DNA of 64,000 nt. Source: Mytilus edulis (lineage: Eukaryota). The translations under genes were made by a program, and so were the position numbers. Positions 1 to 64,000 of this stretch are shown one piece after another (the stretch's first letter is position 1; every line of letters begins with the position of its first letter). The notes beneath the pieces are model-generated. The model made no database searches. It was given only the letters and a program-made list of their open reading frames with translations, and had not been told where the DNA came from. The stretch is from assembly GCF_963676685.1 (NCBI RefSeq), contig NC_092353.1:36518001-36582000 (forward strand), read 5' to 3'.

Positions 1-632
1 TATTTAGTTCTCATGTGAAAACCAATTTTAATCCATATAGTATTACAATTGTCTATTTTATTGTTTGCATTTAATCATACAATAGTCCTTAAATGAAAAT
101 ATTTCAAGTTTAACAACAATAGATATTTTTCAAATCAAGCGAACACGTATTGAAAATGTCTCTTTTCATACTAGTAAACAAGAATGACACCATAGTATAT
201 TATGTTACAACACCTTTTGATAATCATCAAGGCGATTGAAAACTATATTTGAGGTTTGAAACATAACACTTCGCAATCTGATATATATATATATAGTATT
301 CTATTTTTATACACAATTTGTTTCACTGCCAACATTCTTGATTTGGTTGTAAGCATGTCTATTGTGTTATATTGAAAAATGAATAGAATAAAGTCAAAAG
401 TTCAATTTAAACTAAAAGACAACAATAAAAACAAATATAAGTTGTGATTTCCTTAGTTGATAAAGTGAATGTAACGATAACTCTTTAGGTTTTTATTGTA
501 TTCCATGTCCGTAACAACATAGAGATATCGAAGAGATTTGGCCAAATTATTTATGTTTACCCTCTTCCAAATACATTGTAGAGCGGAAAAAAAGGATTCA
601 GAACTAATATAAATTTTTTCCAGCTTACAGCA

Positions 633-1814
633 ATGTACAGAATCAAAAGGACAAACGAATACTCAAAATATACGGTAGATTCAGATAGTGATGATGATTA
701 CATTGAAGATAAACAAAGCTTGAAAAGCTATCCTCAACCAAGACGCGCAATGACAATAGTGACAACTAGGTCAGCCCCTGAACAGCGTCCTAAGAGAATT
801 GTCAAAAGGTATGTTGCTCCTCGAAAGAGAGAATTAGGAGGAGACCGCATTATGTATCCATCAAATCGATGCATTAGAAGTCTTAATTTAAAAAAGGAAA
901 GTGAAGCTATTCTTTCTTCTGTTTATTACAGAGATAACGAACACAGTAAAGTCAAGGTCATTCGATCAGAACCTATAAATAAACGGATTAATGAAGCATG
1001 TTATTCGTCCCGAAAAAAGAAACCCGAAAAACTTTCATATTTTTCTCCGCCATTGCGATTTAATACCAGGGTAAATTCGGGAAGTGGAAGTTTAACTGGC
1101 TCTTCAACTGCTTACAGTGACAGTACTCATACCAAAGTGAAAACCAAACGGTTTGAAAGAAGAATTGAAAGTTTTTCAAGTTCATCGAAAAGACCCATCA
1201 TACCTTATCACATAATTGGAAAATCCGCTGACAGCTTCGCAAAACGGATGATGATGACTGAAGTTGTATCATCTTTAAAAGATGAAACAGTTACCAAGGT
1301 GGTCGGTAGACCTGATGATATTCTTCAACATAAGATAGAATGTATTCCTCCAAAGGAAGTTTCTGACTGTCAAAAACAAGGAAGCAATCTGACCCATCAA
1401 ACCCAACAGGTAATCAAAAACAATTCTGGTGTAAATTTTATCCGACCCTATAGTGAACTTTATGAACTAAAGGATCAAGTTGAGAACAAGAGTGATTCAG
1501 CGGATAAACCGAAATCTTGCAACAGAATAAATCAGAAAAAGTCTTTTGAAAATTACTCTTTTTCAAGATTGAGTGAAAGTTCCGAATCAGTTGAAAGTGA
1601 TGGAAATACAACAGACAGCTCTGCAAATCAACATAGTGTCATGCACAAAACCACGTCTGCGAGGTCAAATCCGACAATATGTCTTCACGTGGACTACTCG
1701 AAAGTGTTAGAATCCAGAGAGAAAGAAGAACCCGACAACATTGAAGTTAAGATATATTACGATGAGGATTTTGAATCAATATATCCGAAGCTACATAAAA
1801 AAAGTCCAAAGTAA
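633..1814 (+). CDS. Family-A large disordered Ser/Lys/Arg-rich exon, copy A1 (truncated paralogue of 36638 gene; possibly pseudogene)
   Basis: 393-aa ORF shares blocks with ORFs 13905 and 36638 (SYPQ.R, RIMYPS, FIRPY, SES..SDG.TTDSS, VDYSK, PDNI.VKIYYDE.FES.YP). It lacks a long internal segment present in A3. Homology to A3 continues past the TAA to about 1905 with a frameshift. Confidence 0.7.
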   Translation: MYRIKRTNEYSKYTVDSDSDDDYIEDKQSLKSYPQPRRAMTIVTTRSAPEQRPKRIVKRYVAPRKRELGGDRIMYPSNRCIRSLNLKKESEAILSSVYYRDNEHSKVKVIRSEPINKRINEACYSSRKKKPEKLSYFSPPLRFNTRVNSGSGSLTGSSTAYSDSTHTKVKTKRFERRIESFSSSSKRPIIPYHIIGKSADSFAKRMMMTEVVSSLKDETVTKVVGRPDDILQHKIECIPPKEVSDCQKQGSNLTHQTQQVIKNNSGVNFIRPYSELYELKDQVENKSDSADKPKSCNRINQKKSFENYSFSRLSESSESVESDGNTTDSSANQHSVMHKTTSARSNPTICLHVDYSKVLESREKEEPDNIEVKIYYDEDFESIYPKLHKKSPK

Positions 1815-2034
1815 GTTGTTGATACAGATTTCAGACCACCCACAGAAATACTAGAACTGAAACATTTGACTTATTTGAACGTCATATTGTACCACAACTA
1901 AAGTTAAATAGTAAAAAAAAGATGTGATACACATCCCAATGTTGTAAGTTAAAATACAAAATGATTACTACTTTTGGGTTGACTTCTATATAAGTACCAT
2001 CATTATCCCTTTGCTTCACGTTTGATTTAAGCTG

Positions 2035-2125
2035 TTTTGATCTGAACGTCACTGATGAGTCTTATGTAGACGAAATGAGCGTTTGGCGAATTAAATCCTA
2101 ACTCTGGTACCTTTGATAACTATTT
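2035..2125 (+). repeat. Solitary degenerate retrozyme fragment with hammerhead core
   Basis: cgtca-CTGATGA-gtcttatgtagac-GAAA-tgagcgtttggcg...ggtacctttgataactattt is the reverse complement of the unit in the 2947-4216 array. Stem III and the cleavage triplet are mutated. Confidence 0.8.
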
Positions 2126-2980
2126 GATATATTAACGATGTTTCCTTACTAAATATGCATAGTTATATCTTTGTATATTGCTTTTAGTCTATAATTTAAC
2201 CATGATTATCGGTTGAGCACTTAACCTAACAATGACAGATATGATATCAGTTTTCTTTTTGGGACCTTTTGATTTAGATGCAGTAAAAGTTCAGACGCGC
2301 CTGAAATAGAATATATACCAGAGCTTACATTTCATGACATGGTTTAATTATGTTATGCTATGGAACAAAGAGTTTACAACAAAAGTTTAAATGTTTAATG
2401 GACGCTTTAATAATTTGCTTGATCACCGTCATGAAATGTGTGTGTCAAAGATGACAACGTCCATGTATAAATTCAAATTGTTGTGCCAGTAGCGACAATA
2501 AAATCTGTGTTTTTCTCAACTCTGTCATCTTTAAATGTAACGCATAACTTTCATTGTAGTTGCATAAGCAACAAAAGTTGATAACTAGTCCGGAGCACAT
2601 GAGTTCAATTATAGTTTTTGATGAGGTTTGTGTTCCTTGGTCTAAAGTTTTACTGTATAGTGAACAGTACTTTAGTAGGCTTTTTCACAAATTTTTTTTG
2701 CAATGTCATTGTTATTGTTTGTATCAATTTCTTGATATCTTGGTTTGTGTGTTTCTGCTTGAGTAAGAATGAATGTTACACAATGTGGAGTGCTGTACCA
2801 CTAATTTTTACATGATATCTATTATGCTTGTATGTTTTGTTCGCACATTGTAATTTATATAATGCGAATTCAACAAGTGAGTTGTTTAGATAGCTATCAA
2901 TCAAGGTTTAATCCAAAATTGTCAACATAAGAAAATGCCTGTACCAATAGTTATCAAAGGTACCAGGATTATAATTTAGT

Positions 2981-3026
2981 ACGCCAGACGCGAGTTTCGT
3001 CTTTATAAGACTCATCAGTGACGCTC
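2981..3026 (-). ncRNA. Type I hammerhead ribozyme, copy 1 (stem III loop UCGC variant)
   Basis: Conserved CUGAUGA and GAAA boxes with a GUC triplet. Predicted cleavage between 2987 and 2986. Confidence 0.8.
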
Positions 3027-3328
3027 ATATCAAAATATTTATAAAGCCAAACTAGTACAAAGTTGAAGAGCATTGAGGATTCCTAAACGTTGTGCCAAAT
3101 ACGGCTACGGTAATCTATGCCTGGGATAAGAAAATCCTAAGTTTTTCGAAAAATTCAAAGTTTTTTAGACAGGAAATTTATAAAAATGACCACATTATTG
3201 ATATTCATGTCAACACCGAAGTGTTGACTACTGGGCTGGTGATACCCTCGGGGACGAAACGTCCATCAGCAGTGGCATCGACCCAGTGGTGTAAATGGTT
3301 ATCAAAATTACCAGGATTATAATTTAGT

Positions 3329-3374
3329 ACGCCAGACGCGCGTTTCGTCTTCATAAGACTCATCAGTGACGCTC
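3329..3374 (-). ncRNA. Type I hammerhead ribozyme, copy 2 (intact)
   Basis: GAGCGUCA-CUGAUGA-GUCUUAUGAAGAC-GAAA-CGCGC-GUC-UGGCGU. Stems I and II pair and stem III is minimal with a GCGC palindrome. Predicted cleavage 3335/3334. Confidence 0.88.
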
Positions 3375-3683
3375 ATATCAAAATATTTATAAAGCCAAAC
3401 TAGTACAAAGTTGAAGAGCATTGAGGATCCAAAATTCCAAAAAGTTGTGCTAAATACGGCTAAGGTAGTCTATGCCTGGGATAAGAAAATCCTAAGTTTT
3501 TCGAAAAATTCAAAGTTTTTTAGACAGGAAATTTATAAAAATGACCACATTATTGATATTCATGTCAACACCGAAGTGTTGACTACTGGGCTGGTGATAC
3601 TCTCGGGGACGAAACGTCCATCAGCAGTGGCATCGACCCAGTGGTGTAAATGGTTATCAAAGGTACCAGGATTATAATTTAGT

Positions 3684-3727
3684 ACGCCAGACGCGCGTTT
3701 CGTCTTCATAAGACTCATCAGTGGCTT
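3684..3727 (-). ncRNA. Type I hammerhead ribozyme, copy 3 (stem I 5' strand altered)
   Basis: Core intact. The plus strand reads gtggctttat instead of gtgacgctcat. Confidence 0.7.
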
Positions 3728-4037
3728 TATATCAAAATATTTATAAAGCCAAACTAGTACAAAGTTGAAGAGCATTGAGGATCCAAAATTCCAAAAAGTT
3801 GTGCCAAATACGGCTAAGGTAATCTATGCCTGGGATAAGAAAATCCTAAGTTTTTCGAAAAATTCAAAGTTTTTTAGACAGGAAATTTATAAAAATGATC
3901 ACATTATTGATATTCATGTCAACACCGAAGTGTTGACTACTGGAATGGTGATAACATCGGGGACGAAACGTCCACTAGCAGTGGCATCGACCCAGTGGTG
4001 TAAATGGTTATCAAAGGTACCAGGATTATAATTTAGT

Positions 4038-4083
4038 ACGCCAGACGCGCGTTTCGTCTTCAGAAGACTCATCAGTGACGCTC
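4038..4083 (-). ncRNA. Type I hammerhead ribozyme, copy 4 (intact)
   Basis: Same core as copy 2 with a loop II variant. Predicted cleavage 4044/4043. Confidence 0.88.
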
Positions 4084-5182
4084 ATATCAAAATATTTATA
4101 AAGCCAAACTAGTACAAAGTTGAAGAGCATTGAGGATCCAAAATTCCAAAAAGTTGTGCCAAATACGGCTAAGGTTATCTGTGCCTGGGATAAGAAACGT
4201 CCACCAGCAGTGGCATGTAAGGACTATAACAGTTGTTAACCATTCGTTTGATGTGTTTAAGTTTTGATTCTAATATCTGATTAAGGACTTTCCATTTAAT
4301 TTCCTCGGATTCTGGTGTGTTTGGTATTTTACTTTTTCCATACTTCTTTTGTCTCTGTTGTTCACTAACACGGCAGTTAAATAGTCTTTCTAACTTGGCA
4401 TGATCAGCAATCAAACCATTTTCAAAGTTAAAAAGACAATCGTTTAACAGTCTACAGTTGACATTTATATACACTTATATCGATAATGTGAAAACAAATA
4501 CGGTGCTGTGGTTAGACTCCAAATCAGACAAATATCTACTAGAGACTGAGCGACGTCGTTATAAGCAATACTTTGCCATCGTACAGTCACCAACGTCAAT
4601 GTGCAAAACCAAGACAGTATAGTTAGCTATACCCTTACAATATATTTGAAGGAGTATCAAAAATTAAAAGAAAGTTATGTTCACCCCTTTTGAAGAGTTT
4701 GATACACCATCCAAATTGAAAAAGAAAAATACATTATTGAATTTACTCTGTCTCCAAAAACACTATTGGTAATATTCTTTATAGAAGAAAAAAAAGAAAA
4801 ACTGGTCTCAAATCTTGTTTTTTTTTTTAAAGAAATCTTCATTTCTTCTTGAAATCTTCACTCTGGCAAAATTCTACATGCACGTTTATGATTACAATTT
4901 TGAAATAAGGGATAAGCCTTTAGGCTGAGTTCCATTATCATTTATTTCCAGTTACTTAATTACATATCACTAACCGTTGCAGATATGTAGCAAGGGAAAT
5001 AATCAAAGTATTTAGTTTCAAAATTCTAAAGCACACTGACTGTTCAAATAGTCAGCTGTCTATATTTCACGATTGCTTTTCTTTTCATTTTACTTATCTC
5101 ATGCTCTGAATATAACTGGATCAGTTGAGAAACTAGAGAATACATATCTTATCACTATTTGTTAAATCGTTCATTCTTAATC

Positions 5183-5494
5183 ATGCACATATTATGTAGT
5201 ATAGTGCTGGCATTACACGTCATTCATTCTGACGTTGTTCGTGCAAACAACAAAACTAGTTTAGAAAATAAGCGACTTTTATTAAATGACCCTGATGTTA
5301 CGGCTTCGAGGTTGTCAAGTGTTGAGAAATCATTGCAAGATATGATTGGACTAACACAACACTGCAGAAACAAAATTCAAACATGCAGACAACCATAGCA
5401 CATCTTGAGGCAACCCTCGTGAAGGAGACGTCTAAACGTTTGGATTTTCAGAAGAACCTGTCTCAACTACAAACCAAACTTGCTCAGGAGAAAG
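5183..5494 (+). CDS. Short-chain collagen C4-like secreted protein, exon 1 (signal peptide + coiled coil; apparent 1-bp frameshift near 5358)
   Basis: MHILCSIVLALHVIHS signal-like start, then KRLLLNDPD. A heptad-like frame (TLQKQNSNMQTTIAHLEATLVKE...LAQEK) resumes in a different frame and ends at a phase-1 donor aaag|gtaaag. Confidence 0.7.
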
Positions 5495-6067
5495 GTAAAG
5501 TTTCTCAATCATTGTTGCATGGTAATTAGCTGCATCCATCCGTATTTGATTTGTAAGTCTTTCTTTGGGGTTTTTAGCGGAATTTCCAAACGTTTGGATA
5601 TATTTGTTAGATTGATTATAAACTGTATAAAGATAAACTGATCTTTGGTCCTTGATTCTACGAATAAACAAAATTCATACACGCTGTAGATAAAAAAAAT
5701 TGTTTAACCAAGAACCCATTCAACTTTTAAATAGCTGTATAGTTAGGTCACAATTGTGCGGAAAATGTGCATTTCACCACGAAAAAATCATTTTGAAGGT
5801 AAAATAAAATTTCGGACTAAGAAGATAAATAAATAGACAATAAGTCTCTCAAGTAATTGGTACAAGATATGTTCCGGAGGTAAGCGAAAAGGAATTTTAT
5901 TTCAAATGTTTCAATTCGACTTTTTAGCTGAGACAAAAGTAACTGGTATGAAGACTTAATATCTTAAATTCTAATTCACATGATAAGTGTTTAAATTTTT
6001 TCCTGTTTCTTGTACAAAATTAACTTTTGATCTATTTTGTTTTCTTTTGTTATTAAACCATTAACAG

Positions 6068-6139
6068 ATCCAGGATCTACATATGTTCGTTGGGGACGTA
6101 AACAATGTGCTGGAGTAAACACAGACTTAGTTTACACAG
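6068..6139 (+). CDS. Short-chain collagen C4-like protein, exon 2
   Basis: ttaacag| DPGSTYVRWGRKQCAGVNTDLVYTG |gtaatg. YVRWGR..C is the family hallmark. Phase 1/1. Confidence 0.85.
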
Positions 6140-6430
6140 GTAATGTATATGAACTTGTTTATTACTTACATTTATCAAAAGGGATTTTTTTTAATGACTC
6201 GTAGACGTTCAACAATTTGACCGTTGGATGTGTGCCGCTATCATTGTTTTTATTCTGCTTCCATTTGACGTACTGTAACGCTGTTAGGTAAAGGGTGTTA
6301 CAAATTCAAATTCAAATATATTTTATTGCTAATCAAAGCGCCCGCAAGGAGCAGAACAATCAACATTAATTACATACAAATGATTACAAGTGATTCAATA
6401 TGATTAAGATACAATGTTATAAATATATAT

Positions 6431-6660
6431 AGTACGCCGCTAGATTAAAACTGAAGTGGAAAGGTAACACATGCCCACCGAAAGCTCTTTTTTTGAGAGC
6501 CCAGGTGGTCGTGTGGTCTAGCGGGACGGCTGCAGTGCAGGCGATTTGGTGTCACGATATCACAGTAGCATGGGTTCGAATCCCGGCGAGGGAAGAACCA
6601 AAAATTTGCGAAAGCAAATTTACAGATCTAACATTGTTGGGTTGATGTTTAGACGAGTTG
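6431..6660 (+). mobile_element. tRNA-derived SINE-like element inserted in a (TA)n tract of the LINE 3' UTR
   Basis: Pol III A-box-like TGGTCGTGTGG (~6506) and B-box GGTTCGAATCC (~6573). Hairpin aaatttgc-gaaa-gcaaattt. Flanked by TA repeats. Confidence 0.65.
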
Positions 6661-6708
6661 TATATATATATATATATATACAACTCGTCTAAACATCAAC
6701 CCAACAAT
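6633..6708. repeat. Perfect 76-bp palindrome centred on (TA)10
   Basis: attgttgggttgatgtttagacgagttg-(ta)10-caactcgtctaaacatcaacccaacaat. Confidence 0.95.
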
Positions 6709-8716
6709 ATATATATATATATTTATTAAGACAAGTAGAAGAATACAACAAGCACAGTGTTTAATAATATAACTAGGTTAAAAAAAAGTCACTGGGCATT
6801 ACTATATCTATATATCATTTAAGGAAACTTTCCTATATGAGGATAAATTTTCCAATAATTCTCCGAGTTTCTAGAGTATGAAAATATCTTCAGAGGACAT
6901 TAGCCAAATAAATTGTGATTTAATATCTAAACCACTAAAATTTTCAAACCGTTGTTTTATTTCATTTAAAAAGTTGAAACGAATATTTGAAAGTTTGTGG
7001 CACTGAAGAAGAAAATGAATTTCATCCTCAACCTCAGTACCACACAATTTACAGATACGTTCTGACACTGTCAGATTTTTGTACCTTCCCCTCTCAACCT
7101 CTAAATCGTGAGCCCTGATACGGAATTTCGTTAAATAATGTCTATATCTAAAATCCTGCAAAAGGTAATTTTCTAAGCAAAATCTGCTTTTAAAAAGTCT
7201 ATAAGTTCTAAGCTTGTTACCATATAGTTTATTGCCTCTGAAATCATTATTAAGCTCAGTTTTCCATATTAAATCATATTTTGATTGCATCATTTTGCAT
7301 AAATAGTTTTTTAACTTCGTCTTTAAATTAAGTGCATAATTTTCATTGATGCTAAAGTATTTAAATAAAGTTTGAATACTGGTATACCAGCTCTTTTTCT
7401 GCTCATCATGTAGAGATTTTGAGAGGTTGAAAGCCTCTTTTAATAATAAATCATCAGATTTTTTTAAACGTATATAGTATTTAAACATAAAACCTCCAAA
7501 AATAAAGGATATCTGCCCAGTTCATCCATAACTGCAATATTTGTTGCTTTTTCACTTACTCCAAGTATAAATTTACATAAGCTTAAATGAGCCTTCTCTA
7601 CTGCCAGGTCTCCACATAGTTTTTTGAAATAGTTATCCCCTTGAGTGTTTAGTTTGTGAAAGTTAATGTCACCCCATATTTCACTGCCATACATTAATAC
7701 TGATTTAACTGTATGGTCAAAAACATGAAGTAGTGTTTTTATTTTTGGTTTATGACCTGAGAAACATTTTTTTTAGTTTAAATAAGGCCTTTAGCCCTTT
7801 ATTTTTTTAATTTAAATAAGGCCTTTAGCCCTTTATTATACATTTCATGTTGGGCATCTGTAAATTTGCCATTAATACTAAACTTGACACCAAAGTAGGT
7901 ATAATTTTTTGTGTTCGTTAGGGGGGGGGGGGGTATTATTTAAATGAAATTGAGTAGAAAGAAGTCTACCAGAATTACTAAAAATCATGACTTTGGATTA
8001 AGTAATATTAACTTCCAGTCCCCAATTATTGCAATAGATCTGTAGTTTATCAAGACATTCTTGTAGACCCCTAGGAGTTTCAGAAAGCAAAATTAGATCA
8101 TCTGCATACATCAGACAATTACGTTTTGTATTATTTAGTTTAACTGGAAAGCAATCTTCATCAAATATATCTGGAATATCATTAACAAAAATGTGGTATA
8201 AGATGTATAAGATAATTACAGTAATTAATAAAACAGATATAGAATGTATTGTATAAAGGTTCATGAGACGACATTTCAACAACACAGTGTAAATGGTCGT
8301 GTCAAGTCTTTTCTGTCTGTGAACTTAAAAATGCATATTGTTTCTGCTCGAAATTAATTGAATAAGAATCTGTACTTGTCATATTGATTGTAGATGTTTC
8401 GGTGGTTTTTGTGACTTATGATAATACGGATGTTGCTTTTCTATCTAAGATGACGCGTATGAATTGAAAATAATACGAACCGCTTTCTGCTTTCTTCAAT
8501 AAGGACGTTCAAATTTATAAACGTTTTAACAAAAACAAATAGTTGTAAATACATATAGCAGAGCAGCATACATGCATTTAACTTATTACATGTAAATACG
8601 GTTGTAACAGACTAGACAATCGAGCACCTAAAATCAAATGTATCTTACATTAAGACAATTGTACTATTACCAAAGTCACTATGATGATGTGTGATATATT
8701 TAAATCGTAATTGTAG

Positions 8717-9189
8717 GTTTTACAGCCGGACAGGAATACTTAACATCTTCAACATCTGCCGGAGGGCCTTCTAATATATTGTGTCTTCCAAATAATCCTG
8801 AACTTAGTAACCGAACAGCTCCTGGAAACAGTATTTTGGCGGGATCAGAATATGAAGAGGGAAATTATTTTATTAGAGGTGCCCAGGATGAAGATGCTCC
8901 ATGTGCTCTGTGTAGAAGCAGAAACACTTCATCCGCTGTGATGATTCCTGGTAGGATAACGTGTTATGATGGATGGAACATGGAATATTATGGAGTTTTG
9001 GCATCTGGATACTACGGCCATAGACCGTCATCGTTCATCTGCATCGATAGTCTGCCAGAATTTATACAAGGCGGACAAGATAATAAAAATGGCTTCCTCC
9101 TCTATCCAACATCGACTAAGTGTGGATCATTGCCATGCCCGCCATATGGAGACAACCTAGCAGTAAACTGTGTTGTTTGCTCGAAATAA
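8717..9189 (+). CDS. Short-chain collagen C4-like protein, exon 3 (Cys-rich C-terminal domain)
   Basis: ttgtag| GFTAG...NILCLP...GSEYE...DAPCALC...MIPGRITCYDGWNMEYYGVL...FICID..PE...CGSLPCPPY...CVVCSK*. AATAAA overlaps the stop. Confidence 0.88.
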
Positions 9190-10384
9190 AAATAATAACT
9201 GTGTTTGTTTTCATTCTGTTTTCAAACTAAAAACATATAAATAAGAAATATTATTCTACTAAAGACCATAAAAAATGCATTAAAACAACGGTAGAAACTT
9301 GTTGTTCGATTGGTTTTAATATATACATTGGACTTGTCGAATATTGAAAAAGAGGCTAAGTTAACAAGTTACAATTACCTTAATACCTCATTAAAATATT
9401 TGTCGTGAATGACAAATGTGGTGCCAATGACGTTAAAAATTACTTTAACTAACACTACCCAATTGGCATCGAAAACATGTTGTATTTACTTCACATAATT
9501 CCAAAAGGTACACATATTATAATGCCATGATGTATGTACGTAATTTTCATATCTAAAATTGTACTATCCAATGTTCCACTCAAATAGACGTTTTCATTTT
9601 TTTTTTTCAATTCATGGTTGCACTCATGTATCAATAATAGAGCTTAAAAGCCTAGGTTATTGTTTATGCTGAAAAAGCTGTTTGAAATTAAAAATGGCGT
9701 GAAAGAAGTGACACACGCTGTATTGAACTTTAATATGTAAATCAGCTGGGTGGTGTCTACGACACAAAAAGAACATTTTGCTCAGTCATCTTAGATATAG
9801 ATATTCTATAGCTCTTAACCGAACCTTAAAAATTGCTGAAGAAAATATTCCAACTTTACAGCTGAGAACTATTGTTTTAATAGCTTCCTTTTAATCACCA
9901 CCATAAGGACATCTTAATCGGGAACATAAGCCACATTATATTGTATGAATTGAAGAAATATACTCCATATGAACGGGGATACAACATATACATAAAAGTA
10001 GAAATTTCGGTTCCAGTGGTTTCATTTCTTCTGATCAATGAAAAAATCAAATGAGGCCTTGTACATACAAGTGGAACATGTAGCACCGCTTTGTGCATCT
10101 TATTTTATTTACTGATTGGCATACTGTTAATTCAGATATAATTACGAAGTTTTTATTATTCTGAAAAAAAGGATAGAATAAATTAGTTTGGAAAAAATAT
10201 AACCCACCATAATAGTATTTTTTCTTTGTAGCATTTTCTGAAATCGCAATGACTTATCTTGCATTTTGTTCTCTGTTTAATAATTCATACAAAAATGCAC
10301 CCAACAATTTTTTGAATTTATAGAAGTTCAAATTTATGCTTTAAGAAAGGAATTTAAAATTATCAATTTTTCCTGTTTGGATTG

Positions 10385-10542
10385 ACGTGTTGTTGTTTGT
10401 TGCACTTCTATGTTCTGGTATTTTTCTTATAATTGATGTGTATCCCTCCGCTTTAGTTTGTAACCCGGATTTGTTTTCTCTCAATCGATTTATGACGATT
10501 TATAACTTTTGAACAGCGGTATACTGATGTTGCCTTTATTTG
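10385..10542 (-). repeat. Dispersed repeat, inverted copy of 34810-34950
   Basis: tttagtttgtaacccggattt...tctcaatcgattta...gaacagcggtatact is the reverse complement of agtataccgctgttcg...atcgattgagaag...aaatccgggttgcaaactaaa. Confidence 0.75.
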
Positions 10543-11178
10543 TCGGTGGCTATTGATATCACTTCAAATACCTAATTGTTTCACAAATTTCAATACAATT
10601 TATATAAGACTTCAGATTTTGGCCTGGAGCTTAACATTGTAAGTTTACTTGTTGTTTCTGATTAATAAAAAAAAAAGCGCAGACTTGCCGAGGAGTATTT
10701 TCCATTACAACAGATGAAATCCTATTTATTTCTGTAGATTCATCATAATTTCTGTAATCGATGGTCAGTCTTTTTTCATGATTAGTGAAAGGTATTGCCG
10801 ATCTTCCATGTAGCCGTGTCACTCATGATCAAATTTCGAATTTAAAGAATTGTATCGACGGTGCTATAAGGGAAAGAAAGATAGTAATTTGAAGTAACAG
10901 ATCAACTATATAGATGTATATATGTTTGGTATGAAAAACAAAGTTACTTGTATGTGTATATTTCGACTATGGGTTTTTAACTATGTTTCTTTTTTGTAAT
11001 AATGACTTCTGGTATGGGAGTATAAATTAGATATGATAAAGTGTGTTCATACTTTGCCAACAAGTAGTATAGTATAATTTGCGATATGTTCAAAAATATG
11101 ATAAAAATGATAGTCAACAAGCTTCTTCACAGTCAAGCTCTAGATTATGAAAATTTCTGTTTTATAGATCCTCCCCAC

Positions 11179-11207
11179 CACACACACACACACACACACA
11201 CACACAC
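11179..11207. repeat. (CA)n microsatellite
   Basis: Uninterrupted CA run. Confidence 0.95.
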
Positions 11208-11661
11208 CAAATAATACGCTAATTTTAAAACATTGAAAATCAAGTAAAGTTAACTTTCGATTGTAGAAATAATAGTAATGATATGTTTAGATATTATATA
11301 TTTTATTTAATTCAAAATTCACATTGATAATTGCATTCCTGCATCAAATTTTGTTGACTTGATTATAATACAGAACCTATTGTGCTGTGCTATTTTATAT
11401 GTTAAGACAACGAAAGACACCCGTATTACCTTAAACATGATTAAAAAAAATAAATGTACAAACGTATAACTATAAATAGGATATTATGATCATCGATTAA
11501 CAATAAAAAAAATTAAAGTATATTGATTTACTTCCCTTTCTCTGATAAACAAACGTATACATTATTAGTATTGAAATTGCAGTTTAGTAGTACTGCACTA
11601 CTACTAACACACTATATAATTGTCTTGGAACTGTCTAAGTGTAAATAATATGGATATTTAA

Positions 11662-12251
11662 GGTAGATCATAAGTAAATATTTTTTGAGACAGAATTTTC
11701 TTATACTTAGCCAGAATGAAGATTTTAATATGCTCTTTTCAAAAATATAATAAAAAGGATGGGTCACCGTCCTATTTTTCAAGCTATGAGTCGTTGAAAA
11801 TTGCCTAAATTTGGTTAGAGTGTTCATGGAAAAACACATTTGTGTGCATAAAAAAAATCTATGAGATAGAATTTTGAAATAAATTGTGAAAAGATAGGTT
11901 TTGTAATATGTTTTAAGAAAATAAAATAAAAAAAAGGTGTCAACGAACTTGTTTTCTTGCTACAAGTAAAAAGAAAAAAATTCCCTATCTGTCCAGTATA
12001 ATTTTTTCTAAAAGAGTTATCTTCCCTTAAATGGCTCGTTTGAAAAAAATGATTCTAAAAGCAAGAAAAATGATATTTGTTTAAATATTTTGGATTATAC
12101 AATAAATTGCCAAGTTTTCTTTATATTTTTGAACAGTCTATAACCATTAAATTGCAAATCTGTCTTCAAATTTGCAGATTTAGGCAAATAACTAGACCGA
12201 TTTTTTACTGTGATTGTTCAATCCAAGATGGCGGTATACCATGAATCTACC
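11662..12251. mobile_element. Non-autonomous Kolobok-like DNA transposon (MITE), 590 bp
   Basis: TTAA on both sides. Termini GGTAGATCAT… and …ATGAATCTACC form imperfect TIRs with 5'-RR/YY-3' ends. It interrupts a segment that is otherwise paralogous to 23140-23710. Confidence 0.7.
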
Positions 12252-12299
12252 TTAATTGAAAAATATATTCGATATTCTATTGCATGTTTGCATATTGAA

Positions 12300-12428
12300 G
12301 AATATTGGCTACTGTAAATTCACAATGATTGACCTTTGACACAAATACACCCCCTTTCTTAAATAACAGCAAAAAAAGTCAAGAAGCGGCCGGTATTTTT
12401 TTTATGGGAAAATGATTACATATAAAAT
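12300..12428 (+). pseudogene. Decayed copy of GAR-only gene exon 1
   Basis: aagaagcggccggtattttttttatgggaaaatgattacatataaa matches aagaagcggccagtattttttaatgggaaaattattacatattaag (23663-23708). The ATG is followed by an early TGA, there are deletions, and the donor is lost. Confidence 0.7.
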
Positions 12429-12844
12429 TATTTCTAAAAGTAAACGTTTTCCAAGCAGTACAATGACAGACGTTCATTATAGCATATGAATAAAAAGTTA
12501 TGTGGAACAATTACATCGTAACCTAGCTTACAACATACTAGTAGACATTTATTGTAAACTTTGGTTACTTTCGGCCGATATAAGACCCAATTTATGCACA
12601 GACCAGACAAATCTTTAAATTAAATATAAATGTAGTAGAGTATTGACGGAATTATAGTATAGTAATTGTCTGATTTGTTATAATCAAAAGAATTTTTGGC
12701 AAAGATATATCAAGATATGCACGTATCTATATGTATTATTCTGCTTTTTGCTCGCTTATCACGCGGACTGGGTTAAGAAGAGCGAAGGATGTTGGTTCAG
12801 AGATGGAAATTAGAAATCGCGATTAAATGAAAACGTCATCAACT

Positions 12845-13010
12845 ATACCAGGCTTATTTTTTTGTATACACTAGATGAGCGTCTCGTCTTAAAAGACTCA
12901 CCAGTGCCGCCTGATCCAAAATATTTGAATGGCCAAAAAAGTACGAACTTTACGAGGATTGAGGTCCCAAAATCCGTAAAGGTTTTGCCTCGAAAACTGC
13001 TAAGGAAATC
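12845..13010 (-). repeat. Highly degenerate retrozyme fragment
   Basis: ataccagg...cgtctcgtcttaaaagactcaccagtg...gaggattgaggtcccaaaatcc resembles the array unit. The catalytic core is mutated. Confidence 0.65.
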
Positions 13011-13970
13011 TGTTGTTTGGGTAGACAATTCATAATATTGCGCACAAAAAGCAGTGTTCATATTGATTTCACATGGACATTGGCTCATCTTTATATACAA
13101 AAATGTAATATTTCCCACAAGTCGGTAAATATCAATCCATGATCATCAACAGACATCACGACAATGATATTCACCAAAGCTATCAAGCAATTATTTACCT
13201 TCAAATAACTACAACAATTTCACAAATTTTGATTACATGCAGTGTCATTCGTTACAGCGATAAGCGGAAATGACCGAGTAACAGTAAATATAAAAAGATA
13301 AATAAATGAATCAATATATGTTGAAATGTAACATATATTAATTTTTTTTTTCTTCAACAAATTCATTTTATTAGTTGGTACATTTAAACGCAATATGTGT
13401 ATTTATTCTGACCAAAAGATCAGATCACCATCTTTTGTTTTATAAATAAATAATAATGACCTCAATACATATACAGTTTACAACACATATACAATTACAT
13501 CATTACGCTTTTAAAAACCATCATTTAGGTTTGAAACAAAACACTGCGTAATCTGATATCTATATTGTTGTAGACGAAATAAGAATTTGATATATTGCCA
13601 AAATTCTTAAAAACAAAAGATGACGGTCTAATTTACCAATATTATTAGTTATAAGCGTGTCTATTGTGTAATATTGAGAGATGAATATCATTTCAATATG
13701 TCAATTTAAACTTACAATAAGAAAAACATATGTTCTTTTTAATTTCCGTAGTTATTGAAAGAGAACAAACTATCAGTCTAGAAGTGTGCTTGTACATCTT
13801 GGTAGACGATTGCCATATTTAAGACTGGAATTGTCCTTAACAACAAAGAATTACCAAGAAGACTTACATCAAGACATCCGTTTCACTTTCTTCCAGATAC
13901 AAATGTGAAACGAAATGGATTTATAATGAATCAATATAAAACTACATACAAGCTACCAGTCGCAAGCAAT

Positions 13971-15185
13971 ATGTGCAAAGTCATAAGGACAAATAACTAC
14001 CCAACATATACGGATGATTCTGATAGCGATGATTATTACAATGAAGATGAACGAGTTGTGTACAGCTATCCTCCACAGAAGCGCATAATAAGGATAGTGC
14101 CAATTAGGAAATTCCCCGAGAATGGTGATATAATTTACAAACGATATAATACTTCTGCAAGGGAAGAACCCGAAAGAGAACGTATTATGTATCCTTCAAC
14201 AAGATTAGTCAGAAGAGTAAATGTGGAAACTGGATCTTCTTCTTCTGATTATGACAGAGATAATCCACATTTTAAAGTCCATGCCTTTCGACCAAAGATA
14301 AGAGATGAACGGATTGATAAAAGTCTTAATTTGTATCGGAGAAAGGAATTTGAAATAAAATCATATGTGTCTCCATCCTTGATCACCAGAGTAAAATCGA
14401 GAAGTGGATGTGAAACTAAATCTTCAAACGATGACAGTGATAGTAAACACACTAAAGTGCGGGAAAAACGGTTCACGCGAAGAAAGGAAAGGTTTCAAAA
14501 TTCATCTCCAAGAGATGACAGCACGCATCAAATCATTGGGGAATCTTCTGATAGCAAAGCAAAACGAAATGAAGTGAGTGAAAAGGTGATTTCTTCAAAA
14601 GAACATACTGTTTATATGGTCAGCAATAGACACAATCATCATATTAAAAAAAGGAAAGACAGGTTTTCACGAATTGGAGTTCATGGGGGCCATCAACAAA
14701 GAAACAACGTGACCCATCAAACCAAACTGACAATAAGTAAAAATACTGGTTTAACTTTCATCCGACCCTATAATGAAGTTTGTGGAAACAACGGAGTAAT
14801 CGAGACAAAGGAAACTTCATCAGATAATCATCAATCTTACTCGAACTTAATTAAAAGGAAAGAGTCTTTAGAAAGTGATTCGTATACCAGCTTTAGTGAC
14901 AGTTCGGAATCAGACAAAAGCGAAGGGAATACAACTGACAGCTCTAAAAGTCAGCAGCATGACAAAAATAAAATCAAGTTTTCAAGGTCAAATCAGACAC
15001 ATTGTGTTCTTGTTGATTATTCGAAGCTTCTCAAATATAGGGATGGCATAGTAAAACCACTTCCTAGAAACACAAAGATGAAAAACACGTTAGAGGAAAC
15101 ATACAACATCAAAGAAACACTAAGAATCGATTCGGAAATGAGGAAAATAGCTGAAAGACGTAGTCAGTTAGAAGTATGGACATAA
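13971..15185 (+). CDS. Family-A large disordered exon, copy A2 (premature stop; probable pseudogene or truncated protein)
   Basis: ATG 13971 (MCKVIRTNNY) aligns with the A1 and A3 starts. The stop comes directly after LEVWT, where A3 continues NPK. Degenerate homology to A3 continues to about 15400. Confidence 0.7.
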   Translation: MCKVIRTNNYPTYTDDSDSDDYYNEDERVVYSYPPQKRIIRIVPIRKFPENGDIIYKRYNTSAREEPERERIMYPSTRLVRRVNVETGSSSSDYDRDNPHFKVHAFRPKIRDERIDKSLNLYRRKEFEIKSYVSPSLITRVKSRSGCETKSSNDDSDSKHTKVREKRFTRRKERFQNSSPRDDSTHQIIGESSDSKAKRNEVSEKVISSKEHTVYMVSNRHNHHIKKRKDRFSRIGVHGGHQQRNNVTHQTKLTISKNTGLTFIRPYNEVCGNNGVIETKETSSDNHQSYSNLIKRKESLESDSYTSFSDSSESDKSEGNTTDSSKSQQHDKNKIKFSRSNQTHCVLVDYSKLLKYRDGIVKPLPRNTKMKNTLEETYNIKETLRIDSEMRKIAERRSQLEVWT

Positions 15186-18100
15186 TATTAGAACAGGGTT
15201 GACAATGACGAAACATTTTTTTCAGAATAATATATAAAACTCAGTTTTATATGCTTGGTTAACTCAGAAACAAATGCAATTTAATAAATAAAAACGAGAC
15301 GAAGACCCTGATTATATTGAATATTTATTACGATAGTAATTTTCATTAGTAAACAAATTAATGTCCGAAAGTCATTTACAAAAAGCTCACCAAGATATTA
15401 TTTTTTTTTAGTTTTAAGTCAATTTCCAATTTTCGATGCGTAAACATAGTACTGTTCAGACAATTCGGTTGTAGTCCATTCAGACATGTTCAGTTCATTA
15501 CAAGCCAGTTTTAGCGGTTGGTACTTACCTGAACAATTCAACAAAACATTGAATTGTCTGTAGAGCTACTTAGAAGTATTGAATTGACTGCAATCAATTG
15601 TTTAAACAGTAATGAATTCACAACAACCTTCTTGTTTTGGGTTATTTATTCAAATTGTGTAAAATTTCACCCTCAAATGTATATGGAGTACATATCTCTC
15701 AGTTTATACAATATTCCAGAGGTTGCATATTCTAACATGGTTTTTTTTTTATCTTGGAAATTTGATTCTCACAACAAACTATTAAAACAAGAGTTCATAG
15801 ATGTACAGTTTATGTCTTTCTTTCCAACAAATTAACGGACGCTTTACAATTTGACTTACCGATATGGTTTAGATGTGTCACGGATGTATTCCAATTGTCG
15901 AATATGAAGACACGATCCAATCTTGTTATCCTCGATTATGGTATCATCCAATGCAACTTATATCACGTGCACGTAAAGCAAAATTACGACCAAAGTAGGT
16001 AGAAAACTAACATTTCGACATCGTTCGTCGAACAAACACAACTTTATTTGCCTATCGTTATTTGTGCAAAAATGATTAACGTTGGCTCATGGCACAACAT
16101 GGTGTAATTCTGGGGAAATATAACCTTTCTTTTACAAAACCTTATGCAAATTATGAAAAAACGTTAAATATGTTTGTTAGATAACATTTGATCAATGGTA
16201 TGCGTACAATGTAAATTTTTTAAATATAATATTTACCATATTAACATCAGTTTATTCAAACAAAATTGATTGACACATCTATGCAAAAGTTTGTAGCTTT
16301 TGCGACAAATTAAACGTTAAACTTTTCATAAATGAAAATGAATACAAAGGAATGAAATGAAATGAAATCTCAACAATCAAAAACAAGATAAAAAAGGATC
16401 CAAATCGTAATGAAATGACCAAAAGGTACACATAATATACAGTTACTACCGCTTTAGGAGATTTTAGCAAACGATTATATCAACTAGCCCGATAAAAAGT
16501 ATTAATGGTCAACGATAAACCAACATAGTAGTAACAGCTAACAATAAACCAAAATAAACTGTAATGCCATTTACCAACAAACTTATCAACAAGGAACTAT
16601 CATTGAAAGCACATGTAAAAATTATGACCAATCACATAAAGTGATTTCAAATAACCGTCTTCTTGTAAGTTGATGCATTTAGATTGTTAGCCTGGTGCAA
16701 AAGATTGAATGTCACTGTTCAAATTCGGATCTCAATATGATTGTGAAACTATCAACGCTTAACTAAGAAATTGCCGTACATTAATTTTTATTCGAACACA
16801 AGATATGTGAAGATTGCACTAAACGATAAATTTTAATCGTTAAAACTTTACTAATATTTTATTCTTGTTTATATTTTTTTTTCATTGATAAAAAAAAACT
16901 GAAACCCAATTATAAACCAACGTATAATGATGCCGAAAATTAAATTGTAACCATCATATGTTAATAAAATAAAAACCTCTTTTGCACACACTTAAAAATA
17001 TCATGTCAAAATATGTCCTCCGTCCAGCTTAGTTATATGTCAACGTAAACTTCGAATCAAATAGTAATCACTGTTTCTTTTTTTAATTCATGACTTGTCA
17101 ACATGACTCCATCAATAACTCATTTTGCATTCAGATGTTATAAACATTAACCAGTTTATCAAAATAAGCACTGTGGAACAACGTATCAACTATTTGTTTT
17201 CTAGATCCAACGATAAACAAACATAATATCAACAAATAATTATCAACCGACATAAAACTTAAAGGCAATGTTTGCCACACGTAAAGTCAACAAATCATCT
17301 GGAAACGTCTACCGTTAGTCCAACGTAAGCAATATGTTGAAAAAACAAATGCACTATTCAAAATCACTATACTATATAATATTTGGCCCAACGATTGGAC
17401 AACGTCAGTAAACACACGGTTATTTTCAATTTGGGTCAACTTTGGGCAAAGGTTAATTATTCACAATACAAGTCAGTTTGTGTTACTTTTTTCCCTGCAC
17501 CATTCTAGAGTTCCTCACTGCTTTTTCCTGCACCCACTTTTTATGTTAAGTTACTAGCACAATCTTATTGGTTACAAATAGATAAACTATGATGTCTTTA
17601 AAACGTTTATGAGACAGAATCTCCACAAAAAATAGAAATAAAAATGCGTTTCCTATGCTGCTTAATTACCCTTTCGTTGTCAAGTACATGTAACATTCAT
17701 TTAAAGTAACTTTTCGTAATTTACCAGTTTCTCAACTACCATATGTACCAGTTCAGTTTTGTTCCCGATATCATTGAATAGCAATACCTGAACGTAGGAA
17801 ACCGTATTCTATAACGATACCATCTGTACATGTCGCAATGTTTATCTTTATTATAAAGGCTATGTGCTACAGGGAAAACGGTAGTATTTAATTTTCCCAG
17901 CATTAAGTTGGCCTTTTGTGTACCCAAGGCAGGTGAAGGAAGTCAAATTAGGAGCGCTGTGATTGGATGTAAGGGTACAATATATTTTTTATTTATCTAT
18001 GAATAACTGCAGTGTGTATATTTACAATATAAATTTTAAAACCTATTGAAATATTTTCTAGAGAATTATTCGAAAAGACTTGCAAAATTTCATAAATTTG

Positions 18101-18573
18101 GTGCAAAATGACGGTGGGCATAGATAACATAAACAAGCTCCGTTGAAAGTTGGTCATGATACTATTTGGCTTTAATTTTTAAAACAGAGTAATAAAGTAC
18201 TAACACAACATATAACTGTTTTATCCAGGTTTTTATCTTAAAAAGTGGTAAATTTAGAAAATGTTAACATTGTCACCTATGGCAGAATAAATAGTACCGT
18301 TTTCCCTACAAAGGTAGTCTTAATGAAGAAATTGACATAAAACATGAAACACAAAAGTCCTTCGTAGTTAAAATAAACACTATTAAAGGAAAGTGAGAAC
18401 ATAGAATATTATTCAAACAAATCAAGATATTATAAACATGAGGTACACGCCTATTGTTATTTTTTAAACTGTGTTTGGTGAGATACGGATTGTAACCATA
18501 CTCCTTACTTACTATTTATTTATAGTGGTATATAGTTAAATCTTCAAAAGCTAAACATATTCATAAACTTCAT

Positions 18574-18648
18574 ATCATCTCAACTCGATTGCTTTTCTCG
18601 CTTTTGCCGTACCGGCACTAGCGAGAAAATTGATCTCGTTAAGATGAT
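18574..18648. repeat. Imperfect hairpin, probable terminus of a non-autonomous DNA element
   Basis: atcatct…ttttctcgct-ttt-gccg-tac-cggc-act-agcgagaaaa…agatgat. Confidence 0.5.
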
Positions 18649-18672
18649 CAATAATAATCTTTAAATATAGTT

Positions 18673-19329
18673 ATAACACAAGTATTAGACCAGAATAATG
18701 AACATGGATCCTGGAGTCAAGTTGAAAGGAAAGAAAAGAAAGAGAAACCAAAAGTATTGCTAGTTGGAACATCTAACACTGAACAAATTAAAACAGAAAG
18801 ATTAAGTGCACAATTTGATACAATGAAGAAAATAGCATACCATATTGATCAAGCAGAAAAGGTTATTGATGAACTAGAAGAATCTTATAACCCGGATGTT
18901 ATCGCCTATCATATATTGAGCAACGAACTTACGAAAAAATCCTCATCAGAATGTGTCTTACAACTTGAGAAACTTATACAAAAGACTAAAGAAAAAAGGC
19001 CAGACTCAAAAATAGTAGTCTCCTTGGCAACAAACCGAAGTGATGAGCGCAAATATAACTTAAAGGTAAATACCGTGAATTCCCTAGTAAAAGAAATGCA
19101 CGAGGAATCTAGTGATTTCGTTATTTGCGACAACCATAATCTGTCAGTTTCTGGTGAAATAAATAAAAAGTTTATAAATAATGATGGCTATCATTTAAGT
19201 GATGTAGGTGTAAAAGTTCTTGCCGCTAATATCAGGAAGTGTGTGGATCAGATTCTAGGTATCCCATTCATCAAACGCAGAGGGCCTGTTAACCGTAAGC
19301 CATGGCAAAAACCAAAAAGAGGCAGTTAA
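18673..19329 (+). CDS. LINE ORF1 C-terminal part: SGNH/GDSL esterase-like domain
   Basis: Block I LLVGTSNT, block III YHILSNEL, block V DGYHL..G...LA..I. The frame is open upstream of the TTG called at 18757 and has no ATG start, consistent with truncation. Confidence 0.8.
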   Translation: MTQVLDQNNEHGSWSQVERKEKKEKPKVLLVGTSNTEQIKTERLSAQFDTMKKIAYHIDQAEKVIDELEESYNPDVIAYHILSNELTKKSSSECVLQLEKLIQKTKEKRPDSKIVVSLATNRSDERKYNLKVNTVNSLVKEMHEESSDFVICDNHNLSVSGEINKKFINNDGYHLSDVGVKVLAANIRKCVDQILGIPFIKRRGPVNRKPWQKPKRGS

Positions 19330-22300
19330 ATCTATGCGTGTGGAACGTTGATGGTATAAAGACAAAAGATTTTGACAAATTTAATGATTCTAGTCTATTG
19401 AAACAAATAAGTTTATATGATATTGTAGGTCTAGTAGAAACTCACAATAATAAATCATTTAGCTCACCTCTATGTAACTATAAAATTTATCATAATTTTA
19501 GAAATCAAAATGAAAAGTCTAGAAGACTTTTTGGAGGTATAAGCGTTATGGTACGGAGGTCAATATCTGCAGGAGTAGCCCCCCTCCCTATCACAAATTC
19601 AAATTTTATGTGGTTTAGATTAGACAAAAACTACTTTTCCCTTAATAGAGACTTATATATATGTTTTCTACATATACCCCCTGAAAACTCTACTTATTCT
19701 ATTAAAGAAGGGGACCAATTTATAAATGATATCACAAATATGTATGATAAAGGGGACATTGCACTGTTTGGAGATTTCAATGCCCGTGTTGCTGTAGATG
19801 TTGACTTCATACCTAATGATAATTGTTCAAAATTTATGCCTGATGAACATTACATTGAGGATGTACCATGTACTACTAGAGAAAGTCAAGATCAGGTAAG
19901 ATGCAACAGAGGGAAAAGCTTGATTGACTTATGTATCCAAAGTAGACTAAGAATCCTTAACGGAAGGACATTAGGTGACTTGTCTGGGAAATTTACAGCC
20001 CACTGTTCCTTGGGCAGTAGTGTAATTGATTATATAATTGGAAGTGAAAGTATTTCACATAGATTTTTATGTATGAAAGTCCATGATTTTCAAAAATCTA
20101 TTTCAAATCATTGTTTGTTGTCATGTATTCTATCTGTAGATTTTGACGAACAATTAAATTCTGAGACAACAAAACTATTTCCACTTCCCCTAAGATATAA
20201 ATGGACTGATGGGTCTATTAGCAAATTCCAGGAAGCGTTGGCTTGTCCCTCTGTTGCATCTAAACTTGAAGAATTTAATAATTGTAATATAAGTTTAGAT
20301 AAAAATGGTATTGAGAAAGCTGTTGTTGATATGACCAATTGTATTTTAGAAGCTGCAAATATTTCTCTAAAGGCAAGGAAAGGGGTCATGAGAAAAAATA
20401 ATAAGAAAAAGAAAAAACCATGGTTTACCCCTGATCTACATGAAATGAAAACTTCGTTAGATTATCTAAGTAAACAACTTACCTTTAGACCTTTTGATAA
20501 CCAACTTAGACATAAATGTTTTTGTCTAAGTAAGCAGTATAATAAACTAAGGAAGGAAAGGCGACGGAACCATTTTAAAGATATAGTTAATAAAATGAAA
20601 AACCTCTCTACAAAAAACCCCAAACAGTTTTGGGAAATTGTTAATACACTCAAATTTTGTGACAGTGAAAAAGAGGAAATACCAATTACCCCCAGTGTAT
20701 TACTGGATCACTTTAAGGAGTTAGATAAGGTCTCAGGTGAAAAATCTTTAATTAATGACTATTTTAAGAACTGTCTAAATACAACTATAATTCCTAATGG
20801 AACAGATATATTAGACAACCCAATCACTATAAAAGAAATTAGTAAAGCTTGCCTAAAGCTTAAAAATAATAAAAGCAGTGGTCATGATGGTATTTTAAAT
20901 GAAATGATTAAGTATGGCCAGTTCGCACTGATGCCATCTTTGATTAAATTATTTAATAGTATTTTGTCATCTGGTATTTATCCAGAAAGTTGGTCAAATG
21001 GTATAATAATCCCTATTTTTAAACAGGGTGATAATCATGATCCTGGCAACTATAGAGGAATAACTATAACTAGTTGTATGGGCAAAGTTTTCAACTCCAT
21101 TTTAAATACACGACTCGAAGAATTTCTTAAAGTTAATAACATAATCGCTGATGAGCAAATTGGGTTTAAGAGGGGATGTAGAACTTCAGACCACATCTTT
21201 AAGCTTAAAACTATTATAGATAAATATTTAAATAAGTCAAAAAAACTTTATACTTGTTTTATAGACCTTAAAAAGGCATTTGACTCTGTGATCCACCCTG
21301 CCCTTTTATTAAAGCTTGCAAAAGCTGGTATTGGTGGGAAATATCTATCTATTCTACAATCCATGTATACAAATATTGGATTAAATGTAAAACTTAACAA
21401 TGAAAGTATAACCGAAGCCTTTCCTTCAAATATTGGTGTTTTTCAGGGAGACAACCTTAGTCCTAACCTGTTCAATGTATTTATCAATGATATCACCAAG
21501 ATATTTGATTGCTCCTGTTCACCAGTTTCTATGGGAACTAAATCTATTAACTGTTTGCTATATGCCGATGATTTATTGTTGATGTCAGAAACTAAAGAGG
21601 GTCTTCAAAATAGCATGAATAAAGTGTTTGAATATTGTAATGAGTGGGGACTTGGCATCAACTATCGAAAATCAAAAGTACTTATATTCAATAAGGGAAG
21701 TAGAATTCCTAAAGTTAATTTCTACATTGGTGAATCAGAAATAGAAATTGTAAAACAATACAAGTATCTTGGTGTTATATTTACTGCAAATGGTAGTTTT
21801 AATAATGCGCTAAAGGACCTATACACCCGAGGCCAAAAAGTTTTTTTCAAAATAACTAATGTATTTAAAAATATGTCTTGTGATGCAGAACATTTTTTGT
21901 ATGTATTTGACCATACTGTCAAACCTGTACTTTTATATGCATCCGAGATAGTGGGGATGTTTAAACCCTCTTTAGATGATAACTTATTTGAAAAAGTTTA
22001 TAAATATCTCCCATTGGAGAAACTTAATTTGTCTTTATGTAGATATATTTTATCAGTTAATAAAAAGACAAGCAAATTGGCCTTGTATGGTGAATTAGGT
22101 CGATATCCAATTTATATTGATATTGTTTCGTCTATGTTAAAATATTGGACTAGACTTGAAAATGATAAAACAGGTGATAAACTTTTATCTCATGCACTTG
22201 CAGAGAATCTACTCATGATTGAAAATAATCAAAATTGCTGGTTAAGCTCAATAAAAAATATTCTCAAGAAATTTAATATGTTCAACTCTAATGAGTCAGA

Positions 22301-22838
22301 ATTAACTCAATTACATGTTTCTATGAAAAATGGTGATATCCAAAGGATAATAAAATCTACTAAAAGTAAGTTTGAATCTAGATGGTTTCAACAACTTCAA
22401 ACCAGTGAGAAACTGAGAACATATAGAACTTTCAAAAACATTTTCAAATTTGAAAATTATCTTGTTAATATTTGTAACGAAAATGATAATATTAACATGA
22501 GTAGATATAGAACCAGCAATCATAGACTGCAAATTGAATTGGGTAGATATACAATACCAAAAACACCTGTTAATGACAAAACATGTAAGAACTGTTCCTC
22601 TTGTGAAGTAGAAGATGAAAAACACATTTTATTAGATTGCCAAAAATATTTTACTATTAGGCAAACCTATATAGACATTTGCTATAATAAGAATAGTTCA
22701 AAACTGAACACAGATAACAAATTTATTTGGCTTATGAGTAATGAACATGCCAATGTATGTAGAAATATATCTAGATTTCTAAGTTTGAGTATATTTTACA
22801 AAACTGATAGCAAAGCAACAGAAAAATTATCATCTTAG
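19302..22838 (+). CDS. LINE ORF2: apurinic endonuclease + reverse transcriptase + C-terminal Cys/His motif (1178 aa)
   Basis: WNVDG, LVETH, GDFNAR, SVIDY, SNH (APE). NYRGITI, FIDLKKAFDSV, QGDNLSP, YADD, YLG (RT). CKNC..CEVEDEKHILLDC. Confidence 0.95.
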   Translation: MAKTKKRQLNLCVWNVDGIKTKDFDKFNDSSLLKQISLYDIVGLVETHNNKSFSSPLCNYKIYHNFRNQNEKSRRLFGGISVMVRRSISAGVAPLPITNSNFMWFRLDKNYFSLNRDLYICFLHIPPENSTYSIKEGDQFINDITNMYDKGDIALFGDFNARVAVDVDFIPNDNCSKFMPDEHYIEDVPCTTRESQDQVRCNRGKSLIDLCIQSRLRILNGRTLGDLSGKFTAHCSLGSSVIDYIIGSESISHRFLCMKVHDFQKSISNHCLLSCILSVDFDEQLNSETTKLFPLPLRYKWTDGSISKFQEALACPSVASKLEEFNNCNISLDKNGIEKAVVDMTNCILEAANISLKARKGVMRKNNKKKKKPWFTPDLHEMKTSLDYLSKQLTFRPFDNQLRHKCFCLSKQYNKLRKERRRNHFKDIVNKMKNLSTKNPKQFWEIVNTLKFCDSEKEEIPITPSVLLDHFKELDKVSGEKSLINDYFKNCLNTTIIPNGTDILDNPITIKEISKACLKLKNNKSSGHDGILNEMIKYGQFALMPSLIKLFNSILSSGIYPESWSNGIIIPIFKQGDNHDPGNYRGITITSCMGKVFNSILNTRLEEFLKVNNIIADEQIGFKRGCRTSDHIFKLKTIIDKYLNKSKKLYTCFIDLKKAFDSVIHPALLLKLAKAGIGGKYLSILQSMYTNIGLNVKLNNESITEAFPSNIGVFQGDNLSPNLFNVFINDITKIFDCSCSPVSMGTKSINCLLYADDLLLMSETKEGLQNSMNKVFEYCNEWGLGINYRKSKVLIFNKGSRIPKVNFYIGESEIEIVKQYKYLGVIFTANGSFNNALKDLYTRGQKVFFKITNVFKNMSCDAEHFLYVFDHTVKPVLLYASEIVGMFKPSLDDNLFEKVYKYLPLEKLNLSLCRYILSVNKKTSKLALYGELGRYPIYIDIVSSMLKYWTRLENDKTGDKLLSHALAENLLMIENNQNCWLSSIKNILKKFNMFNSNESELTQLHVSMKNGDIQRIIKSTKSKFESRWFQQLQTSEKLRTYRTFKNIFKFENYLVNICNENDNINMSRYRTSNHRLQIELGRYTIPKTPVNDKTCKNCSSCEVEDEKHILLDCQKYFTIRQTYIDICYNKNSSKLNTDNKFIWLMSNEHANVCRNISRFLSLSIFYKTDSKATEKLSS

Positions 22839-23200
22839 TGTTCTGTCATATATATATATATATATTTATTTGTTGTATGGATATGGTAACTTAATAGAGT
22901 ATTTACATAAGAACAGGGTTGTCTCCCTTGATATTTATCATACCATATAATATAATATTTCCTTTTTTATGTGTGTATTAGATCTCTTTGTCAGCTATAA
23001 CTCTTTCTCAATATTTATGTACATATGCATTTATATTGTTCATTTTATGCTCTTAGTGAGTTTTCTTGAATAAAATAATTTGAATTTGAATTTGAATTTT
23101 AATATTAATATATGTATACAAACTAATTTTAAACACCAGACATAAACAACATAACATTTCAAGTGTATTGATTTACTTCCCTTACTTTTTATCAGAAACG

Positions 23201-23281
23201 TATTTATAAATTATTTATGTTGTAACTGGCAGTTTTATAGTACTACAGATTTGCACATTACAATTTCTAGCAGTGGTGAGT
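23201..23281 (+). promoter_or_regulatory. Putative TATA-like box and 5' non-coding exon of the GAR-only gene
   Basis: tatttataaa at 23201 and a consensus donor g|gtgagt at 23276. The block is conserved in the paralogous segment at 11515-11600. There is an acceptor ttag| at 23554 upstream of the ATG. Confidence 0.35.
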
Positions 23282-23579
23282 TACCGAGACTTTATATACA
23301 TTTTGCATATGGTTAAGGCTTGACGTTTAAGTGTTAAATTTTGAATATTTTTTTACATGAAAGCGAAAGCAATGCTTCTAACTAGGGACATATAATCAAT
23401 AATTAACAGTTTACATGCAAAAAATTATTAAAGCGAACAGCAGAAACAAAGTAATTATCCACGTTTAAATAATAATGGTCTTATAACATGTATAAGTGAG
23501 AATTGTATGTGTATTATGTTGGGAGAATATAATTAATATTTTATTTTATGTTAGGAATATACAACGCTGTGAAGTCACG

Positions 23580-23708
23580 ATGGCTGCTCTGAGACACAGC
23601 TTTTCTAAGGTTACAGATAACGCATTCCCCCCATGCAAATGTTACCAGTATTTGAGCAAGAAAAGAAGCGGCCAGTATTTTTTAATGGGAAAATTATTAC
23701 ATATTAAG
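23580..23708 (+). CDS. Stand-alone GAR (GAS2-related) domain protein, coding exon 1 (N-half of GAR)
   Basis: MAALRHSFSKVTDNAFPPCKCYQYLSKKRSGQYFLMGKLLHIK matches the GAR pattern CxC…G.Y….K….(R/K). Phase-0 donor aag|gtatgt. Confidence 0.72.
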
Positions 23709-24170
23709 GTATGTAAATTACATAACAAGATGAATGTTTTGTTATATCACTTTAAGATAGATGATCGAAACGTTGGTCATGTATTTCAGATAAAATTTAA
23801 AATATATGTAAAGTCAATCTTAATTTTAGCCATGATTTATTAGTCGTACTACGTGTAATAATCTTGACAACTTACTTTACATATATTTTAAACTTTAAGC
23901 ACATCAATATCAAGAAACAAATTATCACACAACGACATACAAATCCTCGAAAAAGTTTACAATGCACTCTAAATATTGCTTAAGTTACATAATAGATAAA
24001 GAAAACAGGCGTTTAACAACCATTGTAATAATATGTATCAATTATAGTATACGAATAAATAATGAGAAAGTTTGATTTTTCTACCTTGTAACATAACTAG
24101 CTAACTAAATATTGTACAGTTTCACACTTAATTTCATTCTGAAAGACATAAGACTAACGTTATTTATATG

Positions 24171-24346
24171 TAGTAAATAAACTTATCATAGATACCAGAA
24201 TTAAATTTTGTATTTAAGCCAGACGCGCTTTTCGTCTAAAAACAGACTCATCAGTGACGCTCGAATCCAATGAAGTTAAGAAAAATCCAAATAAAATACG
24301 AAGTTGAAGAGCATTGAGGACCAAAATCCCTAAAACTATTGCCAAA
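24171..24346 (-). repeat. Solitary retrozyme-family fragment (second subfamily) with hammerhead core at 24218-24262
   Basis: gccagacgcgcttttcgtctaaaaacagactcatcagtgacgctc…gaagttgaagagcattgagga. One stem III base is mutated. Confidence 0.8.
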
Positions 24347-25936
24347 ACTTTACTTTACAACATATTATAAAGTTATATTATCAGTTGTTACATGTAACTG
24401 ACCCTAGATATTACATTTATAATATGTTTCACACTCGTAGCTTTATTATTCTTCTTAAACAGTCCAGTTAGAATCGGGATGTCGAATCTGATGCCTTGTA
24501 TGAGTATAGTGCCATGCTTTCTACACATTAAGAACCCTTGCAACAACTCTTTGACGGATCCGTATGTGGCCAGTAGCAAGGCCAAATTTCTATCCCTATC
24601 CAATATAGCACTATTTTCCAGTGGCAGTCGAAATTAATTAATTAATTTTCCTTAACATCTTCATTTACATTCATATAATAGTTTGTTTTTAATTCTTTGT
24701 ATTGTGTTATTAAAGATCTGTTTGTATATATTTTGTTCTACTGTTATTGTGAATTTTAAAGTTTCACAAACCTTGGTTTGAGGTCTCTTTTGGAACAAAA
24801 TCTTTAAACTTAAGCTCATCGGAAAAATGATTGTTTCGGTTTTCTGCAAGGTCCCGTGGTCTCCTGTAGGTCATTTAGACTTCGATTGTAAGTTTCAAAA
24901 ATAGAATTTATATTTATGAATTGTTTCACTTTGTCCGCATGGTACAATTAAAAGATATTTTCAAATAGCCAATACTGTTCTCATACTTTCTTCATATATT
25001 TATTGGAGAATAGGATTATTAATGGATATTAAATTCAAAATCGTACCCCTATTAATATTCGGTTTAAAACGTTCTAATTGGCTAAAAATGGTAAACCAAT
25101 ATAAACTCGGCAAATTGAATGATAATATTTGCATATTTTAGTACAAGCAATGCAGTAAGCAATTGTATCTTAGATTATAAAGTGGCAATCTATTATAATA
25201 GAAAAACAAAGGATATGGGGTATATATCCATGTCACAAAATCAGTACATACACTACGAAAAACACAAGCAAAAAGCAAAAGAACAGCGTTGTATTGCTAT
25301 TCTATATCTCAAAGTAACCGCAAGGCCTTAAACACGGAACAAAGAACTTTCTTTTTTTTTTTTTTTTTTTTTTTATCTAAAATCTGATTTATTGCACTAT
25401 TGCTGTTATAATTAATACCATGTCTACAGCATTTGACAGGGCATCCCTGAAGCGTTAGTTTTACTGAACAAACAGGGAGATTGTTCAGTAAATTATTAAT
25501 AATAATAATAAATGGTTAGATTTACATGTTACAATATTGTGTATACAGATTATACAGATTACTACAGAAATTATTTTCCGGAAAAAAAATACATTCGTGA
25601 ACCGCTTTGACTCTGTATATATGCTAGTTGACCTGGTCATGACCTATTGATCAAGGATTACACGATGGAGGCAAATTAACAGTCGAAGCAGTTTGTTGTA
25701 TATTAATTATGTAGGTGAACATACTTGGTTACGAATTGAAGTACATTATATAATTATATTTATTTATGAGTATGCGATATATTAAATGAAGGATGCGTCA
25801 GAATAGTAGGGGTTTAATCTTTATCACTGATCATGATCATGACGAAGTCTACAACACGTGGTTTTAAGATTAACTAATATAGAGACACATGTATTGCTGA
25901 ATAAATTAGCATATAGCATATATGCGAGAATAATAA

Positions 25937-28900
25937 TTATATGTATAAGCTTATTTCTTTCAAAATTTTACCATGTTTACCACCTGAAAGTGTCGAAATA
26001 TTTAAGTAGTTCAAAAAATCTTTTTTGAACAGGGCATACACATCAAAATTTGTAGTTTTATAATTTGAACTGTGAGTGCACTTGTGGATAGAAAATGTAA
26101 TGAGTGTCACCAACAGATTTATATCATAATAATTGATATCACCGATTTTATATCCTATAATGAGGTTTCTGTAGTTTAGGATATGATGACCTATTTTAAC
26201 TTTATTTAATAGTATTTTGATCTTTTCCCAAAAAGTTTTAAAGTAACGACATTCTAGGAAAAAATGTTTATAATCTTCTGTTACATTACATAAGTCGCAT
26301 TTACTGTCTTCTTTTATCTTCCATTGAAAAAGCAATTGTTTGCAAGGAAGGATATGATGCAGCAATTTCCATTTAAATATTTTTAATCTGTTATCTTTTA
26401 AATAAGTAAATATAAAGTTAAGCATTGATTTAATTGGAATTAAGGAATCTAAATTTAGGACACGTTTCCATTTAAAGAAACCTGGAGGCGTGTCTTCATT
26501 TCCACTATTAATGTGTGTGTATATCTGTTTTGTTTCCATTACTTGTAAAATTATTATCTTATTTTTTTCTTTTGTATTGATGCAAAGGTTAAGTATATTT
26601 TTTACTTTTGATTTTATTGATTTTTCTGATTTAAGTACCTTGAGCCATTCATTTGGTAAGGCATAATTAAGTTTTGAAATTTCAAACATTAAATTGGATT
26701 TTGAGGATATTTTATTAGATATTATTTCTTGAGAGATATTACCATTTTGGTCTATTATATCGTTAACGTATATAATACCTTCTTTTATCCAATTTATAAA
26801 AACTAAACACTTTCCTTGAAATTTTATCAGTTTGTTTCCCCATAAGATTTGTTGTCTAATGTTTTTAAAATTCATATTGAGTTTGGTATTATTTAAATTT
26901 TGTACTTTGAACCAAGACTTTACAATTTCTAAGTAGAATTTTGGTAAAGTTTTATGTAGGTTTTGTATTGAGTAAATGTTGTCTAGATTCATGTAAAGTA
27001 GCATGAAATTAGCACCAAATTTATTAAAGTAAAATGTCGGAATTACTTTCCAGTTAGCAAAATCATCTGCAGTAAGTCTTTTTATCCATGCTATTTGTAG
27101 TGCAGTTATATAATTGTCTATATCTGTCATTTTAAGCCCTCCCTCAGTAGTATTTTTGCTAAGGGTGGTTCGTTTGACCTTTTCTCGTTTACCATCCCAT
27201 ATAAAATTGTAGATAATAGTTTTAAACTGTTGAATAAATTCATGTGGTAGGTTTGTGACTGAAGCTAAATATGTAAGGTTAGGTATAAGAAGAGATTTTA
27301 CAACTGTTATTTTACCTATCATTGTAAGATTTCTTTTTTTCCAATTACTTATTAATTTGTCACATTTCTGTATTATTTTTTCAGTATTCAGCTTATCACA
27401 TTCAGCTCGATCTGTTCCAAAATAAACTCCTAGACTTTTTATTGGTCCTTTATTCCATGTTATATTTTCAAACTTATCTTTACAATGTTTTAATTTTCCT
27501 AACCAAATGCCCTCAGTTTTTGATCTATTTAATTTTAAACCTGATAGCGTTCCAAAGATTTCAATAATATTAAGAGTGTGACGTACTTCATCTTTTGATT
27601 TTAGAAAAAGTGTTGTGTCGTCAGCTAATTGAGAAATCTTTAAACTGTGTGTTTTAGTATCTAGCTTAATTTGAAAACCTTTGATGTTGTTGTCTTGTCT
27701 TATTCTGCAGGACAAAATTTCTACAGCAATAACAAAAATCAGGGAACTTAACGGGCAGCCTTGTCTAATACCGCGTTTAATGTTATATGGTGATGAGATC
27801 CACCCATTGTTTAACATACAACCCGTTATGTCTTTGTACAGAGTTTTAACCCATTTGATAAAAGGATTTGGAAGGCCGAATTTCTTGAGTGCTTCATACA
27901 TAAATGGCCATTCCAATGAGTCAAAGGCCTTGGAAAAATCTATGAAGAGCAATGCTCCTTCAATATTAAAGTATTCTGCATGGTCTATTATGTCTTGAAT
28001 TTGACGAATGTTGAAACCTATATATCTATTTTTTATGTAACCATTTTGGTCACTATGGATGATTTTAGTTAGTATTGGTTTAAGACGTTGTGCTAAAGAA
28101 TATGCCATAAGCTTTGTATCAACATTGAGTAAAGTAATTGGTCTATAGTTGTCTAAAAGAAGTGGGTTTCCCTTTTTATATAATAAAGAGACTACTCCTA
28201 TTTTTTGTAGTGTGCTCATTTCTTCCTTTTGATAGCATGTGTTAAAAACTTTAACAACAATTTCTTTTAAATTTGTCCAGAAGGTTTGATAAAATTCTAC
28301 ACTGATCCCGTCGATGCCCGGTGATTTATTTAATTTCATAGATTTAATAGCTTCTGTACATTCTTTTATGGTAAGCTCCCCTTCTAGATTTTGAGTTTCC
28401 TCATGAGAAAGAGTTTTATCTACTTTTGTTTCTGTTATATATTTTTTTATTTCATTTTCATTAGGATTTGTACTTTTATATAAATTTTCATAGAAGTTTT
28501 TTTCTAACTTTAAAATTTCAGATGAATCTGTTATAATTTCTCCTTTTTCATTCGTAAGTGCAGAAATATTTTTATGAGTTTGTCTGGATTTTTCAAGGCC
28601 TATAAAAAATTTTGTGTTTTTTTCTCCTTCTTCTGTCCATTTTACACGTGATCTAACCTGAGCTCCCTTTGCTTCATTTATGTAAAGGTTCTCTAGTTTT
28701 TTCTCAGCATTGTTTATTCTATTTTGAACATTATTATCCTGTAAGTTTTCTGCATTTTCGTTCAATTTTTTTAATGACAGTTCTAATTTAATTATTTCAT
28801 TTTTATTTTCAGCTTGTTTTTGCCTACAGTATTTAATGGTTATGTCTCTTACTTCAGCTTTAAAAACGTCCCACTTAACTCGAGGATCTACAGCCGTAGT

Positions 28901-29743
28901 AAGTATTTTTTGTTTATAAGTTTGAATTAAGTTATTAATGAGATTTTGATATTTTGTGTCATTCAATATACTGTTATTAATTTTAAAGAAACCTCGGCCT
29001 CTACTGTGTGCTTTGTGTCTTAGCTTTAATGAAATTGCCTGATGATCAGTGTAAGAAATAGCAGCGGGTCTAATATCTGCTGCTGTAATATGTGGTCTTA
29101 TATCAGAGCTAATAAGAAAATAATCTATTCTGCTTGCTATGTTAAAGTTATTTTTCCTTCTCCAGGTGAACTGTCTTTTGTTTGGGTTAATTTCTCTCCA
29201 TATATCAACTAACTTATGTTTTTTTATTAATTGTTTCAAACTATTTACAGGTTTATTAAATTTTTGTGTACTTGTACTTTTTCTGTCGTTTTCAGTCAGA
29301 CTTTCATTTATATCCCCTCCAAGTATTAAAATGCCTAATCTATTATTTTCAATTAAGTTGTTTATTTTTTTGAAGAAAGAATTTCTATTTCTTTGTATAT
29401 TTGGTGCATAAACATTAACTAAAGTGAAGATGTTATTATCAAGTTCTACATTAATTAGAATAAACCTGCCCTCCTCATCTTTTATTTCATTTATTATTTT
29501 GTGATTTATGTTTTCTTTAATTAAAATTGAAACACCTCTGGATAGGGAATTGCCAAAGCTATGGTATATCTTACATTTAGTTTCACTATTTATTACATTT
29601 ATGTTTTTATCGGTGAAATGGGACTCTTGAATAAACAAGATGTCACATTTTTGATTTTCACACCAAATATATAGTCTGTCTCGCTTTTCTTTTTTTCCTA
29701 GCCCTTGGCAGTTCAAGGAGCAAATATTTAAATTATTACTCAT
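25937..29743 (-). CDS. L1/Tx1 ORF2: endonuclease + reverse transcriptase + zinc finger (1268 aa)
   Basis: SLNCQGL, IQESH, NVYAPN, GGDIN, SRIDYF, TDH. KSPGIDG, NYRPITLLN, DFSKAFD, RQGCPLS, LADD. CDLC...EDYKHFFLEC. Confidence 0.96.
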   Translation of the reverse strand: MSNNLNICSLNCQGLGKKEKRDRLYIWCENQKCDILFIQESHFTDKNINVINSETKCKIYHSFGNSLSRGVSILIKENINHKIINEIKDEEGRFILINVELDNNIFTLVNVYAPNIQRNRNSFFKKINNLIENNRLGILILGGDINESLTENDRKSTSTQKFNKPVNSLKQLIKKHKLVDIWREINPNKRQFTWRRKNNFNIASRIDYFLISSDIRPHITAADIRPAAISYTDHQAISLKLRHKAHSRGRGFFKINNSILNDTKYQNLINNLIQTYKQKILTTAVDPRVKWDVFKAEVRDITIKYCRQKQAENKNEIIKLELSLKKLNENAENLQDNNVQNRINNAEKKLENLYINEAKGAQVRSRVKWTEEGEKNTKFFIGLEKSRQTHKNISALTNEKGEIITDSSEILKLEKNFYENLYKSTNPNENEIKKYITETKVDKTLSHEETQNLEGELTIKECTEAIKSMKLNKSPGIDGISVEFYQTFWTNLKEIVVKVFNTCYQKEEMSTLQKIGVVSLLYKKGNPLLLDNYRPITLLNVDTKLMAYSLAQRLKPILTKIIHSDQNGYIKNRYIGFNIRQIQDIIDHAEYFNIEGALLFIDFSKAFDSLEWPFMYEALKKFGLPNPFIKWVKTLYKDITGCMLNNGWISSPYNIKRGIRQGCPLSSLIFVIAVEILSCRIRQDNNIKGFQIKLDTKTHSLKISQLADDTTLFLKSKDEVRHTLNIIEIFGTLSGLKLNRSKTEGIWLGKLKHCKDKFENITWNKGPIKSLGVYFGTDRAECDKLNTEKIIQKCDKLISNWKKRNLTMIGKITVVKSLLIPNLTYLASVTNLPHEFIQQFKTIIYNFIWDGKREKVKRTTLSKNTTEGGLKMTDIDNYITALQIAWIKRLTADDFANWKVIPTFYFNKFGANFMLLYMNLDNIYSIQNLHKTLPKFYLEIVKSWFKVQNLNNTKLNMNFKNIRQQILWGNKLIKFQGKCLVFINWIKEGIIYVNDIIDQNGNISQEIISNKISSKSNLMFEISKLNYALPNEWLKVLKSEKSIKSKVKNILNLCINTKEKNKIIILQVMETKQIYTHINSGNEDTPPGFFKWKRVLNLDSLIPIKSMLNFIFTYLKDNRLKIFKWKLLHHILPCKQLLFQWKIKEDSKCDLCNVTEDYKHFFLECRYFKTFWEKIKILLNKVKIGHHILNYRNLIIGYKIGDINYYDINLLVTLITFSIHKCTHSSNYKTTNFDVYALFKKDFLNYLNISTLSGGKHGKILKEISLYI

Positions 29744-30920
29744 CTAAATAATGAACTATACATGTATTAGCAAAGATTACTACAGAGATATACATCATAA
29801 CAAACTGTTTTAATTTGTTGTATACAATACAGCTATGACTAAACGTATAATAGTAGTAATGCATGAGTATATATAATATATATGTATCATTATAATATGT
29901 GTTTTTTACAATAATACAGTTTTGTACTTGTGCCTGTATGTAAATGTATATAGGAGCTTGATTTTCAGAAATTACTTTTTCTATTTTCAGATATTTGAAT
30001 TGTTCAATAAGGAGTGTTCGAGTGCTCAACAACATTATAACTGTGATCAAATGAAATATATTCTCAACAGTTTTTGATGACGTCTTAAATTTTCCATACA
30101 TTTGAACCTGGAAATGATATCTTTTTGTGTAGAATTCTTTGGAGATTTTTAAATGTTCACTTAACGCTGCTGTAAATGTGTGTATCATGTGTTTTAATAA
30201 GATATGGATCTGTACTTCAAGTGAATATACTGCGTCAAAATGATTAGCATAGCTGGTTGTGAAATATGTGTGTCTTGATAGTATGGTGCAAAAATATATG
30301 AGTGCAATTCGTTTCGTACTTCCTGTGTGTGATGCGGTATATGGTGATATACTACATATAGTTGCGTACCATATTTGCAATTTCGTAGGAATATGAAGTG
30401 GTTGGTATATTTTCCGATTATTCTTGTTTGAATTGCAGAAAATAGAAGATTTGTTTGTACAATCAGTGCTTACGTGTAATAAAAGCATTTTGGTGATGAA
30501 CCGAATTAAACAAATGCAGCCTAATGACGTGGATAGTAGAACTAGTGATCGTTTCATTTTGTTAACTAGTGAATAAAAGTTTTTTCTTTTTGTTGGTTTA
30601 ATGCTTGTTTTAAAATTATCTGTTTCTTTCAGACATATGTTTTTGTTGGTATTTTGTGAATAAACATACATATAAGATAAATTACATATTACACTGTTTT
30701 CTATTTCTACATCATCATGATCATCAATTGAGAACATATGATCTAGTTTTGTGTCATATTTCTCTTTTTGATTGGTTAATATACATGTACTACTCTTATC
30801 AACACAAATACAATATACAATATGTATAGAGGATAAGTAGTTTTCATTTTCGATATCATTATTCAAACACATATAATCTAAATTATATCGTATTTTTTTT
30901 TTTTTTTTTTTTTTTAACAT
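29736..30920 (-). CDS. Uncharacterised hydrophobic middle ORF of the Tx1 element (394 aa; possibly ~449 aa from 31086)
   Basis: 1185 nt with no stop codon in very AT-rich DNA, on the same strand as ORF1 and ORF2. Its stop overlaps the ORF2 start (ATGAGTAA). It has several hydrophobic segments. Confidence 0.55.
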   Translation of the reverse strand: MLKKKKKKKIRYNLDYMCLNNDIENENYLSSIHIVYCICVDKSSTCILTNQKEKYDTKLDHMFSIDDHDDVEIENSVICNLSYMYVYSQNTNKNICLKETDNFKTSIKPTKRKNFYSLVNKMKRSLVLLSTSLGCICLIRFITKMLLLHVSTDCTNKSSIFCNSNKNNRKIYQPLHIPTKLQIWYATICSISPYTASHTGSTKRIALIYFCTILSRHTYFTTSYANHFDAVYSLEVQIHILLKHMIHTFTAALSEHLKISKEFYTKRYHFQVQMYGKFKTSSKTVENIFHLITVIMLLSTRTLLIEQFKYLKIEKVISENQAPIYIYIQAQVQNCIIVKNTYYNDTYILYILMHYYYYTFSHSCIVYNKLKQFVMMYISVVIFANTCIVHYLDE

Positions 30921-31157
30921 AATAAATAAAAGTCATGAAAAAACATAAAATGAGAACATTGTTTATGTTTACCATAACATCAGTTGGACACATACAATCT
31001 ATTATTACAAAGAGTTCTTTTTTTTGTTTGTATTTTACACTATAAATAAAAACACAGAAAAAAAGTAAATATATACAAATGTTCATGGAAATAGGTATAT
31101 AATTTTACTATTTAATGCTTATAAAATTTATATACATTTAGTTGAGCCGGATGATAG

Positions 31158-32456
31158 TTAGGGTCCCTTTGGTTTCTGAATATTTGATGTTCGTTCGTGA
31201 ATTTGGTCAGTTGGTGTTGTTGCTGCGCGTTTGTCTTTGCGTCCATCAGGGGTTCCAACATTGTTGTTTCCTTGGAAGTGAAAGAACAATGTTGATTGAT
31301 TAGGATTGTCCTCGTTGTCTTTATTAAGTTGTTGTGTACCGGTTTTTTTGCCAGACTTTTTTTTAGCTTTTGCCTTTTTAATTTCATTGTTATGTTTGGA
31401 TGCTGAAATGCCTTGGTGTTCAGGTTCGTTCATAATGAGAGCTGCATCCTTTTTATTTGAAGCATTATAGCTGAAACTTGCGCTTGTCACATTGAAATTT
31501 TGCATAAAAGACGGAGACTGGTTGGTGGTTCCCATCTTTTCAGTATTTGTTTTAAGTTCAGATGTATTTTCATTTTCACTTGTTGAATCTTCAGATTCAT
31601 GCATGCTAGCATTATTGACGTTGACTGGATGTTCTTGAGCGTGGGCAATAACGGTCTCGAAATTTGGACATTCAGCTTTCTTATGTCCTGGGTTGTTGCA
31701 TGTTGTACATACCCACTCATTTGGGCATTCTCTGAGCACGTGCCCAGTTTGTAGACATTTGTTACATGTGAGCTGAGATGAATCAGTTTTCTGTTCTTTG
31801 TGTAACAAAACGGCCATATATTTACCAATTTTAAGAGTTCTAGGCAAGACCTTTTCCATGGGTTCACAGTATAATATCCTGTCTCCTGTTTGGCAGTTGG
31901 TGAGTAAACCGTCCACTCTGAGTCGCTCTCTGTCTAATGAGTGGACTGTCCCTCCAAGATTTTCTACTGCCCTCATAATCTGTCCATCCTCAGCAGAGCA
32001 TGGGATGTTCTTGACCCTAACACGCCAGTGATGAGGATTGTCATGATCGTATACCTTTGAATTAGGATTGCGGGTATAGATTTTCAAAAGTTTTTTCCTT
32101 AAAACCAGTCCCTTTGTTATTAAGGTGTCTCTGTCAGTTTCAGAGTCGGGATAAATTCGCCACATCCCTTTTACCCTTTGCAAACCTCTGAGGTTCCTAG
32201 AATTAACAATATGATCAATGGATTTGTAAAGTTCAACATGGTTGAGAAACTGACCTATGCTTGGTTTGACATCACCAAACAGGTCTTTCTCTAGCAGGAA
32301 AACTGGCTTAACCGAACCAAGTATCTCGTGTGGGTTCATGGGATTTTCAACCTGATTGTTGGCCATCAGACCGTTTTTCACTGCGTTTTTGTATGACTCT
32401 GGTAGGTTTTTAATATGGCTGACATCAGCACTATTGATGTCCGAACTTGCCATCAT
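31158..32456 (-). CDS. L1/Tx1 ORF1: RRM-like region + two CCHC zinc knuckles
   Basis: CNKCLQTGHVLREC and CTTCNNPGHKKAEC, VRVKNIP, TGDR. The first ATG is at 32456; the track's start at 32516 is a TTG. Confidence 0.92.
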   Translation of the reverse strand: MMASSDINSADVSHIKNLPESYKNAVKNGLMANNQVENPMNPHEILGSVKPVFLLEKDLFGDVKPSIGQFLNHVELYKSIDHIVNSRNLRGLQRVKGMWRIYPDSETDRDTLITKGLVLRKKLLKIYTRNPNSKVYDHDNPHHWRVRVKNIPCSAEDGQIMRAVENLGGTVHSLDRERLRVDGLLTNCQTGDRILYCEPMEKVLPRTLKIGKYMAVLLHKEQKTDSSQLTCNKCLQTGHVLRECPNEWVCTTCNNPGHKKAECPNFETVIAHAQEHPVNVNNASMHESEDSTSENENTSELKTNTEKMGTTNQSPSFMQNFNVTSASFSYNASNKKDAALIMNEPEHQGISASKHNNEIKKAKAKKKSGKKTGTQQLNKDNEDNPNQSTLFFHFQGNNNVGTPDGRKDKRAATTPTDQIHERTSNIQKPKGP

Positions 32457-32682
32457 CAAAATGGTTATTTGTCCGTATATTTGTGAAAGATATTGCAACA
32501 GATAGTTATAATACAAGTGTCTACCTAGTATGCACCTATTCAGTATACTTATACTCTGGATTACGTCTTTAAACTATTGATTTTACTTGGATTTGTAGGA
32601 GCGAAAAAATTTCCGTGGAATACCTTCGGCCCCTTACGTCATCTGAACTTTCATAAATATTCACAGTTCATTTATCTTGCAG

Positions 32683-32907
32683 GTCAATGAAACGTCAGAG
32701 AAACATCACGTGATGGTTAAAGTTGGTGGTGGTTGGGAGACACTGGAAGACTACATGGCCCGTCATGTTCCATACAAGTTTAAGATAACAGAGTATAAAC
32801 GGCCATTATATAATAACACGTGTGAAGTTAAAGACATATATCTTGGAATTAAGTCACATTATAAGTCCTGGAACCAGTCAAAACAGTTTTATTATTCACT
32901 ACTATAA
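32683..32907 (+). CDS. Stand-alone GAR domain protein, coding exon 2 (C-half of GAR + tail)
   Basis: tttatcttgcag| VNETSEKHHVMVKVGGGWETLEDYMARHVP… matches the GAR hallmark HVMVRVGGGW.TL..YL..HDP. Phase 0. Confidence 0.85.
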   Translation, partial: VNETSEKHHVMVKVGGGWETLEDYMARHVPYKFKITEYKRPLYNNTCEVKDIYLGIKSHYKSWNQSKQFYYSLL

Positions 32908-33669
32908 ATTCAAATATAATGGCAATGTTTTTATTATTGCGAAAAATGCGACAGGCTATCATCGAAATAATTTAAACTCGCGTTTTTAAATATTTTATAT
33001 GAATTAAACAGGATTTTACACAATATCTCAAATATTAAAATCGCATTTTAGTCCAAAATGACAAAATGGCAATAATAAATGCACGCACTTATTACTGAAT
33101 TTACAGTATTTTAAAATAAATACTTTTTGTAGAAACAATTGATTCGCTGAATGTTTTTTTGTAACTAATAGGTATCTAATATTGAATAACAACAAAACAA
33201 CATTCTGTAAGTAAAATACGACAGTAAACAAGAACACTTTTTTTTTTTAAACTGAATAAAATGAGAAATGGATCAAATGAACACTGCAATCACTGATTTC
33301 GTGGTTTCACAAATGTGCTACATGCATATTTCGTAAACAACAGAAGAAACAATCTGAGAAAGGGTATCTTGCTATTTAAATTATGTTTTAGAGGAGTACA
33401 TTGACAATATTTCTTGAGACAAAAGTTTATCAAACACCACCATACTTTTAAATACTTTAATAATAATAGAACTGGGCACTTAACTATAAATAATATAAAT
33501 TCTATTTTGATATAGATAATGTGCAGCTGTTCTTAACTTTTTATAACGATTATTTTGAATACATAAGTGAATTTTATTTTAATATGTTTATGTGAACACA
33601 AGTTTAAAACGATTTTACCTCTTAATTTTGCAATGTGTTATTCAGTTTACAAATTAAAAAAAATCTGAT

Positions 33670-34560
33670 GAAAGTGACATTATCAAGATTGATTTCTTAA
33701 TTGACAACATATTTGTTTAATTTGGAGGACGTGTATTTTAACAAGTATACGATATACACATTGGAGCCAACTATGCACGTCTTCTTTTTTTATTAATGTT
33801 GGGCTGACTATATACAAAAAACTTTTGACGATCTTAAAAAGTAGTTAAAGAAGTGAACAGTATCCTTTAACTTCACTTTCCACTATATTGATGATGTTCT
33901 CTCGTAATTTGGTGAACTTGATATAAAGATTATACATCAGATACAGTTGAATCTGCTTCATATCATTACTTATATATAGATTTGAAAATAAAGATCAGTT
34001 GCAAACAAAACTTTACTTTATTTCAGCATCCCGATTGTGACCTTTCCATTTCTATGTACAAAAATTCCAGCAGCGCCTGCATACCTCCCAAATGATACTT
34101 TATTACAGGGCATGTATTTTCATTGATAGATAATTGCTGCTCAAAAGGAAACTACTTAATCAAGAATTCCAAGTTTTGAAGTTTAAATCATCCTTTCGTA
34201 TATTTAACGGACACCATTACGTATTACTTGACCGTTATGGAATATCTGTTCCACGAATATTGATTGATATGATTAAATTGTCGTAGCTACAATCTCGTTC
34301 CCGTTTGCCCGGATGTGTCCTACCGAATTAGATTTAACATTCTGGTTTGTACTTACAATCCATCACGCCGGGAGCTTCATGTGAAGCAGCATCTGCCAAT
34401 CCTTCCGAAGCATCTGAGATCAACCTCCGTTTTAGTAGGTTTGTATTGTTCAGTCTTCAGATTTCCAACTTGTGTGTTGAGAGCTTTTGAATATCTGTTG
34501 GTTTATTTCTTTTTTAACCATGGCGTTGTTATATTTTTTTCAAAACTTTGAATTGAATCT
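33670..34560 (+). mobile_element. Degenerate Penelope-like retroelement remnant with 3' repeat
   Basis: Decayed RT motifs FLIDNIFV.FGGRVF, FNFTFHYIDDVLS, FPFLC..IPAAPAY, with many stops and frameshifts. Confidence 0.72.
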
Positions 34561-34804
34561 CACTTTTGTGTCTTTTGTTATTCTTGCACAAATAAAAAGT
34601 GTATTTCTTAGGATTGGTTTGTAGTGAAATAAATGTATTCTGTCGGTGTCAGTATTTAAATTGTAAACATCATTTTTCTGCAAAGTTGAATCTGACGCGT
34701 AGAGGGAATTGCTGTTAACAGTTCAATAGACCGTTTGATTGGTGAAGCATCTAATGTACACAGGCTAGCCTTTACGGTTTTTCGCTATTAGATATATAAC
34801 GTAT

Positions 34805-35120
34805 AAAAAACAATAGTAGTATACCGCTGTTCGAAATTCATACATCGATTGAGAAGAAAAAAAATCCGGGTTGCAAACTAAAACTGACGGAAACACATCA
34901 AATATAAGAGGAGAACTACGTCACAACAAAAACACAACATTAAAATGTAACACACACAGTAAAGAACTATAATATAACAATGGCCATTTTCTTGACTTGG
35001 TACAGGATATTTTAATAAAAAAAAAAGATGGTTGGTTGAACCTGTTTTTTGTGGCATGCTAAAACCCCCCGATTGTTTGGCAATGTAGAATATAACATTA
35101 AAATGACAACATTGCTTTAC
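34805..35120 (+). repeat. Dispersed SINE-like repeat
   Basis: Shared with 10385-10542 (inverted). Its cttgacttggtacagg core recurs at ~43875, ~50585 and ~56940. Confidence 0.65.
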
Positions 35121-36637
35121 ATAATGACGACATTAATGAAAAGTTTGGTTAAAATAAAAGGACTGAGTAGCGTGTTCTTAGAAGTAAGGAGCGAAGTAAG
35201 GAGTAAGACAACCCGCTGAGTGTTTCGGTCTGGTACAAAATAGTATTCATACCCATATCAAATGATCTTTGTTCTCGTCCTTCTATGTATATTATGATCG
35301 TCATACGTCAATTCATGATCTTCAAAAGAAAACATAAGTATAAGATTTTGCAAATTTTCTGCACAATGTGTTTGCCATTATAGTTATGTTATGTAACATC
35401 AGTTTTACACATACAATGTATGTTCGTCCTAATAAATAACAGCCAGTCAAGAGCTCATAAAAATATAATTCTACCACTGTATTGAGGTTAATACGATATT
35501 CTTTTACTCGATACAAGTGTATTTTCTTATGTTTGACGCAAAGCTTACCAAATTTTTCAAATGAATAAAATTAAACTTCTGAGACTGGAGAAATATTGTA
35601 TTGCACGAAATTTGGTGGTGGAATTTGTTTCTCTTATAATTTTTAGACGATATTTAGACACTCTGTATCCATTTGTTCAATTCTTTACAGAAGATGTGTT
35701 CTTTTTTTATGTGACGCCATTTGCATGGTCGTATTTGTCGTGACGTCACACAGGAATGTTCAGCGACAAGCGAGGAAAATTGATGTTAACATTGAGTATT
35801 GACGAATACAAAGTGTAGATCAAACCTGAGACTACTATGCCACGTTTTATAGTAGTTTCAGATCAAACAACCCCCACGCTGATAATAAAAACATACTCCA
35901 ACAGTTTGTAAAAGTATAAATCATTAAAAATTAGGTGAACGGTAATAACCGATTAACAGTATGTATATAAACATATATATAATTAAAATAATTTAACGAT
36001 CAAACATTACTTTAGTAAATGTAAATAATATAAAAGCTTGCAGTTTAATACTTGGTTCATTTAAACAAACCATTATATTTCTTCCAACAAAGAGATTAAG
36101 TAAATTTTAATCTATATTAAATTCATCTTAAATCCTGTATTTGACATAAAAGATAATGACCTAAAGACATATAAAGTTTACTACACATCCATTTATAACA
36201 AAGCCGATTTAAAACTATAGTTGATATTTGAAACAAACCACATCGTAATCTGATATATATATAGTGTTTCAGTTTGATCATAATTTGATTTCATGCCAAC
36301 ATTCTTCAATACACACGGGGACGGTATATTTACCAATACAATATATTAGTTGTAAGCATGTCTTTTATGTAATGTTGAAAGACAAATAAAACGTCAATAT
36401 TACAATTTAAATTGACAATAGACAAAACAAATATTGAATATTGGATTTTCGAAATAACGATCAGTTTTGAGGTCTGTCTGTACATCTTCGTAGACGAGTG
36501 CCATTATTGAGTCTTAATTGTTCGATAACAGCAGAGACATACCGAGAGTATGTACCTTATGAAGCGATATTCACCTTCTTCGATATAGTATGGCTAGCAA
36601 ACAAATATAAAGCTATAAGCTATTATCAGTCAGTAAT

Positions 36638-38272
36638 ATGTACAGAGCTAAAAGGATGCATAAATATTCACCAGATACCGGAGATCCATATAGTGATGAT
36701 AACTATAATTCAGAAGAAGAGGAACGAGTTTACTACAGCTATCCTCAAAGACGCTTGATTAGATGTGTACCAACAAGGACAGTCTCCGAACACCATGATA
36801 ACAGAATTATTAAAAGGTATAGTGTTCGACAGAAAGAACCAGAAAGAGATCGCATTATGTATCCATCATCACATATCGTCAGGAAAACAAATTGTAAAAC
36901 CGAAAGTGAAACTCAATCTTCTTCAGATTATTACAGAGATAACACAGTTTATAAAGTACATGTAATTCCATCAAAGCCAACTGAAAAACGGAATAATAAA
37001 ACACCCAATTTGCATAAAAAGGAAGAACTTGAAACATATTCGTATTCATCTCCATCCTTCCGATTTATCCGCCGAGAAAATTCGGAAAGTGAAAGTGAAA
37101 CCGAATCTTCTACTGATTACAGCACTCAAACTAAACAACCGATTCAAAGGTCAAAAATGAAAACTGCGAGGTTTTCAAATTCATCCCCTAGACGTGTCGT
37201 AACTTATCACATCATTGAAGATCCTTCTGACAGAAAAATAGATCGAAATAAATCGAGTAAATTTGTATCTTCTAATAAATCCGATAATATTGTTAAACGT
37301 AGGATGGAAACTCTTCCTCGAACTCGACCTTATGGTGGTGAAACACGAGGACACAACTTGCCATATCAAACCAAACTTAATGATGATGTTACTTTTCTCC
37401 GACCCTATAGAGAAGTTCGTAGAAAGAATGAGATAAGTGAAAACAAGATGATTGTCAAAGATATACAGCAATCCTTTCCTAACACAAGAAAACCGGAAGG
37501 GTCTATAGAAAGTTACGCGTATACAAGTTCAGATGAAAGTTCCGAATCAGATAGTAGCGATGGATATACAACTGACAGTTCTGAAACTCAACAAAATGAC
37601 AGATATAATGCTCTGTCTACGAGATCAACACAGACAGAATGTCTTCTCGTTGACTATTCGAAAATGGTAAAATCTAGAGAAGAGCAAAGGAAATACGAGC
37701 AAGAACGACGACAACATGCACAGGAAAGGCATATTGTAAGTTTAGTTCAAAAGGAAGTAAACAAACCACGTTTAAAGTCGAACATTACCGGCGATTCATG
37801 TATAACTGCAACTATCGAAAACCCGACAAAACCACTTCCTAGTAATACGAAGGGGACAAGCACGTTGGATGATCCAGAGAAAACAAACGACATTAAGGAG
37901 AATGTTCCGATTGATTTGGAAAAGAAGGAAAGAGATGAGAGACGCAATCAATTAGAAGTATGGACAAATCCTAAGTTCAATTCTGACAATCGGCAAACAA
38001 TTTTAAATAATAATAAACAGGACAATGTTGTGTATAATTTTGATCAATGCAGAAACAACTCCAATACATTAACTGACAAGCGAGACGAAGCACCTGACAA
38101 TATTGACGTAAAAATATATTACGATGAAAATTTTGAATCGATGTACCCGCAGCCACGTAAAAAAGGTTGCCAGTTAGTTTATTATATAGATTTGAGACCA
38201 CCTACAAAAATAGTAGATCCGAAACCATTTGACGTATTCGAACGGCGTATCGTGCCTCAACCGAAACGTAAG
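36638..38272 (+). CDS. Family-A gene A3, exon 1 (545 aa disordered, charged region)
   Basis: Longest family-A copy. It ends at a phase-0 consensus donor aag|gtaaga after QPKRK and contains RSTQT. Confidence 0.82.
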
Positions 38273-38924
38273 GTAAGAAATTGAAAAGAAATAATACAGA
38301 TAAGAATAAAATTTTATAGAAATCTTTTTAATTGAATCATGAAATAACGACTAAACAATTTCTAGAAAAATAGTGACAAATAAGGTATTATTATCCTTAA
38401 ACTTCATATATTTTAGAGTTGCTACTTTAAAGGAAGCCCAATCAAATTATACATAATAGTAGAGTTGAAGCTGTTGTTTGGAAGATTTTTGGATGTTATG
38501 TTGATTTGTATCGGTTGACTATGATTGAATGTATGTGTCACAGATGACTACGGCTATGTTTCAACAATCGTACATGAAACTATAATTCCATTGTGTTTTT
38601 ATCGATTGTGGCATTAGCGAATGCACTTATATCACATGATTTGTGCTTGTAATGTACAGTGCAGATGCATCACGAACTGCTTGCCCCTTTGGAGTACCTG
38701 AGATCCCCCTGGTTTCTGATTGGGTTTGTATAGCTCAGTCACTGTCTGCAATGCACCATTTGTAGACCATGGCCAGACCGTTTTCAATTGAAAATCAATT
38801 TGATATAAAACCATCATTTTGATCTAAAAAAAACAATATGTAAGTGAGACATTTTCAGACTTATATACTGCGGGAAAATTAGTAATGTTCGGATATTTGG
38901 CATAGTGTTGCAGTCTTCAAAATA

Positions 38925-39222
38925 TAAAAGAGGGACGAAAGATAACAAAGTGACAGTCGAACTCATAGATTGAAAATAAATTGACAACGGCCTGGAAAAA
39001 AATAAAAAGACAAACAGACAAATAATAGAACAAATAATAGTACAGAAGACACAACATAGAAAACTAAAGACTAAGTAAAGCGAACCCCACCAAAACTGGG
39101 GGTGATATCAAGTGTTCAAGAAAGGTAAGCAGATTCTGCTCCACATGTGGCACCCGTCGTGTTGTTTATGTTATAACAAATCCGGTGCATAGTCTAATTC
39201 GGTAGGTCACATTCGTGAAAAG
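38925..39222 (+). repeat. Dispersed SINE-like repeat (second copy at 40765-41020)
   Basis: aagagggacgaaagata…aaactaaagac…cccaccaaaactgggggtgat…ctccacatgtggcac is shared with 40765-40990. Confidence 0.7.
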
Positions 39223-39659
39223 TGAAATATGTGTATTCTATGTTCAAACTGTTCAGTAGTATGTATTTTCTGTACACATCAATTATATACTGAATTGTCC
39301 GAAAACCTACTGAACAATACGTATTGAATTGTCTCCTGGCAAATGTTCTGAACAGTACTGAAAAAAACACAGTAGATAAGTCTAAACACTTGTCTTATAC
39401 TCAGAGCACCTAATAAATAAGTTGATGCAATGACCAAAAGGATGCATTTACTGTTAATATATGTTCGTTAATCTTATTTCTGGATGGGGTATCGTTTGGT
39501 TTTTTTAACCATCCCTCTGTACTCTTATCTGTGTCATATACTTTAATCACGAAAACCAACGACAACCACTTAATAACAGGCTGACACGACAGGCACACGA
39601 ATAATGTGGCAGGGTTCCACTCTTGGATACAAAAAAAAACCAACTTCAACAAACACACA

Positions 39660-39895
39660 GAATCGACAAGAACGGGTTCTTATACATCCGAATAACAAAA
39701 AGACACTAAGTACAAATCTGAGATTACTCGCAGTTACTGACAGTTAGTTCAAAGCAAATAACGACTAATAAAATAGCATTCTCCTGAGATTAAGTATCAA
39801 TCAGTACACATACGACATCCTACTGATTTAGAGAAAAGATGTCAAAAACAGTCAGAGAAAAATATGACCTTGAGCAATGCCAATTTACCTATATT
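39660..39895 (-). repeat. Penelope-type 3' terminal fragment, inverted relative to 56070-56280
   Basis: tactcgcagttactgacagttagttcaaagc and aatcagtacaca are reverse complements of sequence at 56135-56225. Confidence 0.7.
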
Positions 39896-39912
39896 TCACA
39901 TAAACGAATTTT

Positions 39913-40234
39913 AAATAAACACAAAAATGCAATGCAAAGTGTCAAAAAGTAAATTCAACCAGTATTGGAAAAACTTTAACTACTACTTTTATCATTGACT
40001 ACAGTACGATCACTAATATTTCCAATGTAATTATTTCAGAAAAAACATCCCGATTACGCAGTCAAGGTTGGTGAAATAAACACAAAAATGCGATGCAAAG
40101 TGTCAAAAAGTAAATTCACCCAGTATTGGAAAAACTTTAACTACTACTTTTATCATTAACTACAGTACGATCACTAATATTTCCAATGTAATTATTTCAG
40201 AAAAAGCATCCCGATTACGCAGTCAAGGTTGGTG
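39913..40234 (+). repeat. Recent 161-bp tandem duplication spanning the A3 exon-2 acceptor
   Basis: 39913-40073 and 40074-40234 are near-identical and each contains attatttcag|aaaaa(a/g)catcccgattacgcagtcaaggttggtg. Confidence 0.93.
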
Positions 40235-40407
40235 GCGGATGGAATACAATGAATGACTATATGGAAAGACATGAACCAGTGAAAAGATTCGTTTATGAAA
40301 GAGAACATTTAAAAAACTCTGATTTACCGGAGGCAAAGAAAAAGTACTATGGATTCAGATCAAATTATAAGTCACCACGATATAATCAACCTCATCGTAC
40401 TATATGA
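40201..40407 (+). CDS. Family-A gene A3, exon 2 (C-half GAR exon); not in the ORF track
   Basis: KKHPDYAVKVGGGWNTMNDYMERHEPVKRFVYEREHLKNSDLPEAKKKYYGFRSNYKSPRYNQPHRTI*. The phase-0 acceptor matches the donor at 38272. Confidence 0.82.
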   Translation, partial: KKHPDYAVKVGGGWNTMNDYMERHEPVKRFVYEREHLKNSDLPEAKKKYYGFRSNYKSPRYNQPHRTI

Positions 40408-42256
40408 ATCAAATCTATTTTTCAGGACTTTAAGTAGTACATGTTTTGTTATTGTTGAAGTTTTCAGGTCCGGACCGATGTTGTTAGTCTTCTACGGTAC
40501 CATTTGCAATGTCTCAACTGTATATCTATACATGATATTTTTATATCAAAATTTTAATTTTGTAAACTAAGGTTTCAACTCTAAGTTGGCCATATAAAGT
40601 TTAAGCTGATTTGGTGTTATTTAGTTTGATTTTCGTGCTCCAAGATATTTAAATTCTTTTGTACTATACGAGCTTTGTGGATGGTTTTTCAATATCCGAA
40701 ATAAAAATGTGAAGATCTTAGGAAATTAATTAATTTCACCAACAATTTTCAAACGATATTTAAAAAAGAGGCGAAAGATACCAGAGGAAATTCTTACTAA
40801 TAAGGCAAAAATAGACTAACAACGCCATGGCTAAAAACGAAAATGACTTACATACAAACAGATATACATAAAACACAAACTAGACAACTAAAACCTGTGC
40901 AAAACGAGCCCAACCAAAAACTGGTGGTGATCACGGGTGTTCACATGTGCTCCAGAAGAGAAAATATACCCAGCTCTTCATGTGGCATTGACATTTATAA
41001 AAGCAGCCTATGTCGTTCTTTCTGGTGATCTTCAAACAACAAGTGTCTAAAATAATGTTATTTTGATAACTTTGTATACGAATTTTTCTATATGCAATAA
41101 TATATAACAAAAAGAGCGGATAAATAAACACCAAAAGAGCACTTCAAATGGGTACGAAATATTATTAATAAAGATTACGAAATGGTAAGCTGAGAAGTAT
41201 GAAAATAAAAATTTGTGATATGATTGTCAATGAAACTAAGCTAAATCAGAGTCCAAATGATATAGCAGTTATTTACTAAGTATCAGTCATAAGGGTTGCA
41301 TTACCTCAATACTTAGTATTTCTGTATCATTTGTTATAGCAAACCTTCTTTAAATTTACCGTTGGTCAATTTAGAAACATCGAAAACTAAGGTTTCAACT
41401 TAATCAAGCAAATTTTAACATAGATGAATTATGCTATTATTTGTAGTTTCGTTTTGGTCGACGGCTCTGTAGCAGATTGATAACCTTGTTGACTTTCAAG
41501 CATTCGGCTTTGCGCCTAATGAAATCAAGAAAGTGCTTTGGACGCATGAAATTTATTCAGTATTGATTTCATCTTTTCCTACTTTTTGTTCTCGGTTAAT
41601 AATGTTCTTCTACTTATAATCACTATCGTGTCAGTGTGGGTAAAAATAAGTGATGAAAGTTTGGTTCGTATTTTCCAGGTCGTGTTATATGGGTTTTGGA
41701 AATAAAAACTATGATAGATATCTATAAGATGCCCAAGAATGATAACAAAAGATAACTAGAAGCACATTCTACAAGATTTTTATTACTGAAAAACATGAAA
41801 TAATCAAAATTGGAAATGAAACATATTTATGAGGGTCAAAATAGTTAGACGACAAACACGTGTATGAGAAAACCATACCAGTAAAATTTTCAGAAAGGAT
41901 AGCTTGTAGCTCTAAATTTACGTATATATACATTTAAAGGCATGTATTATTCAATTTGTATATTGATTCATTTGAAATTTTAAATGGAAATTTTATCTGA
42001 ATAACAACTGCATACGGATGGTTAGGTTTAAATGCATAATATAGCATATGTTTATTTTAAGTTTGGTACATACGTTTTGTTCATTGTGCATAACAATGCA
42101 ATTTGCCAAAATAAATAATACACTTATCGTGAAGCGGTTAACAAAAACGGTTAAAAAATAAAGACATAGTTGATTTTAGTCTGTGTATTAACCATAAACA
42201 AGGAAGTAATAAGTTTTTGAACTAATCAAAAACTAGAATCAACAGACAACGGTGAA

Positions 42257-43309
42257 ATGAAGAAGAAAAGTGGAAAGTATGAACAATCGAAAAACGAGGG
42301 ATATCTTGGTGTTATGTGTTGTACCAGTGGGAATGTGCAGGAACCATCTTGCTTAAGAACTGTTGAACACTCAGATATAAAGGAAGTAGGTCAAAACAAC
42401 AACAATAATAGTGCAGATCACAAGGATAAAGAACGTGGAAAGTCAATGTCTAGCTCAAAAGACGAATGTCGTCATAGTAATGTAAGTTTGATTAATCGTG
42501 TACAACCTACAAAAGATATTTTTCAAACATCAGAAACTATTGAAGAGCACCCTGAAAATTTAGAAAATGTATTAAATGATACAGATTATGTGTCTAGAAA
42601 CATAAAGAAAAAGAAAAAGAAAAAAACTAAAATACGTAGCAAAGAGGAAAATAATTTCGAACATGCAAAATTTGCAGAAATACTTATCAAGAGGCTTGAA
42701 GATGTATTAGCTAAACAAAATACCAATCAAGACCCTGGGTCTAAAGAGAAACAAACAGCTGATATTAACAGGACTGTGACTAAAGACAGTAAGGAAGGCT
42801 TAATATTAAAACGCAACAATTCGGTGAAAGAAGTTAGAAACGCTTCCAATACAAACAAACGAAATACACATGTACAGTTTAATAACGGAAAGACAACATA
42901 TTCAACAGGAAAAGATACTTACAAAGAATCGAATGCTAGAAAAGCGGATGAGAAAAGGAGAATGCAGAAATCGCCTAATGTATTACATGTTAAAGACCGA
43001 TCATTTCAAAATCAAATTCAAATACATCGGCAAATTAAACCGAAAATTACATACGAAGATTGTATTGTTTTTGGTGGGCGCGAAGAATTACAAAAGCCAT
43101 CTCATATTCAATCGAACAAATATTTCATTATAAAATACGATTCTGATCATGAAGAAAATGAAGAACGGCCAAAAAATTTCTCTCGATATAATCCGTTTCT
43201 TGACAACGTAAATGAAATGAAAAATGGAAAATTTTATCGAGCAAATTCTACTAAACAATGTCATGCTATCCCAAAACGAACTGGAAGGATTTTTAGGATT
43301 GCGAATTAA
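42257..43309 (+). CDS. Family-B copy B1, truncated paralogue of 46278 gene
   Basis: Shares C.SG.V.E.SC..T..HS, KFAEIL.KRLE and SNKYF...YDSDH.ENE.RP...S.YNPF…NEM.NGKF.RANSTK with B2. Homology stops at about 43270. The upstream flank 41850-42200 resembles 46030-46400. Confidence 0.68.
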   Translation: MKKKSGKYEQSKNEGYLGVMCCTSGNVQEPSCLRTVEHSDIKEVGQNNNNNSADHKDKERGKSMSSSKDECRHSNVSLINRVQPTKDIFQTSETIEEHPENLENVLNDTDYVSRNIKKKKKKKTKIRSKEENNFEHAKFAEILIKRLEDVLAKQNTNQDPGSKEKQTADINRTVTKDSKEGLILKRNNSVKEVRNASNTNKRNTHVQFNNGKTTYSTGKDTYKESNARKADEKRRMQKSPNVLHVKDRSFQNQIQIHRQIKPKITYEDCIVFGGREELQKPSHIQSNKYFIIKYDSDHEENEERPKNFSRYNPFLDNVNEMKNGKFYRANSTKQCHAIPKRTGRIFRIAN

Positions 43310-43689
43310 AACATTTCATAAAGTAAATGTATTGGTTGTCACTTATGTTTAAATAATGACAAGAAGTAAGTCTGTCGGTATCAATTATATCATATGTTAG
43401 GCGAAAATAACTTGATCTGTTGTGATAGATGTATAAAAAGGATGTAGAGGACAATACGCCATTAACACACAAAATAAACAAAACATAATAACAATATTCT
43501 TATTTTTTGAATTTTCTCATTGGTGCACAGTTTCAGCAGTCTGAGACTATAAACTTTAAGGTATAGTACTGCTACTTTAATTATTCACCCCTTATTTTAT
43601 TGTATATCATTTTGTATTTATCACATTTATTCGTTCAGTGTATGTGCACTAGTGTTGATTTGTCTTTTGATTGAGGTAATCTATTTCCA

Positions 43690-44170
43690 TAGATATTTAT
43701 AGTGTGTCTTTTGGTGTGATGTTACACTATTGTTTCAGATAATGATAAAGGTTGGAAACTATTAAAACGTTTAAAAAGTAAAATTTGAACTCCAAGGTAA
43801 ATTCAAAACGGAAATGCCAAAAATCAAATGGCAAAATTGAAAGCTCAAACACATCGAACGACTTTCATACTTCTGACTTGGTACAGGCCTTTTTTTTAAA
43901 CCCGATCAGTCAGGAATCTGATGTTCAGTATTTGTCGTTTTGTAACTGTGGTCCATAAGTGTTTCTTGTTTCTCGTTTTTATATAGATTGGACCGTTAGT
44001 TTTTCCCGTTTGAATGGTTTTACACTAGGCCATTTATAACTTGCTGTTCGGTGTAAGCCAAGGCTCTGTGTTGAAGACTTTACTTTGACCTATAATGGTA
44101 TACTTATTTATATTGAGACTTGGATGGAGAGTTGTCTCATTGGTACTCATACCACATCTTCTTATATCTA
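43690..44170 (+). repeat. SINE-like repeat with a nested inverted fragment of another family
   Basis: Core gtcaggaatctgatgttcag…ggagagttgtctcattggtactcataccacatctt recurs at 51000-51250, 52230-52330, 56480-56745 and 58400-58580. Insert aaaagtaaa…gacttggtacagg at ~43775-43890. Confidence 0.65.
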
Positions 44171-45328
44171 ATGATAGCAATACTATAAGAAGTTAAAGGT
44201 TAGAACCTTAATACAAATTTAATACTGGATTAATCGCATACGTGTATGTTAAGCTGTAATCTTAATTTATAGTTTTAACTTTTACTTATAAATATGATAT
44301 TTTAAATAACAAAAAATATGTATGTCAATTAGCATTACAAATAAAACATGCATCTCTTAGTAACTGAGTCAATTGACAAGAAAATAATCTGGAATGAACA
44401 AAGGGAGAGTTGAGATCTCACAAAACATGTTTAACCCCGTCTCATTTTTGCGCCTATTCCTAGTCAGAACCTCTGAACTTTGTTCGTCTTATATGTTTTT
44501 TAATTCTAGTTCTATTATACTTTGGTGTTAAGTATGACTTCAGTTTTCACTGAACTAGTACACAGTTTTATTTACGGGTCATCTGAGGCCCAACCCCGGA
44601 TGTGAAATTTTCTCGCTGCATTGAAGACACATTAGTGGCCTTCGGCTGTTATCTGCTCTTTGGTCGGGTTGTTGTTTATTTGACATATTCCTAATTTCCA
44701 TTCTCAATTTTAAAGAGTATGCGGTAAAATCAACATTACAACGACTGTTTAAGTAATAGATGTAACGAAGATGGTTTCTGTGTATTGTGCAAGTTCATAA
44801 TTTCCAAAAACTTCTAAACATTATAGTATCACGTGATATGGTAGGGTCCCGTGTTGTTCGGTTACTTCAAAAACAAACAGATTTTTTTAAAGCTAAAACA
44901 TTGACAACGTATTGTTAGGTTGGTCGTCCTAACGTTATTAACTTGGCCTCCAAGAAGTCCGTATCGTACATGTTTCCTAACTTTTTTTTATAAAGAAGAA
45001 ATGTTTTTTGACAAATTTAGCTTCGAATTGCGGTCTTTACATTAGTACCCGACAATCAAAACATTTTGTTATGTAATTTTTTAAGAGAGTTTTGTTTTTG
45101 AATTGAACATTCAGAATCCAATATTTCTCCACCAGCCATGTCCAATTAGAATCAATTGCAAGTGTGTATTATTTGTAGAAGACCTTGCATATATTAGTCT
45201 TACCAATATATTAAGGTGTGTTTATATTAAGCCATGGCGTTGTCAGTTAATGTTTTACTTATATGTCTGAATCTCCCTCTGGTATAGTTCGCCTCTATTC
45301 TGCAAACGTGTATGGTAATATTAGTTAC

Positions 45329-45720
45329 ACAGTGTACAATTGTCCTTATACAACAATTTATCGGGTTAATAAAATTCATATCGGGTGAGGCGAAGCCAAA
45401 CCCGATATGAATTTTATTGACCTGATAAATTCCGTATTAGGACAATTTCACACTGTATCGAATTTATCCTGATTTTGTTATTTTACAAATTTATATATTC
45501 AAATATTTAGGACAATATCAACCAAATATAATTAAATATTTAATCTAAAACTGTGAAAAATGAAAAATATTAGGACTATAAAGCAACTAAAAAAAATATA
45601 TTTTAGGTCAACGTTATAAGGGAGATAATGCCATTGACGTAATAAAAAATTGTACTGAAATTTATTACGTCAATATCAGCCAATCAAATTGCGAGAAATT
45701 ACTCTATATCAGGATAAAAT
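45329..45720. mobile_element. Non-autonomous element with 128-bp terminal hairpin and subterminal inverted repeat (Helentron/MITE-like)
   Basis: Long imperfect stem 45329-45456 around ggcgaagcc. tttatcctgat (~45463) is inverted at atcaggataaa (~45708). Confidence 0.55.
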
Positions 45721-46277
45721 TGTTTATTATCGTTGTGACATTATTTTTCATAATTTTTATATTCTTATCATAAATCTAATCAATGGCAATTTATTGACAA
45801 TTTCAATATGAAAATGATATCTTTATGAAAGGGTTGTTTTATCATTTTACATTACAATGTTTATGGAATAAATAAAGAAGGAAAACACTAGAATTGTGAA
45901 AAATTAGAACTCTCACCATGATTGATATCCGATATTCAAGAATGATAGCCATAATCACATGTTTCAACCTTTGTATTCTTCAAGTCAGCAATAATGCATA
46001 AAATCAATAAGTGTTAAAAAGGTTGTGGACCAAGACGTGTTTTAGAAAAATATACAAATTAAATATCCGTATCTATTGGCTTGTCTTAAACTTTATGTAT
46101 AAATGCATTTAAAGGTATGCATTCTTTTGTTCTTACATTGATTCTTTTCAAATATCAAATGGAAATGTTATCTGAAAGAAAACGTATTTAGATTGTTAAG
46201 TTGTTTAAATGCATTTAATAACACAAGATTATTTCAATATTTGATTATACGTTTGATAAATTGTGCATTGAAATTCA

Positions 46278-48728
46278 ATGTACCAAAGAAATTCTGCACT
46301 TGACGTAAAAGGATTACAAGTAATGCCAGTAGAAAAAGGAACAAATCGACATTCAAATCATAAAGCTATTATTGATTCAGTTTGGTGTGAAAATTGTAAA
46401 GATAGGGAGTTCGCGAATATTGGAACATGTGTAATATCAAAATCAGTAAACCAAAATATGACGAATAGTGAAAAGTCGGGAAACGAGGGAATATTTCTTG
46501 ATAGTATTCGTTGCAGCAGTGGCAAAGTTCATGAACTATCATGCGTTGGAACTGCTGATCACTCAGGTTCAAAAGGAGAACAAAACAAGAAAGACCAAAT
46601 GGATAATTCAGAAAACAAGGGAGAAAAAAGAAAAAAACCCGGGACTACTTCAAAAGATAAATCTCGCCAACTTTCTAAAAATATTTTATTAGAAACTACA
46701 AAAAAACAATTGCAAAATATATCAAACGATACAGAAGATATGTCAGCTGAGAAAAAGAAAAAGAAAACTAAAAACCATAAAAAGGAAAGGAGAGAGTTAA
46801 TTAGTTCGGAACAAAATGTGAAATTTGCTGAAATACTCAGAAAGCGACTTGAATGTGAATTGGCTAGACGAAATGACAATCATGTTGTTGATATTTACAC
46901 AACTGTTTGTAAGGATAAAAAGGAAGGCATCAAGGAAAAAGGCAAATTGGAAATAGATATGAAAAACGATTTATCTAAACACAAAACATCAAAAGACGTA
47001 AAGACTGATACAGTATCGACAACGAACACAATGAAAACAGACCATAGCAACGAACGTTATACAAATAAGGATAATGAGAGTAAGCAGACGCCTAAATCGG
47101 AAAATCAAATGCATGTTAAAGATAGAAACACACATCGTAGTGAAAATGAGTCGAAATCCGCAAACAAAATGCATGTTAAAGATAGAAACACACATCGTAG
47201 TGAAAATGAGTCGAAATCCGCAAACAAAATGCATGTTAAAGATAGAAACACACATCGTAGTGAAAATGAGTCGAAATCCGCAAACAAAATACATGTTAAA
47301 GATCAAAACACACATCTTAGTGAAGGTGAGATGGAATCCGCAAACAAAATGCATATTAAAGATAGACACACACATCGTAGTAAAAATGAGCCTGAATCCG
47401 CAAACAAAATGCATGTTAAAGATAGAAACACACATCGTAGTGAAAATGAAAAGCAGTCAAACAGTAAAGCCAACAACAATTCCGAAGACACACCTGTCAA
47501 AGATATCTATAAACAACCAAGGAAACCAACACGTATAAAATCGAACAAATATTTTAATTTAAGATACGATTCTGATCATGACGAAAATGAAGGTAGGCCA
47601 AGAAAATCCTCTCAATATAATCCGTTTCCTGTTAATGAAATGATAAACGGAAAATTTCATCGAGCAAATTCTACTAAAACGTTCCATTCTTCATCAGAAC
47701 AACGACATGTGTACAGGTCAGTGTCTAATGCATCTGTTTTCTCAAGCTCAATAGAGGTAACTGAAGAGTCTCCAGCAAATTTGTATTCTTCTTATCAAAA
47801 TATTCTCTTTCACTCACACACAAAAGATGAATTGCATTGGCGTATGCGGAAGAAGCACCAGTTTTCTGACGTTTCTGATCGAGTCGACCAAAATGAAGGG
47901 GTGCCAAATGAACCAAAAGTAAATTCTAACAAAAATCGCATGACTTATAACACTAGTAAAGACAATATGACAAAAACGAACGCTAATGTAAGCAACCCCA
48001 CTGAAAAAAATAGAAGAGAACATATTTCACGAGTGCCTAAGCCAAAATACAATGCCTGGACTATAGAATCGTCAAACGAACAAGAAGCAAAGGTAGATGC
48101 AAAGAACAATAAATTCAGGGAGAAAGTAATTAAAGCAGCACGCCATCCTCAAAATCGTTGCTTTTATTCAGAGGATGACGATAAAGACTTAGTATTAATA
48201 ATGGTACAAAATGAATTTCAAAAACAGTACCAAAGAATAAAAGAAGTTCGTATGAAGAATGAGCTAAACCAAAAAGACAGGCAACAAGAACAAAACGAAT
48301 CCGACAATAGAAATATAAAGAATGTAAAAAAGGAATCCAAAGACCCATTTCGGGACCGTAGCAAAAATTGTAGTGCCTATAAAGATGATACAGGTGTTAA
48401 TTTGATCAGCAAAGAAAGTGACGAATTGCAAAGGTTAAAAGTTGATACTGCGAAAAGGGAAAAAACTGCAAAGAAGAGCAAATTCATGAACGAAACAGTA
48501 GATAGAGTTCCAAGTAAAAAGACCGAAGATTCAACAGAGGATTCGAATGATGAAAATAAAGATGTGTCTGCTTCAATGGTACACGAATTCAAGAAAGAAC
48601 AAGACAAATTTGAGGAAAAGAAAGATGTTTTACAGTCCATCGTTGATATACACGATATTGGTGTTAATGTTGCGCCTCCACATCACGCACACCAAAAGGT
48701 GGAAAAATATTTCAGAGTACCGTCAAAG
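46278..48728 (+). CDS. Family-B gene B2, exon 1 (817 aa disordered Lys/Glu/Asn-rich region with 20-aa repeats)
   Basis: Long ORF ending at a phase-0 donor aag|gtaatt after RVPSK. The true start may be downstream of 46278. Confidence 0.8.
47109..47449 (+). repeat. Coding 60-bp tandem repeat (~5.7 copies of MHVKDRNTHRSENESKSANK)
   Basis: Exact 60-bp periodicity is visible in the sequence lines. The first three units are essentially identical. Confidence 0.95.
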
Positions 48729-49252
48729 GTAATTAAGATACGAGTACCATTTACTTTAGATGGGATATATTTTCCTTGATTTAAAAAACAAAGTTAGGCA
48801 TTCTTTTTGAAAAATCTTAACTTAGAATTCGAGTAAACGAGATTTTACGCATTCCAATGAAGAAGAGACAAATAGATAAACTATGACACTAATATAATTA
48901 CATTTCGGTGAAAATGGCAATTCATTAAATTAATGATAATTGCGTTAAATTTCACTATCCTAATCTATTTCGTTTATTAAAATATCGCTGTGAAATATTT
49001 GTATTAAGTATTCACGTGACCTTAAAAGAAATGAAAGTCAAAACGGAAAGTCCCTTATCAGTTTGCAAAATAAAAATCTCATACATATCAAACGAATGGA
49101 TAACAACTATTATATTTATGACATAACACGGGCATTTCCTTAACATTTAGAATAGTAGATTAAACCTGGCTGCTTTTCATAGCTAGCTTAACATATTACT
49201 AACTGTTATGTTATTAATAACCTTTCACATTGTTTAAATTTTCTACTTGCAG

Positions 49253-49471
49253 AAAGATTGCAACAAAGTGGTAAGGGTAGGTGGCGGATGGAGTGATATT
49301 AACGACTACTACAAAAGACATGTGCCAGTTACAAGGAGAGAATATAACAGGTCTAGCAACTATAAAGGACGATCATACCTTAGTTTCCAGTCACATTACA
49401 AATGTCCTCCAAAACTCAAGCATCATTCAAAAGTTAAAAATTCTGCCACTAAAAAAGCTACATTGAATTAA
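49253..49471 (+). CDS. Family-B gene B2, exon 2 (C-half GAR exon)
   Basis: ttctacttgcag| KDCNKVVRVGGGWSDINDYYKRHVPVTRREYNR…YLSFQSHYKCP…*. Phase 0. Confidence 0.82.
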   Translation, partial: KDCNKVVRVGGGWSDINDYYKRHVPVTRREYNRSSNYKGRSYLSFQSHYKCPPKLKHHSKVKNSATKKATLN

Positions 49472-50479
49472 AATTCCATGATCGTGTTAACAGAAGACAA
49501 ATAGAAAAACAGTGCTAGTATTTAAAATGATAAAGTATTTGAAATTTTGTTAATTTATGAATATTAAGTAAGTCTTCAAGCTAAGCAGGCCAATAAGACG
49601 TAATTCCTGGTGACAGGCGAAATCCAGGTTTATTTTTTTTTTTCTCTCTCTCATTTTCAATATGAGTATATCAAATAATCTTTTTAGAAACGCTCAACGC
49701 AAAACGTTAAGACAGTAGAAGCGGGAGAATATCTAACATTGGGTAGAGTTTATCAACCGACAGACGTGAGCCAGTCTGTATCTTATTGGGAATTTAAAGG
49801 CACAAGATTTATCTCCCCTCACACACTAAAGAGTTGCTAGTTTAAGTCACTGCTTAGAAGATAAAACAAACAAATTTTAGTGGTTATAACTCACAAATAA
49901 GATTGAAGGATATATACTTAGCTCATATCCTTTTGGCAAATACTTCGTGCATATTAAGGAAAAGAACAAATTTACACTGAATGTACTAGTAATAAAATAT
50001 GTAGCCTGTGCAGTCAAGAATATATGGCAAGAAAATTAAGAATGCAACTGCTTGAAAATAAAATTAGGACGTGATAGGGAAAGAACCTTTACATCACAAC
50101 AAGCCATCTACAGACTCTTCAATGTTTATAACAAGGTGTTCATTAGTGTGCAAATAGCTTGGCACTCTCTACACATTGAATATGGAGTCATCATTCTGAC
50201 AAGACGAGGTTGCATAATTATACATCCCGCACATCAAAATTGACGTTCAGGGACAACTTGCCCTTAATGTCGTTACGGTGTTTAAATAAAAAACAAAAGA
50301 GTAGAAAAAAAATAAAAGAGTTGATGTGTCAGTAACGCATACAGTACTAAAATGGATGATACAAGTTCAAGAGCGTACAGAATTCTTTCCTTTTGCCAGA
50401 AAAGTGTATCATAGGCACGAAACTCGGTGTCATATATTCATTATCAGAATTCGAAAATTTATAAATGATATGAAAAAAA

Positions 50480-50780
50480 GAAAATCACAAAAATACTGAT
50501 TTCCGAGGAAAATTCAAAACGGAAAGTCAATTGGCAAAATCAAATGATAAAACACATCAAACGAATGGACATAACTGTCATATTCCTGACTTGGTACATT
50601 CATTTTCAAATATGAAAAATGGTGGATTGAACCTGGTTGTATAGCGCTAAACCTCTCACTTGTATGACAGTCGCATCAAATTCCATTATATTTACAACGA
50701 TGAGTCAACAATACAGCCATAATAGGATAAATTGTCAAAACAGGGATACATCAGTCATCACTGTGTCATAATCTCAATTA
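50480..50780 (+). repeat. Dispersed repeat, second copy at 56820-57130
   Basis: aaaatcacaaaaatactga…aacacatcaaacgaatggac…atagcgctaaacctctcactt is shared between both loci. Confidence 0.8.
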
Positions 50781-52991
50781 GAACAAAAACAGTCAAATGT
50801 TTCATAAAGAAATATATATTTATTTCTTATAAAAAGTAAAATGGCAAGAACAATGTCTATATCATAGATAAAATATACATATGTATTAAAGTAATTTCTC
50901 TTTTTCATATTTGATTTTGTAAGTATCATTTGATTATTCGTGTTTGTCAGAATGATCGATATTGACCTAGGTTGTGGAGGGTAGGCGCTCACCACATTCT
51001 GTATGTGCTTGTCCGAAATCCGGAGCCTATAGTTCGTTTAATACTGTATATCATCATATTTGCTTGACGTTTATTGTTTTGTATATAAATCATGCCGTTA
51101 GTTTTTTTGTTTCAATTGGTTTAACATTCATCATTTTTGGTCATTTTAAAGCTTGAAATGTGGTATGAGATATGTTCGTTATCGAAAGTCGTACAGTTAC
51201 CCTTAGCCTGTTCGTCATTTGGTATGTGGTGGAGAGTTGTCTGATTGGCAAAATGACAGAATAATGGAAAGAAAATGGTCGTCGCATCATTCATATTCAC
51301 AATAAAAATGTGTAGAAAGCAAATGACGTAATTGTCATGCTTCATGCAAAATGTGATCTCTAAATTTTGACAAGATCAGCGCAGCATACAACATGGTACA
51401 AAGACAGCAGAATAGTGCAAATAGTTTGTAAAATAAGCGTTTATTTCGATATAAGTACAATATTTCAGTATATAACTCTAAAGGAAATACATGTATTTGT
51501 GCCAATGTTATAATCAGTTGACATTTATTCATATGTTGACACAAAATAACAATGCCAGTTATATTCATTTAGTGGAAACATAATTGTGTTTGTCAAACGC
51601 CTGGGAAAACACTTTTGTTTAAAAGAAGATATAGTTTGTATGCGTTCAATAGTTTTACACTGTGTCAAGTGGCCTTTAACCTTCAGTTCGAATATGTGTC
51701 AGTGTCAGTCATGCAATGTTTGGTTTCATTTTTCAAATATAGATATTTGACACAAAAATTACAAAAGCAACTTATTAGGTAAAAGGTATCCAATATATTT
51801 CATAAATTCGTTGTATACTTGAGAATCAATATCATAAATGTATCTTCAATGCAATGTTAACCACGTGAGCCGGAGCCGGTTGTTTTATAAGAAAACGTTT
51901 AAGATAGATGATAGCCTACGTGATAGATCCGTAGAATTTACGTCATAACGATCTTAAAATGATCTTCGTTTCATCTTTTTCTTTTCTTTTTATATTGAAG
52001 AGTAGACTGACAGGATTTCCTGTTGCTTTGCTATTGATATATCCATGGGTAGAATTAAAAAATTAAACCGCAATACTTTGTAAGATAAAATCACCGAAGA
52101 CGCAAGGTATGCATCAACAAAACAGCAACCGAAAAACACATAAATGAACGGACTGAAACTTGCTGTTTTTACTCAACTAATGCCGCCAACGTGTTGCTCA
52201 AAGTAAGTAAGCCGAAAAGAACAGGGACACAGTCATGAACCTGATGTTCAGTGGTTGTCGTTTGCTGATGTAGTTCATAAATGAATAATCATACGGAGTT
52301 GTGGTATGAGTGCCAATGAAACAACTCTTCTTCCTAGTCACAATTTGTAAAAGTAAACCATTCAAAGGTCAAAGTTTGGCCTTCGACACGAAGCCTTGGC
52401 TCACACCGAGCAGCAAACTATAAAGGGCCCCAAAAATTACTACTGTAAAACCATAAAAACGGGAAAATTGCATAAGTACGATTTCTCTCCGACGCTGCTC
52501 ATATTATATTCATAAGATTAAAAACTGTACTTAAAGTATCAAAATTATTTTCAAGGTCAAAATTATTTTTACTAATCACACATATTCCCGTCTGTACTTT
52601 TTTTTTTAATGTAGACAAGGCAGAACTATATTGACAAAACTTTGTTTTAAATATTTACATTATAAAGAATTCACGAGATAAAAGATAACCGTGTTTCACA
52701 CACTATTAATTCTAAAACTTTAAATTATTTTTGTCGCATTGTTTGTGAGTTATGTGGTTCATTAAATATATGAATAGGCTTTGGTTTTTAATTATATATT
52801 TTTGTACCTTCTTTTGTCATTATATTGAAAGAGATATTGTCTTTTTTGTTTACAATAAACAATATGTGTATAATTATTTATGGTAATTTTATGTATGACT
52901 GTAACACATGCATTTAAACGTTATAAACCAACTCTGCGAAATAATATTGTTGCTGTTAAAATGATCGGTATATTGTGCTTTTCGTTTCATT

Positions 52992-54434
52992 ATGTTTAAA
53001 GATGCAAATGAGCGAAAATACCGAAAGGCAATGAATCAAAAAACATTTCAAACAGTTAAACAAAAAGAACCGGAAGTGGTTAATGAAAGCGTTACCAGCT
53101 GTACTGGAATATCACCTAGAACTACCAAAAGCAACAAAATGCCTAAGTATTGGTCAAAGGATAGAGTTCGAAATTATGAAGTCATTCATTATGCCGATGA
53201 AATGTATGATGAAAATTTCGTGCCATTAGAAGCCGGAGAAGAACGTGATGCACCTATTATAACTGTAATGTCGTGTGTGGATGATAGTGCAGAATATAAT
53301 AATAAACAATTCGATAGAATCGGAAGATTACATAAGTTGAAATCGACTGCAAGTCAATCAAAATCCAAAGTAAGTTTTGATACACATTCAATGTCATTTC
53401 AACTAAATTCATCTGGGGAACACAGATCGCGTAAAAGCAAACGGGAAAGTTCAACACGTGTCACTAAACAGCATACTCAAGCTGAACGTAGAAGGGATAA
53501 AAATATATCAAGTGATTCAAATAAAAAAGGAAATGAAAACATTCAAAATTCAAACAATTCGGTGACAGAAAAATTTCATCAAATCAGACAAATAAATGAC
53601 TATCCAAAGGAAAATCTAAGAAAACTGACGCCAGCGCCACTCTATCCAAGGGATAATTATATAGCTCCAGTCACTGCTGACAATGGTGAAGAGATTGATA
53701 GTATTGTGCAAAATGTTATAAGACAACGGTATTCTCACGACAGTCTCCAGGAAAAAACTAACGTGACTGTAAATAAGAAATTATGGAGTCCAAACAAAAA
53801 CACTTATATGTCTCAATTAGATACTGAATTAATGGACAACACCAAAAGGTCTCAATTAGACACTGATTTAATGGACAAAACTTATGAAACCAAGACACAA
53901 ATAAGATTCGCTCAATCAATTGAAATGAAAAAAACGACAAAAAATTGTGATTCGAAAACAGACGAACAAAACAATGCACACATTGACACCAAACATCTTC
54001 GGTCAGATCAATTTGAAAATGGTTTAGATTTTTACGTGGTCATGAAGCGAAAACAGTTTGCTGAGAAAGAAAAGACGAGGTCTCTTAATATCGATATATT
54101 AAAGTCTCTCAATCCAGTTAAGGAAGAGGACGTGACTGTAGAATCAGCGTCGGATGACGATAATCTAAGCGTGAAGGCGTCATATGCTCAGGATGATAAT
54201 TTAGGATCTGATTTTTATCTAACTGCTACAATATTAGGCGAAGAAAACAGAGATGAACCGGATACAGTCGTAGTTGTCACAGGACGTGTACAAGGTCTTC
54301 AAGTTAGGGAATACCCACGTGAGCCACTAGGTCGTACAAAGAGGACGTATTTTGACGTAAGTGATGACGAGAAGATAGTATTAAAAGATGAAATACCACA
54401 GCCTAAGTACAACAAAAGAAAATTAAAACCAAAG
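52992..54434 (+). CDS. Gene C, large disordered exon, uncharacterised
   Basis: ORF of more than 480 aa with charged, low-complexity composition. Probable phase-0 donor aag|gtagag after KRKLKPK. A possible acceptor at 53001 makes the start uncertain. Confidence 0.7.
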
Positions 54435-54586
54435 GTAGAGAATATAACGAATGCAGTGTGTGTTGGGGAATGTGTGTTCCAATATCATAATCTTTCACCA
54501 CAAATATGTTCTTGATATTTACTTTGTGTTGTCTGCTTTGTTTGTGTTTATGTTTTTTTAGGGTCGTTTTATACTAACATTTTTAG

Positions 54587-54611
54587 AGGACAGTCAAAAG
54601 TAGGAGGATTG
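54587..54611 (+). CDS. Putative 25-nt micro-exon of gene C
   Basis: TACTAAC at 54572, ttttag| RTVKSRRI |gtaagc. It could join in phase 1 to 57648-57727. Confidence 0.4.
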
Positions 54612-55114
54612 GTAAGCGCTATTATTTGAACCCACTACAATCACTAAAATATAGTAAAGTGTTGCTATCCTTACAGAGATTCGATAGTTAACATGCATTA
54701 CATATGTTGATATTGTCTGCTAACTTTGATTCAGAAATATTATTGTTTGTTATACTGCACATGTGATGTCATAAATACCCACGAGTCAATATTGACACTT
54801 TTTACACAAAAGGGTCATCTTGTTGCGTAGTTGTGTGTAAAGTTAACCACTGGTAACTGTCTTACTCTCAACACATAAATAGACTCACATTAACATAACA
54901 ATTATGTAATACCTAATGTGGAACGACTTTTGCTTTTACTTAAATATGTAATAAACATCCACCTCGTTTTAATTCTGGTGGAATGTTGTTTCATTGGTTG
55001 TCATACCACATCTCCTTATCTTTATATTGTCAGAATAGATGTTAAATTCTGCTTTTTGTATTGGGTGTTTTAACTTTTAATGCATGTAATTTAAATGCCT
55101 GAGCAAATAAGTAA

Positions 55115-56400
55115 AACAAAAGGGACGATATTTCGTTCCCTATTCTTAATTTTCCTTTTTTGGATGGTGGTGCTTCTTTGGCATCATCTACGGCAATATT
55201 TCACAACTAGTTCGCTATGTACGTGTTTGTTGTGACGTTTTTGGTTTTATCAATGTATAACTGGTAAATTATTAAACAAGGGATTTCGTTACCACAAATT
55301 ACTTAAAACCTTTTCTTAAATTCTTCCTTAGATATAAATATTTGTTTGTAAAGTTTGGTTGCACCTGAAGAAAACTTAGTATGAAATTCAAAACAGTGTA
55401 GCTGTGGCCATTGATTGACCCATCAAAATCATCCATTGACTGGGACAATTTACGTGAATGTTTGTCTGTAACAACCACTGTTCATGACGTACCTACGATA
55501 GACATTTAAACTGTGGGGTCAACAAAGGTTTCTTAACGCCTTTAATTATAAAATAATTCGAAAAATTAATCAGGAATAACCTTTGTGTTTTGATTTATAT
55601 AATTGATATAAATCAAAATATCGTGTTATTTCTGATTAATTTTTCGAATTACTTTATTTAGGTGTTGAGAACCTTTGGTGACCCCATAGTTTAAGTGTCT
55701 TTAAAAAGTACATAGTGAGCATTGGTCGTTACATACAAACGTTCACCTAAATTGTCCCAGTCAATGAATGAATTTAATGTGTCAATCAATGGCCACAGCT
55801 ACACTGTTTTGAATTTCATACTATTTCAAACGGGAAAGCACATCCTCATTTTTACGGAAATGCTGTTTACTATGCCCGGAAACTTATCTACCCTCGTAAT
55901 AAACTTATTCTAAAAGGTTACCAATTCAACACTGTAACTAGATCATTGAATATTGTTTTTATTGGTATTGATATTGATTTTGTGATTAGTAAATTAAAGG
56001 CAAACTAAAAATTATTAGTGGTATATTCATATACAATTTCAATCATTCAATACCTGTATCTTGGCATTCCACAAGGTTCTGATTTTCTCTGACTGTTTAT
56101 GACGTCTTTACGCTAAATTCATTGGATGTTGGATGTGTACTGATTGATAATTTAGTCTTAGATGCATGAATTTATTATTAGTTAGTGGCTTTGAACTAGC
56201 TGTCAGAAACTGGGAGTACTCTCAAATCAGTACTTATGGTGTATTTTTGTTGCTGGGATATACAAGTAACCGGCCACGTCCACTCTGTATATTTTTGTTA
56301 GATGTATTTCTATTTGTATCCATCTGATGATTTAAGCTTAAAAAGATTTAAGCCTTTTTCAACTGATTTTTATAGTATGTTCTCAATTTTTACTGTTACA
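55115..56400 (+). mobile_element. Penelope-like retroelement 3' remnant, split by a MITE
   Basis: KRDDISFPILNFPFLDGG…ISQLVRYVRVC…KLLNKGFRYHKLLK, followed by a 3' terminal repeat. Confidence 0.75.
55379..55821. mobile_element. Fold-back MITE (443 bp) with long TIRs and TA target duplication
   Basis: GTATGAAATTCAAAACAGTGTAGCTGTGGCCATTGATTGAC and its perfect reverse complement at the other end, with imperfect pairing nearly to the centre. TA on both sides. Removing it restores aaacttatttcaaacggg in the host. Confidence 0.9.
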
Positions 56401-57647
56401 CCAGTCCCAGGTTAGGGGAGGTAGGGGATCCCGCTAACATCCCGATAACATGTTTAACCCCGCTACATTTTGTATGTATGTCCCAAGTCAGGAGCCTGTA
56501 ATTCAGTGGTTATCGTTTGTTGATGTGTTATGTATTTGTTTTTCGTTCATGTTTTGTACATAAATTAGACCGTCAGTTTTCTCGTTTGAATTATTTCACA
56601 TTTGTCATTTCGGGGCCTTTTACGTATAGCTGACTTTGCGGTTTGGGCTTAAGTTTGTTCATTGTTGACGTGACATATAGTTGTTAATTTCTGTGTCATT
56701 TGGTCTCTTGTGGAGAGTTGTCTAATTGTCAATCATACCAATAGTCTTTTTTTTAATATCTTCAATACAGCGAGAAAATCAGATGGCCCTTAGAATAAAT
56801 ATGTACTAGTTCAGTGATAAAAAGTAAAATCACAAATATACTGAACTCAGAGGAAAATCAAATCGGAAAGTTCATAATCACATAGCAAAATCAAATGACA
56901 AAACACATCAAAAACGAATGGACAACAACTGTCATATTCCTTACTTGGTACACTCATTTCAAATGTAGAAAATGGTGGATTAATGGTTTTATAGCGCTAA
57001 ACCTCTCACTTTGTACGACAGTCTCATCAAATTCCGTTATATAATATTTACAATGATGCGTGAACTAAATAGACATAATGAATAATATAGTCAAAATGTG
57101 GGTACAGCAGTCCTCATCGTGTTACAATTTTAAAAGAAACAATTTCGCGTGTCTGACGTCGGCAAATTTATACGTCACATATTTTTGTCGTTCAATGTTT
57201 ATACAAACAATTTTAAAATTTCACATGGGCAATGTTAGCATACAGTGTTGAAAAAATCAAAAGTATGTAAGAATTAATTTCAGAAATAGACCGAGACTTA
57301 AAATAGTCCAAAAGTTCTATAGAATTTATAAGAATCCACAAATGGTTCACGTGATTAAATAATTTTGACGTTTTTGGTTCCACATACTTTCTTATTTATA
57401 AAAGAAATATAACATAATGACATATTATAGAACAATAACATACTGACAGAATCTTTTAAAGTACAGAGTCACTGTATAAGAACCAACGAAACACAAAAAG
57501 TCGCATATATAAAACAGACCAGCAAAAATGAAAGATAATTCAAACAAGTTCAGTGATGATGGACGTCATATTTAATTTGTTTATCCACTATATTCAATCA
57601 ATCAATAATTCCATGGTTTTTATACCTTACGGTTTAGTTCTTTACAG

Positions 57648-57727
57648 TGAGTTTTGATCATTGTGAAGGTCGTGTTATGGATGCAGAACATAATTATATG
57701 CCAACTTTTGTACCATTAAAGAAATAG
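57648..57727 (+). CDS. Putative terminal exon of gene C
   Basis: ttctttacag| (V)SFDHCEGRVMDAEHNYMPTFVPLKK*. The phase is compatible with the micro-exon at 54587, but there is no homology support. Confidence 0.25.
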
Positions 57728-60700
57728 ATAAGTGCGGAGGACAATAGTTCTAGCAATTATCACCATATTGACTGAAAACTTTTTGAGTACAGAGATACCA
57801 AAAAACAACAAAAGCATAAAAGAGACGAGCAAAAATGTGGCACAGATCGTAAAATAATATAAGTGTAGAACTTAAACAAATTGCAACAACTTGTTATCAT
57901 GAAAGCAAAATATTGTAAGGGGCATACATTATAAAAGACGCAATATTAGCATAGTAGCAATTGCAATCTGCTTGTGTTTATTATTTGTTGTCTAACAGAT
58001 TTGCTGGTGTTATGGGGAGTTAACCAGAGCCATTATCAAAAATAACGACCTACTTCTATCTACAATGTTGTACATATTCAACTCAAGAATCAAATGTATT
58101 TCGACTTCCAAAACTATAATATAGTAGTTTCATGAATAAACTCCCTTAGATAGCTATTTTGCTTTAAAACTGTTTTCCATACTTGCAATTTAAATGTTAT
58201 TAGAACTTAACATATGTAGTTGAATGTTGTAACGGATATGCATGCATGGGAGGAAATGCCTACGATTTTTGGCGCGCCTTGTGTTGGTTGGATCGAATTC
58301 TTGTTATGCCGATTGCAATTACATACCATTTTTGTCTGCATTTACATTGAAGTATCACTATGTGATATCGACCGAAAATTAATTTGTTATAATTTAGGCT
58401 GTTAGTTTTTCATTTGAATTGCTTCAAATTGCTCATGTCGGGGCGTTATAGCCGACTATACGGTTGGTTTTTTCTCATAGTTGAAGGCTGTACATGTGCC
58501 TATAAATGTTCACATCCACTTCATTTGAACTTTGGCAGATAGTTGTCTCATGGGCAATCATACCACATCTTCTTATTATAAATCTGACAGTAAATCCGTT
58601 TGCCTATCACAAGTTTGAACCACCTCAGTGTTGTTTTTTTATATATCTCTTATGTAGTCAAGAGATGATTTTTGGGAAGGTTTTGTTGTATTATTTTTCG
58701 GGAAATATGATAGATTTTGATATATTCCGTTCTATCAAAAGTGTTTGGACACGGGGTAATTTAAGCAAAATCTACATAGTGACGAGTCTGACGTTTTGAC
58801 GTTCATCGATGTATCTATTGGTCTCAGTCCATAACAGCTATAATCTTATCTTGACGTACATTTTATATTGAGCAAAGTACTACTCGTTTTCGATAAAAAT
58901 CGTATCTCGCCCCATTGTTAGCAGTACAAGGGTTAACTTGGAAATGGGGTAAATATACTCCTATACCTATTAAGCAGTTAAACACATTGTTTAAGGTGCG
59001 TCCGTTTAACTGTATAGGGTGTATGAATACGCAGCCATGACCAAACAGTATTGGGACGTTAATTCCTATGTCTCGTGTAGAGAGTGTCCAGAACTTTGCA
59101 TGTCAAACAATACTTGCAGTAATACATTTAGATAGCAATACGTTGTCTGTTTTATGACAAAATGTCGGTCCCTTTCCACAGTACTCTCATTGTTTAATGA
59201 TAGTCGGAATTGCTGCCCTTGTATAATCTATAAATGCTGTATTTATCCTGAATATACGTGAAATATTTGCCAAGACGAGGTTAAGTAATCGACAATCAAT
59301 ACACGATTGACTAAATATGTATTTACTTGTCAATACAGTGCGTGCATCGAAATAGTTTAGGAAATCAGTAACGTATCCTTCGGCAATGAATAAAGAATTA
59401 AATTATTATTATTTGCACTCATGCCACATCTTCCTACTTTTATATATTTAGAAATGATTTTTGTATACATCTTTGCAAGGATTTGTATAGGCTTACTATA
59501 CAAATCCTTGATCTTTGTGATAATAACATTTCAGTGGTGATATAAACAGTAAAACAGTTGAACATTGTAATTTGATAATTTGATGAATCTTCAATATAGC
59601 TAAATGGATTTAATTTGCAAATGTCAATTTTATTAATTGATTTCAAAGATAGATAATGTATTTATATATCGGCATGTCATATTTAAATGTCTCTATGGAA
59701 TCATCAAATACTTAACTGCGGTTTGATCTATAGAAATAAAATTTATTTTCACTGAATAATAAAAGACCGTATCAATCTATTTTAAATGTGTTCTATTCAT
59801 CGGTCTGTATATAATAACTCTTGGGTGAAATACTTAACGCCTACCTTAAAGAGTTAAACAGTTAAACGTATATATTTTATCAAAAGACATGCGTCGGTGA
59901 TTTCAAATTTAATAACATCAATGCAAACGTTGTTTGACTTTAAACTTTTTTTCTTTTTAGTGCATTTTGAACAAAAAATTAGTGTTTTCTGTAATGTCTC
60001 ATCAGGTTGTTGCTCAAATGTGTTTTATAATGTTGGTATAGTTACTAATAAATAATCAAATTGCCCGAAATAATCAGTCATACTTATATTTTTCATGACT
60101 TAATATTAATTCATATTAAATACTTGCAACAACAAAAAACTATATGGAAACTATTTAGCTCCTATTTTAAACCATGTCTTTTTTTTATATTTCAAATTGT
60201 TTTCCGATTTTAGATTTACAAACAAGACATACTGTAGGCAATCATCTATAATTATTGTTTGACAAACCGATATAATTATTAAATTATTATTGATTACTAA
60301 AAGTTTCTTGTTTTTATGACTCGCGTTAAATTCATTTTACACAACGAAACGAAAAGAACTTGCTCGTTACTGTATTTTACCAATATTTATAGCCACTTGT
60401 AAAAAATTGTGTTTTACAAAATAATGAATCGATTTGGATGTCATACTGTTTCTTGATGTTTTGTCACGTGTTATGTCTTGATTCGCTTTGTAAATCAATC
60501 TCGGAGATATATCTGACACTACACATTGTATTACATACAATGAAATCGATTGCTCTGATCTATCTACCTGCCAGGCAGGTGATCTCAAAGGATTTTAATT
60601 AAATGTATGCATCGGTAAAACAAAGTGCAATTGTACATTAAAGCAATTTACTACCAGTAATTAAGCCTTTAGTTACTGTAATTCTATCTAATTATATAAC

Positions 60701-61693
60701 AAAATTATTTCGTTTTAGAGGCGGAAAATGCACTAATTCTTTTTATCTGCTGGTATTTTAAATACCAATTAATTACTGTTGCAACGTTGTTTATTAAAAA
60801 AAATAAGCTTTAATAGTCAAGGCCTTTTGTATTTAGTAAATAGAAGTCGACTTTTAGAAAATAATCCCAAATAATTATGTTATTTTGAATGTGTATTTAA
60901 CTACATATACATTGTGTTATTCAAAATAATCCTTATGCAATTTATCAATTGTTTTTTTGTTTTATGTTTTATGGTTACACAAGTATGATAAAACTATCAG
61001 TTTAAAATCAATTCAAACCGCGATGAACCTAAACAATTAGTCTCGAAAAACACACTCCATGTAATTAAACAATCTTAAAGAAAGATCCAATTTTTAAATT
61101 TCAAAAAACTAACCAGGCGTTACATTGGTTCAATATCATGAATACATACGTGTAGATTTAAAGCGTTATTCATATTCGTTTATATGTGACCTAGGCTTTT
61201 CCTGAGAATATGTGTAAATATATAAATTTCTGACTGTTTGTATTTTTATAACGGTTTGTTTGATGAGGTATTCATCCATATGATTACCAGCGTGTGACGT
61301 AGTGAAAGTGACAGTATATTTCAACCTTATTATTGGCCATACAAACCTGGTTACTAGGGAATAAGCCTTTGACTGGCGGATTAACATATATGTAGTAATT
61401 ATAACTACGAATGTGTATAGAAAGAAAAATGCTTTAAATTTTTATTTAATCCGGTGGGTGTTTTTATAAGGTAATTCGTATGTGACACGGTTCACTGGAC
61501 TGTGATGAGCAAGTATAGACAGCACAGCAACACAAGATTATGGCGAATTGAGAGAGATGGAAAAATAAACAAACCGTTAAAACAAAACACGAACAAACAA
61601 CAGAACGAAACAATAACATGTGGATGTGTTGAAATAATCAAGTGATATTTTTCTGGATTTTAATTAATTTATATACATAGGGATAATAAGAAA

Positions 61694-62854
61694 ATGGCTG
61701 AGCGTTCGAGATCTAAGCATAAGGTGAGGTCACCTAGAATGAAAGCTTCACATGTTCAATATGCTCCCGAGGGCAGACGAGGCAATGTTTATATCGACGA
61801 AGAAGGTAGGCGGATTTATAGAACATCTGGGAAAAGTGGAAATTCAAAGCGATACGTTGTTATGGATGATGGGGAATTAAAACGCGGTGAACGACCGGAA
61901 AAAATTGTATACCAACAGGAGGAAACAGAATATGAAACAATGAGTGAAGCTGATTCAGAATATATGGTCCCGGTACGTCCTAAAGGACCAAATACTTCAA
62001 CTAGAAGAGTAGTCGAAGAACGACCACGTGTTCTAACAAGAAGAGCTATTGCAGAAGAGGAACGACCCGTACTCAGGACCAGGGAAGGAGATACGATTAG
62101 AAGTACTCGCATTTCACGTTCAAGACCCGCGAGTGATTATGTCGTACGGCGCAACAATACTTTGGATAATCGCGAGGAATTGTTTGTACGGTCAGGACGA
62201 CCAGCTAGTGAAGTTCTTGTTCGGCCTTCACGTGAGCGTGTGGTAACAAGAAGAGTTGTAGATGATTCAAATTTACGTGAACGTTATGTTGTAAGGAGTC
62301 GACCTTCTAGTGAAAAACGAATCATTGATAACAGAGAGGTAGAGATTGTCAGAAGACCGAGATCCGAAGAACGTGTAACATATGTTAAAAGGCCAGTATC
62401 TGAAGAAACAAATGTAAAATACGTTACTAGGAATAGCTATCGAGACCGACAACCTGTTGGCTATGTTACGAAAGAACAATCAGCTAACGAAAGGGCTTTG
62501 CAAAGACAAGAATATATAGAGTACCCACAGGAATACATAGTTCAACGTCCGCCAACACGCGACGTCGGTTGTCAGATGACCACAAATTACGTCATACAAC
62601 CACAGCCAAAACAGAAAAAACTGTTACGTAATGTTCAAACGCAGACTTTTAAGAAGCCAAAGCAACGAAAAATCAAAACTGCAACACATTATTATCAAAG
62701 GGAAACAGTGGAAGTCGTACAGGAACCGGATCCACCAACACCAAGGGAGCCTACTCCTAGAACACCGTCTCCACCACCACCGCCACCACCTCGAATGCTA
62801 ACGCCTGAACCACCAAGACAACCGAAACCACCTAAAAAGAAGAAACAAAAGAAG
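61694..62854 (+). CDS. Gene D, first coding exon: Arg/Glu/Val-rich disordered protein with Pro-rich and Lys-rich end; continues downstream
   Basis: Good start context aaaATGG after acceptor catag| (61680), higher GC than the flanks, repeated R(S/P)RP.SE motifs and polyproline. Phase-0 donor aag|gtaatt after KKKKQKK. Confidence 0.82.
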
Positions 62855-64000
62855 GTAATTTTCATTTTTTATGTGGCTAAATATTAACGAACAATTTTGT
62901 ATGAAGAGTATTATATTTTGTACAAAGTGCACATAGCACACTAATGCTGCTGTAAATATACCAAGTTTCTTTTTCTAACCTAATCCAATAGCATATCACT
63001 TCACATTGCATTTTGTACATGTATCTAAGCAATTTTTGTACTAGCCGAAATTTTACTTTTGAAACACCTTAATAAAAGGATATTAAACATTACATTATTG
63101 CAAAAAGTAAAATTATGACAAGTTAAAATATAAACATTACAGATACATACAAAACAAACAAGAACTTGTATATAAAAAAAGGCAAACTGAATACGTAATT
63201 CGTCTCGATAAGTCAAATGTTGTAGGACCATGTATATTCTATTGATTCTACAATTTTTAAAACTGATTTCAAACTGACGAGTCAATGAAAAATTAAGATT
63301 TTTGTATACCTCAGGGTGTACAGAAAGTGTTATAAAAGTTATATATAGATGAGGAAATTACACTAGTCTTGTCAGTAGCTGTTCTTTCTTTATTTTCTGA
63401 TCTATTAATATAGGAACTAAGATATCAAACTGTAGAAACAAATAGTTTTAGTATTCTTCTTGTATATTATCCTATAATATTTCAGCTACAATGGATGATG
63501 TATTTAACCAGAATGATTAATTTTCATGTGGTTTACATTTCGTAGTTCTGATGATATTTAAATTAATTGCTTTTTTATGCTGGAATTGTGGTACTATCAG
63601 GTTCACGTTTCAACGAAAAGTGTACAACTTTTTTCCCTTTATTCTAGAAAATAAATCGCAACCAATTCATGTGTGTATATGTGGAGACGAAAATATTGTT
63701 ACGGTTTTGTAAATTTAAAGCACATTGAATAATGTATCCATACATGTATTGTAAAACAATGTTTAAGTCTCTGTATTGTGGGACACAGTCCCTAACAGCT
63801 TTCAGCGGACGAGTTTATTGGTTCTTTGCAAAGGATGCATTACAGAAATTCATAGTCTGAGTGTGTTGAGACTGTTGGACAACTTTGAATGCTTCTAGAG
63901 AAGGAGACCATTTTATCTATGATAGGAACCGGTATCCAACAGTGCCAAAGTTACAGGTACAGTTACTGGTACCGACAGTGCCATACCAACGCTTTGTCGC

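Follow-up and report, generated by a model that had tools for sequence, protein, structure and literature searches.

A GAR-only gene of Mytilus edulis encoding no CH domain, likely duplicated from the last two exons of an upstream GAS2 gene

In reviews of the GAS2 family the calponin-homology (CH) domain and the GAR domain are regarded as the two essential parts, and the GAS2L1/GAS2L2 type is characterised by a long C-terminal tail with SxIP motifs (PMC7791176). A GAS2 fragment of 117 residues (198-314) was described as a dimer formed via residues 277-314, which binds microtubules with a Kd of about 0.69 uM and bundles, nucleates and stabilises them, the contacts being K237, R242, R252, G254-256, W257, K266 and H267 (An et al. 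2025, PMC12084551). For the dimer tail, AlphaFold2 and AlphaFold3 differ in the same paper, helix versus hairpin. Canonical GAR is a sandwich of five strands and two helices; its zinc ligands are Cys-Cys-Asp-Cys (PMC10656233), and zinc is needed for the integrity of the domain, as cited in PMC12084551.

The locus analyzed here lies in a stretch of 64,000 nucleotides of Mytilus edulis (NC_092353.1, positions 36,518,001 to 36,582,000), henceforth the window, in which all coordinates are given. The original prediction had joined positions 23580-23708 to 32683-32907, and this was confirmed: both pieces are spliced in phase 0 to encode 117 aa, the first with 43 codons and a GT donor directly after it, the second with 74 codons and TAA behind an AG acceptor. 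The joint 23708>32683 (GT..AG) was present in transcript contigs of all four runs, from four studies, which were picked for containing the gene and possibly stem from mixed tissues. The GAR-only gene is real, spliced and transcribed. A non-coding first exon (23200..23275, +), of which about 70 nt are covered by contigs and whose extent is a minimum at the 5' side, is joined in two of the four runs (X2, X5) to the ATG exon (23275>23555, GT..AG) across intron 1 (23276..23554, +; 279 nt, GT..AG). The ATG exon (23555..23708, +) carries its own acceptor, the start codon at 23580 and residues 1-43, the N-half of GAR, in which codons 19-21 encode CKC, strands 1-3 are predicted, and K38 and K43 are microtubule-contact positions. 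Its start at 23555 behind this acceptor and the leader exon upstream had been absent from the prediction. Intron 2 (23709..32682, +) comprises 8,974 nt with GT..AG borders in phase 0 and is followed by the last coding exon (32683..32907, +; residues 44-117) with the G-hairpin VKVGGGW, helix 2, HVPY at the position of HDPC, the tail and an extra C-terminal helix. The protein has a pI of 9.5.

An orthologue identical at 115 of 117 positions (P0004) matches Pfam GAS2 (PF02187) with 40.8 bits against a cut-off of 21.3 (E 2e-10), and the last exon alone reaches 35.5 bits; as the match covers profile positions 11-67 of 69 and the first helix is unmatched, the 'complete GAR' announced earlier was a slight overstatement. 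Nor is the gene fully 'hidden', since orthologues with the same 117-aa protein are annotated in M. galloprovincialis (VDI44169.1, 115/117 identical) and M. trossulus (XP_063401976.1/XP_063401977.1, 109/117 identical). Their names ('GAS2-like', 'GAR domain-containing') are automatic only, and open-licence PMC and bioRxiv literature yielded no account of GAR-only or half-GAR proteins in molluscs. Same-length orthologues occur in these two named species and in three transcript assemblies, while one annotated M. galloprovincialis form (P0003) has a different, shorter tail; the GAR-only type is named in Mytilus only. The comparison with a more distant orthologue (P0008 cluster) is confined to the last exon. 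A metagenome locus (L027), considered as a distant orthologue in a metagenome contig scan with two loci, turned out to be a chance bacterial match. In the ESM Atlas, GAS2 clusters only and no structure were found.

The claim of a stand-alone GAR protein without CH domain held as well. The leader contains three in-frame stops, the last being TAG at 23268-23270, ten codons ahead of the ATG, and because of these stops in the upstream non-coding exon the product is a 117-aa protein lacking CH. A CH+GAR gene on the same strand 215 kb upstream (C10:36.312-36.326 Mb) is the candidate parent; when its CH part was compared with the mussel's own genome and the best candidates were scored, matches fell only on the parent locus, on contig C2298, which has a copy of it, and on C6 at a GAS2-like locus, with no CH exon between parent and GAR-only gene. 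The 115/117-identical orthologue shows Pfam GAS2 without the N-terminal CH domain of the GAS2 family, and in the complete 117-aa frame this domain stands alone, with no plakin domain, spectrin repeats or EF hands ahead of it as in spectraplakins. The protein ends 43 residues past the GAR core and its translation contains no SxIP, so that the long tail of the GAS2L1/GAS2L2 type is missing too. The ATG exon was also considered as an internal exon of the upstream A2 gene (13806-15185), an idea rejected because A2 contigs extend past the A2 stop as far as 15769 and none is joined to 23555, and because the ATG exon has a leader of its own.

Compared with the GAS2 fragment, the nine contact residues named by An et al. 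map to K38, K43, K56, G58-60, W61, R70 and H71, six being identical and three K/R swaps; lysine is rare at the two arginine contacts (4 and 7 of 85 rows). Alignment with the GAS2 dimerisation tail (277-314) reaches Y103-K104, and L97 and Y103 are conserved in at least 90% of 85 sequences. Judged by sequence, the tail is homologous to the GAS2 dimerisation tail, and dimerisation is predicted. With all nine contacts kept or K/R-swapped and the tail aligned, the GAR-only protein therefore mirrors the 117-residue GAS2-GAR construct, a microtubule bundler in vitro. It also carries a 3-residue insertion in the loop between strands 3 and 4, inside the microtubule-binding region, and helix 1 is replaced in part.

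With respect to zinc, CKC (19-21) is kept and HVPY (71-74) stands in place of HDPC, as had been read from the sequence: C19 and C21 remain, Asp is replaced by Val72 and the distal Cys by Tyr74. From this the site had been judged to look lost or rewired. The absence of two of the four ligands stands, but it is not special to this gene, and rewiring finds no support. The distal Cys is absent from every one of 29 named GAS2-like CH+GAR proteins counted in 23 mollusc species, including the parent, which has HIPK; the loss of the site was therefore likely inherited and predates the GAR-only gene. A spare Cys90 is absent from the more distant orthologous exon, and neither of the residues that are candidates to replace the ligands in oysters and scallops, namely the His after CKC and the initial His of HH, is present.

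The GAR-only gene likely arose when the two final exons of the upstream CH+GAR gene were duplicated. The donor of intron 2, a phase-0 intron inside GAR, lies at the parent's donor position, and we infer that it occupies the place of human GAS2 c.723+1, which falls after codon 241 (PMC11218307). GAR-only gene and parent have in common the motif CKCxQY and, behind the invariant His, an aliphatic residue, features missing in most other molluscs. The best-likelihood tree joins the two; in a second tree the GAR-only gene was unplaced within bivalves. These trees comprise 62-105 columns with long branches, and of six groupings submitted to AU tests none was rejected; the p values for placement with vertebrate GAS2 and with GAS2L1/2 were 0.28 and 0.14. 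Within the ATG exon a likely relic 3' splice site was recognised (23601..23609, +), a pyrimidine run followed by AG in phase 0, where the parent has its acceptor, with 99 nt from AG to donor versus 96 nt in the parent exon; sites of this type occupy 0.39% of window positions. Because of this relic, residues 1-10 are likely new and appear to represent former intron in which the start codon was recruited. Identity to M. trossulus amounts to 93% in the GAR-only protein versus 99% in the parent, and that of the last exon to a more distant relative to 61-65% versus 87%.

The explanation we prefer, and to which we assign about an even chance, is that the GAS2 gene lying 215 kb upstream had its two final exons duplicated, that a new start codon arose in the former intron, and that the protein would dimerise through its tail. 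The dimer would bind and bundle microtubules, probably without zinc, and, as there is no actin-binding domain, likely without tying them to actin. In its favour are the splicing with a leader closed by stops, the orthologues of equal length, the contact residues and tail, the basic pI and the features common to gene and parent. Against it stand the N-half that AlphaFold2 does not build with confidence, the partial replacement of helix 1, the loop insertion, the rare lysines at the arginine contacts, the faster change than in the parent, and the AU tests and second tree given above.

A different role, unlikely but the strongest of the competitors, would be that of a heterodimer partner or decoy, pairing by the shared tail with the CH+GAR parent or with half-GAR proteins; GAS2 dimers would then lose one actin-binding arm, or disordered half-GAR proteins would gain a working microtubule grip. 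GAS2 itself dimerises via this tail (PMC12084551), and the tail motif is the part retained by every cluster member. Among these, paralogue A3 (36638..40407, +) has a long low-complexity exon (36638-38272) joined directly to a GAR C-half exon (40201-40407), the joint being present in all four runs and the 613-aa product identical at 613/613 positions to a public protein (P0188). In B2 (46278..49471, +) a long exon to 48728 precedes the C-half exon (49253-49471) in an open frame, with a GT..AG joint in three runs and a one-letter variant in the fourth. Gene D enters the window with its first large exon (61664..62887, +), the C-half exon lying outside (locus L014). A3 and B2 are spliced in runs containing the GAR-only gene, which carries little weight as the runs were chosen for that gene and may represent mixed tissues; moreover, A2 is missing from one such run, divergence of the tails shows in last-exon identities of 39% and 30%, and no evidence points to a specific partner.

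Also unlikely is a remodelled domain, in which the N-half would no longer be packed as in GAR and, as in half-GAR proteins, the G-hairpin, helix 2 and the tail would do the work. Microtubules would then be bound weakly, or a different protein would take their place as partner. This was suggested by AlphaFold2, which gave a mean pLDDT of 53.9, with residues 1-29 and 43-50 under 50, versus 75.3 for an ordinary gastropod GAR+tail that also lacks the distal Cys, predicted with the same 85 sequences, about 90 in residues 1-60 and matching GAS2-GAR at E 6e-6. In structure comparison of the low-confidence model the three GAR structures rank 1-3, though with E no better than 0.05-1.4; a second comparison (VIA), with no GAR chain among the matches listed, weighs for neither side. 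An N-half without confident fold means that the domain may be remodelled, to which the relic splice site with its likely new residues 1-10, the retention of half-GAR proteins without N-half from scallops to mussels, and trypanosome SNAP1 can be added, a GAR without most zinc and basic residues and without microtubule binding (PMC10656233). However, the new N-terminus was informed by only four near-identical rows in the fold job, and residues 3-13 show an amphipathic helix pattern (moment 0.50 versus 0.41 in the parent's helix). The N-half retains CKC, the strand pattern YxxxGK and K38/K43, and over 25 residues it is 48% identical to the parent, whereas a dead neighbouring copy of the same exon (12301..12427, +) has decayed, with stops, frameshifts and no donor.

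That the gene is a transcribed duplicate under relaxed selection, heading for decay without a function of its own, we consider improbable. It changes faster than its parent, P0003 deviates in its shorter tail, and the cluster contains the decayed neighbours A1 and A2 as well as LINE insertions. One LINE (25937..32573, -) makes up most of intron 2, with ORF1 bearing zinc knuckles (31158-32573) and an ORF2 endonuclease-reverse transcriptase (25937-29743, -) open over 1268 aa; a second (18658..22838, +) ends about 360 nt ahead of the first exon, and no clear target-site duplication was found for either. Nevertheless, an open frame of unchanged length persists in transcript assemblies as well as in named species, none of the nine contact positions has been lost, and the last exon, including the final FYYSL motif, is still 61-65% identical in the more distant animal.

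Less probable still is an N-half donated in trans to complete half-GAR proteins, or a retained but rewired zinc site. Half-GAR paralogues without recognisable N-half do adjoin the gene (a degenerate N-half at the ends of the large exons of A3 and B2 is unsupported, the profile scoring <0 bits for five of six ends), and CxC is retained. Yet the GAR-only protein carries its own C-half, which makes a donor role unlikely, the swap would demand domain exchange, and scallops and an ark clam have D-type half-GAR orthologues with no GAR-only protein among the matches listed; rewiring is opposed by the unconserved Cys90 and both missing His. The same distribution of the D-type makes it unlikely that the gene was the template of the whole cluster, a possibility raised earlier; at most this applies to the A- and B-type half-GAR exons, which group with it in two trees, where AU tests reject no alternative and one of which had the window's A3 row out of frame and the M. 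trossulus A3 row in frame. Finally, that both exons serve as an alternative 3' end of a longer transcript with CH can practically be dismissed: one contig (run X4) stops precisely at the ATG-exon start, so that more than one upstream continuation is allowed, and the upstream exon of the parent agrees in phase with the relic acceptor, but the leader is closed by stops in two of four runs, three runs continue unspliced through the relic site, and the nearest CH exons are >215 kb off with other genes between.

In a wider and speculative sense, to which we would give a small chance, bivalves may have split GAS2 into modules, a CH-less, likely zinc-free GAR+tail beside an older half-GAR family of long disordered proteins, which close with the last GAS2 exon alone (G-hairpin, helix 2, dimer tail) and range from scallops and ark clams to mussels on the parent's chromosome, the tail serving as a mix-and-match dimerisation code by which heterodimers load disordered cargo arms onto microtubules. 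If true, this would be a combinatorial microtubule-adaptor system, of which no description was found in open-licence PMC and bioRxiv literature. The mollusc clade offers a natural test of GAR function without the zinc site, a question bearing on the reading of human MACF1 zinc-ligand variants; the cluster provides natural deletions for the unsolved GAS2 dimer tail; and the gene would be a clean case of a partial duplication giving birth to a gene whose start codon apparently came from an old intron.

Among known systems, T. brucei SNAP1 (PMC10656233) likewise lacks CH and has a GAR-like domain from which most zinc ligands have gone, but it differs in its coiled coils, in the missing basic residues and in not binding microtubules, whereas the GAR-only protein keeps its basic residues. 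A cluster in Batillaria attramentaria (KAK7479167.1, KAK7479169.1, KAK7479170.1) is likewise tandem and CH-less, with CKC kept and DxC lost, but with longer N- and C-terminal parts; in the tree of the full domain its proteins fall beside gastropod GAS2, but on the last exon alone they join the GAR-only gene, and Batillaria may have built a similar cluster in parallel. The spectraplakin GAR (MACF1/ACF7, PDB 5X57, 5VE9) has the GAR core with VxVGGGW in common (E 0.03), from which the GAR-only protein differs by the lack of EF hands, spectrin repeats and plakin domain and by its incomplete Cys-Cys-Asp-Cys site. Mollusc GAS2-like CH+GAR proteins (e.g. XP_052086746.1, and the parent locus) are 38% identical over 91 residues and share the missing distal Cys, the HxP motif, the tail motif and the exon borders, while the parent differs in the presence of CH, an intact helix 1, His residues beside the zinc motif and slower evolution. 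Vertebrate GAS2 (CH3 + GAR + tail; PDB 9KBW, 1V5R) is matched in GAR sequence (E 1.3e-8 to 9KBW); absent from the GAR-only protein are CH, linker and DxC zinc ligands, and peculiar to it are the new first ten residues, the 3-residue loop insertion and the extra C-terminal helix. Both have in common the nine contact positions, tail homology, intron position and the length of the 198-314 construct, and the GAR-only gene may be viewed as the natural counterpart of the engineered GAS2-GAR fragment.

Both coding pieces of the GAR-only gene, in the ATG exon (23555–23708, ATG at 23580) and in the last exon (exon 2, 32683–32907), translate as originally predicted and are joined in phase 0 across GT and AG flanks. 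Of the 24 runs listed, 20, from 13 studies, contained at least half of the sequence words taken from exon 2 plus its 3' flank, just one run being recorded as RNA. Four of these 20 runs were mapped against window positions 13400–33300, and the joint 23708>32683, with GT..AG ends and skipping 8,974 nt, was detected in all four, which hence represent spliced RNA and bear out the predicted splicing of the two exons. In two of the four, a first exon about 70 nt long, with its 3' end at 23275, is joined to 23555; contigs of the other two stop at the border of the ATG exon or within it and are uninformative on the 5' end. Since this leader is closed by three stops in the reading frame, of which the last lies ten codons 5' of the ATG, an upstream CH exon is absent from the transcripts seen, and the claim of a protein lacking the CH domain stands. 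The upstream gene A2 is transcribed separately. Most of intron 2 is taken up by an intact LINE in reverse orientation. GT..AG-joined plus-strand contigs (25710>28813, 28898>29991; window 25710–30554) lie antisense to this LINE and, diverging from the window sequence by about 9%, likely derive from another copy.

Searching with exon 2 retrieved a 117-aa protein of M. trossulus named 'growth arrest-specific protein 2-like'. It belongs to a cluster of six orthologues, whose other members are two proteins predicted in M. galloprovincialis and three translated from assembled transcripts (contigs of 917–931 nt), and 109–115 of the 117 residues are identical between the GAR-only protein and the named Mytilus proteins. 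The GAR-only gene is a real gene that has already been annotated automatically in relatives. Among the 120 of 423 matches listed, the type was named in Mytilus only; a more distant last exon, 61–65% identical and with the same FYYSL end, occurs in metagenome records, the last exon only being represented. One such distant last exon (P0046) and a parent-type last exon (P0178) both stem from JGI contigs of 2,614 nt; if these are one contig, the two genes would adjoin in that animal.

Of the 15 matches yielded by a genome search for GAR, one forms the last exon of a complete CH+GAR gene (C10:36.312–36.326 Mb), here called the parent, which has the same orientation and lies 215 kb upstream. In the parent, too, a phase-0 intron divides GAR at this position, leaving an N exon of 96 nt, and the 108-nt exon reported for human GAS2 from c.616 to c.723 (PMC11218307) is consistent with the same borders. 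Codons 8–10 of the GAR-only gene comprise a pyrimidine run plus AG, in phase and 99 nt 5' of the donor; acceptor-like sites of that quality occur at 249 of 64,000 window positions, a figure that understates chance, as the site was chosen after inspection. We infer that the last two exons of the parent were duplicated, that the old acceptor would then have dropped out of use in the duplicate, and that residues 1–10 and the ATG would have been recruited from the old intron. In the trees the GAR-only gene, which evolves faster than its parent, falls within mollusc GAS2: one places it next to the mytilid parent (85/95), the second at no settled position among bivalves. The constrained tree grouping it with the parent had the best likelihood, and in the same comparison a grouping with vertebrate GAS2 or GAS2L1/2 was not rejected; the putative parental origin hence rests on linkage and shared motifs more than on the tree. 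Contig C2298 holds the entire parent gene once more, with equal match scores, and this copy is likely an uncollapsed haplotype.

The canonical zinc ligands of GAR are given as Cys-Cys-Asp-Cys (PMC10656233), and the GAR-only protein retains the first two. In 29 named mollusc CH+GAR proteins (23 species, isoforms counted; selected from the 120 of 423 matches listed) the distal Cys was never present and the Asp in just five, and CxC was absent from nine of 18 non-mollusc GAS2 checked (spiders, a horseshoe crab, echinoderms). Invertebrate GAS2 thus commonly shows an eroded zinc site, and the erosion is likely older than the GAR-only gene. In oysters and scallops His residues adjoin both halves of the motif and might substitute as ligands. 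Such residues are missing from the GAR-only protein, whose Cys90 is not conserved, so that of the two fates originally proposed for the site, lost or rewired, loss appears more likely.

Some other members of the cluster hold only the C-half of GAR. In A3 (36638–40407) and B2 (46278–49471) a long low-complexity exon is spliced straight onto the GAR C-half exon, in four of four and three of four runs, respectively (two of these runs also served for the GAR-only gene); no trace of a GAR N-half was found in either. Last exons of the A- and B-types group with that of the GAR-only gene in one tree (97/93), as in another (89), where two Batillaria rows join, and no alternative grouping was rejected. 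A decayed N-exon copy (12301–12427) follows the truncated A1, for which reason a tandem duplication of an A-gene plus N-exon unit is likely. Both A3 paralogues, A1 (582–1900) and A2 (13806–15343), show early stops followed by degraded sequence, A2 still being transcribed in two of four runs. The acceptor region of A3 (39913–40234) contains a 161-nt tandem duplication (97.5%), yielding, immediately 5' of the copy in use, a truncated second copy of the acceptor and initial codons. B1 (42221–45256), the B2 paralogue, is transcribed, and a search for its GAR exon found none; its contigs skip 43595–44851, the ends of which are non-canonical, so that this segment is probably no intron but an insertion in the present genome. 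In B2 a 60-nt tandem repeat (47094–47449) encodes about six basic, His/Asn-rich units of 20 residues.

Gene D (61664–62887, with its C-half exon at C10:36592999–36593085) encodes a long protein rich in Arg, Ser and Pro, whose terminal half-GAR bears a basic tail and the strongly conserved motif WMKVEHHRxHHxP; the gene is arguably the more interesting object of the cluster. A profile search of longer proteins gave 30 matches, namely Mytilus A-, B- and D-types, one Batillaria protein, transcript proteins, and orthologues of the D-type from the scallops Pecten, Ylistrum and Argopecten and the ark clam Tegillarca. The Pecten, Argopecten and Tegillarca records lie on contigs equal in size to those with the species' own CH+GAR gene. 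As the D-type reaches scallops and an ark clam and the GAR-only type is named, among those listed matches, in Mytilus alone, the half-GAR is likely the older form. Two further half-GAR genes, 15 Mb distant (C10:51.45–51.48 Mb; L010, L011, L022–L024), combine D-like starts with A-like last exons, which suggests exon shuffling between cluster members. Between parent and cluster, tandem secreted-type genes (5129–9189 and loci L025/L018) possess a coiled-coil exon and a Cys-rich last exon ending CVVCSK. At 2946–4197 of the window a 350-nt repeat forms about 3.5 tandem copies.

Three CH-less GAR genes lie on one Batillaria contig (P0010, P0012, P0033), one of them with two GAR-like parts. Two of the proteins start with MG and a nearby Cys, which we take to be a candidate lipid-anchor pattern. 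Proteins of the family are described as having two essential parts, CH and GAR (PMC7791176), and in unicellular relatives GAR is 'usually' paired with CH (PMC9145010). GAR without CH is not new in itself, because it is preceded by SNAP1, a zinc-poor GAR protein lacking CH (PMC10656233), and by fungal GAR alongside spectrin repeats (PMC9145010). In the open-licence papers searched no description of the GAR-only gene or of half-GAR proteins was found. The half-GAR family and a putative tail-based heterodimer code are the bolder lead, such a code being improbable.

Against a role of the GAR-only protein as microtubule bundler stands the AlphaFold2 model of an orthologue identical at 115 of 117 residues, which reached a pLDDT of 53.9, lacked helix 1 and matched GAR first, although weakly, in a structure search, whereas a control with the same 85 sequences reached 75.3 with a clear GAR match. 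Alignment depth may account for part of this gap, since the control is closer to most of the 85 rows. Two Arg-to-Lys changes and a three-residue loop insertion could moreover weaken microtubule binding, and the faster evolution of the gene relative to its parent likewise counts against the role. For such a role speaks the comparison with GAS2, whose segment 198–314 dimerises through 277–314 and binds, bundles, nucleates and stabilises microtubules (An et al. 2025, PMC12084551). Six of the nine contact residues given there are unchanged in the GAR-only protein and three are K/R swaps, and the alignment extends through the tail. In GAS2L3, removal of CH left microtubule turnover unaltered (PMC3137072). 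Because span, length, contacts and tail match, the chances are about even that the GAR-only protein would be a dimer bundling microtubules only, a natural counterpart of the same span and length as the GAS2 198–314 construct.

What the first reader, a model, noticed from the sequence alone, without database searches (positions are those of the whole stretch)
29736..31086. Third, membrane-protein-like ORF between ORF1 and ORF2 of an intact L1/Tx1 retrotransposon
L1/Tx1 elements normally have two ORFs. Here the 1.4-kb spacer holds a 394-codon stop-free sense frame, which is very unlikely by chance in such AT-rich DNA. It has several hydrophobic stretches (SLVLLSTSLGCICLIRFIT, IALIYFCTIL, IFHLITVIMLLS, FVMMYISVVIFANTCIV). 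Its stop overlaps the ORF2 start (ATGAGTAA), which suggests translational coupling. An A23 run (30893-30915) separates it from an upstream 67-aa frame with a signal-like start (MNICIYLLFFCVFIYS). One A fewer would fuse them into a ~449-aa ORF starting about 70 nt after the ORF1 stop. It could be a rapidly evolving accessory or envelope-like membrane protein, or a ribosome-delivery ORF for ORF2; function is speculative.
Basis: partly seen in the sequence, partly recalled or inferred. Interest (0 to 1): 0.8.

Follow-up and report, generated by a model that had tools for sequence, protein, structure and literature searches.

The report
Translated spacer gene in LINE retrotransposons
Many families of a jumping gene keep a long third reading frame open between their two known genes while letting its protein sequence drift freely, which suggests its job is to carry ribosomes to the second gene rather than to make a useful protein.

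Summary
Confirmed, and far more general than one element. The window holds a 7.3-kb Tx1-like LINE with a 398-codon open frame in its ORF1-ORF2 spacer (shuffles: max 154); two sister copies carry the continuous 449-aa ORF. The same layout occurs in 24 of 25 families sampled in this genome and 10 of 15 from metagenome contigs (endonuclease identity 30-47%). The middle ORF starts about 20-120 nt after the ORF1 stop and ends near the ORF2 AUG, most often at +8 in the -1 frame. Its protein is not conserved: pooled dN/dS 0.88 (not different from 1) versus 0.09 for ORF2; the three codon positions change equally; shifted frames behave alike; no family, homologue or fold. The 'signal-like' start overlies a U-rich tract and a covarying RNA hairpin. 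Best reading: a translated spacer that delivers ribosomes to ORF2 by stop-start reinitiation (about 0.6). The envelope or membrane-protein idea is not supported. Translation itself was not shown.

The parts
25352..32640 (-). Full-length Tx1-like (L1-group) LINE, 7.29 kb, ending in AATAAA and an A23 tail, flanked by an 8-bp target-site duplication (25344-25351 and 32645-32652) with 4 extra bases at the 5' junction
   Evidence: Ends defined by sister copies; 3' flank printed
32457..32640 (-). 5' UTR
31158..32456 (-). ORF1, 432 aa, two CCHC zinc knuckles
   Evidence: Pfam zf-CCHC, 2 stretches, E 6e-8
31087..31157 (-). 71-nt gap between ORF1 stop and middle-ORF ATG; holds one 9-codon mini-ORF (31108-31137)
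30883..31086 (-). 5' piece of the middle ORF (67 aa in this copy, cut off by the A23 run); U-rich tract followed by A-rich tract
30978..31023 (-). Degenerate tandem duplicate of the hairpin unit
   Evidence: Covariance model 22.6 bits, E 0.27, weak; duplication seen by BLAST
30893..30915 (-). A23 run, a slippage hot spot that breaks the frame in this copy (A22 in L002, L003, L005; interrupted in the older subfamily)
30857..30901 (-). Conserved RNA hairpin: 7-bp upper stem, usually 5-nt loop (4 here), bulged G, lower stem
   Evidence: Covariation; model hit 36.8 bits, E 1.7e-4
29736..30932 (-). Main part of the middle ORF, 398 codons stop to stop; 449 aa from 31086 in intact sister copies
29736..29743 (-). 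Stop-start junction ATGAGTAA: ORF2 AUG with the middle-ORF stop at +6 to +8 in the -1 frame
25937..29743 (-). ORF2, 1268 aa: AP endonuclease, reverse transcriptase, C-terminal zinc-binding domain
   Evidence: Pfam PF03372, PF00078, PF13966
25375..25936 (-). 3' UTR

Best explanation
The middle ORF is a translated spacer, a ribosome relay. Shown: the frame is kept open over almost the whole spacer in dozens of diverged families while its amino-acid sequence drifts at the neutral rate, and it ends beside the ORF2 AUG. Inferred: some ribosomes leaving ORF1 restart at the middle AUG about 20-120 nt downstream (in the window's clade perhaps helped by the hairpin inside the first codons). They cross 0.5-1.5 kb of AU-rich RNA holding 18-44 AUGs while elongating instead of scanning, terminate on or near the ORF2 AUG, and restart there. 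A premature stop or frameshift would drop them in the AUG-rich spacer and cut ORF2 supply in cis, so such copies leave no descendants. Two successive restarts would also keep ORF2p scarce. The peptide is a by-product and is probably degraded.
For: One frame covers at least 80% of the spacer in 46 of 57 own-genome and 13 of 19 metagenome loci with a whole spacer; 34 of 40 families have such a copy. A frame of 80 or more codons ends within -60..+45 of the ORF2 AUG in 68 of 76 loci: +8 in 27; -1 frame 46, +1 frame 11, in-frame with a stop first 11. Pooled ML dN/dS 0.88 (test against 1, p 0.076) versus 0.09 for ORF2 over 10 pairs. Middle-ORF dN and dS both match ORF2 dS, e.g. 0.33/0.35 versus 0.35 and 0.67/0.66 versus 0.65. 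Differences per codon position 0.153/0.161/0.161 over 2854 codons, with changes no milder than in shifted frames. Neutral simulation expects 5.5-17 stops per pair and none is present. A compensated local frameshift rewrote the peptide in the window's subfamily while keeping the hairpin. Stop-start coupling is known in SART1 and proposed for human L1; viral cases need the two codons within about 20-30 nt and mostly out of frame (PMC10275272, PMC5972666).
Against: No translation or expression was shown: two RNA runs gave only 34 and 45 reads on 7.2 kb. It does not explain why the spacer is kept long (522-1476 nt, one decayed copy aside) instead of deleted. No TURBS core upstream of ORF2 (TGGGA in 5 of 96 loci), and the hairpin is missing outside the window's clade, so no reinitiation signal is identified at the second junction. 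L058 and L060, at two loci with intact ORF2, share a one-base gain in an A-run that ends the frame 134 nt early. This may be repeated slippage, or a break that still transposed. Mini-ORFs sit in the first gap in 12 of 19 families. The N-terminus is more hydrophobic than the rest in 11 of 11 and 14 of 18 families, which a pure relay does not need.
Confidence: 0.6

Rival explanations
1. The nascent peptide matters only through a crude hydrophobic N-terminus (signal anchor) that takes the translating element RNA to the ER or nuclear envelope in cis; the rest is a neutral tether that also feeds ORF2.
For: The N-terminal block is more hydrophobic than the median later block in 11 of 11 hairpin-clade and 14 of 18 other families; outside the clade the excess is somewhat larger in the true frame (0.81 versus 0.63 and 0.21). 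The only part of the AlphaFold model above pLDDT 60 is the first 20 residues. SRP-linked steps are known for Alu and Ty1 (recalled).
Against: In the hairpin clade T is equally enriched at codon positions 2 and 3 (0.46, 0.47) and the +1 frame is as hydrophobic (p 0.37); outside it p 0.20. The first 45 codons have dN/dS 0.84, slowed at silent and replacement sites alike.
Confidence: 0.15
2. The frame stays open to shield the RNA: elongating ribosomes over the AU-rich spacer prevent nonsense-mediated decay or ribosome-guided small-RNA processing, and ORF2 is started by another route such as an IRES.
For: It also predicts selection on frame only. IRES-like signals were predicted in silico for long vertebrate L1 spacers (PMC5381506). 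The link between untranslated stretches and decay or piRNA processing is recalled, not tested.
Against: It does not predict the strong preference for a stop at +8 in the -1 frame, nor the absence of in-frame fusion to ORF2 in any family. ORF2 itself, 3.8 kb and presumably rarely translated, would remain exposed.
Confidence: 0.12
3. It encodes a real accessory or envelope-like membrane protein in an arms race, in which positively selected and conserved sites average to dN/dS near 1.
For: Long ORF, Cys-rich and hydrophobic; three deep pairs give dN/dS nominally below 1 (0.54, 0.12, 0.64). Site-class codon models could not be run.
Against: The same pipeline on shifted frames gives the same low values for deep pairs. 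Cys and Trp are kept about as often as in shifted frames (0.66 versus 0.60 and 0.59). One invariant column among 13 families, inside the hairpin. Length ranges from about 140 to 473 codons. No Pfam hit for 13 of 13 aligned members at E 0.05; only near-identical or fragmentary self-family hits in 5.8 and 1.8 billion proteins; ESM Atlas best score 0.75; pLDDT 39 (shallow alignment).
Confidence: 0.07
4. The ORF is a ribosome sink, an overlapping upstream ORF that only throttles ORF2.
For: Out-of-frame overlapping uORFs usually repress the main ORF (PMC10275272 section 13), and excess ORF2p is argued to be harmful (PMC3894237).
Against: A sink need not stay open along its whole length: with 18-44 AUGs in the ORF an internal stop would not free ORF2, so stops would not be purged; yet they are.
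Confidence: 0.05

Closest known systems
Tx1-like / L1-group non-LTR retrotransposons
   Same: CCHC-knuckle ORF1; ORF2 with AP endonuclease, RT and C-terminal zinc domain; poly(A) tail and target-site duplication.
   Different: Three sense ORFs instead of two; a 0.5-1.5-kb spacer that is one open frame; no shared target sequence among copies.
Long intergenic regions of fish, frog, lizard, marsupial, afrotherian and megabat L1 (PMC5381506, PMC4072516)
   Same: Long, often AT-rich spacer between ORF1 and ORF2 whose persistence and way of reaching ORF2 are open questions; an AUG-free megabat spacer worked worse than the intact one.
   Different: In the passages read these spacers (257-1032 bp in fish, frog and lizard; up to 719 bp in mammals) are treated as non-coding and an IRES is proposed; no spanning ORF is mentioned. 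I could not test those sequences.
SART1 UAAUG translational coupling and human L1 termination-reinitiation (seen through reviews PMC10275272, PMC5972666)
   Same: Stop and start adjacent or overlapping, mostly out of frame; an RNA structure downstream of the ORF1 stop (SART1); a gap of about 60 nt crossed after ORF1 (human L1).
   Different: There ORF1 itself is coupled to ORF2. Here a third, protein-neutral ORF is interposed, so two restarts are needed.
Calicivirus and influenza B TURBS reinitiation
   Same: Stop within about 20-30 nt of the downstream AUG after a long ORF.
   Different: No UGGGA core upstream of ORF2 (5 of 96 loci; the motif is recalled); the viral upstream ORFs encode conserved proteins.
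Sequence-independent uORFs (GCN4 type) and primate L1 ORF0
   Same: uORFs: translation rather than product matters. ORF0: an extra ORF in an L1.
   Different: Such uORFs are a few codons long (recalled); this is 140-470 codons and lies between two genes. ORF0 is antisense, 71 aa and in the 5' UTR (PMC5203782).

Membership tests
L1-group (Tx1-like) LINE | ORF2 with N-terminal AP endonuclease, RT and C-terminal zinc-binding domain | tested here: met
   Pfam PF03372 E 9e-11, PF00078 E 4e-33, PF13966 E 3e-9
L1-group (Tx1-like) LINE | ORF1 with CCHC knuckles (Tx1 type) rather than the vertebrate L1 Transposase_22 type | tested here: met
   Two zf-CCHC stretches, no Transposase_22 hit
L1-group (Tx1-like) LINE | Poly(A) tail, target-site duplication, 5'-truncated copies | tested here: met
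L1-group (Tx1-like) LINE | Two-ORF (dicistronic) layout | tested here: not met
   A third sense ORF in 34 of 40 families
Tx1 clade proper | RT groups with reference Tx1 elements in a tree | not testable with these tools
   No named reference Tx1 sequences were available; the tree holds only own-genome copies
Tx1 clade proper | Sequence-specific target (true of many Tx1 families; recalled) | tested here: not met
   Flanks of the window copy and 9 sister copies differ
Envelope or accessory membrane protein | Purifying selection on residues, conserved cysteines or transmembrane layout | tested here: not met
Envelope or accessory membrane protein | Similarity to a known family or fold | tested here: not met
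   the model was too poor (pLDDT 39) for a fold search
Envelope or accessory membrane protein | Signal peptide or transmembrane helix by a dedicated predictor | not testable with these tools
   No SignalP or TMHMM; only hydropathy scans
Stop-start (termination-reinitiation) junction | Upstream stop close to the downstream AUG, mostly out of frame | tested here: met
   68 of 76 loci end within -60..+45, 57 of them out of frame
TURBS reinitiation | 18S-complementary UGGGA core upstream of the junction | tested here: not met
   5 of 96 loci
Stop-start (termination-reinitiation) junction | Downstream ORF output depends on translation of the upstream ORF | not testable with these tools
   Needs a reporter assay or ribosome profiling

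The most novel reading that the evidence does not exclude
A widespread lineage of invertebrate LINEs is tricistronic, and its middle cistron is a 140-470-codon 'gene without a protein': selection keeps only an open frame, a start just after ORF1 and a stop on the ORF2 AUG, so every active element makes an essentially random 15-50 kDa polypeptide in order to relay ribosomes. The unexplained long spacers of vertebrate L1 may be the same device or its remains.
Probability: 0.55. Interest if true: 0.88.

Novelty: new variant of a known kind. Interest (0 to 1): 0.8.

Why it matters
How LINE ORF2 is translated from a multi-ORF RNA, and why long spacers persist although they hinder retrotransposition in cell assays, are stated open problems (PMC5381506, PMC4072516). 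Here dozens of independent natural families show selection on a reading frame but not on its protein, which gives a direct and cheap test of reinitiation against IRES entry. It is also a natural long-term experiment in expressing random polypeptides, relevant to de novo gene birth. It warns that a long conserved ORF need not mean a conserved protein. And it gives a ready bioinformatic test for fish, frog and megabat L1 spacers.

Tried and rejected
Chance ORF: rejected by shuffles. Assembly artefact: rejected; the DNA is held by 20 sequencing runs from 10 studies (14 with half the words or more), and two DNA runs cover the whole element. N-terminal extension of ORF2: only L102 is fused, by a 17-nt deletion absent from sister L101. 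Spacer as an intron: no sense-strand splice was seen, though RNA depth was nearly nil, and an intron would be lost on retrotransposition; one antisense GT..AG joint in 19 reads of one run. Readthrough or frameshift from ORF1: gap lengths 19-117 nt fall in all three frames. Homology searches led nowhere: Pfam, one 99% hit in 5.8 billion proteins, four fragments at 68-84% identity in 1.8 billion, ESM Atlas 0.75, Rfam only E 2.5 and 4.5. AlphaFold pLDDT 39 with 13 poorly alignable rows, so no fold search. Metagenome scan with a single endonuclease sequence found nothing; viral contigs nothing. A search for vertebrate-type L1 (PF02994) in this genome, meant as a two-ORF control, found nothing and its control did not ring, so there is no outgroup with a short spacer. 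Deep-pair dN/dS below 1 was traced to alignment bias by shifted-frame controls. The all-multiples-of-three indel count among close sisters (12 of 12 gaps in 6 pairs) is given little weight: the pairs were chosen intact and one gap recurs three times; the 5 more diverged pairs gave 5 of 9, 19 of 29, 12 of 31, 17 of 34 and 24 of 57. Earlier scan notes: nothing relevant.
Full report
Observation. The window lies in a 1.37-Gb AT-rich genome (G000); from its size and its aquatic sequencing runs I infer a marine invertebrate, which I did not test. It holds a full-length LINE on the minus strand at 25352-32640, with a poly(A) tail and an 8-bp target-site duplication. ORF1 (432 aa) has two CCHC knuckles and ORF2 (1268 aa) has AP endonuclease, RT and zinc-binding domains. 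The 1414-nt spacer holds a 398-codon stop-free frame; 3000 dinucleotide shuffles gave at most 154 codons. The frame ends in ATGAGTAA over the ORF2 start. The A23 run splits off a 67-aa 5' piece, but L002 and L003 have A22 and a continuous 449-aa ORF starting 71 nt after the ORF1 stop.

It is a clade-wide layout. I searched the genome with two endonuclease domains and fetched 79 stretches, chosen mostly for a long ORF2 and never for the spacer. In 56 of them plus the window both the ORF1 stop and the ORF2 AUG could be placed; the other 23 were truncated or disrupted and were left out. One frame covers at least 80% of the spacer in 46 of 57, and the longest frame beats all of 60 shuffles in 55 of 57. 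An RT alignment found 80 loci in metagenome contigs; 37 had enough upstream DNA to inspect and 19 had a whole spacer. Of these 13 are covered to 80% and 18 beat the shuffles. Their endonucleases are 30-47% identical to the window's, and several have other ORF1 types, so other hosts are likely. Grouped at 90% endonuclease identity, 24 of 25 own-genome and 10 of 15 metagenome families have an intact copy (two of the ten are short, 139 and 159 codons). A long frame ends within -60..+45 of the ORF2 AUG in 68 of 76 loci: at +8 in 27, in the -1 frame in 46, the +1 frame in 11, and in frame but stopped before the AUG in 11. A stop soon after the AUG is expected once the frame is open that far; the informative facts are that it stays open that far and that no family is fused to ORF2. 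The layout appears in every major branch of the ORF2 tree.

The frame is selected, the protein is not. In pairs of sister families the middle ORF's dN and dS both match the dS of ORF2 (0.127/0.131 versus 0.121; 0.33/0.35 versus 0.35; 0.67/0.66 versus 0.65). A codon model pooled over the 10 pairs above 45% identity (L131 used twice; L098-L100, 0.80, left out) gave dN/dS 0.88, not distinguishable from 1 (p 0.076), against 0.09 for ORF2. Five deeper pairs gave 0.12-0.79, three nominally below 1, but the same pipeline on the shifted frames gave similar values, so this is alignment bias. With frame-blind DNA alignments of 9 pairs, the three codon positions differ at 0.153, 0.161 and 0.161 over 2854 codons; replacements are no milder than in shifted frames (mean BLOSUM -0.64 versus -0.56 and -0.54); Cys and Trp are kept at 0.66 versus 0.60 and 0.59. 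Yet the same divergence should have made 5.5-17 stops per pair, and the other two sense frames hold 17-61 stops each. Amino-acid make-up follows base make-up. No family, homologue or fold was found. Positive selection hidden among conserved sites was not tested with site models, but equal rates at all codon positions and equality with ORF2 dS leave little room for it.

The 'signal-like' start is largely RNA. The one motif shared by the window's clade, about 60-190 nt into the ORF, is a hairpin with a 7-bp stem, a 5-nt loop, a bulged G and a lower stem. In 13 aligned copies, picked by me after a pattern scan so the controls lean in its favour, 91.7% of cells pair and 8 of 13 pairs change on both sides, above all 500 shuffles and all slid controls; RNAalifold recovers it unaided. 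A covariance model finds it once per locus in 44 loci of this clade (E at most 2e-4), including the window at 30857-30901, with a weak duplicate at 30978-31023. It finds none in the more distant own-genome or metagenome families, and Rfam has no match. The first 45 codons evolve more slowly at silent and replacement sites alike (dN/dS 0.84). In the window's subfamily a base lost from the loop and one gained in the A-run rewrote the peptide but kept the stem. The hydrophobic start reflects a U-rich tract (T at codon positions 2 and 3: 0.46, 0.47; +1 frame equally hydrophobic). Still, the N-terminus is more hydrophobic than the rest in 11 of 11 and 14 of 18 families, so a crude signal anchor is not excluded.

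Mechanism. Shown: an open frame spanning the spacer, a start close behind ORF1, a stop beside the ORF2 AUG, neutral protein drift, and a clade-limited hairpin. Inferred: ribosomes restart after ORF1, cross an ORF with 18-44 AUGs by elongating, and restart at ORF2. Breaks would starve ORF2 in cis and be purged. I put this at 0.6, a signal-anchor role in cis at 0.15, shielding from RNA surveillance at 0.12, a true accessory or envelope protein at 0.07 and a pure ribosome sink at 0.05. Against the relay: no translation data (34 and 45 RNA reads), no TURBS core (5 of 96 loci), no reason yet for the spacer's length, mini-ORFs in the first gap in 12 of 19 families, and a shared A-run gain in L058 and L060 that ends the frame 134 nt early. 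L031 and L032 share a break but also their flanks, so they are one insertion.

Comparison with what is known. It works like SART1 stop-start coupling and the reinitiation proposed for human L1, which I saw only through two reviews (PMC10275272: passages and section 13; PMC5972666: passages). Boissinot and Sookdeo (PMC5381506: abstract and passages) report spacers of 257-1032 bp in fish, frog and lizard L1, call reinitiation across them inefficient and risky, and propose IRESs; the passages mention no spanning ORF. Yang et al. (PMC4072516: passages) find the megabat spacer inhibitory, an AUG-free version worse than the intact one, and its persistence puzzling. The only 'third ORF' met was antisense ORF0 (PMC5203782: passages). 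Passages of PMC10294476, PMC11203168, PMC7140322 and PMC8550402 and the first third of PMC3894237 describe no such ORF. Nine full-text searches (listings and abstract starts) showed no report of it. The library lacks most subscription papers and Repbase, where a third ORF may be annotated, and I read no supplements. Membership: an L1-group, Tx1-like LINE by domains and ends; placement in the Tx1 clade proper was not testable; the two-ORF layout is not met.

Verdict. A real, lineage-wide feature: a new tricistronic variant of a known kind of element, whose middle ORF is conserved as a reading frame and not as a protein. Interest 0.8.

Noticed in passing
window 32647-32904 (+), also 40222-40374 and 49268-49402: The element sits antisense about 40 bp upstream of an exon with a GAS2 domain (Pfam E 9e-9); two more GAS2-like exons lie downstream.
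   Followed up: partly
window 582-1814, 13806-15185, 36611-38284 (+); 42221-43309 and 46272-48779 (+): Two sets of long, fast-diverging paralogous exons (about 40% and 35-49% identical) with no Pfam match above a cut-off: a tandem gene cluster, possibly tied to the GAS2 exons.
   Followed up: partly
window 18658-22838 (+): A second, unrelated LINE with an intact 1179-aa EN-RT frame and an upstream frame with a weak GDSL esterase match (E 2e-4) that overlaps ORF2 directly, with no spacer.
   Followed up: no
window 28898-29991 (+): 19 RNA reads of run X24 join these places with GT..AG ends on the strand antisense to the element, so an antisense or host transcript splices inside a copy of this family.
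   Followed up: no
L102 versus L101, about 15-30 nt upstream of the ORF2 AUG: A 17-nt deletion fuses the middle ORF in frame to ORF2 in one copy only (928-codon frame).
   Followed up: yes
L143-L145 (metagenome contigs): A family with a different, knuckle-free ORF1, a short 522-nt spacer and a 124-139-codon ORF ending 15 nt before ORF2: possibly a small or early form of the layout.
   Followed up: partly
L043 (G000:C10:74755500-74765400): A copy lacking about 210 nt across the middle-ORF/ORF2 junction, so that the middle frame runs into the start of ORF2.
   Followed up: no
G000, whole genome: At least 25 distinct, recently active Tx1-like families coexist, many with several near-identical intact copies; the first look found about 1900 endonuclease candidates.
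   Followed up: partly
L094, upstream of ORF2: The spacer is interrupted by an inverted tandem repeat that gives repetitive open frames on both strands.
   Followed up: no
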